The notes beneath the pieces are model-generated. The model had not been told where the DNA came from. It was given only the letters and a program-made list of their open reading frames with translations, and searched no databases. Of a stretch of DNA of 51,418 bases, positions 1 through 51,418 are shown piece after piece. The stretch comes from a virus (lineage: Duplodnaviria > Caudoviricetes). Made by a program: the position numbers and the translations under genes. The stretch covers positions 1 to 51,418 of IMG/VR virus record IMGVR_UViG_3300011416_000014. One strand, given 5' to 3'. Positions within the stretch are counted from its first letter, which is position 1, and each line of letters begins with the position of its first letter.

Positions 1-1
1 C

Positions 2-784
2 AAGGGGCCGCAGGGCGATCCTGGGATGGACGGCAACGACGGCGCCGACGGAGCGCCCGGCAGCGTTTGGTACGAAGGCACCGGCCCGCCGGGTGCAGGA
101 CTGGGCATCGACGGGGACTTCTATCTCGACGACGCCAACGGCGACGTGTACCAGAAGATCGGCGGGACGTGGACTCTCGTTGCTAACATCAAGGGACCGG
201 CAGGAGCTGACGGAGCGGACGGAGAAGGCGTACCGGCCGGCGGCACGGCCGACCAGTACCTCGCCAAGATCAATGCCACCGATTTTAACACCGAGTGGCG
301 TTCGTTCGACGAAGTGGACCTGATGCGCCGTAAAGGAGGCACCAGCGGCACGCAGTCGATCAGTGGAACCGTCACCGTTGCTTGGGACAGCACGGACTTC
401 AACTTAGGAGCGGCTTTCACCGTCATCTCGGCAGCATCGTTCGACGTAGAAGAGGACGGCTACTACGAATTAGGATTCTCGATCGAGATCGACAACACCT
501 CCGGGTCGGTCAGTGCGGCTATCCAGGGTGTGTCGGCTATCTGGCAGGCGGATGCGGGGGCGGGTTTTGCCGATATCGGCTTCAAGGCTTACATCCACGA
601 GTTCACTACTTCTCTTGAGCCACAAACGCTGCATTTGGTGTATCCAACCTTCTTGTCCCAAGATGATCGTTTGCGGGTGAGAGTTGCGCAGATAACTGGC
701 GCCCACGCTTTGGTCATCACCAAGGTGAACAGCGTGCAGTGGATTCGCAAGATCGAATCTGCTACACCAGAAACGGGTCCTTAA
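2..784 (+). CDS. Collagen-repeat tail fibre/spike protein (5'-truncated by window edge)
   Basis: Frame is open from nt 2 (KGPQGDPGMDGNDGADGAPG, G-X-Y triplets). Carries the phage fibre motif GSVWYEGTGPP..GDFYLD..GDVYQK..W...NIKGPAG and a beta-rich C-terminal domain. Confidence 0.8.
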   Translation, partial: KGPQGDPGMDGNDGADGAPGSVWYEGTGPPGAGLGIDGDFYLDDANGDVYQKIGGTWTLVANIKGPAGADGADGEGVPAGGTADQYLAKINATDFNTEWRSFDEVDLMRRKGGTSGTQSISGTVTVAWDSTDFNLGAAFTVISAASFDVEEDGYYELGFSIEIDNTSGSVSAAIQGVSAIWQADAGAGFADIGFKAYIHEFTTSLEPQTLHLVYPTFLSQDDRLRVRVAQITGAHALVITKVNSVQWIRKIESATPETGP

Positions 785-785
785 C

Positions 786-1013
786 ATGCAGACCTGGCTA
801 GTTCAGAGTTTTCCAGTTCCAGGCATTACCAACCCCCTCTTTACTTTTGGAGTAGTTACTGCCCTCTCGGAGACACTGGCCAAAAGCCAGGTCATTGCTG
901 AGATAGCCCGCAGGGGATACGGCAGCAGGCTCATCACTCCCAACGAGATCGTACTTTACCTATGGAAATCAAGAGACCAACCACACGGCAAATGCGTTCT
1001 AATATCGGGGTAG
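786..1013 (+). CDS. Hypothetical protein, 75 aa (paralog of next gene)
   Basis: ATG 2 nt after the fibre stop; aligns colinearly with 1016..1237. Confidence 0.7.
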   Translation: MQTWLVQSFPVPGITNPLFTFGVVTALSETLAKSQVIAEIARRGYGSRLITPNEIVLYLWKSRDQPHGKCVLISG

Positions 1014-1015
1014 CA

Positions 1016-1237
1016 ATGAACATCTATCTCGTTACGGATTACCCGACACTGGACGAGACGCGCCAGTTCGCAGTCGGTCTCGTCTTGGCCGCAAGCGAAG
1101 CCGAGGCTCGCGAGTTGGTGATTCAGGTTCTGATCGCGAGAGGACTCAAGATCGGATCTGAGCATTCGGGTGAAATAGTTCTTGAGTTGTGGAACGATGC
1201 GCTGATGGGCACGCGGCTGTTTTTCAGGGAGGTCTGA
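1016..1237 (+). CDS. Hypothetical protein, 73 aa (MNIYLVTDYP...)
   Basis: ATG at 1016 just after the previous stop; shares LV..P, SE..A, VI, RG and EIVL.LW with the previous gene. Confidence 0.7.
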   Translation: MNIYLVTDYPTLDETRQFAVGLVLAASEAEARELVIQVLIARGLKIGSEHSGEIVLELWNDALMGTRLFFREV

Positions 1238-1238
1238 A

Positions 1239-1445
1239 ATGAAGAAGCGATACCGCCGACTGATGCTGGCACTCGCCGCTGTGGCGAGCATCCTCCTTGT
1301 CCGCGCCACCGGCCTGGACAAGGGCCTGATCGACGAAGTGATGCAGGGCGTCGTCGAGGCGTTCGACGAACAGCCAGAGTCACAGCCAGAGTCGACCCCG
1401 GAAGTCGCCCAGGAAGTCACCCCGGAAGTGCCCAAGGAGGAATGA
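1239..1445 (+). CDS. Small membrane-anchored protein with acidic Pro/Glu repeat tail
   Basis: SD GGAGG upstream; basic N-terminus plus hydrophobic helix; QPESQPESTPEV repeat. Confidence 0.7.
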   Translation: MKKRYRRLMLALAAVASILLVRATGLDKGLIDEVMQGVVEAFDEQPESQPESTPEVAQEVTPEVPKEE

Positions 1446-1448
1446 TCC

Positions 1449-2015
1449 GTGGAGGCAGCCCTTGGCTGGATCGGCGCCATCTTCGAGTGGCTCGGCAGGT
1501 TCCTGCCGCGCTGGGATCTCGTGCGCGCGAACGAAAAGGGCGTCAAGTACCTGCCCGGCGGGCGCACGAAGGTGCTCGAACCCGGCATCCGCTGGTACTG
1601 GCCGGCGACGACCGAGGTAGTCGTGGCGCCGGTGTGCCGACAAGTGCTCAACGCGCAGGGCCAGGCCCTGATGACGAAGGACCATAAGCCTGTCTACGCA
1701 TCGGGGCTGGTGATCTACTCCGTCGAGGACATCCACATCTTCCTGGTCGACAACTTCGACGCGGAAGCCAGCCTGGACGACGTGCTGCAGACTGCGATCC
1801 GCAACGCTATTGTGACGCGCACGTTCGACGAGATCCAGGAAGACCTCGCCGAGATCAACCGCCTCTTGACTCGCGAGACCAAGAAGGTGCTGAGGGACTT
1901 CGGCGTGAAGGTGGAAGCTGCGCGCCTGACTGAGTTCTCGCTGTCCCAAGTGTTCAACGTGGTCGGCAACGGCCTGACCCAACTCAACGTCTCGGGCGCT
2001 CCGCCCGCCCTGTAG
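1449..2015 (+). CDS. SPFH/band-7 (stomatin-like) domain protein
   Basis: SD AAGGAGG and GTG start. E.GV...GG....LEPGIRWYWP, Q.LMTKD.K.V, TAIRNAI and FGVKVE match the SPFH pattern. Confidence 0.8.
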   Translation: MEAALGWIGAIFEWLGRFLPRWDLVRANEKGVKYLPGGRTKVLEPGIRWYWPATTEVVVAPVCRQVLNAQGQALMTKDHKPVYASGLVIYSVEDIHIFLVDNFDAEASLDDVLQTAIRNAIVTRTFDEIQEDLAEINRLLTRETKKVLRDFGVKVEAARLTEFSLSQVFNVVGNGLTQLNVSGAPPAL

Positions 2016-2026
2016 GAGCCATCCAA

Positions 2027-2410
2027 ATGAAGACCCTGATCCTCGCGCTGTCCCTCGCCGTCGCGGCGTGCAGCTCTCCCTACGTGTTGGTCGTCGATCC
2101 GCCGGTCGCTAGCACCGCGCAGCGGGTCGTGGATCGTCACGATTCCTACGTGCAGGGCGATTCTGCCCTCTTCGGCTCGGACCGAGATGACTTCTTGGAG
2201 GAGTCCTCCCGGGTCGAGATGCTGATCTCGCTGCCCGAAGTCAGCGCGCTGGCGCTGGATGCGGCCCTGCAGCCGGTGATGGCGCGGCACGACGCCTACG
2301 TGGGCGCCGACGCCTCGCTCGGGCTGCTGCAGCGTGACATCTACCTGGAGAGCACCGCGCGCCTGCGCGCGCTGCTGGATTCTGTCCTTCGGCCGGTCGC
2401 GGCAAAGTAG
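2027..2410 (+). CDS. Lipoprotein with internal RHDxYV duplication
   Basis: SD AGGAG; signal peptide MKTLILALSLAVAA-C (lipobox). Confidence 0.75.
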   Translation: MKTLILALSLAVAACSSPYVLVVDPPVASTAQRVVDRHDSYVQGDSALFGSDRDDFLEESSRVEMLISLPEVSALALDAALQPVMARHDAYVGADASLGLLQRDIYLESTARLRALLDSVLRPVAAK

Positions 2411-2415
2411 GCGCC

Positions 2416-2706
2416 ATGGAACTGCCGAACGACTACATGCCCGAGTGGTTGAAGTACGTGCTCACCCTGGTGATGGGCGCTGGCGGCGTCCACTACCTTC
2501 GAGCGGTTCTGGAGAACCGCCGGCTGGCCAACAAGGACTTCCGTGAGGTGATGCTGGATCGAATCCGCGAGTTGGAGCGCGTCGTATCCTCGCTGCAGCG
2601 GCGGATGGGCAACATGCGCGCCGAGATGGCCCACTTGGAGGCCGAGAACGGCCAACTGAGGGACAGGCTGGGCGAGCGCGACGAAGAACAGGATGACGGT
2701 TCGTGA
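2416..2706 (+). CDS. TM plus coiled-coil protein (holin/spanin-like, tentative)
   Basis: One hydrophobic segment (YVLTLVMGAGGVHYL) followed by a heptad-rich region. Function is inferred from architecture only. Confidence 0.55.
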   Translation: MELPNDYMPEWLKYVLTLVMGAGGVHYLRAVLENRRLANKDFREVMLDRIRELERVVSSLQRRMGNMRAEMAHLEAENGQLRDRLGERDEEQDDGS

Positions 2707-3218
2707 GCTTCCGCCTCAGAAACAGTGCGGATCTGTGCTCTTGCCTAGGTCTGCGTCCGAATCCAACGCAGCGAGACGCCTTCGAGCGCTTCGAGGCTGG
2801 CGAAAGTCCTCTGGATCTCCAGACGCAGCCCGACCGCAAGGTAATCGGCGGCGTGGGGATCGCCGTTCTGACTCATCTGCTGCTCGTGCCGGGCTCCCAA
2901 GTGCTGGTCGCGGCGTCGGAAACCGACCTGACCGGCAAGCTCATGGGCTTTCTGTACGACACGACCGCACGAATCGACCGTGCGCTTGCCTCGGTTTGTC
3001 ATTGGCCGGCGTGGGACCACCTGCAGATCAGCACTGACCCAGGGCATCGGCTGAAAGTCATGCCGAATAGGCCAGAATGGGCCACCAAATTGGCCATCGG
3101 GGACACCACGCTGGTGCTGCTGGGCTGCAGTTCGCGCGATGTCGACTTCGTGGACACCCGCTGGCGACTCGAACAGCACTTCAAACGGGAGGACGTGCGC
3201 GCGATCCGCGTTTGGTGA
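2703..3218 (+). CDS. Degenerate terminase-ATPase-like protein (paralog of TerL N-terminal domain)
   Basis: GTGA overlap with the previous gene. Colinear with TerL residues ~15-190 (PNPTQ vs YTWQQ; NRPE..TTLVLLGCSS vs TRPE..LTFIADEASG) but lacks Walker A GKT and Walker B DE. Confidence 0.6.
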   Translation: MSFRLRNSADLCSCLGLRPNPTQRDAFERFEAGESPLDLQTQPDRKVIGGVGIAVLTHLLLVPGSQVLVAASETDLTGKLMGFLYDTTARIDRALASVCHWPAWDHLQISTDPGHRLKVMPNRPEWATKLAIGDTTLVLLGCSSRDVDFVDTRWRLEQHFKREDVRAIRVW

Positions 3219-3222
3219 CACG

Positions 3223-4680
3223 ATGAGCCGCTTCGCACGCCATATCGAGCCCCTGTACGGCCGCTGGAGGCGTGACATTCGCGTCTTTGCGCGCGAGGCG
3301 ATGAACTTCGACTACACCTGGCAGCAGGAAGAGCTTTTCAACATCGTGCAGCTGGAAAGTTGGCTGCCGGAGGAGAAGCGCCTGAAGCGCGCTGCCGTTC
3401 GGAGCGGCCAGGGGCCTGGAAAAACCGCCGGCAGCGTGATCGTGGCCCTGTGGCGCTGCATGCGCTATGAAAACGCTCTGACGATCGTCACTTCGCCGTC
3501 GATGCGGCAGTGCAAGCAGTGGATCGACGAGTGCTCGCGCCTGGTGAAGGATGCGCACCCGCTGATGCAGCGAATGGTGCAGTGTTACGGCACCAAGGTT
3601 GAGATCAACGGGTCGAAGATGTGGGGCATCCGCACCGCCACGGCAACGCGGCCCGAGAACCTGCAGGGCATCCACGAGAAGCGGCTCACGTTCATCGCGG
3701 ACGAAGCGTCCGGCGTGTCCGCGAAGATCATGGACACCATCAAGGGAACGCTGTCCAACCCGGATGCTTTCTTCCTCGCAATCGGCAACCCCAACACGAC
3801 CTCCTGCGCGTTCTACGAGTTCTTCACCAGTCAGGCCGCAGCGTGGCACCGGCTGGTGTGGAACGCCGAGGACACGGCGCGTGACTACCCGCACATCCTG
3901 TCCCCGACCCGCAACCGGCAACTCGAACAGGAGCACGGCCGCGACAGCGACGTATACCGCATCCGCGTGCTTGGCGAGTTCCCGCACGAGGACCCGAACA
4001 ACGTGATGTCGCTGCGCGACCTGACCATTTGCACGCGCACCGACCTGCTGGGCTGCGCCGGCATCACCGACCTGCTGCCCGTGAACCGCGCGATCGGGCT
4101 GGACTACGCGCGCTTCGGCGGCGACGAGTCGGTTGTGGCGCGGCGCAGCGGCCTGGCCATCGTGGACTTCCGCACGTTCGTGAAGACCGAGCCTATCAGT
4201 GTGACCGACTACGCTTTCCGCCTGCAGCACGACGCGGGGTGGGCGAACAGCGACTGCTGGTACATCCCGGACGCGGGCGGCATGGGCCAGGGCGTCGTCC
4301 ACTCGTTCCACGAGGGCGGCAAGAACGTCCTGGAGTTCCACACGCAGGCCCGCGCGCACGACTCGTCGATGTTCAGCGACCTGTACAGCGAGGCGTGGTG
4401 GTCGCTCCGCAACCTCACGCGCGAGCACATCGTGCGCCTGCCCAACGACCCGCGGCTGCTGCAGCAGTTGTCGACCCGCCAGTATTACACGGACCGGAAG
4501 GGCAAGCTGAAGGTCGAGTCGAAGGACGAGTGGCGGAAGCGAATGGAAATCACCGAGTCGCCGGACCGCGCCGACGCGGTTGTGATGGCCTTCTACCCGC
4601 ACTTGGGCGACGAAGGCAAGATGGTGAGGGCATCGCCCCGCCGGCACATCGTCGGGAGCAAGGCGCTCCGAAAGCGCTGA
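3223..4680 (+). CDS. terL: Terminase large subunit
   Basis: Walker A RSGQGPGKT, Walker B FIADEASG, coupling motif IGNP, nuclease motifs GLDYARFGGDES and SPDRADA. Confidence 0.95.
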   Translation: MSRFARHIEPLYGRWRRDIRVFAREAMNFDYTWQQEELFNIVQLESWLPEEKRLKRAAVRSGQGPGKTAGSVIVALWRCMRYENALTIVTSPSMRQCKQWIDECSRLVKDAHPLMQRMVQCYGTKVEINGSKMWGIRTATATRPENLQGIHEKRLTFIADEASGVSAKIMDTIKGTLSNPDAFFLAIGNPNTTSCAFYEFFTSQAAAWHRLVWNAEDTARDYPHILSPTRNRQLEQEHGRDSDVYRIRVLGEFPHEDPNNVMSLRDLTICTRTDLLGCAGITDLLPVNRAIGLDYARFGGDESVVARRSGLAIVDFRTFVKTEPISVTDYAFRLQHDAGWANSDCWYIPDAGGMGQGVVHSFHEGGKNVLEFHTQARAHDSSMFSDLYSEAWWSLRNLTREHIVRLPNDPRLLQQLSTRQYYTDRKGKLKVESKDEWRKRMEITESPDRADAVVMAFYPHLGDEGKMVRASPRRHIVGSKALRKR

Positions 4681-4691
4681 GAAATCCCTGC

Positions 4692-4720
4692 TTGATCGCC
4701 GGCAGGTCTCGGGGTATGCT
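4692..4720 (+). promoter_or_regulatory. Sigma70-like promoter for the metalloprotease gene
   Basis: TTGATC-N17-TATGCT in the terL/metalloprotease intergenic region. Confidence 0.5.
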
Positions 4721-4754
4721 CCAGGAGTCGTCCTCTTCCGCCCGGAGCCCTCCG

Positions 4755-5180
4755 ATGCGCGCGCTACTGCCGGCCGTCCTGGCCGCCCTCCTCATGGGCG
4801 GCTGCGTGTCCACTCCCGCCCTCACCGTCGCTCAGGAAACCGCCGAGGCGCCTGCCGGGTTCGAGCCGGCGCTGTTTCAGCGGGCCTGCGAAGCCCTCAT
4901 GGAGCATTGCCCCCTCAACGCGCCGGTCAGGGTCCAGGTACAGCCGCTGGAAGGCTACTACGGCCGCACGCACTGGGCAGGCCAGTACGAGATCGCGATC
5001 GAGGGTCGGCAGCCCATGCAGGGCGTCCTGGACACCCTGATCCACGAGTGGGCGCACGCGATGGTGTGGGATGCCTCCGAAGACCCCGTCTACGGCGGCC
5101 ACGGGCCGCTGTGGGGCGTTGCCTACGCGCGAGCCTATCGGGTCGTCATGGCCGAACTGACCGCGTCAGCGGGCGACTGA
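4755..5180 (+). CDS. Lipoprotein SprT-like Zn metalloprotease
   Basis: Signal MRALLPAVLAALLMGG-C; TLIHEWAHA (HEXXH) and GHGPLWG (third His), the SprT-type pattern. Confidence 0.8.
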   Translation: MRALLPAVLAALLMGGCVSTPALTVAQETAEAPAGFEPALFQRACEALMEHCPLNAPVRVQVQPLEGYYGRTHWAGQYEIAIEGRQPMQGVLDTLIHEWAHAMVWDASEDPVYGGHGPLWGVAYARAYRVVMAELTASAGD

Positions 5181-5260
5181 GGCTTCCCGATCGGGCAATT
5201 CTGGGCCATCGTCGGTCGATTTCGGCTGAATCGGGAGCCGTCCGTTCCCGTTCGGGAAAG

Positions 5261-5308
5261 GAGAAGGCCCGCGCCGGGAGGGAGGCAATCCCCCGGGCGG
5301 GCCTTCTC
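5261..5308. terminator. Hairpin between convergent genes (probable bidirectional terminator)
   Basis: Perfect 12-bp inverted repeat GAGAAGGCCCGC/GCGGGCCTTCTC with inner CCGGG/CCCGG pairing. Confidence 0.65.
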
Positions 5309-5328
5309 TGGCAGCCAAGGGCTGCCGC

Positions 5329-5871
5329 TCAGGACATGATGCCGGCGAACAGAGCCGTGCCGTTCGAGTAGACGCGGGCTGTCTCTCCCACGGCCAGGGA
5401 GAGCGGCACACCGGCGCCACCGCCGTTGATCTGCTCGGCGCCGCTGGGGTCCAGGTTGATAGCCAGCGAGGCATCGTTGCGCACCGTGACCGACTTGCCG
5501 GCCCAGGAGGCAGCCGCCAAGAAGTCGTAGTCGACCGCGCCCGCGCCGGTGTAGTGGACGAACTGGTCGGTGATGAGCTGAGTCGTGGTCAGGGTCAGCG
5601 CGGCCTCCTGCTGCTTCTCCTCCCCGAAAACCAGCCAGGCGGTGCCGTTCGAGTAGCACAAGGTCATGCCGTAGGTGGTCAGGTTGATCCAGATGAAGCA
5701 GCGATCGTACTCCGCAGCAGGAAAGTCGGTCTGCAGATCGGGCAGAGAGGTGATCGTCGCATCCTCGTGGATCGGGATCGGCGCATTGAACAGAACTTCG
5801 TCGTTCGTGTCGACCTTGGCGTCCCAACCCTGGACTCCAGAATCGATGTCGAGCTTCAGCGGTCGTGCCAT
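5329..5871 (-). CDS. Tail tip/fibre-associated structural protein, 180 aa
   Basis: SD AGGAGG; last gene of the tail operon; C-terminal GKSVTVRN..INLDPSGAEQING..LAVGETARVYSNGT beta-domain typical of tail fibres. Confidence 0.65.
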   Translation of the reverse strand: MARPLKLDIDSGVQGWDAKVDTNDEVLFNAPIPIHEDATITSLPDLQTDFPAAEYDRCFIWINLTTYGMTLCYSNGTAWLVFGEEKQQEAALTLTTTQLITDQFVHYTGAGAVDYDFLAAASWAGKSVTVRNDASLAINLDPSGAEQINGGGAGVPLSLAVGETARVYSNGTALFAGIMS

Positions 5872-5881
5872 GAGGTGCCTC

Positions 5882-8671
5882 CTATGCTACCTTGGTGATG
5901 GTGAGGGACGGGGAAACAGCGGAGGAGCGGCCATTCGCGATGTGAGTGATCCGCACCTTGAACGCAGTTGGTTCTGAGCCGAACGCAGCGATCAACTCGG
6001 CATTCGTGAGAGTGAAGTTCACCTGATCGGCATCACGAGTGCGGGTCAATTCGACCACATCACCCGTGGTCAGGAACTGGATGCGTACAGTGCCAGGGAT
6101 CTCTGGATCGGCCAGTTCCACGCCGGAGGACTGGAACCCGGCGCCGGTGCCAATCGAGCCGGTCGACAGCGCCCACGACACGGTGATGTCATCGCCGGTT
6201 CGGTACGCAGGCACGCTGAGCGCCGGAGCCTCGACGTACATGTAGTCGGGCTGGATCGGCACCTGGCCGTAGCCGTACAGCACGTCGAAGTACGGCGGCA
6301 CCCCTGACAAGTTCACTTGACCCGCGCTGGTGCCTGGTTGGGTCTTGACGTACAGATCCTCGCCGGGTTCCAGCAAAGCATCCTGCACTGGCGTGATCGC
6401 ATCGCGGTCGAAGATGAAGACCGTTGCGCCGGGCTGGTGGTTGCCCTTGCGCGTGTGATAGCGGGCGCGAGCCAGGCCGTCCAGTCGGCGGACTCCAGCG
6501 CCGGTGATGGTGGCCTTCTGCAGGAAGCAGATTTCCACGCCGTCGCCGACGATGACGCACAACTGCCGGCCCAGGCCCCAGTTCGTCAGATCGGCCGAGA
6601 GATCCTGTGTCAAACTGCTGTTGTCTGGTCCCAGCTCGCTGTACTCGGCTCCTTCGTCGATGTAGTTGGGACCGTCGGCCGCCATCTCGTCGAGTAGTGA
6701 ACCGCCGGTCTGAACCAGTCGATCGTTGCCCCACAAAGTGTAGGTCACGTTGTCCCGGCTCAGCCAGAGAGAAGCGAAGGTGATCTGAGAATGCGCCCGA
6801 ATGCGCGGGATCAAGATGGCTTGAGATAGCGGAAACCCGCCCAGCACTACCTCCGGAACTTCGATGAAGGCAAAGGCTTCGTCCTGTTCAGGATCAAGCA
6901 GTTCGGGGGGATCGCCACCATCGCCGGTGATGAAGTTGCTCTTGCGGGCTCCATAGAAGTCGGGCACGACCTGCAACTCGACACGCTCTGACAGAGGATC
7001 GACTGATACTGCGGTTACACGCAGAACCTCTTCAAAGCCCTCTGCGGTGATCGCATCGCCAGGGATCAAGTCCCGCGCCTCGCGACCGGCGTCGATTCGA
7101 AACACGGCCCCGAATGCCAACTCCTCTGGAGAGCGAAGCTCAGATAGCTTTGCAGCGGTAGAGAACTGTACGGTGGAGACCAGAGGCACTTTTCGTGCCC
7201 GTTGGTGTTCCATGTACGATGCCTGCCCGTCTTCCGAGAGGGCAATCGTCATGTCCACGAACGAACGTGAACGGTCGCTGAAAGTGTAGATCAGCATGTC
7301 GACCGGCTGTTCGCCATGGATAGTCTCGATCTCTGGCAGTTTGTCTGCGTAGATGTCGGCGGAAAGGGCCGGCAAAGTTCCCGTTGGGAATCTCACGCGA
7401 TGAAACAGCAAGTTGCCGGTATCGGTGTCGATTGGCAGCATGACGCCGTGGTCCTGCAGCATCGAACCTAGGAGGGCTTCTGCAGTCTCCCCCTCCTGAC
7501 CTAGTACGCTTGAGCGCCATTCGTCGGTTTCTGCCTCCTCTCCCAGTTCTTCCAGGGAGGCGGTATCCCAGCGTTCCACGACGTGGTTGGGGTCGATCTG
7601 CAAGCCCTGCGGAAAGTCGGCGAAGAGCACCTCTGCAATCACATGGGCGATGTTGGCGCCATTCGTATCATCATTCAGGTAGGGTTCCAAAGTGCCCTGA
7701 TCGTCTGCCCCCAGGGTTCCTCCTTGCAAGAAGATAAAGGTGAAACTAAAAAACCCTATAACTTCGACCTCGCTGCGCAGCACTTGGTAGGTGCCGTCAG
7801 GCAGGCCATTGCCTGTGATCTCGATAAACTGGTTGGGCTTGAACTTCGAGGTTTGATCGCCTTCAACGCTCAGGTTGCCCACATCCTCATCTGAACTAGA
7901 CAAGAAGCCAATCACGGCGAAGGATTCACCAGACAGAGTGATGCCAGGCTCGTACCAGCCCTGCGATCCGGTCAGAACGGCCTGTGAGGGCCGGCGCTCG
8001 ACGACGTAGTCCAGCAGTGGCCACACCGGCGAGGCGCTCAGGCGCTTCTTGTTCCACACCACGTAGCAGAGATGTGGCCATCGGCTGCTGATCGTCACGC
8101 GAGCCGCATCGCCCAGGAAGGTGTTGATCGGTTGATCGACCTCACCCCAGTAGATGGAGAACGAGCCCTCTTGGCCCAGGTCGACGGTGGAACCGCTGGG
8201 GTGCGACTCGTTGGTGATAGGGCCATTGAAAATGACTTTGCCGCTCTGGATGATTTGATACAGAGTCGTCACTGGCCCAACACCCAAGGCATGCCAGGCG
8301 GACTCGTAGAAGATGTCCACCTCGCCTCCCCCGCCTCCGACTCCCTTCCCCCCGCCCCCGACATCTTCTTCGCGCGTCTCTCGTTCACCCGCCCAGCAGA
8401 AGACCGGACCAATGCGTCGGATGCCAACGAACCAAGGGGTGAAGGACCCTCGCGACGACAAAGTGGTCGGGCTGTCGCTTCGGATCGGGGAATCGCTCTT
8501 CTTGGCCAGTAGATGGCCCGCCAGGATGCTCAAACCGATTGAGAGAACCAGCAAAGCCAATTGGATCCATGCCTGCTGCTCGCCATCTCTTGGTGCGGCT
8601 TGAGGCATGCTGCTGACTACCAGGATCAGCAAAGCGGCTGCACCTGAAATCCTGAAAGTAGGCTTCTTCAT
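5882..8671 (-). CDS. Tail tip / host-specificity (central tail hub/fibre) protein, GTA-like
   Basis: Start MKKPT at 8671 via ATGA overlap. RGSFTPWFVGIRRIG, YESAWHALGVGP, ANIAHVIAE, LIPGDAI and LARARYHT..H..GA.VF are typical of this class; follows the NlpC gene. Confidence 0.8.
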   Translation of the reverse strand: MKKPTFRISGAAALLILVVSSMPQAAPRDGEQQAWIQLALLVLSIGLSILAGHLLAKKSDSPIRSDSPTTLSSRGSFTPWFVGIRRIGPVFCWAGERETREEDVGGGGKGVGGGGGEVDIFYESAWHALGVGPVTTLYQIIQSGKVIFNGPITNESHPSGSTVDLGQEGSFSIYWGEVDQPINTFLGDAARVTISSRWPHLCYVVWNKKRLSASPVWPLLDYVVERRPSQAVLTGSQGWYEPGITLSGESFAVIGFLSSSDEDVGNLSVEGDQTSKFKPNQFIEITGNGLPDGTYQVLRSEVEVIGFFSFTFIFLQGGTLGADDQGTLEPYLNDDTNGANIAHVIAEVLFADFPQGLQIDPNHVVERWDTASLEELGEEAETDEWRSSVLGQEGETAEALLGSMLQDHGVMLPIDTDTGNLLFHRVRFPTGTLPALSADIYADKLPEIETIHGEQPVDMLIYTFSDRSRSFVDMTIALSEDGQASYMEHQRARKVPLVSTVQFSTAAKLSELRSPEELAFGAVFRIDAGREARDLIPGDAITAEGFEEVLRVTAVSVDPLSERVELQVVPDFYGARKSNFITGDGGDPPELLDPEQDEAFAFIEVPEVVLGGFPLSQAILIPRIRAHSQITFASLWLSRDNVTYTLWGNDRLVQTGGSLLDEMAADGPNYIDEGAEYSELGPDNSSLTQDLSADLTNWGLGRQLCVIVGDGVEICFLQKATITGAGVRRLDGLARARYHTRKGNHQPGATVFIFDRDAITPVQDALLEPGEDLYVKTQPGTSAGQVNLSGVPPYFDVLYGYGQVPIQPDYMYVEAPALSVPAYRTGDDITVSWALSTGSIGTGAGFQSSGVELADPEIPGTVRIQFLTTGDVVELTRTRDADQVNFTLTNAELIAAFGSEPTAFKVRITHIANGRSSAVSPSLTITKVA

Positions 8672-9192
8672 CGTGCCCACCTTTCTTTGTCCCCGAGTCG
8701 GTAGACCGCGAAGAGAATCTGCACGTCGAGAAGGCCCCACCCGCCCTGATGGAAGCCGGAGCCTTTCACTGCATGCCACAGCTCGTTCTTGCTTGCGCCG
8801 ACCAGCTCGACGTGGCCTGGGCCGCCGCCGGGCGGTCCGGTGACGACGATGTCCCCGGGCTCAACCAGGTACTGGCCATTCACGGGCTCTACCTTGCTGC
8901 AGGGAGTGTAGCGGCGCGCAAGCTCGCGCACCGCAGCGATGGCCTTTGCTCGGCTGTGCATGGATGTGTCCGCTGGCATGCCCGCCTTGCGCGCACGAAA
9001 GCGCCCGTCCAATTCGTCGATGACTCCGAATACCGCCCCGATGCAGTCGGCACCCAGCTGCTTGAAGCTCTGGCCGGATTCGTAGGGGGTGCCGCGCCAG
9101 GCCGTTAACGCGCAACTGAGGCTCCACATGATGTCCTGGCCACCAGGGATCGGCTGCCAGACCATCGCAGGCCCGTAGACGCGGGCGCTCAC
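8668..9192 (-). CDS. NlpC/P60 family tail peptidase
   Basis: WRGTPY..G....GADCIG (catalytic Cys), PGDIV, GHVELV, WHA; GTGA overlap with the upstream gene. Confidence 0.85.
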   Translation of the reverse strand: MSARVYGPAMVWQPIPGGQDIMWSLSCALTAWRGTPYESGQSFKQLGADCIGAVFGVIDELDGRFRARKAGMPADTSMHSRAKAIAAVRELARRYTPCSKVEPVNGQYLVEPGDIVVTGPPGGGPGHVELVGASKNELWHAVKGSGFHQGGWGLLDVQILFAVYRLGDKERWAR

Positions 9193-10031
9193 GTTGGGCT
9201 CTCCAGGTTTGGCTGGTAGGAGGGGATGGCATAGCCAGGCCCCATGAAGAACTCCTCCGCATCGAACCGTGCGCGGCAGGTTTCGATCGTCTTGTCGCAA
9301 CCTGGAACGGCACGGATGTCGCTGCTGCCGCCGATCCAGTCAGTCGGCACACGCCGAACCATGAAGAGCTTCGTGGGATCGACCGAACCGTCGTAATCAC
9401 GGATGCCTACGCGCAGGCCGTCCTTCTCCAGGTAGCCGCGCTTCCAGTATCGGGGATCGGCCGTGCCGGGGCCGGTGATCGCCACGTCAGTGATAGTCAC
9501 TTCCTGTCCGTCTACCGAGTCGATCTCGGTGAGAACGTCGAAGTCATCTTCGTCCACCCCGCAACCGCCGTGGAACAAGGTCCACGCGCAATGGTGATTG
9601 CAAGGAATGCCCATGGAAACGTCCAGGCGAGACTTCTGGGTCAGGGCGAAGAAAGCTACTTGATTGCGCTTTCCCTGGAAGTTCTTGGTAGTTCTGATGA
9701 CTCGGCCGCGGAACAGAACCTTCAGCGCCGACTGATCGCCAGCGAACAGGCCCTGAGTCAACTCCTCGATCTTCACGAACATGGGAGAGTGGGGGGTGCC
9801 GTCACCAGCGCGGCCGGTGAAATCATCGACGGGCAGAATGATGCGGGTTTCTCGCTTGTCGAACGTGGCTTCGTTGTCGGCAAGTTGCACAGACATGCGG
9901 GGCTCGGGAGTGTGGCCCAGAAATGACTGATCCCAGTCGGTGTACTTCGCCTGAGTAGCGGCCCCGTCCCCGTAGTTGAACGTCACGAGGAGAAAGCTCT
10001 CTTTCTCCGGTCTTGCGTCTGCTCTCACCAT
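9189..10031 (-). CDS. DUF2163/BR0599-like tail tip (hub) protein
   Basis: C..HC..TLF..GC and PGCDKTIETCRARF..F.GP..IP Cys motif; position between the distal tail gene and NlpC. Confidence 0.85.
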   Translation of the reverse strand: MVRADARPEKESFLLVTFNYGDGAATQAKYTDWDQSFLGHTPEPRMSVQLADNEATFDKRETRIILPVDDFTGRAGDGTPHSPMFVKIEELTQGLFAGDQSALKVLFRGRVIRTTKNFQGKRNQVAFFALTQKSRLDVSMGIPCNHHCAWTLFHGGCGVDEDDFDVLTEIDSVDGQEVTITDVAITGPGTADPRYWKRGYLEKDGLRVGIRDYDGSVDPTKLFMVRRVPTDWIGGSSDIRAVPGCDKTIETCRARFDAEEFFMGPGYAIPSYQPNLESPT

Positions 10032-10041
10032 CGGTTGCCTC

Positions 10042-11673
10042 CTAGGTGGTGGGGAAATCTTCTTCGTTCAGCACTTCGATGATCTCGACCCCACAGTTCA
10101 TGTAGTTGGTGTGCTGCCAGGTCTCGGTGAAGGCGTCACTCTCGAACCTGCTCAATCGGGCTCGCGCAATGCGCGCCACGTCCGCAGGATCCAAATTGAT
10201 GTCGATCGGGTCGTCCATCGTGATGCGGAAAACCGTCAATACCTGATCGATCGTGACGGCTTCGCGCACGTAGACCATGCCGTCGTTCATGATGATCCCG
10301 ACGTGCTCGAACTCTTCCTGAAAGTCGGCCAGGTCGCCGATCTCCGCCACGCTGATGAAGGTGCCGGTTGGGTCGATGTCGACGGTTTCGAAGTATTGAT
10401 CCTGGTCGATGTGCCAGAAGCTGCGCAGGCGCCCGCGACGGGTCTCGAAGAACTCCAAGACGTTCCACATCTCGTCGCGCTTGCCGGTGAGCACGTACTT
10501 ATGGACCTGGCGGCTTCGGTCGCCCTCGGCGTTCACGAAGTCGGCGCGGCCGGCGTCTGAACGATCGCCGTAGCGCGACCTTCCCTTCGTGATCCCCTGC
10601 ACCCAGTCAGGCTCTTCGTACCAAATCGGGCGGCCGTTATAAATCTCGGCGCCCGTGGGGTTGTCAGAGCGTAGCGGCGGCAACTGAGAGGCGCCCGGGG
10701 CCTCGGCCATCGTGATCTTCACGACGGGCACCCGCGCGGTCTGGTAGTTGGCCTCTACCTCCAGGATGACCTCGCAGTCCATCATCGGGAAGACCAGCGA
10801 GCCGGCGGCCACGTCGACCCCGAGTGGATCTTCGAACGTCAGGCTGTTGTTGCTCTTCCCTTCGATGATGTGGAATGAGAATGAGACCGGCACGAAATCC
10901 TTGTCGACCTGCACGATTGCCACGCGCTGGCCGAGAAAGAAGCGTGCCTTGGTGGTGTCGACGACAATCGTCGAGTCGGCTGCATCATAGGCCGCATCCA
11001 GTTCACGCTGATCCATGTAGATGGGCACGGGGAAGCGCTGATCGGTCAGCCGGCGCAGCGCGACCTCGATTCGCTCCAGCCGTGCAAGATCGATGTGGGC
11101 GCAGATCATCCACTCCAGGTCCAGCGTGCGGAAGGGCTTCAAGGTCAGCCCGCGGCGAGAGTCCGCGCCGGAGTCAGGCGAGTGAACCACGCTGGTGCGG
11201 AACGAGCTGGTCATCTTGGCTTGCGTAGCCCAGTTGTGCAGGAACACATGGGCATCGTCAGGCAGGGCCAGAGGGTCGACCGGGCCAGCGGAGCCTTGAC
11301 GGGCCAGCACCTCGATCGATACCCGCGAGCACTGGATCTCAGCGCCCGTGGCATCGAACTGCCCAGCGACCATTACGTCCTCGCGTGTGACGCCGGCCTG
11401 CGCGACCTCCTCGGCCAGAACCTCGATCGAGAGCCGCGAGGTTTGCACTTCGTCGGTGCCGTCGAACTCCCCGGCTACCTGCACGTCTTCGCGGGTGACG
11501 CCGGCCTGTTTGGGATCCTCCCCTAGCACTTCGATCGACAAGCGTGACGTGCGAACTTCTTCGGTGCCATCCATGTTGGCGCCGACCTGCACGTCCTCGC
11601 GAGTAACGTCGCACACCGTGCCCTCGTCGCCGAGGATCTCGATGTTCAGCCGTGATGTGTTTACGGCGACCAT
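10042..11673 (-). CDS. Distal-tail (DUF2460-like) protein with N-terminal 36-aa repeats
   Basis: HNWA...TSVVHSPDSGADSRR.L..KPFR and FFETRRGRLRSFW motifs; position downstream of the tape measure gene. Confidence 0.7.
   Translation of the reverse strand: MVAVNTSRLNIEILGDEGTVCDVTREDVQVGANMDGTEEVRTSRLSIEVLGEDPKQAGVTREDVQVAGEFDGTDEVQTSRLSIEVLAEEVAQAGVTREDVMVAGQFDATGAEIQCSRVSIEVLARQGSAGPVDPLALPDDAHVFLHNWATQAKMTSSFRTSVVHSPDSGADSRRGLTLKPFRTLDLEWMICAHIDLARLERIEVALRRLTDQRFPVPIYMDQRELDAAYDAADSTIVVDTTKARFFLGQRVAIVQVDKDFVPVSFSFHIIEGKSNNSLTFEDPLGVDVAAGSLVFPMMDCEVILEVEANYQTARVPVVKITMAEAPGASQLPPLRSDNPTGAEIYNGRPIWYEEPDWVQGITKGRSRYGDRSDAGRADFVNAEGDRSRQVHKYVLTGKRDEMWNVLEFFETRRGRLRSFWHIDQDQYFETVDIDPTGTFISVAEIGDLADFQEEFEHVGIIMNDGMVYVREAVTIDQVLTVFRITMDDPIDINLDPADVARIARARLSRFESDAFTETWQHTNYMNCGVEIIEVLNEEDFPTT
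11292..11660 (-). repeat. About 3.5 tandem copies of a 36-aa (108-bp) coding repeat
   Basis: VTREDVQV...DGTxEVxTSRLSIEVL recurs three times, plus a partial N-terminal copy. Confidence 0.85.
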
Positions 11674-12806
11674 CAGCCGTCGTTCCGCACGCCGTACTGG
11701 TAGGAGTTGAGATCAGCGATATCCCAGTCCGTGAGGGTGTTGGGGTCGTCCTCTAGCACCGCCGCAGACGCCTCGTAGGTGGTGCTGTCGACGTTCAGGG
11801 CGGTGCCGGCGTCCGTCTCCGCGGGAGTGCCGGTAGTCTTCCGGAAGAAATGCGCGATGTCCAAGTCCCCTGTCGTTTCCATGCGGGCGACGATGTCATG
11901 GCGCACACCGATGATGGTCGTGCCGGGTGCGATCAGGGCCACTAGAGGGTCCACCGTGGCTAGCGTGATGTCGGTGGGGACCTGGCTAGTGACGCGGGGA
12001 TCGTCGTCAGCCTCGCTGATCGTCTCGTCCCAAGCCTCGTTCAGGGTGGCGGCGTCGGCCAACACCCACTCGTCGGTGGCGCCAGCAGCCAGGGGCTTCT
12101 GTTCCTCGATCAGGATCTTGCCGAGGAAGTCGTTGTTCTTCGTGCCGGTGCTGTCGCACACATAGATGTCGTCGACCGCAACCTCCGTCACCGAGTTGCC
12201 GGTAATCATCGACAAGGAGAAGCGGTCAGCGCCCGTGGTGGCCTGGTTCTGGGTATCCACGCCGGTGTTGGCTGCATCCCAGGTCAAGGCGATCGGCACG
12301 TCGCTGATAGAGGGCTTCTGCGTGAACTGATACTGCCCGGAGAACTCGCCCGTCGCATTGTCGATCGTGACCTTGAACTCGAAGAACACCCAGAGAGAGG
12401 GGCTGTTGTCGGCAATGAAGAAGCCTTCGACGGACGTGGCAAGCTCAACAGCTCCCCGCATGACGCGGATGCGGTACAGGTTGCCGCCGGGCTTGCTCTT
12501 CAACTCTTCGAAGAACTCGAACCGGATCTGTTCGCCATCCCCGTTCCGCATGGCAACATACGGGATGTCGGGATTGTTGATCTTGTCGTCGTCGTGCGAG
12601 CGGAAGGCCAGGCCGATGATCCAAGTGTTCTCCACCGAGGAGAACGGCTTGGTGGTGAACAAGGCATCGTCGGACGTGATCGCCACGCCTCCGGTCTCAC
12701 TGGCCCCAGCCGCCTGTGTGATGGTGCCGGTCATCGTGTTGTAGGTTCGCGCCAAGTGAGTGGTGTTGATCGAGGCGTCGAAGCCTTCGAGCCATTTGAG
12801 GGCCAT
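11673..12806 (-). CDS. Minor tail protein, beta-sandwich type (paralog B)
   Basis: Start MALKWLEGFD at 12806 (TAATG overlap); W.FFEFKV, DDIYVCD.TG.KNNDFLG and W.IADLN..QYGV shared with paralog A. Confidence 0.75.
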   Translation of the reverse strand: MALKWLEGFDASINTTHLARTYNTMTGTITQAAGASETGGVAITSDDALFTTKPFSSVENTWIIGLAFRSHDDDKINNPDIPYVAMRNGDGEQIRFEFFEELKSKPGGNLYRIRVMRGAVELATSVEGFFIADNSPSLWVFFEFKVTIDNATGEFSGQYQFTQKPSISDVPIALTWDAANTGVDTQNQATTGADRFSLSMITGNSVTEVAVDDIYVCDSTGTKNNDFLGKILIEEQKPLAAGATDEWVLADAATLNEAWDETISEADDDPRVTSQVPTDITLATVDPLVALIAPGTTIIGVRHDIVARMETTGDLDIAHFFRKTTGTPAETDAGTALNVDSTTYEASAAVLEDDPNTLTDWDIADLNSYQYGVRNDG

Positions 12807-13852
12807 TAGCTGACGACCTCCATGCCGAACTGCCCACCGTCGATGTCCGCCACATCCCAGGGCGCGGCCGACACGGGGTTCTCCTGGAAGACCTGCGTGA
12901 ACTCGTCGAAGGTCGTGCTGTTCACGACGTGTGAGTCGCCGTCCGCCTCGGTCGTGCTGGGATCGCGATACTTGGTCTTCACGGTGCGCGTGCCGGCCGC
13001 AGCCATGCCAAGTTGGATGCCCAGTTGCACGGCATGGATCGTGCCAGTGATCTGCGTGAGATCCTCGAAGTTGTAGGTATCCTTCTGGCCGTTGGTGTCC
13101 GAGCCGACCGTGCCTCCAGCACCAACATCGTCGGGTGCCTGATCGAAGGCATCGTCCACCGACGTGAAACTGTCGCCAGTGCCGTTGTTCGTCCACTGGA
13201 TCGTGGTGCCGTTGGCGTTGGGGACCTTGCCTTCGACGATGGACGGACTGAGGAAGTCATTGTTCACTGCCCCCGTGCCGTTGAGCACGTACATATCATC
13301 GAGGCGCAGGATCGTGCTGACGTTGGCACTGAAGCGCCAGGCATGGATATCTGCCCCGTCAACGCCGCTGTCGGCCAGGTCGACGCCGGAGCCAGAAATG
13401 TCCGTCACGCCGTTGATGCGCAACTCGTAGGAGCCGTTGACCCCGGTGCGCAGCACCAGCTTGACCTCTACATAGTGCCACACCGCAAAGTCGGTGTAGC
13501 TGGACGTGGCGATGGTGGTCGCGCCCCTCTTGATGTGGAAGCGCACCCCTAGACCGCTGGTGCTCTCGAACTCGACGTGGGCCTGTTCGTCAACGCCGCG
13601 CTCGAAGTACAGCCCCTGGCTGCCGGTGTTCAGCAACGTGCTATGCGCATTGAAGCGGAAGCCGAAGCCTACGATCATCGTGTTGTCGGTGCCGAACGAC
13701 GGCGTCACCGCGACCCAAGATAACGGGCCGCCGGCCGTGCCGAACACGCGGCCTGGCTGAGAGATCGTCGAGCCGCTCACGCTGGCGTACTTGCGCGCCT
13801 GTTGCGAGGCGTTCAAGTGAGTCTCGAAGCCCTCGATCCATACACAGGCCAT
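12806..13852 (-). CDS. Minor tail protein, beta-sandwich/lectin-like (paralog A)
   Basis: MACVWIEGFE, WHYVEVK, DDMYVLNGTG..NNDFL, W.VADID..QFGM; immediately after the tape measure gene. Confidence 0.75.
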   Translation of the reverse strand: MACVWIEGFETHLNASQQARKYASVSGSTISQPGRVFGTAGGPLSWVAVTPSFGTDNTMIVGFGFRFNAHSTLLNTGSQGLYFERGVDEQAHVEFESTSGLGVRFHIKRGATTIATSSYTDFAVWHYVEVKLVLRTGVNGSYELRINGVTDISGSGVDLADSGVDGADIHAWRFSANVSTILRLDDMYVLNGTGAVNNDFLSPSIVEGKVPNANGTTIQWTNNGTGDSFTSVDDAFDQAPDDVGAGGTVGSDTNGQKDTYNFEDLTQITGTIHAVQLGIQLGMAAAGTRTVKTKYRDPSTTEADGDSHVVNSTTFDEFTQVFQENPVSAAPWDVADIDGGQFGMEVVS

Positions 13853-13854
13853 GG

Positions 13855-16800
13855 TTATCTCCGTGCTACGCTGCGATCGAGGATGGCGTTGATGCTGCCA
13901 CCGTTCTCTCGCATGAATGCCAGCAGTGCGTTGCGCCCGCCCGCGGCGAGCTGATCCATCTCTCGGTCGCGAGCGACCACGGCCGGCACCACGGTGACGG
14001 TCGCGCCGCCCTCCTGGCCGCCGGCCGATCGTGCCGTTTCTAGCCTATCGGCGACCAGCCCGCCAGTGCGCATTCCCATCTTGGGAGCTGCTGCCTGCGC
14101 GCTGGAACTCGCTGTGACGGGAAAGTTTCCCTTGTTCATGGCTTCGAGGGTGCCCAATCCCAAGGAGTCGACTGCCTCCTTGGAGAACACGAACTCCCCG
14201 GGCCGCAGCCACGCCGGCACGGTGTCGAGCGGCGAGATCCCCGCCGGCCGCCCGCCGGCCGCCAGGCCCTGCGCGTGGGCGTGGGCGCCGCTGGCCCGCC
14301 GGCCGGTGCGCTTGACCTCGCCGCCGTGCCTGAAGCTCGCCGGGACCTCGCCGCCCTCGCTGAACCCGAGGCGCAGGATGGCCTTCGCGATGGCCAACTG
14401 GATCAGCTGGTTCAGGATGATCTGCGCGACCTGCTGCATGAAGCGGGCGAAGCTCTCCAGCAGGGTCTGGTCCTTGGTGGGGTCGAAGGCGTCCACGATG
14501 CTCTGGCTGATGAAGCTCGCCAGCGCGGCCGTGGACTGCTTGGTGATCTCCACGCCGGCCTGGAAGGTGGAGGAGAACTCCTCTGCGAACTGCTTGAAGC
14601 CCTCTCTCAAGCCCTGCGTCAGGCTGCCGTTGGCGACCAGCTCGGCCTCGCGCTTGGCGGCCTCCAACTGCTGGATCCGCAGGTCCAGGATCTCTTGCTC
14701 CAGGTCCCGGCGAGTCGTGAGCTGCTCCAGCACGGCCTGCAGGGCAGCCGCCTCGGCGCCGGCCGGCGCCGCACTGATGCGGGCCTGCAGCGCGCGGATC
14801 TCTGCGTCGGCGGTCTGGCGAGCAATGTTCCGCTCGGCCTCGGCGACCCCCACGGCGGCCTGTGCCGCGATCAGGGCCTGTTGCTGCGGCCCCAGCCGGG
14901 CAACCTGCGCCGCGGTCACGGCGCGCTCGGACGCTACCTGCGCCTGCAGGAGTTGGTTCTCCTGTCGGAGTGTTGGGAGGAGGGTGGCAGCCTCGGTCGC
15001 CGAGCGAGTGAGCGCCAGTCGGTTGGCGTCGACCACTGCAAGGTTGATCGCCTCGCGCAGGTCTTCCTCGTCCCGCAGCAGCGAGAGCAGTTCGCCCTCT
15101 TCCTTCTTCTGGACTCCGTCAGAGATCAGCTTGTCGATCTGCTGGCCGGTCTTGGCCAGCTCAGAGCGGATCTGCAGCAACCTCTCAGCCGACTCGACCT
15201 CTTGCTGGTTGAAGTTCGACTCTACTTGCCCGCCGAAACCGCCGACGCCGGCCGATTTCGTCGCAAGGTCGAACTGGATTCGGGACTTCTCGATCTCCTT
15301 GTTGACCTCGAACAGCGACTCGGCCAGTTCGTTGATCGGCTTGTCGGCCGTCGACACGAAGGTCTGCGCAGCCCGGACAGCATCTTCCGCGGCCTTGGCA
15401 GCATCGAAGTTAGGATCGAAGCCGGCTCCGCGCGTATCTTCTTTGGCAGCCTCGCCGATGATCGCCGCGATCTCGTTCTCGATCTCCAACTGCTTCGCTG
15501 CGAACGTGCGGCGGATCAGGCCGATCCTTTCCTCGGACTCCTCGCGGCGTTTGGCTCGGGCAATATCCGAAGCCAACTCGTCCTTAAGCTGCTCGTCTGC
15601 GAGCCGCTCGGCAGTTTCAGCGTCACCAAAGAGAGACGCGATGATTGCTCGGCCACGCTTGGCCTTGTCAATCGACTCGGCGATGACCTTATCGAGGGCA
15701 CCGCCGATCGCATTGCTGATCGTCTCGCCAAGAACGCTGACGACTTCGACCACCTTGAAGAAGGCTCCCTGCAGGCCCCGTCCAACCAGCCGAACGGTGT
15801 CCCCGAGACTCAGTTCGACCCCGAAAATCTTCTCGGCGATCAGCTCGAAGCCTTTGGTGAGCAGGCCCAGGGCAGCCACGAATGCTCCGACAAGGAAGAG
15901 CGAACGGGTGATTGCAGGCGGGATCGACTTGATGAGCGAGAGAACCTTCGCCCACTCGATCCCCAGCAACTTGGTGGCCGTGCGAAACAGGACGACACTG
16001 GACAGCGCGATGCCGATCGCAGCGGCGATCCCTCCCACCGCTCGTGCGCTCAGGCCCAGCAGATCGGTGACTTCGCGCACGATGAAGGCCAGGGCGTTGA
16101 AGGCCGCGCCGAACACCCGCGCTGCGCCGATACCGGCCTGGATCGCCACGTTCAGGCCGGTGGCGATGGACCTCACCAGGTTCTGAAGGCCCTCGAAGCC
16201 AAACTCCTCGGCAAGTTCGCGGGCAGATTGCACGCCGTCACGCAGCGCCTCGAACAACGTGCGGAAGGCGGCGACCGCTTCGGGGTTGGGCTTGATGTTG
16301 CCGGCCGCATCGGTGATGGTCAACACGTCGTCGAAGAACTCGTTGCCGAGATCCAGCAGTTCTTCGAACAAGGGCTGCGCAGCATTGCCCAGCAGCTCCT
16401 GAGTCGCGCCAGTGACCAGCTGGCGGATACCGCTGAGAGTAGTGCGAGCTTGCCTCTCGGCCGCTGCAGCGAAGCCGGAGAAGCGCTCTTCCAGGAAGTC
16501 GAACAGCTCGCCGGTCTCGCGCAGCCGGCGGATGTCGGCGTTGGTGATGCCGAGGGCCGTGGCGATGCGGGTCGTGCGGGCCTGGATGGTGCCCGACAAC
16601 AGCGAGCGAACTTCCTCGGCCAGTTGGTTCTGCGGCACGCCGAGCGCCGAGGCGGCCTGGCTGATGTCGACCGTCAGCTTGCGGATCTCGTCGAGATCCA
16701 GTCCGGCGGCAAGGCCGGGGCCGACGGCAACCTGGAACGTGTCGAGCAACTCCTCGAACGTCGCCACCGTGCGCAGCGAATCCTGGCGCAGCTTCTTCAC

Positions 16801-17751
16801 TTGATCCCGGGCGATGCCCAAGGCCAGGTTCAACTCCTCGGTACTGTCCACCGAGTCGCCGAAGCTGTTGCGCACGTCGCCCAGGGTGGCCACCAGACCG
16901 GCGATGCCGGTGGTGCTGGCCTCGATCGTGTCGTTGAACCGGATGCCGGCGCTGACCAAGTCCTGGAACAGTTGCACGCCGCGCCGCGCCAACGTGAAGA
17001 TGGCCAGGACGCCGATCAACCGGCGGAAGGTGAAGAGTAGCCGACTGCCGGCGTTGGCCGAGCCGTTGAGTGACTGCTCCAGTTCGCGTGCGCGGCGAAT
17101 CGTGTCCCGTCCGCCGATGACATCACCGCCCGCAAACTGCCCTCGGGCTTTGGTGCGCAGCTGTTGGATCTGTGCCAGTGCTACCTGCTGTTGGAACAAC
17201 TCGCGCGTGATCCGGCGCTGGGCCTGTACCTCGGCATTGAGGCGATCGGCCTTTTCACGGTCCGAGCGCTCGGCCGCGATCAGCCGGGCGGTCAGGCGTT
17301 GGCGCTGCTGCTCGGCGCGGGCCACAGCTGCGATGGCCTGTTGCTGTCGCTTCAGATCCTGCTCCTCCGCACGGATGGCAGCACGGCGAGCAGCCGCCTC
17401 CCGGCGGGCGTCAGCATTCTGCCTGGCACTGATGCGGGCACCCTCGCGCTCGATGACTGCGCGTTCTTTGGCCCGCAGAGCCAGCTCGCGCTGCAGCTTC
17501 TCCTCTTCCGTCAACGGCTTCTGCGCCGCCCGCGATGCCCGGGCCTGCTCTTGCTGTGCCTTGGCCAGGTCGCGGGCGGCTGCAGCCGTGTCCCGCAGAG
17601 CGCGTGCCGAGCCGCGCTGAGTCTTCAGATCGGCCTGGAAATCGCGGAACGCCGCCTTGGCGCTGCGCAGCTCCTCGCGGAACAGCGCGGTGGTTGCCGA
17701 GAACTCGTCTCGGACCCTGATCGGGTAGTTCAACCCTCCGCGATCGACCAT
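13855..17751 (-). CDS. Tape measure protein
   Basis: 1298 aa, Ala/Glu/Arg-rich helical, central hydrophobic stretch, C-terminal GG.V..DTVPAWLRPGEFV; follows the tail chaperones. Confidence 0.9.
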   Translation of the reverse strand: MVDRGGLNYPIRVRDEFSATTALFREELRSAKAAFRDFQADLKTQRGSARALRDTAAAARDLAKAQQEQARASRAAQKPLTEEEKLQRELALRAKERAVIEREGARISARQNADARREAAARRAAIRAEEQDLKRQQQAIAAVARAEQQRQRLTARLIAAERSDREKADRLNAEVQAQRRITRELFQQQVALAQIQQLRTKARGQFAGGDVIGGRDTIRRARELEQSLNGSANAGSRLLFTFRRLIGVLAIFTLARRGVQLFQDLVSAGIRFNDTIEASTTGIAGLVATLGDVRNSFGDSVDSTEELNLALGIARDQVKKLRQDSLRTVATFEELLDTFQVAVGPGLAAGLDLDEIRKLTVDISQAASALGVPQNQLAEEVRSLLSGTIQARTTRIATALGITNADIRRLRETGELFDFLEERFSGFAAAAERQARTTLSGIRQLVTGATQELLGNAAQPLFEELLDLGNEFFDDVLTITDAAGNIKPNPEAVAAFRTLFEALRDGVQSARELAEEFGFEGLQNLVRSIATGLNVAIQAGIGAARVFGAAFNALAFIVREVTDLLGLSARAVGGIAAAIGIALSSVVLFRTATKLLGIEWAKVLSLIKSIPPAITRSLFLVGAFVAALGLLTKGFELIAEKIFGVELSLGDTVRLVGRGLQGAFFKVVEVVSVLGETISNAIGGALDKVIAESIDKAKRGRAIIASLFGDAETAERLADEQLKDELASDIARAKRREESEERIGLIRRTFAAKQLEIENEIAAIIGEAAKEDTRGAGFDPNFDAAKAAEDAVRAAQTFVSTADKPINELAESLFEVNKEIEKSRIQFDLATKSAGVGGFGGQVESNFNQQEVESAERLLQIRSELAKTGQQIDKLISDGVQKKEEGELLSLLRDEEDLREAINLAVVDANRLALTRSATEAATLLPTLRQENQLLQAQVASERAVTAAQVARLGPQQQALIAAQAAVGVAEAERNIARQTADAEIRALQARISAAPAGAEAAALQAVLEQLTTRRDLEQEILDLRIQQLEAAKREAELVANGSLTQGLREGFKQFAEEFSSTFQAGVEITKQSTAALASFISQSIVDAFDPTKDQTLLESFARFMQQVAQIILNQLIQLAIAKAILRLGFSEGGEVPASFRHGGEVKRTGRRASGAHAHAQGLAAGGRPAGISPLDTVPAWLRPGEFVFSKEAVDSLGLGTLEAMNKGNFPVTASSSAQAAAPKMGMRTGGLVADRLETARSAGGQEGGATVTVVPAVVARDREMDQLAAGGRNALLAFMRENGGSINAILDRSVARR

Positions 17752-17752
17752 C

Positions 17753-18100
17753 TCAAATGCTCCCGATGTCCCTCATGAACTGCTTGGAGTCGCCGGCTAC
17801 CTGCTTGAGTCCTGCGGCCTTGCGAATCTTCTTGGCGTGCTCGTTGATGTCCTTGCTGGTGGCTTGTGCGGCGTTGGCGGTGTCATAGATGTACGCGATG
17901 CGCTGCTGTGCTTGGTGCTTGTTGATGCTCTCCATCAAGGCGTTGAACTGCAGCAGATCGAGGCGGTCTAGGTACTCAGCGGAGAATCCTGCACCAACTG
18001 CAGCGACGAAGGCGTCTTGGAGGGCTCGCCACTGGTCGGGCTCATGCCCTCCGGCTCCTTCTTCGCCAAGCGGGAGTCGCGCAGGGACTCTAGCTTTGCC
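17753..18100 (-). CDS. Tail assembly chaperone GT extension (-1 frame; 5' boundary uncertain)
   Basis: Protein-like -1 frame (FVAAVGAGFSAEYLDRLDLLQFNALMES...) overlaps the chaperone's 3' end and stops 2 nt before the tape measure ATG; no clear own SD. Confidence 0.6.
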   Translation of the reverse strand, partial: GKARVPARLPLGEEGAGGHEPDQWRALQDAFVAAVGAGFSAEYLDRLDLLQFNALMESINKHQAQQRIAYIYDTANAAQATSKDINEHAKKIRKAAGLKQVAGDSKQFMRDIGSI

Positions 18101-18651
18101 TTTACGAGCCCGACCATGGATTCCCCCGAGGCACCGAAGACCTGTGCGTTGCCCTTCAGCCAGCCGCGCACCAGTTCGATCAGCAGAGGGATGTCCAGGC
18201 CGGTGTAGGTGTCGCTGCCGTCGCCGTACAGGAACGCCTCGACTTCGGCGATGGGGCGGTCGACCTTGTACGGGAACTCGTCGCGCAGGCTGTCCATCAG
18301 CAACAGGCCGATGAGGTTGCGATTGCGCATGTCGCACACGGAGTCGAAGAGAACTTCGATGGCGCGGTCCTTCTCGCGCTGGCGGTGCTGAGCCATCTCG
18401 GGGGTCAAGGCATCGGTGGTGATGTCCTCGATGTAGAACTCCCCGCCGTCCTTGGTGCGCTTGACGTTGCTCTTGGTGTCGCGGGACTCGTCTGCGAAGA
18501 GGGCGGCGATGGCCTTTGCCGCGGGGGCCGACAGGTTCTTCGCTTCGGTCAACAGACCCAAGCGGTTCGGGTAGAAGCGCAGGGTGTTCTCGCCGACCTT
18601 GTGCTCGACGTAGCGGCGTTCGCGAAAGGTGAAGCGTTCTTTCCAGCCCAC
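17968..18651 (-). CDS. Tail assembly chaperone (G-like)
   Basis: SD AGGAGG with GTG; located between the tail tube and tape measure genes. Confidence 0.75.
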   Translation of the reverse strand: MGWKERFTFRERRYVEHKVGENTLRFYPNRLGLLTEAKNLSAPAAKAIAALFADESRDTKSNVKRTKDGGEFYIEDITTDALTPEMAQHRQREKDRAIEVLFDSVCDMRNRNLIGLLLMDSLRDEFPYKVDRPIAEVEAFLYGDGSDTYTGLDIPLLIELVRGWLKGNAQVFGASGESMVGLVKAKLESLRDSRLAKKEPEGMSPTSGEPSKTPSSLQLVQDSPLST

Positions 18652-18671
18652 AGGTTTGCCTCCTGGTCTGA

Positions 18672-18701
18672 AGCGGCCCGGGCACGACTCACCGGGCCGC
18701 T
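18672..18701 (-). terminator. Stem-loop downstream of the tail tube gene
   Basis: 10-bp perfect stem AGCGGCCCGG/CCGGGCCGCT; no clear U-tract. Confidence 0.5.
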
Positions 18702-18725
18702 GAGATTACTGCTTGAAGCTAGCGA

Positions 18726-19586
18726 TCAAGCCTGCTGATCGTAGGTACGGACGGTCAACACCTTGCTGGTGTCGGACACACCGGAGTTGACTTCGGCCAC
18801 GCCGGTGAAGGCAAGGGTTGCGAACTCATCGCCGATGAGGGCGAAGTCACCCTCGGAAGCAACGCTGACCTTGTGGAACAGGTACTCGGTCTTCTGGCCC
18901 TCGTCGCACGCATTCTCCTGGATGAACAGGAGCGCTCCGGTCACGTCGTGCTCGGCCAGAGCGTTGACCTGATCGAGATCCTGCGGGGTGGTGGCCGCAG
19001 CGCTGAGGTTCAGAAGCGCCCCGTCTCCGTCGGCGATCAGGATCGAAGTCGGCAGGAAGCGGATCAGGCCCATGACCTCGTCGATTTCGTAGTCGACGCC
19101 TTCGACCAACAGCACGTCCGCCACGTCGTCCTTCTCCACGGTGTAGACCACGCCGGCTGCGTCCAGGTTGTAGACGCGCTGTTGAACGGCGTCAGCATTC
19201 TTCAGTTGATACCAGTTGCCGAGGTTCACGGCGGTGGAGATGACGGCGTCCACGAAGGTCGCGTCGTGCGCGTTGTCGTACAGTTCCTGGCTGCCCGAAA
19301 GGAACATAGCCAGGTTCTCGAAGTTGATCTCGTCGAGAATGAAGCTGACGCCTACTTCCTGGCTGATGGTGCAGCGCTTGTCGGTGATCTTCAGCCCGCT
19401 GCGGCTGGACTGGTGGCGGATGTCTTCCACCGCCACGGTGATGTTGAACTCGGTCGCGTTGCCGAGATCGCGGAAGCCTTCCGAGTCCGGCAAGCCGGCG
19501 GCGGTCAGCTGAGCGAGTCGCACGATACCCCGACCGAGTACGTAGTCCCGGGTGTTCGGGGCACCAGACGTGTTAGATCCGGGCAT
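18726..19586 (-). CDS. Major tail (tube) protein
   Basis: YVLGRG.V, FRDLGNATEF, HQSSRSGLK..D, LDEINFENLA.FL and EGDFALIGDEF are typical siphovirus tube motifs; SD AAGGAG. Confidence 0.85.
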   Translation of the reverse strand: MPGSNTSGAPNTRDYVLGRGIVRLAQLTAAGLPDSEGFRDLGNATEFNITVAVEDIRHQSSRSGLKITDKRCTISQEVGVSFILDEINFENLAMFLSGSQELYDNAHDATFVDAVISTAVNLGNWYQLKNADAVQQRVYNLDAAGVVYTVEKDDVADVLLVEGVDYEIDEVMGLIRFLPTSILIADGDGALLNLSAAATTPQDLDQVNALAEHDVTGALLFIQENACDEGQKTEYLFHKVSVASEGDFALIGDEFATLAFTGVAEVNSGVSDTSKVLTVRTYDQQA

Positions 19587-19598
19587 TGTGGGTCTCCT

Positions 19599-20033
19599 TT
19601 ACTGAGGGCAGATTTCCGCCACGAATCTGTACGTGGCCTGTGTCCCATTCGAAGCCCCGCCGCGCGGCGGGTGCTCGTATTCGGATTCTTCGAGGATCAT
19701 CATGACCTGGCGGAACACGCCGGTCGGTACATCTCGCGCGACGAAGAGGGGGTTCTCCATCAGCGTGGTTTCGAACTCTTCCAGGTTGGCCTCGACTCCG
19801 AATCGCAGGCGAAGCAACCAGGCCCAGCCAGCGCGGTCCTGACGATAGTCTCGGCCGTGTCGATTGTCCACAACGAAGGCACCCCGGATCTCGTTCGCCT
19901 CGACTGATTGAGGCAGGATGGGATCCCCCGCGGTGAGCAGAGAGGGGCGCTCCACTGAATAGATCGCCTGTGTGAACGTGCCAGCGGCGGCCGTTGTCAC
20001 CAGGAGATCATGGATGGCGGTCTTGTAGGACAT
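19599..20033 (-). CDS. Tail terminator/completion protein (positional)
   Basis: 144 aa, directly upstream of the tube gene; TGATG overlap. Confidence 0.6.
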   Translation of the reverse strand: MSYKTAIHDLLVTTAAAGTFTQAIYSVERPSLLTAGDPILPQSVEANEIRGAFVVDNRHGRDYRQDRAGWAWLLRLRFGVEANLEEFETTLMENPLFVARDVPTGVFRQVMMILEESEYEHPPRGGASNGTQATYRFVAEICPQ

Positions 20034-20590
20034 CAGCAAAGCCCGCTGCAGCTAGGGTCGTGCGGCCAACGTCGCGAGCGGCTCTTCAAGGACAGGCCGA
20101 TGGCAGGGGCCGGGCAGTCCGGCGTGCCGTCGTAAACCTGCATGTCGCAACCGCCATCGGCGTCATCGTCCTTGAGGACGATCAGGTCGGCCAGGATGTC
20201 GTTCTCGCAACGCAGCAGCGCCGCCTCAAGCTCGCCCTGTGAGTTTTCCCGTGTCGGGGCCTCCTCGTTCCAGCGATGGTCCACATCGCCCGAGGCGTCC
20301 ATGAACGTGTGGGGCAGCATCTCCATCAACAGGCACTTGACGATCTTGACCTCGACGACGTTGGCCCGTGCCCTCATCAGCTCGGGGTCGGTAGTTGGCT
20401 GTTCGGTGAAGGGGGTGGCGAGCAGCACGTTGACCCGGGCGATGCCCAGGAAAGCGTAGAGGCGCAGGCGGGCGCGCAAGATCGCTTCGTCGAAGATGGC
20501 CTCAGTGTCCAGAGCGGTAGCCGGCACGGCCGAAAGCCGCAACTTGGTCTTGAGGGTGGCTTCATCCGCAACGAACAGCGGCTGCGCCAT
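20033..20590 (-). CDS. Head-tail adaptor (positional)
   Basis: Helical 185-aa protein two genes after the major capsid gene; SD AGGAG. Confidence 0.6.
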   Translation of the reverse strand: MAQPLFVADEATLKTKLRLSAVPATALDTEAIFDEAILRARLRLYAFLGIARVNVLLATPFTEQPTTDPELMRARANVVEVKIVKCLLMEMLPHTFMDASGDVDHRWNEEAPTRENSQGELEAALLRCENDILADLIVLKDDDADGGCDMQVYDGTPDCPAPAIGLSLKSRSRRWPHDPSCSGLC

Positions 20591-20593
20591 GGG

Positions 20594-21133
20594 TTACTCC
20601 TGTGCCGCAGCATCGGCCCCGGCACGCGCTCTGGCGCGTTCCAAAGCCTGGTGGGAGGACTGAGACATCTCGCGCCCGCCGGCATCCTTGACCCCGTTGG
20701 GAGTCAGCGGAACCACGCCGGTGCGATCCGAGGCGACCGACAGTTGCTCGGCAAACCGGGGATCCCAGTCCCTGGTGAGCTGGCGCACGGCGTCCGCTTC
20801 GGTGGCGAGAAGGTTGGTGTCGAAGTCGGGGTCGATCTCCACGACGCGAATCAGCAGAGCTTCCAGGTTCTCTCCGAGCAGGGTGACAGGATCGACCACC
20901 CACTTGCCGCGGACTCGAACCCCATTGCTCATCTGAACCTGCTGGAGAGTGCCGGTCGGCGCGATTCGGCCGTCGGAAAGCAGCCGATCGATGTCGGCCT
21001 GAGAGAACACGTTCTCGGGCAGGATGTCGTTCTGCTGGACGAAGTCGTTGCGGGTGACGTGCTTGCGGGCCTTGTTGCCCCGCGGGAGCTGCACGCAGCC
21101 CCTCACGACTCGGTACAGGGTGTTCGCGCTCAT
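20594..21133 (-). CDS. Hypothetical virion-associated protein (MSANTLYRVV...)
   Basis: SD GGAGG; directly after the capsid gene; IDRLLSDGRIAP motif. Confidence 0.6.
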   Translation of the reverse strand: MSANTLYRVVRGCVQLPRGNKARKHVTRNDFVQQNDILPENVFSQADIDRLLSDGRIAPTGTLQQVQMSNGVRVRGKWVVDPVTLLGENLEALLIRVVEIDPDFDTNLLATEADAVRQLTRDWDPRFAEQLSVASDRTGVVPLTPNGVKDAGGREMSQSSHQALERARARAGADAAAQE

Positions 21134-21164
21134 GGTTGCCTCCGATGGTGCGAAAGGGAAAGCA

Positions 21165-21193
21165 GGGCCGGGGTCCACAGCGAACCCCGGCCC
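21165..21193 (-). terminator. Rho-independent terminator after the major capsid gene
   Basis: 10-bp stem GGGCCGGGGT/ACCCCGGCCC followed by TGCTTTCCCTTT on the - strand. Confidence 0.65.
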
Positions 21194-21202
21194 GAGGATG
21201 GA

Positions 21203-22261
21203 TCAGACGACCTTCATGCTCACGGAGGCGTCAGGACGACGCATGCACGGGAGCGGGTTGGACTCGACCAGCAGCAGACGGGCGCTGGGGTCCTCGACTT
21301 CCCAGGACTTCGAGAAGCGCTTGGACTGCAGCACTCGGCCGGCGCCGATCGCCCGCATGTCCTCGATCGCGCCGTAGTACGTCACGAACTGCGCGGCCGG
21401 GGTTGCGGCGAAGAACTCGGCATACTCAGGACGGATCAGGTCGACGGCAACGCCGTTGACCTCGACCTGGCGAGCATACCGCCACACGCGGATCCCGTGG
21501 ACATAGGTCCCCAGGAACATCGCGCCACTCTCGCTGAACTGGTTGGTGAGATCGATGCTGCCGGTGATGAGCCGACGCACGTCCAGAAGGGTAGTGACCT
21601 CGCTGGAGGCGTCCGCCAGGAAGGCGTCAGCCGCGTCGGCGCCCAGCACCACGTCGGTCGCGTTGAGCGACACGTCGTCGTTGATGAGCTGAGCCGCAGC
21701 GAGGAAGTCGGCGCGCGGCGAACTGGTGCTGGCGGTCCAGAGATCGGCGCCGGTCAGCACCACGTCGTGAGACGCGCTGCGGGGGAACGTGATCTTGAAG
21801 GACGCCTCATCCTCCACGGAATACTCGATGACGCCGCGGAGAGCGAGCGCGCACAGGTACTCCTCGGAGTTGAGAACGTCGTCTCCGAGCATGGCCAGCT
21901 CGCTGGCCATGTACTCGCGCATCGCAGCGCCGATCCCTGCGGCACCCGGGAAGATGACCGAGCCCGGGCGGCGCTTGTCGAGCAGCTCGCACGGGGTCAT
22001 CGGCCGCTTCACGCGGATGTGGGGCGGCTGCACGACCGCGAAGCCTTCGGTTCGGCCTTCGGTCATGATGGCCTCGCCGCAGCGCTCTACGAACGGCGCG
22101 ATCTTTCGACCACGCCGCAGGAAGGACAGCTCGATGTTCTTCGCCGGCACCGGAACGTCGCGACTGAAGAGCATGTTCTTCAGGAAGCTGTTGGGCGCCT
22201 TCATCTCGTTCACGGCGGGCGTCAGAGACGACCAGCTCAGAACGTCTGCACTGTTGGGCAT
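21203..22261 (-). CDS. Major capsid protein, lambda gpE-like
   Basis: LT.AVN..K.PNSFL...LF, IAPFV, P.IRVK, EYLCA.AL.G, LW and C-terminal W..EDPS....VESNPLP. Confidence 0.9.
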   Translation of the reverse strand: MPNSADVLSWSSLTPAVNEMKAPNSFLKNMLFSRDVPVPAKNIELSFLRRGRKIAPFVERCGEAIMTEGRTEGFAVVQPPHIRVKRPMTPCELLDKRRPGSVIFPGAAGIGAAMREYMASELAMLGDDVLNSEEYLCALALRGVIEYSVEDEASFKITFPRSASHDVVLTGADLWTASTSSPRADFLAAAQLINDDVSLNATDVVLGADAADAFLADASSEVTTLLDVRRLITGSIDLTNQFSESGAMFLGTYVHGIRVWRYARQVEVNGVAVDLIRPEYAEFFAATPAAQFVTYYGAIEDMRAIGAGRVLQSKRFSKSWEVEDPSARLLLVESNPLPCMRRPDASVSMKVV

Positions 22262-22299
22262 TGCAAGACTCCTGTTCTGTTGAGCGGGTACGCTCAGGA

Positions 22300-23049
22300 T
22301 TAGTGGACGCCGGGGACGCCGACGATGTCAAGACCGAGGGTGCGCAGGCGGTTGGTGTCCACCAGAGCGGCGGTCAGCTCGGCCTGAGATTCGTCGCTGC
22401 CTTCGAGCAGCGGGATGTCGTCATGATGGACCTGGCCGCGCCGCAGGATCTGCACAAGGCGCTCGCCGTCCTCAGAGGACTCGAACGCATGGCTCGGCGA
22501 CCAGAGGAAGCCGTCGATCTGATCGGTGCCGGCGCCGGAACCGTCCACGGTGTTCTCCATGGTATGGGCGGAGCCAACCAGGAGGGCGAAGTCCGCGCTC
22601 ATGCCGACCGGCAGACCTGCCAGCCCGCCAGTGAAGCTGATGGTAGCGGTGCCGCCGTCGGCAGCAAGCCCGCCGCCACCATCGACCACGCCGACACCGC
22701 CGGCAGGAACGATGGTGAGGGCCTCAAGGGCCGCGTCGATGGTGGCAGCCACAGCGTCATGCGCGATGGCAGCGGTGGTCTCGCCGAGGACGGTGAGGGT
22801 GAAGGTGCCGTCAGTGGCCGTCGGCGTGCCGGCAGTGATGACGTAGACCTCATTGACAACGTCCACGTCCCACGGAGACCACAGATCGCTGGTCTCATCG
22901 TAGGCGAGAGGAAGAAGGTGAGGAAGCTCGGGAGCGCCGACCAGGCCAGCCAGCTTGCCGGGGCGGATGCCGCTCTCGTAGGGGAAAGCGCGCAGGCTTG
23001 CAACCTGAGCGTTCTCGGGGCCGAACAGTTCGGGCGGGTCAAGTGCCAT
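22300..23049 (-). CDS. Head decoration protein with inserted domain
   Basis: Sits between protease and capsid (lambda D position); inserted NEVYVIT..TATDGTFTLT..GETTAAIAHDA module. Confidence 0.7.
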   Translation of the reverse strand: MALDPPELFGPENAQVASLRAFPYESGIRPGKLAGLVGAPELPHLLPLAYDETSDLWSPWDVDVVNEVYVITAGTPTATDGTFTLTVLGETTAAIAHDAVAATIDAALEALTIVPAGGVGVVDGGGGLAADGGTATISFTGGLAGLPVGMSADFALLVGSAHTMENTVDGSGAGTDQIDGFLWSPSHAFESSEDGERLVQILRRGQVHHDDIPLLEGSDESQAELTAALVDTNRLRTLGLDIVGVPGVH

Positions 23050-23088
23050 GTGTGTCGTTCTCCTTCGAGTTTGGTGTCAGGGGTTGGG

Positions 23089-23622
23089 TTAGCGCGCGGA
23101 GACGACCTTCATGCCGTTCGCGGTGCCGAGATGGGTGTTGATGAGGGCGCCGAGGGCCATGCCCTCTTCGTGGTTGGCCTTTGCCAGGAGATCGGCCTCA
23201 GTCTCGGCCTCGCCCTTGCGCTCGGGACCTGCGTTGGAGCGCTTCTGCGCCTTGAAGAGCTTCTCCTGCAGACCGCGGACTTCGGCGGAGTCGCCGTCCT
23301 TCGCGGGGATGCCGGCCTCGACGAGATCCTTCATGGTCGGCTTCACGGCGCCCAGGTTGGCACGCATCTGCGCCAGTTGGTCGGCGGTGAGAGTGCCGGC
23401 GACGATCGCCTTGCGCATCTCGTGCCGGCGCAGCTCGGTCTCGTAGGCCGCGAGGGCCTCGGGATCCAGCGGGTCGCCGGTGAACATCGGGGCCTCTACG
23501 GCCTTGGGTTGTTCGGCAGCCTTGGGCTCCGCAGGCTTCAGGCCGGCGAGAGCGCTCTTCAGCATCTCGACCAGCTCAGCCTTCTGTGCGGCCAGTGCTG
23601 CGGCCAGCTCTTCCTTCGTCAT
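23089..23622 (-). CDS. Scaffold protein from an internal in-frame start
   Basis: CAGGAGACCACC-ATG (MTKEELAAAL) in frame within the protease gene, as in lambda C/Nu3. Confidence 0.6.
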   Translation of the reverse strand: MTKEELAAALAAQKAELVEMLKSALAGLKPAEPKAAEQPKAVEAPMFTGDPLDPEALAAYETELRRHEMRKAIVAGTLTADQLAQMRANLGAVKPTMKDLVEAGIPAKDGDSAEVRGLQEKLFKAQKRSNAGPERKGEAETEADLLAKANHEEGMALGALINTHLGTANGMKVVSAR

Positions 23623-24177
23623 GGTGGTCTCCTGCACGCCGCCCAGACGAGCGGCCACACGTTGGGATGCGGCCTTGACATCGATCTGTTCGACGGCCGC
23701 GGTGCCGAACAAGCTGACTCCGTCCCACTCGCCGTTCCGGCGGGCTTCGCGGAGAGATGGGTCGTTGATCTGAATCTGCACTCCCCAGCCACCAGTCACG
23801 TCGACCGGCTTGCCGTCGTACTGCGGCCAGGCGTGAAAGCGGGTGTCGCCCTTCTGGATGATGAAGCTCTCGCTGACGAAGGCCGCGCTGCGGGGCAGCA
23901 CCTTGCCGTCGTGCTCGATGTCCAACTGAGCGCCCGACTCCATGAAGCTGTGGGCCATCGACTTGATGGCCTCGGCGGTGTCGGCAATGTCCCCGTCGGC
24001 GTCGGCCAGGCCCAGCGGGTAGGCCACGGCGAGCAGCGAGCCCTCCACCGCGGCGTCTTCCTTCACCAGGAGAGCCCACTCGGCCGAACCGTCGGCCTTG
24101 AAGAGGGTGGCCAGGCCGTTCTTGCCGCGCCGGCACAGGGCGAGGCGCTTCACCGTCGCGGACTTGATTCGGCGCAT
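23089..24177 (-). CDS. Prohead protease (XkdF-like) fused to scaffold
   Basis: VAYP...DADGD, AHSFM, DIEHD, VSESFI, GGW and GEWDGVSLFG; helical C-terminal half. Confidence 0.85.
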   Translation of the reverse strand: MRRIKSATVKRLALCRRGKNGLATLFKADGSAEWALLVKEDAAVEGSLLAVAYPLGLADADGDIADTAEAIKSMAHSFMESGAQLDIEHDGKVLPRSAAFVSESFIIQKGDTRFHAWPQYDGKPVDVTGGWGVQIQINDPSLREARRNGEWDGVSLFGTAAVEQIDVKAASQRVAARLGGVQETTMTKEELAAALAAQKAELVEMLKSALAGLKPAEPKAAEQPKAVEAPMFTGDPLDPEALAAYETELRRHEMRKAIVAGTLTADQLAQMRANLGAVKPTMKDLVEAGIPAKDGDSAEVRGLQEKLFKAQKRSNAGPERKGEAETEADLLAKANHEEGMALGALINTHLGTANGMKVVSAR

Positions 24178-24340
24178 GGCTCGCTCCCTGCTTGACTGGT
24201 GGCCGACCCTGGGCTACACGAGGACAGCCGCGCCTCCCGGACAGAGGCAACGGACCGCGACAATCTTGCGACAGACGGCATTCCCGCAGGACGGTTTGGC
24301 ATGGTGCCGGAGGACAACTCGACAGGTCGGGAGGATTTGG

Positions 24341-24370
24341 GCTGCCAAATTGGCAGCATGCTGGTATAGT
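24341..24370 (+). promoter_or_regulatory. Putative portal promoter overlapped by a 17-bp palindrome (operator-like)
   Basis: CTGCCA-N17-TATAGT with TG extension; GCTGCCAA-A-TTGGCAGC inverted repeat at 24341-24357. Confidence 0.5.
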
Positions 24371-24441
24371 AGCGCAGGATGACCGGGGTCGTCCAGCGAA
24401 AAACCTGGATTTTTCTTACCACTCAACGAGGAAACCTCCCC

Positions 24442-25965
24442 ATGGCCGACGGCGCCGAGGCGGAAATGAAGGTCATCAGCAGCTACCGCACCAGCCAGGA
24501 CATTCACGGCGGGGCCGGGTCCAAGCTGTTCGTCATCCTGAAGAAGGCGGTCGCCGACAGCGTGCGGACACCGACCAACGCTGGCGTCGGCGTAGGCATG
24601 AAGTCCCATCTGATGGACAAGATGGTCGCCAGGGAGTTGCGGGACTTCAACGCCACGCACGCGATCTGCCTGGACGCGAAGAAGGCCGCCTCGGTGGGCC
24701 TCGGACACCGCGAGCAGAAGATCCATGAAGTCCTGGACCCGCTGTGCAGGTTCCACTGGCAGGACGTGCTGGACGCCTCTGCGGAGGACTACTGGGAAGG
24801 CGGCGAGTGCTTCATCGAAGTGGCCTTCGGCGATGAGGACCCGCGCAAGGTGACGTTCCTCGGCCATCTCGACGCCTCTCAGGTTCACGTCGAGATCGAG
24901 AACGAGGACGACAGCGAGTTGTACCATTACATCGTGGACGGCGAAGGCGGCGAGAGCCAGACGCGCGTGATGGCGAAGTGGGGCGACCTCGCGGCGCTCA
25001 AGGCGAGGTTCGGCATTGGCGTGCAGCCGCAGCCCGACGGCAGCGCAGAGGGCGCAGATCCTATCCCGCTCGTCGCGCTGCGCAACGCGAACGAAGTGGT
25101 GCGCACGGGCACCACCGCGCTGGCCGGCGAGATCGTGGACAGCGAAGTGATCCACATCCGGCAGTCTACCAATCGCTCGCGGTACTACGGCTACCCGGAC
25201 TACATGAGCGCCGTGCCGTCGATCGAGCTGGTGCAGGTGATGACCCAGTTCGAGTTTGATTTCTTCTTCAACCGCGGCGTGCCGGAGTTTATGCTGTTCC
25301 TGCTCGGCAAAAATATCGGCCAGTGCTGGGACAAGATCGAAGCGATGATTAAGGCTGGTCACGGCCCGGGCAACTCGCACAAGACTGCAGCGCTGCACAT
25401 CCCGGGCAGCCCAGAAGAGACCAAGGTGCAGATCGAACGGCTCGGCATCGACGGCTCCGCTGACAATGGCTTCGCCGAGAAGTCCGCGCTGCTCGATATG
25501 CGAATCGCCACCGCTCACGGCATGCCCCCGCAGTTGGCGAACATCGCGCTGCCCGGCAAGATCGGCGCGGCCAACGAGGGACCGAACGCGATGCTGACCT
25601 TCCAGCAGCGCAAGCTCGGCCAGTGCCAGAAGAACTTCTCGCGGATGCTGGCGGTGACGTTGGGCGCGAAGGGTATCACGTTCGCGCAGCCGGAGGGTGC
25701 TGCAGCAAAGTTGTCTGCTGACCAGTTCCTCGGCAAGGGCGCCAAGCCGATGACCGACGACGGGGTGCCGCAGTTCGTGCAGCCTGGCAACGGCTTCAAC
25801 ACCATCCTGGACGGGATGACCCTCGGCGCCGCGAACACCCTGGCCAGCATGCGGGAGCCCATCGCCGGCTCCGCTCGCAACCCCGAGGACGGGCTGCTCG
25901 GCGGCGCGCGTGACCGCCCGGCCGGCGACCCGCGCTCCACCCGAAGGCCGGCGGCTGCGTCGTGA
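24442..25965 (+). CDS. Portal protein
   Basis: H..C...K....VGLG, DYW.GG.CFIEV, EVIHIR, YYGYPDY.SA, FF.NRG.PE, IATAHGMPPQL; SD GAGG. Confidence 0.9.
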   Translation: MADGAEAEMKVISSYRTSQDIHGGAGSKLFVILKKAVADSVRTPTNAGVGVGMKSHLMDKMVARELRDFNATHAICLDAKKAASVGLGHREQKIHEVLDPLCRFHWQDVLDASAEDYWEGGECFIEVAFGDEDPRKVTFLGHLDASQVHVEIENEDDSELYHYIVDGEGGESQTRVMAKWGDLAALKARFGIGVQPQPDGSAEGADPIPLVALRNANEVVRTGTTALAGEIVDSEVIHIRQSTNRSRYYGYPDYMSAVPSIELVQVMTQFEFDFFFNRGVPEFMLFLLGKNIGQCWDKIEAMIKAGHGPGNSHKTAALHIPGSPEETKVQIERLGIDGSADNGFAEKSALLDMRIATAHGMPPQLANIALPGKIGAANEGPNAMLTFQQRKLGQCQKNFSRMLAVTLGAKGITFAQPEGAAAKLSADQFLGKGAKPMTDDGVPQFVQPGNGFNTILDGMTLGAANTLASMREPIAGSARNPEDGLLGGARDRPAGDPRSTRRPAAAS

Positions 25966-26513
25966 TCGACGGGCGGATCATCATCCGCCGGTGCCTGGAA
26001 GAGCTGGGCCGGCGCGAGCTGGACCGGGTCCGCGGGATGATCGGCTCGAAGACCCTGCGCGAGGCGCTGCGACTGGTCGTCAACGCTAACCAGGAGCGGG
26101 CCGACCTGTTCATCCCGCACTACTGGGCCGTCTACTATCACGACGGGCGAGGTGGTTTCTCGCCGGTGAGCGCGCAGAAGCTGGTGTTCTTCGCCAACCC
26201 CAACGACGATCCACGCGGGCGCACGCCGGAGCGCGAAGCGCAGGTGCGCCGGCTGACCCGGGCGCAGTACCACGAGGGGCTGCGGATCAACCGCGAGCGT
26301 AGGGCCGCAGGACGCGAGCCCTTCATGTTCGTGGTGGACTCCGTCGGCCCGGCCGCGCCACACCCGTTCTTCGATCGACTGGAGAAGGGCGCAGCGAAGC
26401 GGGCCGACGGGGTAGTGCGCAGGATCTTCGAGCGCGAACTGCTACGGCAGCTAGATGTCGACCCCTTCACGCGGAGCGAGACCAGAGTCGCCAGCTTCCG
26501 GCTTCGGGGTTGA
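25962..26513 (+). CDS. HK97-gp10-like neck/tail-completion protein
   Basis: GTGA overlap with portal; YWAVYYHDGRG...P..AQKLVF...VGP..PHPFF resembles the gp10-like family pattern. Confidence 0.55.
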   Translation: MIDGRIIIRRCLEELGRRELDRVRGMIGSKTLREALRLVVNANQERADLFIPHYWAVYYHDGRGGFSPVSAQKLVFFANPNDDPRGRTPEREAQVRRLTRAQYHEGLRINRERRAAGREPFMFVVDSVGPAAPHPFFDRLEKGAAKRADGVVRRIFERELLRQLDVDPFTRSETRVASFRLRG

Positions 26514-26888
26514 GAAGGGGCGGTAGTACAGCCGCGTAGGGTCTTCAGGTGACGGCGCGCGGAACCTGTAGCCGGCAGGCCAGGGCATCTTGTCCGGATG
26601 CACTTGGACCGGCACAAGATCCAACGTCTGGAACAGGTCGCCCACAGTCCGCTGCCACACCGGCCTGTACCAGGCCATCAGGATCCACAGCCCAGCGTGG
26701 ATGCTGTTCAGCACGCCGGCCAGCGGGATGCCCAGGAAAAGGAAGTTGGTCGCGAAGATGTACAGGACGATGCCGTTGAGCGCGCTATTCCTGCGCGGCA
26801 CGGCGGTCAAGGGGTTCAGCAGCGACGACACGGTCAGCGAGATCATCACCAGGCTGCCGGCCGAGAAGACGATGTCGTGGACGTTCAT
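26451..26888 (-). CDS. Membrane protein (about 3 TM helices)
   Basis: MNVHDIVFSAGSLV... hydrophobic segments; ATGA overlap; 3' end overlaps the convergent gene. Confidence 0.55.
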   Translation of the reverse strand: MNVHDIVFSAGSLVMISLTVSSLLNPLTAVPRRNSALNGIVLYIFATNFLFLGIPLAGVLNSIHAGLWILMAWYRPVWQRTVGDLFQTLDLVPVQVHPDKMPWPAGYRFRAPSPEDPTRLYYRPFSTPKPEAGDSGLAPREGVDI

Positions 26889-27088
26889 CGTCGCGACACC
26901 TTGCCGTTGCGCTCCATGACTTCCTTGGCGACGGCCTTCGCGGCCTTGCCCTGCTTCCACCCGATCTGCCATTTCTTGATGAGATCGCTGCCCAGCCCGA
27001 AGTAGATCAGCACCAACATGCCGGGCAGAAGGAACAGGAACACGGGGACGGCCAGAACGGCCGCGATGCCTCTGAGTACGGTCTTCAC
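26885..27088 (-). CDS. Small membrane protein
   Basis: GTGA overlap, SD GGAGG, long hydrophobic stretch. Confidence 0.6.
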   Translation of the reverse strand: MKTVLRGIAAVLAVPVFLFLLPGMLVLIYFGLGSDLIKKWQIGWKQGKAAKAVAKEVMERNGKVSRR

Positions 27089-27273
27089 GAGTTGCGCCTC
27101 CGGTTGTCTTTGATCCATTCTTCACAGTTGAACGCAATGACCCTTGCGAGGACTCGTTCCTTGCGGTAGTCGCGGATCTTGTCTGAGATGAACATCAACA
27201 GCATCGACGTGATCGCGATAAAGATCAGCGCTTCGCTGAGATACAGCAGGATGAGATAGTAGGTGGGGATCAT
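27085..27273 (-). CDS. Small membrane protein (MIPTYYLILL...)
   Basis: ATGA overlap, SD GGAG, TM helix. Confidence 0.6.
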   Translation of the reverse strand: MIPTYYLILLYLSEALIFIAITSMLLMFISDKIRDYRKERVLARVIAFNCEEWIKDNRRRNS

Positions 27274-28574
27274 TGGATGCTCCATTGTTCCCGGCGCCGC
27301 GCGAGCATCGCCTTGGACGGCGTCCACTCCCGGCCGCCGTAGGCCGCCCAGTCCTCGTGGATCAGGATCAGCTCCTGGCTGCACGCCTTCCGCGCCGGGT
27401 TGATGGTCACGATGCCGAAACCCATGTTCCACTGACTCGGCGTGCTGACGAAGTCGCGGCCGACCGCGAAGCCGGCCAGCATCGGAGTGGACATCCAGGA
27501 GATCGTGCCGGTGCCCAGGCTGTTGCTGGTCATGATCTGCGGCCGGTGCGTGTGCCCGGACGACCCGCTCATCTTGAACGGCCCCTCCAACTCCACCATC
27601 GACGCGACCTTGGCGATGCTGGTGCCGTGCGTGGCAATCCAAGTGTCGAACAGAACCAGCCAGTTCTCGCGCACGTCGGCCTTGCGCGCCTTCGCGGTCG
27701 GCGCCAGGAACGAGCTGCGGCAGATCAAGTTCAGCTCGTACTTGTGGACACCGAGGAACGTCTCGAACTCCAGCTCCGGCAAGCCGGCCAGCTGCGGCGC
27801 GGCGTCGGCGAGGTAGGTCACGAGGCGGTACTCGTGGTTCCCGATCAGGTAATGGATCGTCGCCTGGGGGCAGGCTTCGCGCACGCGGGCCAGGATCTGC
27901 TCCTGACCGAAGCGGCGCTCCTCGTGGAGGTTCAGGTGGAAGTGCCCTGGCATCTGCCGGTGCCGGCTGATCTGCGGGAAGTCGAACACGTCGCCGTTGA
28001 GGACCACCACGCCGCGCTTGCCGAGCGGGGTGATGACCATCTTCGCCACGTCCAGGAAGACCTCCAGGGCGAACGGGTCGACGAACCAGCTGTGGAAGTC
28101 GCTGCCCACCAGCACGCGCACGCTGTCGCTGGACTTCAGGCTGTCGGTCTTGTCGTACAGGCCGCAGTGCGCCAGGACGTGATCCTCGGCGTACTTCGCG
28201 ATCTGCTGATGTGTATGGAGTTTAGCGGCTTTATTGCGGACCTTCGTGGTCTCTCTGGAGTCGTGCAGGCCGGCGGCGCGCAGGAACTCCTGGTGGTTGC
28301 CGAAGAAGTCGGCCACCATGATCTCTGGGAAGTGCCCGAGCTGGCGGTAGCGCTGCCGGCTGGCCGCGAAGCCCCGGTAGGGGTTGCGCTTGTCCTGGAA
28401 GACCCGCTGCAGGTCGGCGATCAACTGCTCGCGCAGGGTCTTCTGCATCTCCTTGTCGCCGCGGTACTGCTCGCGCAGCGCGCGGTTCGTGTCGCGCAGC
28501 AGCGCAGCCTGCTCGACTGCGGCCTGGAACGCGGCCAGTTCCTGATCTCGTTCGTCTTGCTTCTTCTTGGTCAT
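27270..28574 (-). CDS. Calcineurin-like metallophosphoesterase with N-terminal extension
   Basis: All five motifs present: SDFH, NGDVFD, GNHE, THG, GHTH. Confidence 0.9.
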   Translation of the reverse strand: MTKKKQDERDQELAAFQAAVEQAALLRDTNRALREQYRGDKEMQKTLREQLIADLQRVFQDKRNPYRGFAASRQRYRQLGHFPEIMVADFFGNHQEFLRAAGLHDSRETTKVRNKAAKLHTHQQIAKYAEDHVLAHCGLYDKTDSLKSSDSVRVLVGSDFHSWFVDPFALEVFLDVAKMVITPLGKRGVVVLNGDVFDFPQISRHRQMPGHFHLNLHEERRFGQEQILARVREACPQATIHYLIGNHEYRLVTYLADAAPQLAGLPELEFETFLGVHKYELNLICRSSFLAPTAKARKADVRENWLVLFDTWIATHGTSIAKVASMVELEGPFKMSGSSGHTHRPQIMTSNSLGTGTISWMSTPMLAGFAVGRDFVSTPSQWNMGFGIVTINPARKACSQELILIHEDWAAYGGREWTPSKAMLARRREQWSIQ

Positions 28575-29131
28575 GACCTCTCTCGATGGATCCAGCGGGC
28601 CAGGAGGAGCGCATCCGCGACGTGCTTCCACTGCCCTGGTGAGATGTGCTTGAACGCCTCCGGGATGATGCGCGGCCGTGCGTAGGAGTCTTTGCCCTTG
28701 CCGATGATGCTGTAGCCCCAGCCCAGCTCGTTGAATAGCCGGGCCTGCATGGCGTGCTTGGGCACGCTGCCCTTCCACTCCTCCGGCTCGGGCAGGCGCG
28801 CGTCTCTCCATCGCCCGCAGATCATGAGGACACCGTAGGCCGCACCGGCAACCTGCGCCAGCTTGACGATGTCGCCCGGGCGACGGTGCTGCGCCGCCCC
28901 CTCCCGCTTCAAGGACTGGCCTTCGACCGCGAACAGGGTGGCGTCCTCGTGCCAAGAACAGAAGGTGGTCAGGTCGTACGAGCACTGCCGAATCATCCGT
29001 TCGACGCGCTCGCGGCCGGACAGCCCTTTGTCGTGGACAAGGTGGATAACGTACGCAGCCACCGGCCCCGAGTCGTCCCACACGCCGATCGCCAGGTCGT
29101 GAAGGTCTGGGTCCACACCGATGGCCTTCAT
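28571..29131 (-). CDS. RuvC-like Holliday junction resolvase
   Basis: IGVDP, VEGQ, P.EWKG.VPK, ADALLLA. Confidence 0.8.
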   Translation of the reverse strand: MKAIGVDPDLHDLAIGVWDDSGPVAAYVIHLVHDKGLSGRERVERMIRQCSYDLTTFCSWHEDATLFAVEGQSLKREGAAQHRRPGDIVKLAQVAGAAYGVLMICGRWRDARLPEPEEWKGSVPKHAMQARLFNELGWGYSIIGKGKDSYARPRIIPEAFKHISPGQWKHVADALLLARWIHRERS

Positions 29132-29316
29132 CCGCCGCGCTCCTGTTCGGTGATCTCGTGCTCGACGATCTTGCGGTACATGGTGCTGGCCCCGATCCCG
29201 AGCAGGATGGCGGCGGTCTCGGCGTGGCCGCCCGACGACTTCAGCGCGCGAAGGATAACCGCTCTTTCGGCTTCGCGCAAGGAGTCCGGTCCAAGTTCTC
29301 CTAACCGCAGGATCAT
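29128..29316 (-). CDS. Fis-family helix-turn-helix protein
   Basis: SLREAERAVILRAL..SGG....AA.LLGI..STMYRKI. Confidence 0.9.
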   Translation of the reverse strand: MILRLGELGPDSLREAERAVILRALKSSGGHAETAAILLGIGASTMYRKIVEHEITEQERGG

Positions 29317-30443
29317 GGGTAGACTCGCCCATCGCCAGGGAAGATGATCCGTTCGAGGCGAGTGATCGTGCCTTCCTGGATCCAGCCGCTGCCGCCAAAG
29401 CCATCTACGTCTTCGCTCTCGTCGCGCACGAGTCGCTCCGCGACTCGATGTACCCGGATGACCCGATTGCAGTAGCCGTCTTCACGCAGGGCTTGCACAC
29501 GCGCCAGGACGTGACTTCGTGTGCGTACACTCGATGGCAGTTCGCACCAGAGGAAACCGTCGTCGGTTGGCGCGGGCAGTTGGACTTCGATGGTGAAGAG
29601 GAGAGGCTGTCCCTCGATCGCGCCTTCACCTCTTGCGCGAAGCGGATTGGGCACGGCCGCTTTGAACGACAGCGGCTCTCCAGGGATCAATTCGCGACTG
29701 CCCCACTCCGGCGAATCCAGGACTTCATCCTCCTGGTCGTAATCGATCTCGGGCGGCGAGATCCCGACGCATGGCGTGCCCTTCAAATCAAACTTGCACG
29801 GCTGGCTGCCGACGATCCCTCCCTGCTTGTACTCCGGGCCATGCTGCAGAGAGCCTTGTTCCACGGCGTGGTAGGACTGTTCCATGTATTCGATGATCGA
29901 GGCTCGTGCTGCCGCTGTCTGTTTATCAGCCCTTTCGCACTCCCCTGCATGAAATAAGTGACTAACCAGGTCGCGGTTCTCGTCGATCACCTTGGCCTCG
30001 CTAGTAACAGTGTAGGGCTTGCTGAAATCGCTTTCATTGCCCACACCGATGAGCGTGCGAGCGTTCGGGTAACGGTAGCGCGTGTCATCGCCTATCCCCC
30101 GCTCGCGGAATGTGATGAGCATCGCCAGGTTGGTGATCGCGTGATCCAAGTGCGGCAACCCGCTCTCGGTGTCGGTGTCCTCGCCACGATGCCAGGCCAT
30201 CAGGTGCCGCATCAACGAAGCATAGGGCTGCAGCCACGGGAAGCCCTTGGCCCAGTTCCAGTCGTCGTACTTCTGCGAGCCGTGCGTGAACACCCGGCCC
30301 ATAGCCTCCACGGCCTCGGCCGGCACCAGCTCCAGCCGCACTTTGCCGTCGTCGAACCTGGCGGCCTGCGTCGGGTCGCCCAGCTGTTGATTGTACGGAC
30401 TGGTCATCGTTGCCTCCGGAAGTGGTTCGAAGAAGGTTGTCAT
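29313..30443 (-). CDS. DUF5664 (dATP/dGTP diphosphohydrolase-like) domain fused to an unknown C-terminus
   Basis: K.RLELVP..A......V..HG.QKY..WNW.KG, SL.RHL.AW..GED.D.ESGLPHL.HA..NL. Confidence 0.85.
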   Translation of the reverse strand: MTTFFEPLPEATMTSPYNQQLGDPTQAARFDDGKVRLELVPAEAVEAMGRVFTHGSQKYDDWNWAKGFPWLQPYASLMRHLMAWHRGEDTDTESGLPHLDHAITNLAMLITFRERGIGDDTRYRYPNARTLIGVGNESDFSKPYTVTSEAKVIDENRDLVSHLFHAGECERADKQTAAARASIIEYMEQSYHAVEQGSLQHGPEYKQGGIVGSQPCKFDLKGTPCVGISPPEIDYDQEDEVLDSPEWGSRELIPGEPLSFKAAVPNPLRARGEGAIEGQPLLFTIEVQLPAPTDDGFLWCELPSSVRTRSHVLARVQALREDGYCNRVIRVHRVAERLVRDESEDVDGFGGSGWIQEGTITRLERIIFPGDGRVYP

Positions 30444-32704
30444 TTCTGGGCCGGCTTCCACGGGATCAACTTCCCGCTCTCATCGCGCACAGGCTCAGCG
30501 GCTTTCGACCAGACCACCGTCAGCAACGCTTCATCGGTGCGTACTCTTATTGAACTTAGGATCATGCTGGCGCTCTCACGGATCAGCCGCGCAACTTCCT
30601 CACACTGCGGCGCCCACAGTTCGGGATCGGCGGTCGTTTCACCGACGATCTGATCGTGGATGAACCCGATCGGGCGGGCGCCGTACAGCACGCTGCCCAT
30701 CGTGGGATCGTAGCACGCCCGGCTAACCACGATCATCCCGGCCAGCGCGGCCTCCGCGCCCGGCGACTGCATGCTCGCGCCATTTGCCGCAGCGCAGTAG
30801 GACGCGCCGACGCGCACCATGCCGAGCGGGGTGGTGTAGCGGTACATCGTGTGCTCGCCGGTGGTGTTGGCTTGGTCGGTCTGCGCGTTGACCCAGTCGA
30901 AGAAGCGTGGCATCTCTGGGTAGGTGGCCTTCCACATCTCTCTGAAGTCGCGCGCCTGCTCCTCGGTCATGATGACGCCGTAGGTCTGCCGCGCGAACGT
31001 GACCTGCGTTGCCGGCCCCAGCCCGCCAGGGTAGCCCAACCCAACCGGCTTCGCGAACGTGCGGTAGTGCTTGTAGAAGGCGCGCACTTCCTGGCTGTCA
31101 TGCTTCTTCAGAAGCCGGAAGGCTTCGTACACCGCCATCGGCTTGGCCAGGATGCCTTCGGACCTGCAGAGTTGCGCAAACTCGCGCGCCATCCCTTCGT
31201 CGGTGCCGAGAGCCAGCTGCGCGCCGAGGTAAGCGTGCAGGTCGACCCCTGCGTTGTACAGGTCGCGGTGGACCGACGCGCCGAACAGCTTGTAGGTGGT
31301 GTCGCCGACAGCGGCCAGCTCCAGCCCGGTCACGTCCACGTCGAAGAACACGCGGCCGTGGCGGGGCTTGAAGCACCGGCGCGGATCTAGGCCGCGGATC
31401 TCGTTCGGGATCTGCGTGATGTTCACGCTGGCGTATAGGCGCGGCTCGCCGGCCTTGCGCGCCTTGCCGCCGTCGTAGCTGGAGATGCGGCCGGTCTCCT
31501 TCAGCGCGTCGTAGTCGGGGTAGACCACCGGCCCCGCGCGCAGCGCGGGGATCATCTGAGTGACGATCTTCTGCAGGCTCTGGCGCTCGTGATACTGCGC
31601 CATGACCGGATCCTTCGTGGCGAGGTACTCCTGGACCTCGGCGTCGCACTGGATCGACCCGCCCGGCGTCATCGTCGGGATCTCGCCGAGCTTCCGGTAC
31701 AGGTCTTCGAGATAAGCCTGCAGCTTCTTGGTGTCCTTGCTGCCCGGCTCGCCCTTCGCCTTGCGGAACTTGATGCCCTGCGCTTTCAGCATCTCGGCCA
31801 ACGGGGTCCAATCCAGGATCTCAGTTGCGGCTATGGGAAGCTCAGCATCCAGTTCACCGTGCTGTACCAGGTCTTCAAGAATCTCCAGCGCCCGCGGCAG
31901 ATCCTTGGCGAATGGCTCGCCCACCATGCTCGCCGGCCGCAGGATGCCGTGCTCCTCCAGCAGCGACTTGTTCGCCTCGATGACCGCGGTGGTGGCGGCC
32001 TCCATGGCGTCGGTCGCGGCCTGGTCTACCTCCATGCCCCACGCGGTCGCGAGGCGCAGGACGACGGACTTGGTGAGCTGGAACTCCTCGGTGACGAAGG
32101 AGCCCTCCTCGAATGCGGCGCGGGCTTCCTGCGCTTCGTAGACCCGCAGCGTGTGCTCGCCGTCGCCCGCGGCGTAGTCGTGCGCCTCTTCCGGGTACTC
32201 ATCAGACCGCCAACCGTCGAGCGCTGAGAAGTTCAGCCGCCAGGTGTCCGGCTCGCCGCTCTTTTCGGCGCTGATGTCCTCGCCGAGGTACTTGAGCACC
32301 AGCGCTGCCAGTCCGTAACGGATCTCGACGCGCGAACCGTCGGGCATCTCCATCTCGTCGAGCCGGCCGGTGGTGGAGAGATTGAGCAGCTTCTCGCGCC
32401 AGAGGGTGTCAGTGCAGCGGCCGTCGATCAGCGCTGAGAATACCAAAGGGATCAGGTTCGGATACGAACCGCACACCACGGCCCAGTCGAAGCCGCCGTT
32501 GTGTGTGACCCACCGCACGTCCTCCGCCTGCAACAACTCTTCCAGCACTAATTCCAGCCATTCGTCTGGATGGTTGCCGATTACTTCGGTGCGTAGAGCG
32601 CCATCCTCAGTGCGCTCGGTGAAGATGGCACAGACCAGCCGCGGCACGATATTGCCCGGACCGATCAGGTGGGTCTCGGTGTCGAACGCGATCAGGGTGG
32701 TCAT
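30440..32704 (-). CDS. polA: DNA polymerase family A with 3'-5' exonuclease
   Basis: ExoI FDTET, ExoII HNGGFD, ExoIII YAAGD; TGRISS; motif A DVTGLE, motif B RTFAKPVGLGYPGG, motif C IHDQ. Confidence 0.92.
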   Translation of the reverse strand: MTTLIAFDTETHLIGPGNIVPRLVCAIFTERTEDGALRTEVIGNHPDEWLELVLEELLQAEDVRWVTHNGGFDWAVVCGSYPNLIPLVFSALIDGRCTDTLWREKLLNLSTTGRLDEMEMPDGSRVEIRYGLAALVLKYLGEDISAEKSGEPDTWRLNFSALDGWRSDEYPEEAHDYAAGDGEHTLRVYEAQEARAAFEEGSFVTEEFQLTKSVVLRLATAWGMEVDQAATDAMEAATTAVIEANKSLLEEHGILRPASMVGEPFAKDLPRALEILEDLVQHGELDAELPIAATEILDWTPLAEMLKAQGIKFRKAKGEPGSKDTKKLQAYLEDLYRKLGEIPTMTPGGSIQCDAEVQEYLATKDPVMAQYHERQSLQKIVTQMIPALRAGPVVYPDYDALKETGRISSYDGGKARKAGEPRLYASVNITQIPNEIRGLDPRRCFKPRHGRVFFDVDVTGLELAAVGDTTYKLFGASVHRDLYNAGVDLHAYLGAQLALGTDEGMAREFAQLCRSEGILAKPMAVYEAFRLLKKHDSQEVRAFYKHYRTFAKPVGLGYPGGLGPATQVTFARQTYGVIMTEEQARDFREMWKATYPEMPRFFDWVNAQTDQANTTGEHTMYRYTTPLGMVRVGASYCAAANGASMQSPGAEAALAGMIVVSRACYDPTMGSVLYGARPIGFIHDQIVGETTADPELWAPQCEEVARLIRESASMILSSIRVRTDEALLTVVWSKAAEPVRDESGKLIPWKPAQK

Positions 32705-33663
32705 GCGAAGAGATCCTGTGCCAGTGACTTGGTGACTCGGACGACCTCGGCCTGCAGCCGCTTGAAGTTGATGGTGGCGCTCTTGTGCTTCTTCAGGATC
32801 GCCCACATCTCTTCGTTCACTAGGTCGTGCCACACGCGACCAAGCAGTTGGGGGATGAAGCGGTCGCGGTAGGTGGCCTCTATCCCGAGGCAGCTCAACG
32901 TAATGTCAGCGTCTTCCTCGTTGGCGATCTCCACCGCGACCTTTGCGCGGGTCTTCCCTACCAAGTGCGGCGTCACGAACTGCTCGGCGATCTCGGCCTC
33001 GATCGACGCGCTGCCGTTGTTGGCGTGCCCGAACACTTTGCGGTTCTTCTCCTTGAAGTCGTTCGTCACCAACTTCGCCCACGTCGCGTGCGGCGTCCAC
33101 CAATCGTAGTTCTTCAGGACGATGCCCTCGCCGATCCCGGCACCCTCGGCGATCAGGAAGGTGTTACGTTGCACCGCGGCCTGCAGCTGCTCGTCGCTCG
33201 GGCTGTGGTACTCGCCCAGGCACTCTACGTAGTCGACATCATACTCTCGCAACAGCGCGCTGGAGTAGCCGTGGGGCAGGTATCTTAAATCACGCAGGTC
33301 GAACACGTCGAAGATCCAGAAACGGCGCCATGCCTCGGGGCGATAGGTCTTCAATGTGTGCGGTACTAGCCACTCCCCGTACAGGATGAACCAAGGATGC
33401 CGCTGCACCAGTCGAGGAATCCGTGCTGCCTCAATCGAGTCCCCCGCCAACCACTTGGCGAAGCCGGCGTTGTCGCTCTCTGGAGAGAGGACTCGACTGC
33501 GGGACGCGCAGCACACCTTCTCGCCGTCGAACCAGACACTGCCGTTGGTGCCGTCCAGCTTCGGGAAGACATGGACGCGGCCGGTCGTCAGGCCGTCCAC
33601 GTTGCGATGGTCGAGTCTTTCGAGATGTTCGTACTGCCGGAATCGTGCGACGGGGTGGCTCAT
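32701..33663 (-). CDS. RNA ligase (Rnl2-like nucleotidyltransferase)
   Basis: PKLDGTN, LYGEW, FWIFDV, GEGIVLK, WAKLV. Confidence 0.8.
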   Translation of the reverse strand: MSHPVARFRQYEHLERLDHRNVDGLTTGRVHVFPKLDGTNGSVWFDGEKVCCASRSRVLSPESDNAGFAKWLAGDSIEAARIPRLVQRHPWFILYGEWLVPHTLKTYRPEAWRRFWIFDVFDLRDLRYLPHGYSSALLREYDVDYVECLGEYHSPSDEQLQAAVQRNTFLIAEGAGIGEGIVLKNYDWWTPHATWAKLVTNDFKEKNRKVFGHANNGSASIEAEIAEQFVTPHLVGKTRAKVAVEIANEEDADITLSCLGIEATYRDRFIPQLLGRVWHDLVNEEMWAILKKHKSATINFKRLQAEVVRVTKSLAQDLFA

Positions 33664-34565
33664 GGGCAGAACGCTCCGCTGTCATACCTGAAGCCTTTGA
33701 ACACCGGGAACCGCGGCGTGGCGCCGGGTTTCCGGCCGCCAGGGTCGGGCTGATACTTGAAGGTGACGATGATCGGCAGCGCGGGGCTGGTGAGTTGCTC
33801 GCGCTGCGCCCACAAGTGCGCGCGCTGCGCATCGTTGAAGCCCGTGCCGATTTGGAACTCCGCGCCGTCCTCGGTGCGGCACACCAGCGCGCCCAGGTCC
33901 CCGGCGGGCCGCTTGCCCGCCTGCGCGGCCGAGCGCTTCGTGCGGCCCAGTTCGTCGGTGGTGGCCTCGTTGTCGTTGTGGAAGCGCTCCACGACTCCCA
34001 CCACCTTGGCCTCCTCGTCCTCGAACCGCTTCAACTTCAAAAGCCACCCCTCGGCGCTGGTGGAGCGGCCGAACTTGTACTCGCCCTGTGGGTCGCGCAG
34101 CATCACGCCTTCAAACCCGCCGGCCAGGCAGGTGCGCTCGTAGTCAAGCAGTTCTTCAGGGGTGGAGATCAAGACGTGTTCAACCACGCGCAGGTTGTTG
34201 TGGCCGTAGTATTCGCTCCAGCAGGTGAGTGCTGACAGTCGCTCAGTGAACGGCAGATTGTCAATGGCTTGCCAGTCGAACGCGAAGAACCAGAAATCGA
34301 ACTGCTGGCCTTCACCGCGCGACATGAACGCCGACTGCACGGAGGAGAAGCCGCCTGCCACCATCAGCTCGCCGTCTACTCCGTTGGGGACGCCGACCAG
34401 TGCTTGCTGCACGTAGGTGTTGGGGATAGGCTTGAGGTTGCGCGACATCGCGACATCATCGCGAATCACACAACGGATGCCGTCCATCTTCGGGGAAGCC
34501 AGGACTGGGTACAGAACTTTCGCGAGATCGTTGGGCGCCTTGCCCGCGAGCATCGGCTTGAACAT
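33660..34565 (-). CDS. ATP-dependent DNA ligase
   Basis: KPMLA, PKMDGIR, DGEL, FAFD, EGVMLR, KLK, OB-fold GTGF..FKY..PRFPVF; SD AGGAGG. Confidence 0.92.
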   Translation of the reverse strand: MFKPMLAGKAPNDLAKVLYPVLASPKMDGIRCVIRDDVAMSRNLKPIPNTYVQQALVGVPNGVDGELMVAGGFSSVQSAFMSRGEGQQFDFWFFAFDWQAIDNLPFTERLSALTCWSEYYGHNNLRVVEHVLISTPEELLDYERTCLAGGFEGVMLRDPQGEYKFGRSTSAEGWLLKLKRFEDEEAKVVGVVERFHNDNEATTDELGRTKRSAAQAGKRPAGDLGALVCRTEDGAEFQIGTGFNDAQRAHLWAQREQLTSPALPIIVTFKYQPDPGGRKPGATPRFPVFKGFRYDSGAFCP

Positions 34566-34826
34566 GCTTGCCTCCTGTGAAAGGTGCCGGCACCCTCCGG
34601 CCATGTTGCCCGTCCTAGAGATTGCAGGGTTTCCGCGGTAGTCCTCTTTTTGTCGAGGCACACTCGGTGCAATCGGGAAGTGCCGGATGTCCGCCCGGCA
34701 AGCTCGCTCAACCCTGCGCGCAGGTCCGGCGGGACTTCTGCTCTTCTGTCTGAACCCGCACTTCCCACGAGCGTGGGCGCTGGGCTTGCGCACAGACTTC
34801 GAGAGCGGCGCCGGTGAAGAGGATGC

Positions 34827-35354
34827 TCAGAGCCCGTTGGGGAAGAAGCGCTTCAGATCCTCGGCCGGCAGCGCGGCCTTGATCTGCTCAGAGTCGAGCA
34901 GCTGGGACCAGCTATAGACGACGTATGACACGGGCTGTCCGGTGACGGCGTCCTTGGTCTTCTGGCTGACGACCCGGCGGGCGGTGACGACGGTGACAAG
35001 GCCCTTCATGGGCGACTGGTCACTGCAGGCCAGGGCTGCCTCGGTCTCACCGATAGCCGAGTCCTCCACGCCCAACACGCCGGCCAGGAACCCCTTGAGG
35101 TTGCCCTGGAACGTGTTGCGCCCACCCGCGCCGGTCTGTACCTTGAAAAAGGTGTTGACGACCTCGCCGACCTTGTGCTGGGTCGAGCCAGTGCTGGCGT
35201 CGATCGCGAGGATGGTGAGAGTGTTCTTCCACATCTCGCCCTTCGCGGAGTCGAAGAAGGCACATTCGTCGATGCGCACGACAAACTTGCCCGCCTGCAG
35301 CGCGTTCGATTGATAGCTGCGCGAGGCATCCTTGAGTCCGGAGAAAGCTCCCAT
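34827..35354 (-). CDS. Probable ssDNA-binding protein
   Basis: 175 aa in the replication cluster; L..G.FVVRI OB-like start; SD GAAAGGA and its own promoter. Function is inferred. Confidence 0.55.
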   Translation of the reverse strand: MGAFSGLKDASRSYQSNALQAGKFVVRIDECAFFDSAKGEMWKNTLTILAIDASTGSTQHKVGEVVNTFFKVQTGAGGRNTFQGNLKGFLAGVLGVEDSAIGETEAALACSDQSPMKGLVTVVTARRVVSQKTKDAVTGQPVSYVVYSWSQLLDSEQIKAALPAEDLKRFFPNGL

Positions 35355-35394
35355 GATTCGTCCTTTCGTGTCTGAGGGGTGAACAGGTCACTGC

Positions 35395-35422
35395 ATGATA
35401 CTCCCAGAATCGGGAGCTGCAA
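35395..35422 (-). promoter_or_regulatory. Promoter upstream of the SSB/ligase/PolA operon
   Basis: TTGCAG-N16-TATCAT; spacer ends in GGGAG like the 45429-45456 promoter. Confidence 0.55.
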
Positions 35423-37516
35423 CTACGAAATCGCTCCGAACTTCTCCTCCAGTCTCTGACGTGCCTCGGCGTCCAGCTGCGCCACGTCGGTGAAGCCCCG
35501 CTCCCTGAGGAAGTCGATGGGGTAGCGCTTGGGGAGGGGGCTGTAGGATGCGTAGATTGCCTTCTGGCGGGCGCCCGTGGTCTGGTGGATGTACAGCGCG
35601 TCGATCAGGCACGCCCACTGATTCTGATAATCGAACTCGGTCGTGTTGCACACGACCGGCTCCAGGTCGTCGGCCTGCTGGCCGTTGCGGTGCGTGCGGC
35701 CCAGGACTTGCTCAAGCAGGTCGGCCTGGCGCGGGAACTGCACGAAAAACTGGAACTCGAAGTGCTGCAGGTTCTTGCCGGTGCCGTGCCCGCCCATCGA
35801 CGCCACGACAATTTGTCGTGCTGTGTCGGGGTCCAGGATCGCCGCGTTGCTGCCCTTGCGCACCGACTCGCTCGGGCACCAGAGGGTCGGCAGGCCGGCG
35901 GCCTTCAGTTCCTCGGCCAGCCAGCGGCCGGGCTCGTCGTGGTGGACCCAAATCAGCCCGCCCTGGCGCCCCTTCGTGTGCTTCAGCAGCTCGGTGGCCC
36001 AGCGCACAGCGTGCTGGATCTTGTAGTCGGACACGCGCACCGGCTCTGACACGCGCTCCGGCATGCCGTCGAACTCCAGCTCTTTCATGTTGCGCCACAG
36101 CTGGTGCAGCTGCGCCGACACGTCACGGTCAGCGTGCGCCGCCATGTTGCTGGTGATAAGCAACGGGGTGTCCAGGCCCGGGCGGCCTGCAACCTCGATC
36201 CACTTGCGCAGCGCCCGCGCGAACTCCTGGCGCGCAGCGTGGTGCTCCAGGGCCTGATCGAGATATGCCTGCGCCTCCTGCGGCGACAGCCCGCGTCGCG
36301 TCAACTCGCCGATCGCTGGCCAGCGCAGCTTGTAGTAGAAGCCGGCTGTCAGCTCGTACAGATACCGCCACTTGTGAAAGCCGAACTCGATCTCGTCGCC
36401 GCTCGGCGTGAGCCACAGTTCTTCGATCTGCCGCATCAGTTCGTCGAGCGACGGCCAGCCCGGATCGCGCTTGAAGTCCGGCACCGGCTGGTTGCAGATC
36501 GTGAGCGACACCCCGATCTCGGCATCGCCGGTGGCCACCACTCCGGGGGTGCTGGTCAGCCGCAGGCGGTACGCTTTGCGGAAGCCTGCCACGCCGCCGG
36601 GTATGTCCGTCGTGGGGAAGTTCTGCCGCGCCCACACCACGAGCGGCGCAAGCGGGCCGGTCTTCGAGGCGTTGCCACCGTGCATGTCGACGCCAGGCTT
36701 CTCCGGGTCCAGCACGTAGCTCCAGTTCGTCGCCAGCGACTCGCTCATGGGCAGCGGGCACAGGCCGCGCAGCGCCGGTGCGATCAGGTGGTAGTAGTCC
36801 ATGATCGACTTGGTTGTGATCGTACCGCTCAGCGCGACCAGTCGCGGCTGGGCCTGACTGAGGTAGCGGCGCAGTCGCTGCGTGCGCGCTGCCTTGGCGC
36901 TCTTGACCTGGTGCGCCTCGTCGAGGATGACCAGCCCGGGGCGGATGCCGTCGATAGCCGGCTTGTTGGCCGGCGGGTTCTGCCGGTCGCCGCCGAGCAG
37001 GGCCTCGGCGTCGGTGGTACTGAGCAGCGAGTAGGTGAGCACGTAGCAGCCCATCTTCCCACTGCCGGCAATGCGCCTGCGCTCGTCCAGGCTTCGGCCA
37101 CCAAGCAGGTGGAACGGCACCGACAGGCCCACACGCTTGCGAGCCCACGGCATGTCGGTCTTGGTGAGCTGCTCGTAGACCTGACTCGGGACGATCAGCA
37201 CCGAGCGCTGCATGCCGGCGCGATACGCGCGCTCGGCGATCATCAGGGTGATGAGCGTCTTGCCCCAGCCGACGCCGATCGGCGCGAACAGGCCGTCGTA
37301 CAGATCCCAGGCCAGCACCGCGCCGACCTGTTGCGGGAACAGGCGGAAGCCCTCTTCGAAGTACCGGGCCTGCACTTCCTGCTCGCAGAACGCCTCGATC
37401 GCGGCCCCATCGGGTTGGTCAATGATCGGCAACGCGCAAATGCGCTGGATCTCTAACGAGTCCGCCGTGTCCCGACCCTGATGGGGCCGCGCTTTTCGAA
37501 ACGGGTCACTGCTCAT
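35423..37516 (-). CDS. Superfamily 2 helicase
   Basis: GVGWGKT, TYS, LDEAH, LSGT, GTGKNLQ, EQVLGRTHRNGQ. Confidence 0.9.
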   Translation of the reverse strand: MSSDPFRKARPHQGRDTADSLEIQRICALPIIDQPDGAAIEAFCEQEVQARYFEEGFRLFPQQVGAVLAWDLYDGLFAPIGVGWGKTLITLMIAERAYRAGMQRSVLIVPSQVYEQLTKTDMPWARKRVGLSVPFHLLGGRSLDERRRIAGSGKMGCYVLTYSLLSTTDAEALLGGDRQNPPANKPAIDGIRPGLVILDEAHQVKSAKAARTQRLRRYLSQAQPRLVALSGTITTKSIMDYYHLIAPALRGLCPLPMSESLATNWSYVLDPEKPGVDMHGGNASKTGPLAPLVVWARQNFPTTDIPGGVAGFRKAYRLRLTSTPGVVATGDAEIGVSLTICNQPVPDFKRDPGWPSLDELMRQIEELWLTPSGDEIEFGFHKWRYLYELTAGFYYKLRWPAIGELTRRGLSPQEAQAYLDQALEHHAARQEFARALRKWIEVAGRPGLDTPLLITSNMAAHADRDVSAQLHQLWRNMKELEFDGMPERVSEPVRVSDYKIQHAVRWATELLKHTKGRQGGLIWVHHDEPGRWLAEELKAAGLPTLWCPSESVRKGSNAAILDPDTARQIVVASMGGHGTGKNLQHFEFQFFVQFPRQADLLEQVLGRTHRNGQQADDLEPVVCNTTEFDYQNQWACLIDALYIHQTTGARQKAIYASYSPLPKRYPIDFLRERGFTDVAQLDAEARQRLEEKFGAIS

Positions 37517-37821
37517 GCGTGTCGTACTACATCCTCGGCCAGCCGCTGAGCCATCGCGGCGATCTGCACCAGCTCAGCTAACGCTCGGTGCGGCGGGCCG
37601 CCCTTCTTGATCTCGTCCCACAACTCGTCGACTTCTTCGAGCAGGACAGCGTATCCTTCGTGAACCGAGTTGATCGGAGGAAACTTATCGCGCGCCCTTG
37701 CCAGTTCTCCAGCCACCAGTTCGTCGAACTGTACGCGATGGTCCGCGAAGTCGTACTGGCGGTCCAACTCCTTCTCCGCTTTGGTTGGTTCCGGCATGGG
37801 CACTTCGTCGTCGAAGATCAT
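37513..37821 (-). CDS. MazG-like nucleotide pyrophosphohydrolase
   Basis: HEGYAVLLEEVDELWDE...ELVQIAAMA (EE..E / E..Q pattern); TGATG start. Confidence 0.7.
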   Translation of the reverse strand: MIFDDEVPMPEPTKAEKELDRQYDFADHRVQFDELVAGELARARDKFPPINSVHEGYAVLLEEVDELWDEIKKGGPPHRALAELVQIAAMAQRLAEDVVRHA

Positions 37822-39719
37822 CAGCCGACCCTCGTGATGACGGCCTCTACGCCTTCCTTCAGGCCCATGAGCGCCTGCAGGAGCGAACCCACGTCGTCGT
37901 TGCCCAGGATACCCGGGTGGACGACGACGTGCCGCGCCAACTCGCCCGCGATGTAGTCGGCCTTCTGGGCCAGGCGCTCGCGGCGCTTGAAGGTGTCGAG
38001 CTGCCAGTAGGACTCGGCGCCCATGTCGGCGGCCAGCTCGGCGCCAAACCGCGCCAGGACTTCGGCCGAGGTGATGGTGGGCCGGCTGGGGCCGCGCAAC
38101 TGCACCGCGCCGATCAGGAGGGTGACGCCCACAGTCGGGCGCCCGCCCTTGTTGCCAGCTGCCGCCTTGGCGGCGGGGGCCTTGGGGGCCTCCTGCACGG
38201 GCTCCGGGGCCTGCTTCACCAGGGTCTCGACGACGGCCTGCCGCTCGGGCGACATGACGACCGGCGCGGTGAAGGGCTCCTGGACCGTTGCCACGACCGG
38301 GGGCGCCACTGGGGCCGGAGCGGCGGGCTGCGCCGGGGAGTCGGCCTCGATCCACTCCAGAGGCAGCCCGGCCTTCTGCAGGGCCTCTGCCTGCTCCTCG
38401 CGAGCGACGGCCACGCCCTTGCCCGCGTCGTCCAGCTCGATGATGTAGGCCATGCTGGTGGGCTTCCCAGCCTTCTTGGCGGTGGCATCGCAGATCGGGC
38501 AAGCCCTCCCGCTGCTGCTCAGGCCGCGCCCCTTGCACGCGCGACAGTTGAGGTTCGCCCACGGGGCGCCGCCGATCGCCGAGGGCGGGGCTGCGGGTGG
38601 GATGCCACCATTGATCGCCGGTGCCGGCGCTGCGGGCGGGGCCTGTTCCACGGCCGCCACGGCGCCGGCCGTGCCTGCGGCTTCCTGGCGCGCGGCTTGC
38701 TGTGCCTGTTGCTGCTTGGCTCGATCGAAGATGCTCACGCTGCTTGCCTCCTTGGCTGTGCCCCGCTTCCGGGGAGTTGGTAGGGGTAGGTCGAGTCTCG
38801 ACCCTGTTCGTTGTTCCAGCAGACGCGCGACTCGCGTCTGATATACCTCAGGACTCTCAGTGCGTCCACAGATTTGCGCAAACGGGCAGGCTTGACCGTA
38901 CCAGTGCGCGCACTTGCCGGTGTCGGTTGGGCCGGGAACATCCGACCACTCCTTGACCTTGGACGTGCGTTCGATGCGGTCGGCGACTTCGTGCAGGTAC
39001 TCGCCGTGTGCTGCGATCTCGTCGGGGGACAGGACGGCTTCGACCTTGGTAACTCCGGGACCTTCGAACTTGGGGTACTGGTTGTGGCGCAGCCGCACGC
39101 TGTCATTCCAGCCGTCGAGCTGTGACGTGACCCATGCGTAAGTGCGCAGCTGTTGGTTCTTGCCGAGGTAGTTCGGCGAGTCGGGGTCCTCGCGCTTGAG
39201 GTAGCGCACGCTACCCTTGCCGTAGCTCTTGTGATCGCCGATCTCGGGCAGCTCACGTTCTGTGCCTGCACGAAACAGGTCGATGTAGCCGACCAGTTGC
39301 ACATTCTCGGTGATCGCAATGCGAATCGAGCGCTCCAGTTGCATCGACGGAGTGCGGTAGATGATCCCGTTCTCGATCGCCTCGGCCACGAGGGCCTGGA
39401 TCTGTCGCGCCTCGGTCGGCGTGACCTCGGCCGTGCTGCCGTCCATCTCAGTGGCGACCATCCAGCCCTTCGGGTACAGGTTGACCGGCTGCCCACCTAG
39501 CTGACCCTGGAACAGACCCTCGGCGATGGTCGCACCGTCCGGCCCAGGCACTCGCCCGTTGTCCGTCGCGCTCAGCCAGCGCTCGATGACGGAGTGCAGC
39601 ACCGTACCGAACGTGAAGTGCGCTGCCGGCGGCTCTTTCAGTTTCAGGACGCGGCGCAGCCACCAGTGCCTTGCACAATCCTCATAGGTGTCGATCTGCG
39701 ATGCAGAGATCGTAATCAC
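37821..39719 (-). CDS. PD-(D/E)XK (Cas4-like) exonuclease with Zn-finger/Ala-Pro C-terminal half
   Basis: SASQIDTY..C...WW, GT.LH, GYIDL, GDHKS, QL.TY, C......CPF..IC; second cluster CRAC...CPIC. Confidence 0.85.
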   Translation of the reverse strand: MITISASQIDTYEDCARHWWLRRVLKLKEPPAAHFTFGTVLHSVIERWLSATDNGRVPGPDGATIAEGLFQGQLGGQPVNLYPKGWMVATEMDGSTAEVTPTEARQIQALVAEAIENGIIYRTPSMQLERSIRIAITENVQLVGYIDLFRAGTERELPEIGDHKSYGKGSVRYLKREDPDSPNYLGKNQQLRTYAWVTSQLDGWNDSVRLRHNQYPKFEGPGVTKVEAVLSPDEIAAHGEYLHEVADRIERTSKVKEWSDVPGPTDTGKCAHWYGQACPFAQICGRTESPEVYQTRVARLLEQRTGSRLDLPLPTPRKRGTAKEASSVSIFDRAKQQQAQQAARQEAAGTAGAVAAVEQAPPAAPAPAINGGIPPAAPPSAIGGAPWANLNCRACKGRGLSSSGRACPICDATAKKAGKPTSMAYIIELDDAGKGVAVAREEQAEALQKAGLPLEWIEADSPAQPAAPAPVAPPVVATVQEPFTAPVVMSPERQAVVETLVKQAPEPVQEAPKAPAAKAAAGNKGGRPTVGVTLLIGAVQLRGPSRPTITSAEVLARFGAELAADMGAESYWQLDTFKRRERLAQKADYIAGELARHVVVHPGILGNDDVGSLLQALMGLKEGVEAVITRVG

Positions 39720-41773
39720 GCGGTGCCCTTTCCTGACAAGACGACGGCGATCATGTCGTCGCCGCCTGGCTGCGCGGCGAGCATCCGCTCAGTGCGAGCC
39801 ATGGTCATGCCGTACCTCATCCCCTCTTCGAACAGGATGCCCAGGTCGATCTCCACCCAGCGGGCGCGCTGCTCGCGCTGACTGCCGGGCGGGCTAGTGA
39901 CCTCGGCGCGGCCTGCGTCGTCGTGCTTGCTGAACTGCCGCAGCACGCGGCCCGCGATCGGCAGCGAAATCTCCCCGTATGCCGAAGTCAGGCCCGATTC
40001 GGCTATTTCGACCACGCCGGCAGGCGTGACCCACACGCGGTTCTCGTGGACGTGCAACCCACGGCGCGACGTGCTGCCACTGGCCTCGATCATCTTCACC
40101 AGTGAGCGTAGCACGGTCTGTGCGCCCTTGGACCGCAGCCTCATCTCGCGGACGATCTGCGTGCTTGTCTCGCCCTCCACCAGCAGCCGGCCGGCGCCGA
40201 TCAGCGACGGCTTGCGGTTCTCGAACAAGTAGAAGATGTGATTGGCCAACGTGTACTCGCTACCCTTGTGCCCGGCGACCCAGCCCGCCGTGTACTTGTA
40301 GTTGCCGCGCCGGGTCAGCAGCGACTGCGCTGCTTCGAGGACTTCGATCGACAAAAGCCGCTGCTCGATGGCCTGGATGTCGTCGGCCGTCAGGTCGCGG
40401 TGGCCAACGATGCTGCGCACGATGTCGCGGTCGTTCGACGTGAACAAGATGCGCGGGTAGATGTCGGCGTTGAAGGGGTCGCGGTGCATGGCGCGGATGG
40501 TGATCCGGCCGCCGGTCACGAGCGAGCGGAAGGCTTGGTCTACGGTCATCGCCTCATCGTTGTTGATCTGCGGCACGCCCTCATCGCAGTTCACCACGGG
40601 GGAGTCGAGCAAGCCGACGTTGAACTTCCCAAGCGCGCGGCCGTCGTTGCGGTGCCCGCCCTCGAAGCACTCGGCCAGGCCGGCGGCCAGCATGCCCTTG
40701 CCGGTGCCCGGCGGACCGAAGAGGTTGAGCGCGCAGATCGCGCGGCGCACGTCCAGGCTGTGCGCCAGCCACTCGGTCAGCCGGTCGTACTGCTGGCCGG
40801 CGAGCGCCTGCAACCACTCGTCCACGCGCAGGTCGAAGATAGGCACCAGCTTGGGGTTCAGCCTGTGGACGGGGACGTGCAGCACCTTGTGCCCTCCAGC
40901 GCCGTCGATGTAGGCGACCGACTCGCGCGCCGAGCACTCGATGGTGGTGATCGGCACAGCATGCTCGTTGAGCAGCGCGGTCGCGGTGCGCGTCACGACT
41001 TGCTTGCCGCGGATCTCGGTGGTGGGGATGACCTCCTCCATCCCCAGGTCGCGAATCATGGGAATCAGCATGGAGTCTGAGATCGGGCGGATGTTGTACG
41101 AACCGTCTGGCCTCATGACGTGGTGCCTGCGCCCGTCGCTGGCGATCATCCGCGCCAGGAACCAGACCTGCGCGGCGTCCGCGTCGGCGGGCACGTCCTG
41201 CGGCCTGGCCTCGCGAACCTGAGCGATCAACTGCTGACGCAGTTGCTCTCCGCTCTGCACCTTTTGCCGGCGGTCGTTGTGCTCGGCAAGGATCTGCGAT
41301 TCCTCGGTGGCCCAGAGCCTGCATATCAAGTCCCAAGTCGTCGCGAACCAGTCGGTCTCGTTGGCGCCGCGCGTCTCGCGGTCGTGCAGCTGTTCGATGG
41401 CGGAGTGCAGCAGCGCGTAGATCCCCTCTGGGGTCACGTCTTCCTGCCGCGCGAGCATGCCGATGGTCTGGCCGACGATGCGCGTGACCTGGTTGTTCCA
41501 GTTCGCCTCGCCCTCGGCGATCGGCGCGTGCTCGAAGCACACCGCGTAGGCCGGGCGGCCCGACAGGTAGGTCTTCGCCAGCTTCACCAACGGGCTGTCG
41601 TAGATGCGCCCGTTGCCCCCCTCGTAGGTCAGCATGCCCCGGATCTCGTCCGGGTCTGGCGCGTCTCCCTGGTGAGTCTCGACTGGCGCAAACGAGCCCG
41701 CGGCCTGCGCCTCTGCGCGTGGCGCAGTGGCAACGTCCAGGATCGGCCCGCCGGTGACGAGAATCGGGTTCAT
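39716..41773 (-). CDS. Primase-associated helicase (SF3/P-loop NTPase)
   Basis: Start MNPIL at 41773 via ATGA overlap; GPPGTGKG, VNCDE, LFTSN. Confidence 0.8.
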   Translation of the reverse strand: MNPILVTGGPILDVATAPRAEAQAAGSFAPVETHQGDAPDPDEIRGMLTYEGGNGRIYDSPLVKLAKTYLSGRPAYAVCFEHAPIAEGEANWNNQVTRIVGQTIGMLARQEDVTPEGIYALLHSAIEQLHDRETRGANETDWFATTWDLICRLWATEESQILAEHNDRRQKVQSGEQLRQQLIAQVREARPQDVPADADAAQVWFLARMIASDGRRHHVMRPDGSYNIRPISDSMLIPMIRDLGMEEVIPTTEIRGKQVVTRTATALLNEHAVPITTIECSARESVAYIDGAGGHKVLHVPVHRLNPKLVPIFDLRVDEWLQALAGQQYDRLTEWLAHSLDVRRAICALNLFGPPGTGKGMLAAGLAECFEGGHRNDGRALGKFNVGLLDSPVVNCDEGVPQINNDEAMTVDQAFRSLVTGGRITIRAMHRDPFNADIYPRILFTSNDRDIVRSIVGHRDLTADDIQAIEQRLLSIEVLEAAQSLLTRRGNYKYTAGWVAGHKGSEYTLANHIFYLFENRKPSLIGAGRLLVEGETSTQIVREMRLRSKGAQTVLRSLVKMIEASGSTSRRGLHVHENRVWVTPAGVVEIAESGLTSAYGEISLPIAGRVLRQFSKHDDAGRAEVTSPPGSQREQRARWVEIDLGILFEEGMRYGMTMARTERMLAAQPGGDDMIAVVLSGKGTA

Positions 41774-42351
41774 GCTCTCACGGTGCAGGGGAGGCGGAAG
41801 AGGCGGGTCCAGTCGGAGCACTGCTCATCGAACTGCACCCCAAGGGCGGCGAAGCGTTGAATCATGCCGATCGTGAGGGCCTCGGCCTCGGTCGGCCCGA
41901 CCTCCTCACTGAGCACGTAGATGAGCCGCGAGCCGTGCAGGGTGGAGTAGAAGGCAGTGGGCTCCGGCAAGCCTGGTTGAGCCAACGCAACAAGGTGCTG
42001 CTCGAACCGCTCCGGAGTCCAGCGCGCTTTCTTTCCATCGACGTGCAGGTCGAAGTCGAACACCAGCAGAGGAATCCGCACGCGCCCGCCAGCCTCTTCG
42101 AGTTGCTGCAGGAACGGACTTCGCTTCGACACGCGGGCGAAGGCGAACTCGTCGCCGGAAGGGTCGGCGTCCAGGCGGTACAACAGGAAGTGCGCGTCCT
42201 GGTCCCACGCACGAGTCAGGGCCTCGCTCAGTGGCAGGTGTTCGTCGCACAGCACGAGCGCCGCGCGCTCCGGGTCCTGCAGGTCAGTCAGCGACTTGGC
42301 CGCTGGGTGACGATCCCTGGCGTAGATGATACCGATGGTCGGGTCGTTCAT
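41770..42351 (-). CDS. AEP-type primase/prim-pol catalytic domain
   Basis: FDFD, STLHGSRLIY, D.QCSDWTRLFRLP; SD GGAGG before MNDPT. Confidence 0.75.
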   Translation of the reverse strand: MNDPTIGIIYARDRHPAAKSLTDLQDPERAALVLCDEHLPLSEALTRAWDQDAHFLLYRLDADPSGDEFAFARVSKRSPFLQQLEEAGGRVRIPLLVFDFDLHVDGKKARWTPERFEQHLVALAQPGLPEPTAFYSTLHGSRLIYVLSEEVGPTEAEALTIGMIQRFAALGVQFDEQCSDWTRLFRLPCTVRA

Positions 42352-42385
42352 GGGTGCCTCCAAGGTAGCCGAGAACTTCCCCGCG

Positions 42386-42961
42386 TCAACTGCCGAATTG
42401 AAGATCCTGCAGCCGGGTGCGGAACAAGCCCTCTGCAGCTCGCCACTCATAACCGATCGGCTGAATGGCGTTCGGCACCAAGATGTCCAGGTTGCGATCG
42501 TACCAGCTGGGGATGATGCTACGCAGCGTGCGGACTTCTCGGTGCAGGATGATGGTGTCGTACCGCTTGATTCGTCCCCAGACCGGGTCTTTGTTGGGCG
42601 GCAGGCGCAGCGCGTGCCGCACGACCAGCTCCATGGAATCCTCGAACCTATCCCAACCCTCGATCATCCGCTTCTGGGGGCTGGCCACGTCGCCTATGTA
42701 GGCTTCGTGCGCGTCGTGCAGCAAGCCAGGCAACATGGCTTCCTCATCTCCAACGTGCTCGGCGATGAGGCTGACCCACACGGAGTGCTCGGCGACCGAG
42801 TAGAACTTGTCCAGGTGCCCGCGGTAGCGACAGCACATCGCCAGCGAGCGCCTGATGTCCTCCATGCGGATGTCCTTAGGCTCGACGGTCTCTGGCGGGC
42901 CGATGTTCACGCCGGTAAGGGTCGTGATGTAGGGGTGTTTGCGTGCCGGATGTTCGATCAT
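42386..42961 (-). CDS. HD-domain 5'-deoxynucleotidase (YfbR-like)
   Basis: RY.GH...FYSVAEHS, LLHDAHEAYIGD..SP.K. Confidence 0.9.
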   Translation of the reverse strand: MIEHPARKHPYITTLTGVNIGPPETVEPKDIRMEDIRRSLAMCCRYRGHLDKFYSVAEHSVWVSLIAEHVGDEEAMLPGLLHDAHEAYIGDVASPQKRMIEGWDRFEDSMELVVRHALRLPPNKDPVWGRIKRYDTIILHREVRTLRSIIPSWYDRNLDILVPNAIQPIGYEWRAAEGLFRTRLQDLQFGS

Positions 42962-42971
42962 GGCGTCCCTT

Positions 42972-43355
42972 TCAGCAGTCCGAGTACCAGGCCGACCACT
43001 GGCCTTTGATCTTGCGGCGAGCCCAGAACACGAGTCCGGTGTTCCAGTCAACTGGCAGGCCCGTCCTGGCCTGGAAACATTCAGCCAACATGTTGCGGTG
43101 TTGGACCGTGCGTCCGCGGGGATCGACTTCCCAAATCCCCTGGATGGCCTGTCCCGCAAGCAGCCACTCTTTCCAGCCGGGACCTATTACGTGCAGATAC
43201 TCGCCTTCTTTTTCCACGTAGAGAGTTTGCGAGCGGTGCGCTGGGATCTCGAAAAAGCCATCCACATAGATGATCTTGAACGGTTTGGTCTTCATCCTTG
43301 CCTCCTGAAGTGTCTTTCGGATCTCGGCGAAGCCCATCAGCTTGCGCCGGCCCAT
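42972..43355 (-). CDS. Hypothetical protein (start may be at internal MKTKP)
   Basis: Packed ORF in the operon; AGGAGG precedes MKTKPF. Confidence 0.55.
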   Translation of the reverse strand: MGRRKLMGFAEIRKTLQEARMKTKPFKIIYVDGFFEIPAHRSQTLYVEKEGEYLHVIGPGWKEWLLAGQAIQGIWEVDPRGRTVQHRNMLAECFQARTGLPVDWNTGLVFWARRKIKGQWSAWYSDC

Positions 43356-43356
43356 G

Positions 43357-43665
43357 TCACTGCCCCAACTGTTCGGGCAGACTAAGCGTCTTCATCAAGA
43401 GTCCCAAGACCAAGTCCATCGTGCGACTTCCTGTACCCTCCAGGCTGTACCAGACCTCGGCGGGTTTCGGGGGCACATGGATCAGTCGGTGCTCTTTCAC
43501 GAAGAAGACCTGTTCGTGTCGCCAGCTTGCCTCACCCATCTCGTCCCGGTTGAAATGTTCGAGGGTCAGCCGGATTCTGCCTTCGTTTTCCCTCCTGGCG
43601 ATCAACCGACTCTGCGAACTCTGGCACAGAATCGTGCGTTGGTTGACAGCGGTAGGCCAGTTCAT
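43357..43665 (-). CDS. Hypothetical protein (MNWPTAV...)
   Basis: ATGA overlap. Confidence 0.55.
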   Translation of the reverse strand: MNWPTAVNQRTILCQSSQSRLIARRENEGRIRLTLEHFNRDEMGEASWRHEQVFFVKEHRLIHVPPKPAEVWYSLEGTGSRTMDLVLGLLMKTLSLPEQLGQ

Positions 43666-43910
43666 GCGATCCACCCGCGCTCCCGCGCCAGCGCCCGCTG
43701 CACCGGCGTCAGCTCTGCGATGCGCTTCGCCCGGTAGCGAGGGTTCAGCCGCTTGCGGAAGAAGTTCTTCCCGAGCCGACGCTTCAGCTGCCACTCGTCC
43801 ACGTCGAGCTGCATGTCCCGCGCGGTCGGGGCCGGGATGTTCTCCTCGTTGAAGCGCGGCAGCAGCGCGCCCAGCACCGACTTGAAAGCTGACTTCAGTG
43901 TGTTGAACAT
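43662..43910 (-). CDS. Hypothetical basic protein (MFNTLKS...)
   Basis: TGATG overlap. Confidence 0.6.
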   Translation of the reverse strand: MFNTLKSAFKSVLGALLPRFNEENIPAPTARDMQLDVDEWQLKRRLGKNFFRKRLNPRYRAKRIAELTPVQRALARERGWIA

Positions 43911-44200
43911 CAGTTCCCCTTCCAAACGTAAGGGTAGCCGTGGTCGCGCTCGAACGCGCGTCCCCGGACCGAGTCCGACCACTCGCGCACTTGCTCGCTG
44001 GTGGCCTCGATGTCGACCAACCGCTGCCAGCCGACAGGGTCCTCCGCCTTCGGGTCGATCGTCAGCCAGTGGAGCCGATCGAAGTCCACCGGCTTGTACT
44101 CGTTGCTGGTGGGGAACTCGTGCTTGGCCATGGTAAATACAAGCACCGGCCCGCTGGTCCCGATGACCAGTACGAAAAGGACGCCGAGTAGCGTCTTCAT
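43910..44200 (-). CDS. Membrane-anchored/secreted protein (MKTLLGVLFV...)
   Basis: SD AGGAG, ATGA overlap, N-terminal hydrophobic helix. Confidence 0.6.
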   Translation of the reverse strand: MKTLLGVLFVLVIGTSGPVLVFTMAKHEFPTSNEYKPVDFDRLHWLTIDPKAEDPVGWQRLVDIEATSEQVREWSDSVRGRAFERDHGYPYVWKGN

Positions 44201-44304
44201 CGGTTTCTCCTGCGCAGTAGGGTGGCCAGGCCCAGCGCCAGACCCAAGAGCGGCAGAGTCATCATGGCGATGCCTCCCCAGAACACGATTTCGTAGGTAC
44301 TCAT
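44197..44304 (-). CDS. 35-aa single-TM peptide
   Basis: MSTYEIVFWGGIAMMTLPLLGLALGLATLLRRRNR; ATGA-coupled to the GGDEF gene; SD GGAGG. Confidence 0.55.
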   Translation of the reverse strand: MSTYEIVFWGGIAMMTLPLLGLALGLATLLRRRNR

Positions 44305-44786
44305 TCCAAGCCTCCGGTTTTGTGCAAGTACATGGCAGCATCGGCGGCGGCCGGGTCCTTGCCCAGTCCCGCCGCAGCTGTGACTTCCCCGTGTTGGCTG
44401 CGCCACGCACGGATGACATCGCGAATGCGCAGCGCGCCTACGCGCGTCTCGCACCAGACCAGGAACTCGTCCCCGCCGGTGCGCGCGATGAGCACGTCTC
44501 GGGCGCGCTCTGAGTGTTGCCGAGTGTGCCGCAGCACGAACTCGGTGAACTCCTGCAGGACCAAGTCCCCGAACGCATGCTTGTCCGGGTGCGCGTCCTG
44601 CGCGGCCTTGAAGCCGTTGAGGTCCACCGCCACGAACCACCCCCAGTCCCGGGCGCGCGTCCTGCGCTCCAGTCCTCGACGGTTCAAGAGTCCCGTGAGA
44701 GAGTCCGTGTCGGCTTGCATCATCAGATCATCGGCCCGCTCTTCCGCGGCCCTCAGCTCTTCTATTACGGCTTCGTAGTCAGCCAT
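44301..44786 (-). CDS. Stand-alone GGDEF-domain protein (diguanylate cyclase-like)
   Basis: Coiled coil, then TDSLTGLLNRR, VDLNGFK..D...H..GD.VL, ARTGGDEF, VTAAAG, ADAAMY..K. Confidence 0.9.
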   Translation of the reverse strand: MADYEAVIEELRAAEERADDLMMQADTDSLTGLLNRRGLERRTRARDWGWFVAVDLNGFKAAQDAHPDKHAFGDLVLQEFTEFVLRHTRQHSERARDVLIARTGGDEFLVWCETRVGALRIRDVIRAWRSQHGEVTAAAGLGKDPAAADAAMYLHKTGGLE

Positions 44787-45082
44787 CACAGTTCCTCGGG
44801 TAGATCGATGCCCTCGAACGGGTTGTCCGCGGAGTATTCCAGGATGTTGGCCCGCAAGCGCAGCGCTCGAATCGCTATCCGCGTGGCTTGCTCCTTGAGC
44901 TTGAGTAACTCTTTGATAGAGTCCGGCGGGTTGGTCCCGTGAATCTCCCGGAACTTCGCCACTTCCCGGACGACTTCCACGAACCGCCCTTGCGCTTCGA
45001 CGAACGCGGCATTAGCGCCGTCGTAAGCCACTTGCAACGCAGCGAGATCCGCGTCCGCGTCCGCGTCCTCGTCCTCAGTCAT
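44786..45082 (-). CDS. Hypothetical coiled-coil protein, 98 aa
   Basis: Packed ORF; acidic DA-repeat N-terminus. Confidence 0.6.
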   Translation of the reverse strand: MTEDEDADADADLAALQVAYDGANAAFVEAQGRFVEVVREVAKFREIHGTNPPDSIKELLKLKEQATRIAIRALRLRANILEYSADNPFEGIDLPEEL

Positions 45083-45269
45083 CGTTCGGGTCCTCGTCCG
45101 CGTCCTGCTGGGCAGTCACCGCCGGCTCCCGGTCCCAAAGCATGAGAACGTGCCAGCGCTCGATGCCGAACTCCTCCGCTACAGCGCGCGGGGGCTTGAT
45201 ACCCTCCAGGCTGAGGATCTCTGCTTCCTCGGCCGGTGACAGCACCCGCTGGATTCGATCCCAGTCCAT
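45075..45269 (-). CDS. Small HTH-like protein
   Basis: LS..E..EI......P.RAVAEEFGIERWHV..LW. Confidence 0.6.
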   Translation of the reverse strand: MDWDRIQRVLSPAEEAEILSLEGIKPPRAVAEEFGIERWHVLMLWDREPAVTAQQDADEDPNDD

Positions 45270-45422
45270 TCAGTACCCCAGCCACCGGCGCACGGCCGCC
45301 CAAGTCGGCAGGAGAAGCGTCCAAGAGTCCTCGTCCGTGGTCCGGACGGCGAGTCCCTCCCCGTGCGGCTGGGCTTGGCACCCGTGCAGTCGAACGTGTC
45401 GTGCGAGTCGATCGGTCTTCAT
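45270..45422 (-). CDS. 50-aa protein ending VRRWLGY, probably leaderless (not in the ORF track)
   Basis: Manual translation MKTDRLARHVRLHGC...TWAAVRRWLGY; ATG lies 6 nt downstream of the -10 box; stop abuts the next ATG. Confidence 0.65.
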   Translation of the reverse strand: MKTDRLARHVRLHGCQAQPHGEGLAVRTTDEDSWTLLLPTWAAVRRWLGY

Positions 45423-45428
45423 GTCCGC

Positions 45429-45456
45429 ACCTTACTCCCGATTTTGAGAAACGCAA
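45429..45456 (-). promoter_or_regulatory. Promoter of the HTH/GGDEF operon
   Basis: TTGCGT-N16-TAAGGT, spacer ending GGGAG. Confidence 0.55.
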
Positions 45457-45489
45457 GGATTGTAGGTGTGCCATCTTGTCGTACCCACG

Positions 45490-46119
45490 TCAGTCTGCCG
45501 TATAGGGCTGACCGTCGGGGAGGCACGGCGCCGGCCGCCAGTGAGTCACGCCGTCGAATCGATATCCATCTTCGTGGTCCACCCGCCAATAGAGTGGACT
45601 TTCCGGATCCGGATAAGCCGTCAAGGACGCAAAGACTTGCACGTACCCGCCAGTTACGATGACCGGGTCCGAGGTAAACCACTGCCGCCCGCGTTTCATC
45701 AACGGCAAAGCGTCCTCGACGGCAGTCCATGCGTCCGTGGGCCGAGTCCAGGCGAGCAGTCGTTCGACCGTGTCCGGGAAGACTTCCAGCTCCTTGGCCA
45801 AGTCCTCCAATCCGTCGTCCAGCAAGCCGGCGAAGTACGGGCCGGCGCGGAACGCTTCCTCCGACTCGCACGATACCCGGCCGAGCCAAACATCGCCCGT
45901 TAGGGCTAGGGGGAAACTGGGGCATTCGGCGCGCAAATGCACCCGGCACCAACCCCAGTCCGTGCGTGCGGCAAGCTCTGCAACCTCAAGCTCGGCCGCA
46001 CGTTCCTCCTCCGGGTCGTTCGATGCTAGCACGTTCCCGGCGATCTGAGAAGGCTCGGGATGAGGAACCAGTGTGATGGTCGCATGCGACCGCAGGAACT
46101 CCAGGAGACGGGGATTCAT
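45490..46119 (-). CDS. Hypothetical protein with C-terminal DUF551-like domain
   Basis: C-terminal W.AVEDALP ... VTHWRP.P pattern; ATGA overlap. Confidence 0.65.
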   Translation of the reverse strand: MNPRLLEFLRSHATITLVPHPEPSQIAGNVLASNDPEEERAAELEVAELAARTDWGWCRVHLRAECPSFPLALTGDVWLGRVSCESEEAFRAGPYFAGLLDDGLEDLAKELEVFPDTVERLLAWTRPTDAWTAVEDALPLMKRGRQWFTSDPVIVTGGYVQVFASLTAYPDPESPLYWRVDHEDGYRFDGVTHWRPAPCLPDGQPYTAD

Positions 46120-46325
46120 GGTGCGCGCTCCAATCTCTTCATCCGATCTATCAGCATCGGCGCTTGGCGCCGCACCGTTCGATCTGAAACATCCGCCGAG
46201 AACGCCCCCGTTGGAAGTTCCTCCCGCGACTCCTGGCGTTCTCCGGCAGTAGCAGTGCGGAGTCGTTCGGCAGTATCGTAGGTCAGTAAATCGCCGAATG
46301 CGTCCACGTAGCAAGTCAGTTTCAT
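46116..46325 (-). CDS. Hypothetical protein, 69 aa
   Basis: ATGA overlaps at both ends; SD GAGG. Confidence 0.6.
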   Translation of the reverse strand: MKLTCYVDAFGDLLTYDTAERLRTATAGERQESREELPTGAFSADVSDRTVRRQAPMLIDRMKRLERAP

Positions 46326-46564
46326 GGCGAGTCCTCGGTTAGAGTCACGGCACCCGCGCTGCCGCGCTTGGCCAGCGGGTCCTCAGTGTCGAGTGCCAGG
46401 ATGCCGGCCTTCAGGCACCGGCCGACGATGTCATATCCGTAGCGGAGCGAGCCGTTCGGGCCGACTCGCTCGGCAAGGTACTTGCAACACGGCACCGCGC
46501 CGCCGGCACGCCGAACGATACGAACCGCTTCGCCCATCTTCGGGCCGATCCGTCGGCGTCTCAT
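46322..46564 (-). CDS. Hypothetical protein, 80 aa (possible winged-HTH)
   Basis: ATGA overlaps; LAERVGP...YGY.IV.RC.KAG.L. Confidence 0.6.
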   Translation of the reverse strand: MRRRRIGPKMGEAVRIVRRAGGAVPCCKYLAERVGPNGSLRYGYDIVGRCLKAGILALDTEDPLAKRGSAGAVTLTEDSP

Positions 46565-47013
46565 GCGTCCGTCCCCGAAGTCGTCTCATCGTAGAAGGTC
46601 CGCGCGGAAGGGTAAGCACTCCAGTCCGGTTGATCGCCGCCCGAGCGCAACCAACGGCGCAGAGCGAATGCGTACTCCGTTGCGGTTTCGGTGTTTCCCT
46701 CGGCCAGTGCTTCGGCCATTGCTGCGAGATTGGCGTTTGGATCCATGGTGCGTCCTTTCGTTCTGTCGGGAAAGAAGTCGAGACTATTGCCCCCGCGATT
46801 GTAAGTGTAGATTGCGTTCCGCACTTCGGGTTTGCAGTAGGGGTTCCCGGTCCGATCGCCGGTTGTTGCCCAGTGCAGAAGGATATAGAGCGCTCTGCGC
46901 AGCTCGGCAACCTCCTGCGCCTTCAAGCTGGCGTCCTTCTGAGAAGGCTCGGGATGGGGGACGAGTTTGATGGTCGCACGAGTGCGGAGGAACTCCAGCA
47001 GTCGCGTATTCAT
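46561..47013 (-). CDS. Chimeric 150-aa ORF (three gene fragments fused); internal start at 46746 retained
   Basis: 25 aa homologous to the 46119 gene N-terminus, then a copy of 47348..47539, then AGA in place of TGA, then a copy of 47147..47332. Confidence 0.7.
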   Translation of the reverse strand: MNTRLLEFLRTRATIKLVPHPEPSQKDASLKAQEVAELRRALYILLHWATTGDRTGNPYCKPEVRNAIYTYNRGGNSLDFFPDRTKGRTMDPNANLAAMAEALAEGNTETATEYAFALRRWLRSGGDQPDWSAYPSARTFYDETTSGTDA

Positions 47014-47150
47014 TGGTTCCCCTTGACAAATGACTCGGCCGATTCGCGCGTTCGGAACGTCGCCAGAACTTCCCAGTCCTCGCCCTCTTCCAAGACAACG
47101 TAGAAGAGAGTTCCACTCTCTCCATGCCATGTCACGATTCTGGCGTTCAT
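47010..47150 (-). CDS. 46-aa hypothetical protein (MNARIVTWHG..., not in the ORF track)
   Basis: Manual translation; ATGA overlaps at both ends. Confidence 0.6.
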   Translation of the reverse strand: MNARIVTWHGESGTLFYVVLEEGEDWEVLATFRTRESAESFVKGNQ

Positions 47151-47332
47151 GCGTCCGCTCCTGAAGTAGTTTCATCGTAGAAGGTCCGCGCGGAAGGGTA
47201 AGCAGTCCAGTCCGGTTGATCGCCCCCGCGCCGCAACCAACGGCGCAAGGCCAGTGCGTACTCGGTTGCGGTTTCGGTGTCTTCCTCAGCCAGCGCTTGC
47301 GCGATTGCTGCGAGATTTGCGTTTGGATCCAT
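47147..47332 (-). CDS. Hypothetical protein MDPNANL... (copy 1)
   Basis: SD GAAAGGA; protein sequence conserved in the second copy. Confidence 0.75.
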   Translation of the reverse strand: MDPNANLAAIAQALAEEDTETATEYALALRRWLRRGGDQPDWTAYPSARTFYDETTSGADA

Positions 47333-47347
47333 GATGCGTCCTTTCGT

Positions 47348-47539
47348 TCAGTCGGGAAAGAAGCTGAGGCTATCGCCCCCGCGGTTGTAGGTGCGGATTG
47401 CGTTCCGCACTTCGGGTTTGCAGTACGGGTTCCCTGTCCTGTCGCCTGTCGTTGCCCATTGCAGAAGGATATAGAGCGCTCGGCGGATCTCTGCAATCTC
47501 CTGCGCCTTGAGTCTTGCGTCCATTTCGTACAGGTTCAT
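47348..47539 (-). CDS. Hypothetical protein MNLYEMD... (GNPYCKP motif)
   Basis: ATGA overlap; protein sequence conserved in the duplicate. Confidence 0.7.
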   Translation of the reverse strand: MNLYEMDARLKAQEIAEIRRALYILLQWATTGDRTGNPYCKPEVRNAIRTYNRGGDSLSFFPD

Positions 47540-47901
47540 CGTGCGTCCCCTGAAAGAGTCCCGAGCGCCAGTCGGCGCGCAACGTACTTCAACACGCAGA
47601 CTCGATCCGACAGCGAACTGCTCGGCCGCTTGTGCCAGGGTAGGGACTTGTCGCTGGCGCTCAAGCGCAAGGGTATCTCCGGCCAGTCCCCGAACCTGTA
47701 AAACTGCTCGTCCCTGAAATTGAAAGGTCGGTTCAGCGCTGCGCAGTCCCAACGCGCGAGCGGAAGCGTGTTCAAGTGCTCGTCTCCAGCTTCGAGCGCT
47801 GCGCGGATCCGTTCCACGGGGAACGGAACCAGCTTGGCCAGTGCGTCGAATCCTAGCGCCGCTGCGAGCGCTTCCATGCGCGTTTCGTGTTCCATGTCCA
47901 T
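47536..47901 (-). CDS. Hypothetical early protein, 121 aa
   Basis: SD GAGGG; DEHLNTLPL..WD and SLSDRVCVLK. Confidence 0.7.
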   Translation of the reverse strand: MDMEHETRMEALAAALGFDALAKLVPFPVERIRAALEAGDEHLNTLPLARWDCAALNRPFNFRDEQFYRFGDWPEIPLRLSASDKSLPWHKRPSSSLSDRVCVLKYVARRLALGTLSGDAR

Positions 47902-47937
47902 GGTGCGTCCCTCGAAAGAGTCCCTGGAAACAGTCCC

Positions 47938-48795
47938 TCACACAAGCGCCGGCAATCGGCGCGGGTCGGGGAAGGTCCCTTCGTGTTCCACCCAAAGCGC
48001 CAGCTGGCGCATGTCCTCTGCCAGGAACGCCCACTGCTCGGCCTTGCGCTCTGGAGTGTAGGAATCATGCCAGTCCACGGCCGTCGCAAGGATCCGCGCT
48101 AGGCATGCCTCTGGGTCGTCGATGCTGGGAAGCTCGATCGAGCCCGGAAGTGCCCGCACTTCGGAGCGCTCGGCAACCTGGACTAGACGTTCCAGACGGA
48201 TTCCGCAATCTCCTCCAGTCTCATGATACCAATACTCGTTAGCGCGCTCGGCCAGTGCTAGGAACAGAGTGTAGAGCGGTTCCGCCGGAACTTCGTCTAG
48301 GTCGATGTCGAAGTGTCCACCTAGATCCTTGCGGAAGTCGGATTCAACCGAGTCCTTCCATGCTTCGTCTTCCGCCTCTGTCTCAAGGTTTGAGAGTGCC
48401 TCATCATCGAGGCACGGATAGTTCTCCAGACCTTCCAGGCACTCCCACACTTCCGCGGATGCCCGGAGGTGAATCGCCAGAGCGAACGTACCGTGTCCCC
48501 CGTGAAGTTCGATGACGTAGTCATCGCCGAACCGTTCCAGGAACGTCGCCACGTTCGCTCGCTCAACCTGGCTACCCGAATAGTCGGAGTAGCCTAGATA
48601 GTCCGAAACCCAGTAACGTGCGTCCGAAGGATCGGCTCGGCCGATGTCGGAGTAACCTAAACCTCCGGTCAGCTGGCCGTAATCCGCTCGACACTCAACC
48701 TTGCCAAGATGGCCGTTACTGATTCCTTCTAGGATCTTCCTGGTTCGTTCGGCGCGCAAGTCTCGTGCGTTGGCTCTAGTCGGTTTCATTTGCAA
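47938..48795 (-). CDS. Hypothetical acidic early protein, 285 aa
   Basis: SD AAGGAG; SDYSGS.VERAN and L..YPCLDD motifs. Confidence 0.75.
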   Translation of the reverse strand: MQMKPTRANARDLRAERTRKILEGISNGHLGKVECRADYGQLTGGLGYSDIGRADPSDARYWVSDYLGYSDYSGSQVERANVATFLERFGDDYVIELHGGHGTFALAIHLRASAEVWECLEGLENYPCLDDEALSNLETEAEDEAWKDSVESDFRKDLGGHFDIDLDEVPAEPLYTLFLALAERANEYWYHETGGDCGIRLERLVQVAERSEVRALPGSIELPSIDDPEACLARILATAVDWHDSYTPERKAEQWAFLAEDMRQLALWVEHEGTFPDPRRLPALV

Positions 48796-48920
48796 GGTGC
48801 TCCTTTGTAGCGGTTCCGCCCGCAGTCCGAGCAGAGCGAGAATCGATCGGATTGCGCGTCAAAGAACCGCGCCATGGTGCGGAAGATGGTTTCGAGCAGA
48901 GCGAATGCGCGCAGTTTCAT
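48786..48920 (-). CDS. 44-aa protein with CxxC
   Basis: SD GAGGAG; ATGA overlaps. Confidence 0.5.
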   Translation of the reverse strand: MKLRAFALLETIFRTMARFFDAQSDRFSLCSDCGRNRYKGAPCK

Positions 48921-49135
48921 GCGGGCTCCTCTGGCAAGGTTTGAAAGAAGGCACTTCGTGCGTCCGATAGTTCCTCCTCGGTTCCCGGTTCTCCATCGGA
49001 ACCGTACCATTCGTCCGAGGACTCCCATGCGTCTTCAAACACAGTGGGAGCCATGCCGCGCCAGAGTTTGCCGTAGGCTTCCTGCAAGCTGTCAGCTTCG
49101 ATGTCGATGCACACTACCAACCGGAAGGCTGTCAT
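48917..49135 (-). CDS. Hypothetical acidic protein, 72 aa
   Basis: ATGA overlaps; WESSDEW. Confidence 0.65.
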   Translation of the reverse strand: MTAFRLVVCIDIEADSLQEAYGKLWRGMAPTVFEDAWESSDEWYGSDGEPGTEEELSDARSAFFQTLPEEPA

Positions 49136-49569
49136 GGTGTCGGCGCTCCGATTCGGTCCAGTCCGTGTAGACTGCGGTTCGGGGAAACGAGGATGCCTTC
49201 CTGGAACGGCACGGAAAGACGCTTGCGAGACTTAGCGTCAATGTCGGGATACACGGAACCCGAAGGAAGGAACCCGGGCCGAACGTCTTCCAGGAACCAC
49301 GAACCGCGCTCGACGCGCAAGTAGACTCCCGGCGGAAGGACTCCGCGGATCCGGATTGCCGTTGTGCTGGTCTTCCATCCTCCCGTGTTCAGCTGGAGAG
49401 TGCCGTTTTCGTGCCATCGTGCGACCACGGTAGCATGGTAGCGGATCCCGAACACTACCTGTCCATCGATTGGCAGAGCTTCAAGGTTCGTGTTGTGCGC
49501 GACCTTGCATCGCGAACGACCTTGCAGCATGTCCCGTGCGGAAGTGTAACTCTGCGGATACTTGTTCAT
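49132..49569 (-). CDS. Hypothetical early protein, 145 aa
   Basis: YH.T.V.......L.LNTGGW.T.TT..RI motif; ATGA overlaps. Confidence 0.7.
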   Translation of the reverse strand: MNKYPQSYTSARDMLQGRSRCKVAHNTNLEALPIDGQVVFGIRYHATVVARWHENGTLQLNTGGWKTSTTAIRIRGVLPPGVYLRVERGSWFLEDVRPGFLPSGSVYPDIDAKSRKRLSVPFQEGILVSPNRSLHGLDRIGAPTP

Positions 49570-50174
49570 GCGTCTTCATCCTTGGCCGAGGAGACTCGCA
49601 CCGATACGAAATAGTGCAGCTCCGAGTTTTCGAACATGTCTTCCCTAGCGCTGTCGCGTTCGGATTGGTTGTTGTTCAGTCCTACGGTTCCGGCAAAGTC
49701 ACTGACTAGCACGGCATCGTATGGATCGAGGCATTCCCAATGCCTTCCCGCTTCGATGACGGAAACGCGCATGCCGTACGCTCGTTTCCTGGTTCGGAGG
49801 AGACTCGCAACGTAGTCCCTTGCGCTGTCCTCATCTTCGAAGGACTGCATTTCGTACGCAAGGCCGGAGTATGAGTGTCTCTGAACCGTCCATTTCTCCT
49901 CGGGTAGTTCTGCCTCGATCGATTCGGACACGAAATCCCGGTTGATCTCCTCGGCCGAGCCTAGGTCGGCGCGCAGCTCTGCCAGGAGCGTATCGGGAAA
50001 CTGCCAGTCGTCGCATGCCAGCTGCTCGATTGCATCGTCCAGTGCCTCAGCTGGAGTGCTGCCGATTCCCGTGCCGATCGCTTCGAAGGAAGTGTGAGCA
50101 AGGCCGGCACCTTGAAAGTATTGGGAGTGCTCTACTCCGAAGTCTTCTACTTCCCAACGCTCGACGGTTTTCAT
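49566..50174 (-). CDS. Hypothetical acidic protein, 202 aa
   Basis: G.EHSQYFQG.G and G....EALDDA.EQLA; packed ORF. Confidence 0.7.
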   Translation of the reverse strand: MKTVERWEVEDFGVEHSQYFQGAGLAHTSFEAIGTGIGSTPAEALDDAIEQLACDDWQFPDTLLAELRADLGSAEEINRDFVSESIEAELPEEKWTVQRHSYSGLAYEMQSFEDEDSARDYVASLLRTRKRAYGMRVSVIEAGRHWECLDPYDAVLVSDFAGTVGLNNNQSERDSAREDMFENSELHYFVSVRVSSAKDEDA

Positions 50175-50176
50175 GG

Positions 50177-50386
50177 CTAGATCCTGTAGCTATGTACGAA
50201 AGTAGCGGTTTTGCCGATCCGGTTCGAGGCATACTTCCATGCCGCTTTCCACCATGAATCGAGCGCCGGGTTCTCGGCCTTGTTTTCCGCGATGCTGGCC
50301 AAGATGGTAAGGACTCGGCCGAGTCCTTCCCGATCCACGATGGATTCGAGAACTTCGGCCAATGTGGGTTCCGGTTCGAGTTTCAT
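50177..50386 (-). CDS. Hypothetical protein (MKLEPEPT...)
   Basis: ATGA overlap; SD GGAG. Confidence 0.6.
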   Translation of the reverse strand: MKLEPEPTLAEVLESIVDREGLGRVLTILASIAENKAENPALDSWWKAAWKYASNRIGKTATFVHSYRI

Positions 50387-50595
50387 GCCTTGCGCTCCCA
50401 ACGCTCGACGTTGAAAACATCGAACCATCGGCAAGCAATCACGTACCCTACGTGAACCGTCGAACCGTCTGGCCGATCCCGGTAGACTTTCGAGGCATGC
50501 TTGCGGCCGAGTCTTTCGAGCAGCACCTTACGGGGATACTTGCCTAGGTCGTGTTGGACGTTCCCGTACTGGTCGATTGCCATAGTGGTTTTCAT
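50383..50595 (-). CDS. Hypothetical protein (MKTTMAIDQYG...)
   Basis: ATGA overlap; SD GGAGG. Confidence 0.65.
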   Translation of the reverse strand: MKTTMAIDQYGNVQHDLGKYPRKVLLERLGRKHASKVYRDRPDGSTVHVGYVIACRWFDVFNVERWERKA

Positions 50596-50930
50596 GCGTC
50601 TTCCTCCTCTGGATTCCCGACCAATTCGAAAGCGTCGAGAGTGCGGAACGCAAGGCCGATGCACTCTTGATCGAGAATCCGCGCTAGAGTGCGGGCAACG
50701 TCTCGTGCGTGTTCTCTGGTGCAAAGAGAATCCTCAACGATTGCCTCGATCGTCTTGGAGTGCTCGTGCGTACCGTTCCAGACTCCGATTCCATGCGTCA
50801 GAGTGTGGCAGGGAAAGGCCGAGCAGAGTAGCGCGGTTGCTTCCTTTCCGGCATCGGTGCCCGCGCCAACTGCGGTTCCCTTGCGGGTTGTCTCGCCGAT
50901 GAAGAACCGTATCGAGAGTGCTTGTTTCAT
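50592..50930 (-). CDS. DUF3574/SAM-lyase-like protein (tentative)
   Basis: FP..T.....G.W.G..E.S ... A..L...L.QECI pattern; SD GAAAGGA. Confidence 0.5.
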   Translation of the reverse strand: MKQALSIRFFIGETTRKGTAVGAGTDAGKEATALLCSAFPCHTLTHGIGVWNGTHEHSKTIEAIVEDSLCTREHARDVARTLARILDQECIGLAFRTLDAFELVGNPEEEDA

Positions 50931-51178
50931 GGGAGTAGTCCTTTCGTCGGATTCTCGGCCTTGATCTGTTTCGGCGAGTCTGGATTCCAGGCTGTCCAGC
51001 TTCGGAGGTTTCGTTCCTGAAGTTCCCTTGCGCGTTCCTCCGGCGCTAGTGCGCCATGGTCCGCAGGAGAGTCGTCGCACCAGTACAAACCCCCGTCTAG
51101 CGTAGCGTAGGGGAAGTGTCGGCACTGGCAGACTGGGCAGTAAGGAGTGCCGAGCGGATCCGGTCGGATAGGTAGCAT
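50927..51178 (-). CDS. Hypothetical protein with CPVC/C-H cluster
   Basis: Packed ORF, 83 aa. Confidence 0.55.
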   Translation of the reverse strand: MLPIRPDPLGTPYCPVCQCRHFPYATLDGGLYWCDDSPADHGALAPEERARELQERNLRSWTAWNPDSPKQIKAENPTKGLLP

Positions 51179-51183
51179 CGGAG

Positions 51184-51396
51184 TTAGCTACCTTTCCGCG
51201 CCAGCTGCGCCAATCGTCGTTCCTCTGCCAGGAACGCCAGGAGATAGAGCCTTTGCAACTGCCGTTCTGACTTGCCTGGAGATTGCTCGGCCTTGCGGAT
51301 CCGCTCGGCCAGTGTGAGCAGTGCGTACTCGGCCGCTCTGGCGTCGGCGCGTTCCTTGCGCGCGGCTTTGCGAGACTTCGGTCCGTGATTCTTCAT
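51184..51396 (-). CDS. Hypothetical basic protein, 70 aa
   Basis: SD GAAAGGA; Lys/Arg-rich helical sequence. Confidence 0.65.
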   Translation of the reverse strand: MKNHGPKSRKAARKERADARAAEYALLTLAERIRKAEQSPGKSERQLQRLYLLAFLAEERRLAQLARKGS

Positions 51397-51418
51397 CGGT
51401 GGTTCCTTTCATCGTGCC

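Follow-up and report, generated by a model that had tools for sequence, protein, structure and literature searches.

Evidence for a TerL-derived pseudo-ATPase encoded directly upstream of terL in uncultured tailed phages

The window, here the whole 51,418-nucleotide stretch of the tailed phage record IMGVR_UViG_3300011416_000014, carries a 171-amino-acid open reading frame, ORF171, immediately ahead of the large terminase gene terL. The features of this region considered below are all on the plus strand.

2027-2410, plus strand: lipoprotein-like gene, recognised from sequence by a signal peptide with Cys and a repeated RHD-x-YV motif
2416-2706, plus strand: upstream 96-aa gene with one hydrophobic helix and a coiled coil, giving only weak coiled-coil, spanin-like or holin-like matches
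2703-2706, plus strand: GTGA junction, read from the sequence, where the ORF171 start codon GTG overlaps the stop codon TGA of the upstream gene
2703-3218, plus strand: ORF171 gene including its stop codon, assigned from the open frame, family, profile and fold evidence as a very probable 171-aa TerL-derived pseudo-ATPase
2820-2843, plus strand: loop (residues 40-47) at the position of the TerL Walker A P-loop in the hhalign register, variable and without Gly-Lys-Thr/Ser
3111-3134, plus strand: strand (residues 137-144) at the TerL Walker B position, from the hhalign register and the family columns
3213-3215, plus strand: codon for the C-terminal Trp, a residue shared by every family member
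3223-4680, plus strand: terL, large terminase of 485 aa with ATPase and nuclease and with Walker A and B intact (PHROG terminase large subunit, E 8.8e-32)
3421-3699, plus strand: part of terL, running from the Walker A helix as far as Walker B, that is matched at E 3.1e-8 by positions 57-149 of the family profile A1

The ORF171 frame extended from GTG 2703 to the stop codon TGA at 3216-3218, encoding 171 aa, and GTG 2703 was the sole possible start because an in-frame stop occurs at 2694-2696. An AGGA sequence at 2690-2693 was located 9 nt ahead of the GTG. The gene overlapped the upstream 96-aa gene by 4 nt and was separated by a 4-nt gap from the terL ATG at 3223, in agreement with the first-pass annotation, which had described an intact frame at 2703-3218 tightly packed on both sides. 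As read from the sequence, the GTGA arrangement is typical of translational coupling. The downstream TerL gave tblastn matches to annotated terminases in 214 phage records and had 2160 homologs at E<=1e-10 among 8000 candidates scored, and homologous TerLs of 485 aa started at the equivalent of 3223. The membrane/coiled-coil gene adjoined terL directly where the pseudo-ATPase was absent, as in the loci L101 and L087 and in the sister loci, the last being read by eye. By eye, the RHD-x-YV motif was also found upstream of terL in L003, L033, L036, L037, L045, L046, L048, L087 and L101, and the lipoprotein-like gene (2027-2410) travels with the same gene cluster.

A library at 50% identity contained 33 representatives of the ORF171 family at E<=1e-3. 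One of these, P0028 (638 aa with six matched stretches), was a low-complexity repeat protein and was dropped as a false match; it was left out of the family alignment along with P0024, an 88-aa fragment, so that alignment A1 consisted of 31 sequences. Alignment A3 consisted of 29 TerL sequences. Family frames were open at about 167-202 aa among members down to 24% identity, and the pI ranged from 4.9 to 9.5 with no consistently basic character. All family members came from uncultured phages, and the sole host hint was one contig binned into a Planctomycetota MAG. Neither Pfam nor PHROGs returned a family for ORF171 at E<=1, terminase models included, and Pfam searches across the 31 family members gave only four unrelated weak matches, in one member each. 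There was no match in the INPHARED phage collection by tblastn of ORF171 (E<=10) or by blastn of positions 2000-5200, and in a word-indexed protein search at near lengths ORF171 matched only itself, as did the upstream ORF of the locus L086. Locus searches from single proteins gave four loci for P0004 and no confirmed locus for P0003, P0018, P0025 and P0032.

Pairwise BLASTP of ORF171 against TerL had a best E of 1.4 and was out of register. Comparison of the profiles A1 and A3 by hhalign gave a probability of 98.2% and an E of 2.8e-14 over 159 columns in register, placing ORF171 residues 8-170 on TerL residues 19-187 (485-aa numbering). The colinearity with the TerL N-terminus that had been proposed by eye from three pairs of segments is thus real at the profile level, and all three quoted pairs were aligned together by hhalign. 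The A1 profile also matched the TerLs of most related loci, and against PDB sequences its best match was the P74-26 TerL ATPase domain, a weak match (E 0.15) that was in register. Among the TerL features kept by ORF171 were the Gln in the motif that precedes Walker A, a PGS strand, an Asn-x-Pro stretch and the Ser that follows Walker B. Judged from these profiles, ORF171 and the N-terminal ATPase core of the neighbouring TerL are truly homologous.

The catalytic motifs of that core were missing throughout the family. Around the lost Walker A the ORF171 model featured a strand (37-39), a loop and a helix (46-61), and GK[ST] occurred in none of the 31 family members at any position, as compared to 29 of 29 TerLs. 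Likewise, no member (0/31) had Asp-Glu at the Walker B position, where the pair was replaced by Gly-Cys in the window copy and by Gly-Ala in the family consensus while the next Ser was kept. The protein ended at the strand after Walker B (aligned to TerL 181-187) and so has neither the lid subdomain nor the nuclease domain. The loss of the Walker A GKT and the Walker B DE, first noticed in the window copy, proved to be general, with the motifs absent in 31/31 members, and the absence of a nuclease domain was confirmed by the 171 aa ending after the Walker B strand. A C-terminal Trp was present in all 31 members and was the last residue in 29 of them. Stop codons at 25 distinct junctions from other loci were TAG (19), TGA (4), TAA (1) and none (1), and since the stop codon varies the constraint on the terminal Trp acts on the protein rather than on a ribosome-binding site. 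A Shine-Dalgarno-like GGTGA serving terL was considered as the cause of the invariant Trp and was rejected, the stop being TAG at 19 of the 25 junctions. The window copy was atypical in that it matched 22 of 32 family-conserved positions and was without the Leu-Trp-Arg motif that it would share with TerL, and its GC3 of 0.75 was lower than that of its neighbours, terL having 0.90.

The AF2 model of ORF171 (pLDDT 94.6, pTM 0.90) was a single alpha/beta domain of which residues 1-171 aligned to the TerL ATPase core, and the prediction owes its confidence to coherent covariation among the aligned sequences. In a Foldseek search of the PDB the rows at E<=1e-3 (ranks 1-12) were all TerL ATPase domains, with TMq of 0.64-0.73. 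VIA-align placed the model closest to T4 gp17 (Z 15.6, rmsd 2.5, 165 residues aligned), with P74-26 (Z 14.4), HK97 (Z 14.0), Sf6 (Z 13.8) and the PhiV-1 TerL of the Avs3 complex (8dgc_E, Z 13.2) following. The named top matches of the model in BFVD were terminases, and a language-model feature search returned Terminase_6N clusters with a score of 0.95. Neither an HTH or winged-helix domain nor long helices for oligomerisation were present in the model. The first-pass annotation had made its reading hinge on a P-loop/RecA-like sheet, and a RecA-like/ASCE sheet was predicted, with TerL ATPase domains as nearest neighbours by both Foldseek and VIA-align. ORF171 thus has in common with the TerL ATPase domains (T4 gp17 subdomain I, P74-26, HK97 and Sf6 gp2) the fold, the order of secondary structure and ancestry, as well as the Gln that precedes Walker A and the Ser that follows Walker B. 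It differs from TerL in being without Walker A, the Walker B acids, the lid and the nuclease, in its length of 171 aa as against 485 aa, and in being a separate gene with no Pfam or PHROG terminase match.

Selection was assessed by pairwise dN/dS (NG86). In the 10 closest pairs dN/dS was 0.19-0.30 for ORF171 as compared to 0.07-0.19 for TerL, indicating purifying selection among close homologs rather than the relaxed selection of a decaying gene, while in more distant pairs the ORF171 value increased up to 0.4-1.2, which may reflect dS saturation, relaxed constraint or diversifying selection. ORF171 changed about four times faster than TerL: in every one of 153 pairs its identity was below that of TerL, and the median dN ratio was 3.5-4.1. 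Allele swapping by recombination was considered as a cause of the low identity and rejected, as ORF171 identity fell broadly in step with that of TerL and mild incongruence was confined to L017 and L018. Change about four times faster than that of the slowly changing TerL is not obviously expected of a fixed structural partner.

These values bear on the idea that ORF171 has no function and is what is left of a duplicated terL, its decay still to come. A remnant of this kind would fit the frame split in two at the locus L020, the loss of the gene in one nested lineage, the deviation of the window copy at 10 of 32 conserved positions with a GC3 below its neighbours, and the dN/dS near 1 in distant pairs. 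It is nevertheless highly improbable, given an open frame of about 167-202 aa maintained down to 24% identity, the low dN/dS of the closest pairs, a C-terminal Trp invariant in 31/31 members despite the varying stop codon and a confident fold prediction drawn from coherent covariation. The profile homology, the fold, the family-wide motif loss and the dN/dS of 0.19-0.30 together uphold the original description of an inactive paralog of the TerL ATPase that is not a decaying pseudogene, and ORF171 is almost certainly a TerL-derived pseudo-ATPase.

In most related loci the ORF171 gene immediately preceded terL, at a distance of 0-19 nt. It was present in all 24 IMG/VR loci with a TerL at least 65% identical and in 21 of 22 assessable metagenome loci with a TerL at least 50% identical. 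Its frame was unbroken in 23 of the 24 IMG/VR loci, L020 being the one with the split frame. In the TerL tree the carriers formed one clade of 33 distinct rows (SH-like support 98), of which 30 were carriers, two were not assessable and one was without the gene. The last, L101 (TerL 67% identical), is nested in the carrier clade and represents a natural loss in which the membrane/coiled-coil gene is followed by terL. The gene was also absent from L087 and from most sister lineages, and packaging therefore does not need ORF171. A second group of ORFs of about 180-210 aa was located upstream of more distant TerLs; these were more divergent and also TerL-ATPase-like. As single sequences the sister-locus upstream ORFs gave weak hhalign results (L082, E 0.45; L086, E 0.0045; L068, E 4e-4), while their joint alignment, A4, gave a clear one.

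The position of the gene raises the question of a small terminase. The first-pass annotation had placed ORF171 where TerS normally sits, and this was accurate as to its location directly upstream of terL; the slot in sister lineages, however, held no TerS-like gene, and L101 had no such gene at all. ORF171 therefore looks like an accessory insertion rather than a one-for-one replacement of TerS. PHROGs on 25 ORFs of the record and Pfam on 26 identified no TerS or HTH family, and a six-frame search of the whole record, rated 92% complete, with four Pfam TerS families found none, one of these families having matched no control genome. The ORF scans and six-frame searches thus support, short of proof, the earlier remark that no HTH-type TerS is evident.

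Could ORF171 itself be the functional small terminase, a TerL-derived domain that has taken on the TerS tasks of finding the site at which packaging starts and of toggling TerL from cutting to translocation and back? Its classical TerS position, directly upstream of and coupled to terL, and the failure of the PHROGs, Pfam and six-frame searches to find a canonical TerS or HTH protein in the record would agree with this, as would its divergence, which is much faster than that of TerL. Fast divergence relative to TerL is typical of TerS, and ORF171 and TerS have in common a small size as well as gene position and rate. TerS proteins are HTH-plus-helical ring formers, whereas ORF171 is predicted to be alpha/beta and RecA-like, matches no TerS family and is dispensable in a nested lineage. 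In addition to the model being without an HTH, winged helix or long oligomerisation helices, the family has no consistent basic character (pI 4.9 to 9.5), L101 within the carrier clade has no gene between the membrane/coiled-coil gene and terL, and most sister lineages are without a TerS-like gene in the slot, so that an adjacent TerS is missing with or without ORF171. Because TerS proteins easily escape sequence-based detection and the record is 92% complete, a TerS may also lie elsewhere. A TerS role for ORF171 is accordingly considered unlikely.

We infer that ORF171 most likely acts in association with TerL, as a regulator or a partner in assembly that the phage can do without. It would be the product of an ancient tandem duplication that took in only the 5' third of terL, would be made together with TerL late in infection, and would be unable to bind or hydrolyse ATP through the canonical site. 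As a non-catalytic terminase partner it could engage the TerL ATPase domain, or the partners of TerL, through its TerL-like surfaces, and so adjust the timing and manner of motor-ring assembly or firing. Since one nested lineage packages without it, such a role is accessory and not essential. Regulation or assembly in association with TerL is a tentative assignment of its job, a little short of an even chance. A complex prediction for TerL (A3) with ORF171 (A1) gave a score of 0.00 against a mark of 0.32, a result which counts neither for nor against binding. A stronger form of the idea is that the packaging enzyme consists of TerL plus a TerL-derived dead subunit, in which ORF171 would dock on the TerL ATPase through TerL-TerL surfaces and either join the ring as a non-catalytic member or restrain TerL until a procapsid is available, performing the regulatory job of TerS with a different fold. 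This form is doubtful. If it is true, the second divergent group would point to long retention of pseudo-subunits, or to their repeated invention, in the course of phage evolution.

The same fold, rate and distribution may have a bearing on host defence. ORF171 may be a counter-defence look-alike of TerL that occupies, or shields against, sensors of the TerL ATPase (Avs1-3, Upx) without triggering them; its model matches the TerL ATPase core including that of the PhiV-1 TerL in the Avs3 complex, and a patchy accessory distribution with fast evolution would fit an arms-race gene. In a published study, the ATPase domain by itself activated EcAvs2 and all Upx homologs tested, and T4 vs.8, a stand-alone TerL-ATPase-like protein, was toxic with EcAvs2 (PMC13601566). 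Sensors of this kind can thus see TerL-like domains that stand alone. According to the same study SeAvs3 reads active-site residues and bound ATP, and the EcAvs2 interface is sealed by ATP bridging to the terminase's own ATP (PMC13601566). ORF171, having no P-loop, would lack these marks. T4 vs.8 resembles ORF171 in being a phage protein consisting only of a TerL-ATPase-like domain beside a real TerL, but it is described as keeping Walker A and B (PMC13601566), of which ORF171 has neither. Furthermore, a true TerL mimic would be expected to trigger a sensor and not to block it, and the close coupling with terL points to production late in infection and in stoichiometric amounts with TerL. A counter-defence role is, on balance, quite unlikely.

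The dispensability of ORF171, its rapid divergence relative to TerL and a TerL-like fold devoid of active-site motifs would also be expected of a weapon against competitors, that is, a dominant-negative pseudo-subunit that poisons the packaging rings of satellites or of related phages infecting the same cell, the phage's own TerL being resistant to it. The gene is, however, co-oriented and coupled with terL and is not among early or moron-like genes, and we regard such a weapon as very unlikely.

A role as regulator or assembly partner of TerL would have parallels elsewhere. Walker-less RecA-fold paralogs regulate active ATPases, as exemplified by the Rad51 paralogs of the Shu complex and the non-catalytic delta subunits of clamp loaders. 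These have in common with ORF171 a duplicated ATPase fold in which the nucleotide site was lost and which was retained with the active enzyme, although the systems are unrelated and the likeness would be one of functional analogy only. In the usual view, a viral packaging motor is a homomeric ring of TerL aided by an unrelated TerS. Full-text searches of openly available articles found no Walker-less TerL paralog and no TerS with an ATPase fold. ORF171 and its relatives form a protein family that is new and has neither a Pfam nor a PHROG model, comprising about 32 clusters at 50% identity plus the second divergent group, and the proteins are at present annotated as hypothetical or could be mistaken for TerL fragments. 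With a conserved, motif-less copy of the TerL ATPase core beside terL, a pseudo-enzyme partner would be proposed for a packaging motor for the first time, providing a natural handle both on the control of ring assembly and firing and on the interplay of TerL-shaped proteins with host sensors of the TerL ATPase domain.

In the 51,418-base viral contig, rated as linear and 92% complete, the large terminase gene (terL) belongs to a small cluster of plus-strand genes, and roughly 20 kb separates it from those for the portal, protease and major head protein. Terminase and portal genes usually adjoin in tailed phages, and this arrangement is unusual.

Genes in and around the terL cluster, and the portal gene, in the window
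2-784, gene in which the record begins: collagen-like Gly-X-Y repeats ahead of a C-terminal globular region; a probable tail fibre
1449-2015, plus strand, SPFH/Band 7 domain protein (Pfam E 1.6e-19)
2027-2410, lipoprotein-like gene with a repeated RHD-x-YV-x-x-D-x-SL motif
2416-2706, 96-aa product with one hydrophobic helix and a coiled coil
2703-3218, plus strand, ORF171, open frame of 171 codons
3223-4680, plus strand, large terminase (TerL)
4677-5180, lipoprotein-like protein with a HEWAH motif, overlapping the end of terL; weak SprT-like Pfam match (E 0.0012), below the cut-off
24379-25965, portal

GTG 2703 is the sole usable start of ORF171 because an in-frame stop occurs at 2694-2696. 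It shares bases with the stop codon of the 96-aa gene in front of it (GTGA), and an AGGA is found 9 nt upstream. The frame is unbroken, ends in Trp-stop at 3213-3218 and is followed by the TerL ATG at 3223, in agreement with the first-pass annotation, which had described an intact ORF tightly packed against both neighbours. The longest frame would give TerL 513 aa, and it was taken as 485 aa since its homologs are of that length and start at the equivalent Met. Judged by sequence, its identity is not in doubt, with a match to the PHROG 'terminase large subunit' (E 8.8e-32), 214 phage records matched by tblastn that were mostly terminase-annotated among the matches listed, and 2160 homologs at E<=1e-10 among 8000 candidates scored.

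ORF171 matched no Pfam or PHROG model and pairwise BLASTP against TerL gave a best E of 1.4 with the alignment out of register. An exhaustive search of representatives returned 33 proteins at E<=1e-3, and the family alignment A1 was built from 31 of these (all 167-202 aa) after leaving out an 88-aa fragment (P0024) and P0028, which was dropped as a low-complexity repeat protein. The A1 profile matched the window's own TerL at 3421-3699 (E 3.1e-8), while its best PDB sequence match, the P74-26 TerL ATPase domain, was weak (E 0.15) but in register. Comparison of A1 with an alignment of 29 TerLs from the clade of the window TerL (A3) using hhalign gave a probability of 98.2% and E 2.8e-14 over 159 columns, with TerL residues 19-187 opposite ORF171 residues 8-170. 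The colinearity with the N-terminal part of TerL proposed in the first-pass annotation, to which BLASTP alone was blind, was therefore borne out, and each of the three segment pairs it had cited was aligned to its partner in the hhalign output. Profile matches, hhalign and segment pairs concur on the TerL kinship of ORF171.

The loss of the Walker A GKT and Walker B DE, first read from the single protein, extended to every A1 member. The TerL Walker A stretch lies opposite a variable loop (window ORF171 residues 40-47), and GK[ST] occurred anywhere in 0/31 members compared to 29/29 TerLs. At the Walker B Asp-Glu position the window protein has Gly-Cys and most members Gly-Ala, with Asp-Glu in 0/31. 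ORF171 extends no further than the strand that follows Walker B and so lacks both the lid subdomain and the nuclease domain, the latter as had been claimed. Features kept from TerL included the motif Gln (29/31), the PGS strand, an Asn-x-Pro stretch and the Ser after Walker B. A C-terminal Trp (window codon 3213-3215) was present in all 31 members and was the final residue in 29. The stop codon behind it varies (TAG 19, TGA 4, TAA 1 and absent 1 across 25 distinct junctions from other loci), so the constraint acts on the protein, and this invariant Trp may be a docking residue. The window ORF171 is a less typical member, matching 22 of 32 conserved positions (family range 11 to 29) and reading Leu-Thr-His where the family and TerL read Leu-Trp-Arg; its GC3 was 0.75 compared to 0.90 for terL.

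An AlphaFold2 model of ORF171 built from A1 (pLDDT 94.6, pTM 0.90) points to the same kinship. Large-terminase ATPase domains alone filled ranks 1-12 of the Foldseek search against the PDB (all rows with E<=1e-3). T4 gp17 was the top VIA-align match to the model (Z 15.6, rmsd 2.5, 165 residues aligned), the other top rows being a T7 model, P74-26 (Z 14.4), HK97 (Z 14.0) and Sf6 (Z 13.8), and NAT10-type and DEAD-box helicase domains ranked below the TerLs (Z 11-14). The named top BFVD matches of the model were terminases, and a language-model feature search also reached Terminase_6N clusters.

Related loci were fetched from TerL and comprised 80 from IMG/VR, 4 genome contigs and 80 from metagenomes, the IMG/VR and metagenome sets having several contigs in common and hence not being independent. 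Among 82 loci (IMG/VR plus contigs L087 and L088), the gene upstream of terL was of A1 type in 24 and of a second, divergent type (A4) in 10, with neither in 37 and 11 not assessable. The 24 A1 carriers were the loci in this set with TerL at least 65% identical to that of the window, and in most of them the gap to terL was 0-19 nt. L087, binned into a Planctomycetota MAG and with TerL 52% identical, had no such gene upstream of terL.

A1-type genes upstream of terL in metagenome loci, by TerL identity to the window TerL
65% or more: present 12; none 1 (L101); not assessable 1
50-64%: present 9; none 0; not assessable 4
Below 50%: present 0; none 44; not assessable 9

In a TerL tree (FastTree, 127 distinct TerLs, SH-like supports, midpoint root) the A1 carriers formed one clade of 33 rows (support 98) consisting of 30 carriers including the window, two rows not assessable and one without the gene. 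The latter, metagenome locus L101 (TerL 67% identical), is nested in a 21-row subclade among carriers and has a lipoprotein gene and a membrane/coiled-coil gene (1559-1855, locus noted 1559-1862) with terL 6 nt on.

By eye, the lipoprotein-like and helix/coiled-coil genes travel together just upstream of terL or the ORF171 homolog across the whole TerL clade (L003 5300-5707 and 5631-6050; L101 1173-1553 and 1559-1855; L087 1-468), the hydrophobic helix lying at the N or the C terminus depending on the lineage. The pair had only weak spanin-like or holin-like PHROG matches. The related contig L003 shares the collagen-like/globular arrangement of window 2-784 and has a different 192-aa ORF in place of the SPFH/Band 7 gene.

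The second group consisted of ORFs of approximately 180-210 aa directly upstream of terL, ending at its start, in ten loci (L056, L058, L059, L068, L073, L075, L080, L081, L082 and L086) with TerLs 36-42% identical to that of the window. Eight were linked by a BLASTP chain and aligned as A4, whose profile later found those of L056 and L081. A4 matched A1 (E 1.2e-8, 142 columns) and the TerL alignment A3 (E 8.9e-11, 172 columns), and the ORFs had neither a P-loop at the aligned position nor the C-terminal Trp. The top 21 structural matches of the A4 model, predicted from only 8 rows (pLDDT 77), were all TerLs (Z 12.3-14.9). These loci fall in basal groups of the TerL tree, and the two groups may go back to a single ancient duplication, followed by losses in intervening lineages, or may have arisen by duplication independently.

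The position of ORF171 directly upstream of terL would suit a substitute for the small terminase subunit (TerS), and no canonical TerS was found in the record by PHROGs, Pfam or six-frame searches with four families (one of which matched no control), consistent with the earlier remark that no HTH-type TerS was evident. Such a substitution is nevertheless unlikely given the predicted fold, a family pI that is non-basic and variable, the natural absence of the gene in L101 and the lack of a TerS-like gene in that slot in sister lineages as well. Locus L078 (TerL 38% identical) has a 134-aa ORF at 3644-4048, HTH-like by eye, upstream of a 281-aa ORF and terL, which may be the conventional TerS of that lineage.

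Paired comparisons of ORF171 and TerL used 18 sequences (the window and 17 loci), and ORF171 identity was the lower in 153/153 pairs; between the window and other loci ORF171 was 21-39% identical and TerL 66-83%. NG86 dN/dS was usable for 128 pairs and was higher for ORF171 in all of them, with median ORF171:TerL dN ratios of 3.5-4.1.

NG86 dN/dS by ORF171 dN (dS near saturation in the distant-pair bins)
Below 0.2 (n=10): ORF171 0.19-0.30; TerL 0.07-0.19
0.2-0.5 (n=45): ORF171 median 0.41; TerL median 0.14
0.5 and above (n=73): ORF171 median 0.74 (9 pairs >=1); TerL median 0.33

These values indicate purifying selection on the ORF171 gene, evident in the ten closest pairs, that is either much looser than that on TerL or has a diversifying component, which pairwise counts cannot separate. 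The homolog in L020 (4291-4826) is split over two reading frames, owing to a frameshift or else to an error in sequencing, and its TerL is intact. That ORF171 is a functionless relic is less likely, as is a role in poisoning competitors.

Fast evolution and patchy distribution of the gene would also be expected of an anti-defence protein. According to PMC13601566, the isolated TerL ATPase domain is enough to trigger EcAvs2 and every Upx homolog tested, and toxicity with EcAvs2 is also reported for T4 vs.8, a free-standing TerL-ATPase-like protein whose Walker motifs are intact. The same text has Avs3 and Avs2 reading the bound ATP and active site of the terminase, both missing from ORF171, and we consider an anti-defence role quite improbable.

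Searches of openly accessible full-text articles yielded neither a TerL paralog devoid of Walker motifs and encoded beside terL nor a TerS with an ATPase fold. The closest described protein is vs.8, which keeps the motifs that ORF171 lacks. ORF171 therefore represents a new family for which no model exists and which has the TerL ATPase fold; it is neither a catalytic TerL family member nor a TerS. Its product is an ATPase-core domain derived from TerL and devoid of the motifs; the gene is coupled to terL and conserved, and at least one lineage does without it. Our tentative reading, to which we give slightly less than an even chance, is that ORF171 would be made together with TerL and would use its TerL-like surfaces to act on the terminase, either as an accessory regulator or as a partner in assembly.

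Follow-up and report, generated by a model that had tools for sequence, protein, structure and literature searches.

The closest described counterparts of the protein reported here are the coiled-coil cyclases DgcB of Caulobacter (6ttr), WspR, the fusion GCN4-WspR (3i5c) and SiaD (7e6g), in which a helix is followed by a GGDEF domain and two copies are joined as a symmetric helix dimer. Among solved structures the best sequence-profile match is PleD (1w25/2v0n; E 4e-16). [quoted passage not shown] A minimal, input-less palm-domain cyclase is also found in bacterial defence: Panoptes OptS (mCpol), encoded next to a membrane protein gene, is constitutively active, makes 2',3'-c-di-AMP and is nearly devoid of the GGDEF motif (PMC12657218, in part). 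Tuning of c-di-GMP by phages is represented by YIP peptides, which act on YfiN (PMC8085984, in part), and Streptomyces development limits phage spread under c-di-GMP/BldD control (PMC10117723, in part).

GGDEF proteins of a similar kind are encoded by some cultured phages. Nine matches at E <= 0.001 in BFVD include Bacillus phages G (Gp350) and SP-15 (183 aa) and Bordetella phage CN1 (152 aa), and PHROGs 5594, 14602, 9661 and 11823 are phage-borne GGDEF families, some members of which are similar in size to the cyclase described below. The preliminary description of this DNA held such genes to be rare in phage core genomes; rare in phages they are, yet not unknown. Identity between these cultured-phage proteins and our cyclase is 22-28%. 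A literature search found no functional study of them and, subscription journals lying outside its coverage, no characterised phage-encoded c-di-GMP synthase. Phages destroy or sequester bacterial signalling nucleotides; the phage described here probably uses its cyclase to turn on a signalling molecule of the bacterium that it infects.

The window analysed is a stretch of 51,418 nucleotides (IMG/VR record IMGVR_UViG_3300011416_000014), and represents a whole siphophage genome at about 92% completeness. The cyclase gene occupies 44301..44789 on the minus strand and encodes 162 aa from a GTG start, or 161 aa if the ATG at 44786 is used instead, with a coding-type pattern of GC content at the three codon positions (0.72/0.46/0.80). 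The Pfam GGDEF profile (PF00990) matches at E 4.2e-9 (36.8 bits, cut-off 23.8) but spans profile positions 1-112 of 161 only, the C-terminal half being shortened, and TIGR00254 is passed narrowly (38.8 bits, cut-off 37.4). Direct reading places DSLTGLLNRR at residues 29-38, DLNGFK at 56-61, RARD at 95-98, GGDEF at 105-109 and ADAAMY at 149-154, and residues 64-75 are QDAHPDKHAFGD, comprising Q64 with a two-residue insertion and D75. The whole protein consists of one N-terminal helix (residues 2-26) and a compact GGDEF domain, with no input domain; the preliminary account of a sensor-less 161-aa protein with a short coil and a complete GGDEF domain is thereby borne out in the gene, the single helix and every motif that it listed.

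The AlphaFold model of the cyclase (pLDDT 92.4) returned 107 PDB matches at E <= 0.001 with Foldseek, of which those listed are all GGDEF proteins. The best of these are DgcB (coiled coil plus GGDEF, 6ttr, E 4e-10), WspR, SiaD and GCN4-WspR, at E 4e-10 to 9e-10, all with the same helix-then-GGDEF layout and the same catalytic residues. The phage protein differs from them in lacking a receiver or other input domain, in being some 25 residues shorter after the GGDEF hairpin, in having Gln plus a two-residue insertion in place of the sugar-face Asn, and in an RxxD motif placed one residue further away; identity is only 23-31%. In the alignment to PleD, its D327, K332, D344, R366 and GGEEF pair with D56, K61, D75, R103 and GGDEF of the phage cyclase; N335 pairs with Q64, the clade having two extra residues after the following Asp, and the I-site RxxD of PleD aligns with R90...D98, with an insertion between. 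Across 38 aligned clade members D56, F60, K61 and G106-D107-E108-F109 are invariant, and D75, R103 and K157 are kept at 90% or more. K442 and R446 of PleD are the phosphate-binding Lys and Arg of the last helix. The Lys (K157) is kept in 95 of 106 proteins with the glutamine pocket (Q-type proteins); the window cyclase ends in KTGGLE and has no basic residue at the R446 position, near which other clade members have K or R.

A homodimer model of the cyclase scored 0.45 (best of three controls, 0.22), passing a mark that 20 of 30 proteins solved as pairs, but only one of 23 solved as single chains, attain, although the pass may stem from likeness to solved complexes and our own alignment was used as input. 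The runs share at least 92% of contacts, with a partner pLDDT of at least 86, and the modelled interface is heptad-like (positions 13, 16-17, 20-21, 23-24 and 27-29). These models suggest that the cyclase works as a symmetric homodimer through its N-terminal helix, as the coiled-coil cyclases do.

Profile alignment places Q64 on the ND asparagine of PleD, followed by two extra residues. The preliminary description had noted this change from ND to QD with an insertion, and it proves to be both real and clade-defining: all 63 clade members have it, and none of the 165 non-clade relatives with a readable motif does; 163 of the latter have the sugar-face Asn and the remaining two have Asn as well, at a different spacing. 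The guanine contacts are thus half retained, with the Watson-Crick-face Asp (D75) kept and the sugar-face Asn replaced. Since Gln and an insertion stand in place of Asn, the pocket is not canonical, which lowers confidence in the product and not in the fold or family. The Ser or Thr that replaces the Watson-Crick-face Asp in Hypr enzymes (PMC6456294, in part) is not found here; Hypr proteins exchange this Asp for Ser and keep the Asn, whereas in the phage clade it is the Asn that is exchanged and the Asp that stays. Retention of the Asp argues for GTP as substrate, and the product would be c-di-GMP. Furthermore, basal members of the small-protein clade (P0249 and P0263) have Asn at the canonical spacing, so that the family descends from ordinary cyclases. 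Our cyclase is unlike OptS in its true GGDEF score, its full motif and its being phage-encoded, and neither it nor its eight neighbours matched any defence system in PADLOC, the library of which dates from 2023 and predates Panoptes.

The RxxD motif stands six residues before GGDEF, as had been noted, compared with five in PleD, and the canonical I-site arrangement (RxxD five residues before GG[D/E]EF) is therefore lacking. This spacing is another signature of the clade: RxxD occurs at the +1 register (spacing 6) in 70 of 104 Q-type proteins and at spacing 5 in 181 of 267 canonical N-type relatives. Because the shifted motif is as frequent as the canonical one, the earlier suggestion that the enzyme might be feedback-resistant finds no support; conservation at the shifted register suggests instead that its function may be retained.

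The cyclase belongs to a conserved clade that is almost purely phage-borne and under purifying selection. It comprises at least 63 protein clusters (E 7e-18 to 5e-101), the next match following only at 8e-11, and the closest long relative of the cyclase scores no better than 1.7e-11. Its members come from contigs of phage size and from several complete phage genomes (44, 55, 70 and 156 kb), all of high GC content. A search of IMG/VR for a viral GGDEF clade with conserved neighbours, as the preliminary description had proposed, recovered both: the gene is present at 17 loci, some of them in complete genomes that have terminal repeats, and at least four unrelated phage backbones carry it; it is syntenic in eight of nine close primase relatives, a set obtained by an alignment-based scan where a single-sequence scan gave only one locus. 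One complete close relative (58,220 bp) is without the gene, which is consequently dispensable; this, together with the variety of backbones, makes the earlier wording of a phage 'core genome' gene too strong. Estimates of dN/dS are 0.1-0.3, most pairs being saturated (dS > 1) and so indicative only, and 0.12-0.23 in the three unsaturated pairs. A tblastn search with the cyclase against 50,697 phage records found no clade member (best E 1e-5, with query coverage below 80% in every match).

The gene string on the minus strand is headed by a 50-aa ORF (45270..45422) that has no relative among related loci. It is followed by a 64-aa protein (45075..45269), which is the counterpart of the C-terminal portion of a ~145-aa protein that related phages encode, and is modelled as three short helices (pLDDT 78). 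The preliminary description had an HTH gene at this place; the three-helix core and a weak Foldseek list consisting mostly of HTH domains make that assignment plausible, although there was no Pfam match and no Foldseek match at E <= 0.001. The next gene encodes an acidic helical protein of 98 aa (44786..45082) and ends in a stop codon that overlaps the start of the cyclase gene. Related phages likewise encode this protein upstream of their cyclase; it has a C-terminal PFxG..P..PEEL-like tail, and belongs to no Pfam, PHROG or PADLOC family. Beyond the cyclase lie a 35-aa hydrophobic peptide (44197..44304) with ATGA overlaps on both sides, a 96-aa protein with an N-terminal membrane anchor (43910..44200; Kyte-Doolittle 2.41) and a basic protein of 82 aa (43662..43910), all on the minus strand. 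The peptide has a 19-residue Kyte-Doolittle maximum of 2.12, a GC3 of 0.77 in the frame in which it is read (0.56 and 0.50 in the other two), and a GGAGG upstream. The 82-aa protein is the most widely conserved neighbour (10 loci), and an ESM Atlas search with it found nothing. Stop/start overlaps (ATGA, GTGA or TGATG) link the successive genes from that of the 98-aa protein to that of the 82-aa protein, confirming the coupling to a TM peptide and a TM protein that had been described. The promoter also described upstream was not recovered: a consensus scan of 43300-46700 for sigma-70-like promoters found none where 0.5 were expected. Further downstream, as context and not part of the cyclase unit, is an HD-type nucleotide phosphohydrolase (phrog_318; 42386..43159, minus strand), a syntenic neighbour of the cyclase in group A phages. 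In other backbones the cyclase has host-takeover or nucleotide genes beside it, namely ClpP, MazG-like, LPD29 and a DUF4942-methyltransferase.

The wider genome was compared with cultured phages and possible hosts. Megablast found no close cultured phage; the capsid protein reaches at most 28.5% identity, to phages of many phyla, the polymerase has weak partial matches only, and the primase had no match in the cultured-phage search. No WhiB gene occurs in the window or in five related genomes (six genomes in all), no endolysin was recognised in the phage, and no capsid relative was found among 401 sampled Actinomycetota genomes, an empty answer that shows little. The phage genome encodes no EAL or PilZ protein, so the targets of c-di-GMP would be host proteins. 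A MazZ-like dATP/dGTP diphosphohydrolase domain (PF18909) is present, and raised the idea of a Z-genome, which we rejected on finding no PurZ or adenylosuccinate-synthetase homologue.

Our preferred reading, to which we give a probability of roughly 0.55, is that the protein is a sensor-less, always-dimeric diguanylate cyclase, made early and raising c-di-GMP in the host. Its N-terminal helix of about 25 residues would pair two copies into a parallel stalk and hold the GGDEF domains together permanently, in the manner of DgcB, WspR and the GCN4-WspR fusion. As the protein has no input domain, its activity would depend on how strongly the gene is expressed and on binding of the product to the retained, shifted RxxD. 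Expression is probably early, given that the gene string lies upstream of, and co-oriented with, replication and nucleotide-metabolism genes; with no promoter detected, 'early' depends on this position. The enzyme would turn host GTP into c-di-GMP and force host receptors into their 'high' state. The cell would then become sessile and less motile and remodel its surface or, were it a developmental actinomycete, undergo BldD-mediated arrest in vegetative growth. Either way, the cell would be kept productive or superinfection would be blocked. Of this account, the gene, its fold and conserved catalytic residues, the phage-restricted clade, its synteny and purifying selection are observed, while the dimer (from the model), the c-di-GMP product, the early timing, the host and the benefit to the phage are inferred.

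An enzyme with another product is the alternative that we take most seriously while thinking it unlikely. The re-sized pocket would then make a mixed or other purine, deoxy or modified dinucleotide, with which the phage could counter the cyclic-nucleotide immunity of its host, whether as a decoy, an antagonist or a private signal. Fixation of Gln plus the insertion throughout an almost phage-only clade, and in none of the readable relatives outside it, would mark such a phage-evolved pocket, perhaps one that takes a modified or deoxy purine nucleotide, and is accompanied by GGDEF-only chemistry: all 104 Q-type proteins have GGDEF, HGDEF or SGDEF and none has GGEEF, which occurs in 44 of 267 N-type proteins. 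The MazZ-like domain and the HD hydrolase fit this idea, as do reports that pocket length decides which NTP fits ('Goldilocks'; Hallberg 2019, PMC6456294, in part) and that Asn/Ser changes at the base contact shift the product ratio in Panoptes (PMC12657218, in part). However, Gln for Asn is a conservative change, the Asp for GTP specificity is retained, the basal members keep Asn at canonical spacing, and the surrounding genes include no evident receptor or nuclease for a new nucleotide. Very improbable, in our judgement, is a protein with no catalytic role, acting as a c-di-GMP sponge through RxxD or as a host-protein-binding scaffold. GdpS is reportedly a non-enzymatic GGDEF protein of this sort, an RxxD-like site is present in about two thirds of members and the domain is short at its C-terminus; but a pure binder would not be expected to keep the metal-binding D56, K61 and G-D-E-F invariant (38/38), with the motif intact in every Q-type protein.

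The remaining alternatives turn on the surroundings of the gene. That the cyclase and small membrane proteins form a signalling unit with a CBASS/Panoptes-like layout, for superinfection exclusion or lysis timing, seems improbable. The cyclase is ATGA-coupled to the 35-aa TM peptide and the 96-aa anchored protein, and in seven of ten group A loci the ORF immediately after the cyclase encodes a small membrane or lipoprotein-like protein. These partners are, however, not homologous across loci: relatives of the 96-aa protein occupy the position in L004-L007, an unrelated small lipoprotein-like protein in L013 and L018, and none in L008 and L009; group B has a MazG-like gene there, and the 35-aa peptide has no counterpart at any related locus and is unique to the window phage. 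Nor do the membrane proteins have a recognisable nucleotide-binding domain, and PADLOC (2023 library) recorded no match. That the gene was recently captured from a host, is decaying or entered the bin as a contaminant has next to no probability. The glutamine pocket was found in a single cellular gene in a scan of 185,579 species genomes, fused to an AurF-like domain in an Actinomycetota MAG; but this copy is nested within the small-protein clade, beside a free-standing protein of 176 aa encoded on a 41-kb contig. The phage gene is present in complete genomes with terminal repeats, is syntenic among close relatives and has dN/dS well below 1, which excludes the lone, recent capture under relaxed selection that the preliminary description had named as its own refutation.

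If the hosts are developmental actinomycetes, a bold reading of the proposed diguanylate cyclase is that the phage would lock BldD on and so disarm the sporulation- and antibiotic-based containment of infection. Should the product not be c-di-GMP, it would be a new nucleotide for phage-host signalling, and could jam, mimic or pre-empt cyclic-nucleotide signalling or immunity in the host. The clade is also a natural experiment in how the GGDEF pocket can be built on its sugar face, complementing the Hypr change, and a small, probably constitutive cyclase is a possible tool. At about 160 aa, sensor-free, widespread in high-GC phages and under selection, this compact clade gives a direct way into the question of what a virus gains by raising c-di-GMP in its host.

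The cyclase ORF (44301–44789, minus strand) encodes 162 amino acids from a GTG codon or 161 from an ATG one codon on, the latter being the form in the database entry, and its codon-position GC of 0.72/0.46/0.80 in a genome of 63% GC indicates a real gene. The product scores above threshold for both Pfam GGDEF (E = 4.2e-9) and TIGR00254, and contains every GGDEF motif listed in a preliminary description of this DNA. An AlphaFold model built with 38 relatives as input (pLDDT 92.4) comprises a single helix (residues 2–26) followed by a compact GGDEF fold, in keeping with the sensor-less cyclase that had been described. The closest solved structures, DgcB (6ttr), WspR (3bre), SiaD (7e6g) and a GCN4-WspR fusion (3i5c), are all coiled-coil and GGDEF cyclases that share this layout. 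Two deviations noticed earlier were recovered by profile alignment to PleD: Q64 aligns with the Asn of the PleD 'ND', with two extra residues past the Asp, and the gap between RARD and GGDEF is six residues, compared with five in PleD.

A word-seeded search of 5.8 billion proteins returned 156 matches to the cyclase at E <= 0.001, of which the top 63 clusters encode proteins of 140–210 aa (E = 5e-101 to 7e-18); ordinary GGDEF proteins begin at 8e-11. The contigs carrying these 63 clusters, which we treat as a clade, reach 70 kb at the longest and many are of 50–58 kb, while non-clade matches lie on contigs of up to 1.6 Mb. No closer relative better than 1.7e-11 was found among longer proteins, and profile searching carried out exhaustively over 1.84 billion representatives produced 59 matches at E <= 1e-30. 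A viral clade was also apparent in IMG/VR, where relatives occur at 29 loci, 17 of them clade members (L004–L020; E <= 5e-19, 60–71% GC throughout), among them complete genomes bounded by direct terminal repeats (genome lengths 55.9, 55.7 and 44.1 kb) and others, also complete, of 69.6, 70.0 and 156 kb. Three unsaturated cyclase pairs gave dN/dS of 0.23, 0.18 and 0.12, the remaining pairs (dS > 1) being indicative only. Because the clade resides on phage genomes and dN/dS is low (0.12–0.23), a lone, decaying capture is excluded, and the cyclase is a member of a conserved phage gene family. To call it a core gene, as the earlier description implied, is too strong: seven of nine primase relatives in an alignment-based search are on contigs with a cyclase gene, and the gene is absent from the other two, being found nowhere in a complete 58,220-bp genome whose primase is 52% identical, nor in a distant relative.

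Phage GGDEF proteins are already present in databases. The cyclase matches four PHROGs, all of unknown function. BFVD adds nine matches (E <= 0.001), with Bordetella phage CN1 and Bacillus phages G and SP-15 among their sources; no clade member occurs among 50,697 phage records. Viral 'mucR' cyclases are mentioned in a metagenomic paper (PMC11295528), and the literature searched yielded no functional work on any GGDEF cyclase encoded by a phage. What is new is the clade: minimal GGDEF proteins with a Q pocket, restricted to phages.

The pocket signature, Gln plus four residues before a conserved His (canonically Asn plus two), was found by pattern match in 61 of the 63 clade proteins and by alignment in the remaining two. 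It is absent, one exception apart, from 165 readable non-clade relatives, of which 163 have Asn plus two and two have Asn at other spacing (12 more were unreadable). Among newly listed top profile matches the signature recurs in 42 of 146, all of 109–228 aa, and every long multi-domain protein listed has Asn; seven proteins carry a Gln-plus-three variant. Across 38 aligned clade members the metal-binding D56, F60, K61 and G-D-E-F are invariant, and D75, R103 and K157 are conserved in at least 90%.

According to Hallberg et al. 2019 (PMC6456294), GGDEF enzymes recognise the base through two residues, one on the Watson-Crick face (Asp in canonical enzymes, Ser in Hypr) and an Asn on the sugar face; in their account GTP specificity is driven by the Asp, and what fits is set by how long the pocket is with respect to the metal site, GGDEF or GGEEF. 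In contrast to the Watson-Crick-face Ser of the Hypr enzymes, the phage clade keeps the Asp and lengthens the sugar-face Asn to Gln. GGEEF occurs in 0 of 104 Gln-type (Q-type) and 44 of 267 Asn-type proteins, counts that are not phylogenetically independent. Given the retained Asp, the change to Gln and the lack of GGEEF, a GTP-using cyclase with a re-modelled pocket is the most likely reading, with real room left for that pocket to make a different product. Feedback resistance, suggested previously, is not borne out: RxxD is retained at a spacing of six in 70/104 Q-type proteins and of five in 181/267 Asn-type proteins, and with such similar retention the putative inhibitory site looks shifted rather than lost.

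Scanning one genome per species (185,579 species) for the signature peptide revealed one relative, the only cellular Q-type copy found, in an Actinomycetota MAG. In this gene (L033, 7092–8228, plus strand) a coiled coil and a Q-type GGDEF domain are fused behind an AurF-like di-iron oxygenase domain (E = 3e-36), and acyl-AMP ligase and KAS III (fatty-acid) genes lie next to it; fusion and neighbourhood mark the copy as cellular. Its GGDEF domain shares 87% identity with a free-standing protein of 176 aa encoded on a 41-kb contig. GGDEF matches at E <= 1e-15 were present in 190 of 401 sampled Actinomycetota genomes, a tally that counts eight flagged as unpublished (G002, G019, G049, G121, G175, G227, G240 and G392), on which no other result depends. 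Gln occurs at just one of the twelve best loci, that of the MAG. For a quick maximum-likelihood tree (103 domains, midpoint-rooted, SH-aLRT support only) we took every third of proteins P0001–P0063, all short proteins of P0242–P0300, 18 chosen cellular or long matches and the 12 Actinomycetota loci, leaving out all other fetched proteins. In this tree 74 small proteins group apart from 29 that are cellular or long (support 99). A few small proteins of Asn type branch close to the base of the small clade, and the MAG copy is nested within it, next to the 176-aa protein (support 99, then 96). Such a topology is consistent with descent from ordinary cyclases, alteration of the pocket in phages and, later, transfer from phage to cell.

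The window, a whole IMG/VR virus record of 51,418 bp (CheckV completeness 92%), is a tailed phage, with genes for large terminase (3139–4680), tape-measure protein (13855–17751), major capsid protein (21203–22261), DNA polymerase (30440–32833) and primase (39716–41821), besides helicase and exonuclease. By sequence comparison no cultured phage is close: megablast of the window found none, identity of the capsid to those of phages from many phyla does not exceed 28.5%, the polymerase has weak, partial matches only and the primase has none. A portal-like ORF (phrog_12, E = 5e-11; 24379–25965, plus strand) runs opposite to the surrounding minus-strand structural genes and has a better GC3 signal than the overlapping minus-strand ORF at 24214–25518. 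The sole tRNA is tRNA-Ala (anticodon CGC, 4845–4924, minus strand). A 300-nt direct repeat (87% identity; 46561–46860 and 47147–47446) and a 76-nt repeat (83%; 46044–46119 and 46938–47013) cover the 5' ends of two paralogous genes on the minus strand, along with the regions upstream of them; both genes have the N-terminus MN[PT]RLLEFLR..LVPHPEPSQ. A 382-aa protein (29313–30461, minus strand) has the N-terminal domain of dATP/dGTP diphosphohydrolases (PF18909, E = 7e-29), of the MazZ type that diaminopurine (Z-genome) phages are known to carry; homologues of PurZ or adenylosuccinate synthetase are absent from the genome. Together with an HD phosphohydrolase (42386–43159) and a large metallophosphoesterase (27270–29081), this domain hints at unusual nucleotide-pool editing.

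Overlapping stop and start codons run through the cyclase gene string, which, as originally described, couples the cyclase to a hydrophobic peptide of 35 aa and a membrane-anchored protein of 96 aa, both downstream; on the upstream side are an acidic, helical protein of 98 aa and one of 64 aa. The promoter proposed upstream did not emerge, a consensus scan finding none of sigma-70 type. The helix-turn-helix assignment of the 64-aa protein is no more than plausible: it has a three-helix model (pLDDT 78) and its Foldseek matches are mostly HTH domains, but all are non-significant and there is no Pfam match. It corresponds to the C-terminus of a ~145-aa protein of related phages, encoded 300–900 bp upstream of the cyclase in L004–L009, and has lost the half beginning with 'GYEVS.TGRVR', a segment reminiscent of NUMOD4/AP2-like DNA-binding modules. 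The window and loci L004–L009, L013/L014 and L018 (group A) share the order HTH-like protein, 98-aa helical protein (with a conserved C-terminal PFxG..P..PEEL-like tail), cyclase, small membrane or lipoprotein-like protein, 82-aa basic protein, HD phosphohydrolase, 226-aa protein, primase, exonuclease and helicase. In high-GC phages of ~70 kb (L010, 5273–8800, plus strand; also L011, L012 and L015–L017), a metallophosphoesterase and ClpP-like protease precede the cyclase, and a MazG/PRA-PH pyrophosphohydrolase and SSB follow it; this block couples a putative c-di-GMP synthase with an enzyme of a type often proposed to remove alarmone or NTPs. Genes for an LPD29-domain protein and a DUF4942-methyltransferase precede the cyclase in the 156-kb phage, and one for an SPFH protein does so in another. 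The differing neighbourhoods show that the gene moves between backbones and settles among early, host-takeover or nucleotide genes.

Two-copy prediction of the cyclase scored 0.45, against 0.22 for the best of three controls, passing a mark that 20 of 30 proteins with solved pair structures attain, as does 1 of 23 whose solved structure is a single chain; these counts hold only roughly here, as our own alignment was used. Contact agreement between runs was at least 92% and partner pLDDT at least 86, with the predicted interface lying along the N-terminal helix at heptad-like spacing and at residues 95–101, although the pass may reflect likeness to similar solved complexes. Since it lacks a sensor domain and carries its own dimerising helix, the enzyme should be active whenever made, limited by product feedback. 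No EAL or PilZ genes were found in the window phage, so the receptors for its putative c-di-GMP signal would be those of the host. As to which host this is, high GC and the single Actinomycetota relative are hints at most; WhiB genes were absent from the window and five related genomes, and capsid relatives from the 401 sampled Actinomycetota genomes. Published studies describe activation of the host cyclase YfiN by phage peptides (PMC8085984) and, in Streptomyces, plaque spread limited by development under c-di-GMP/BldD control, a mutant locked in vegetative growth giving large, non-shrinking plaques (PMC10117723). Which of these effects the phage cyclase would have depends on the host.
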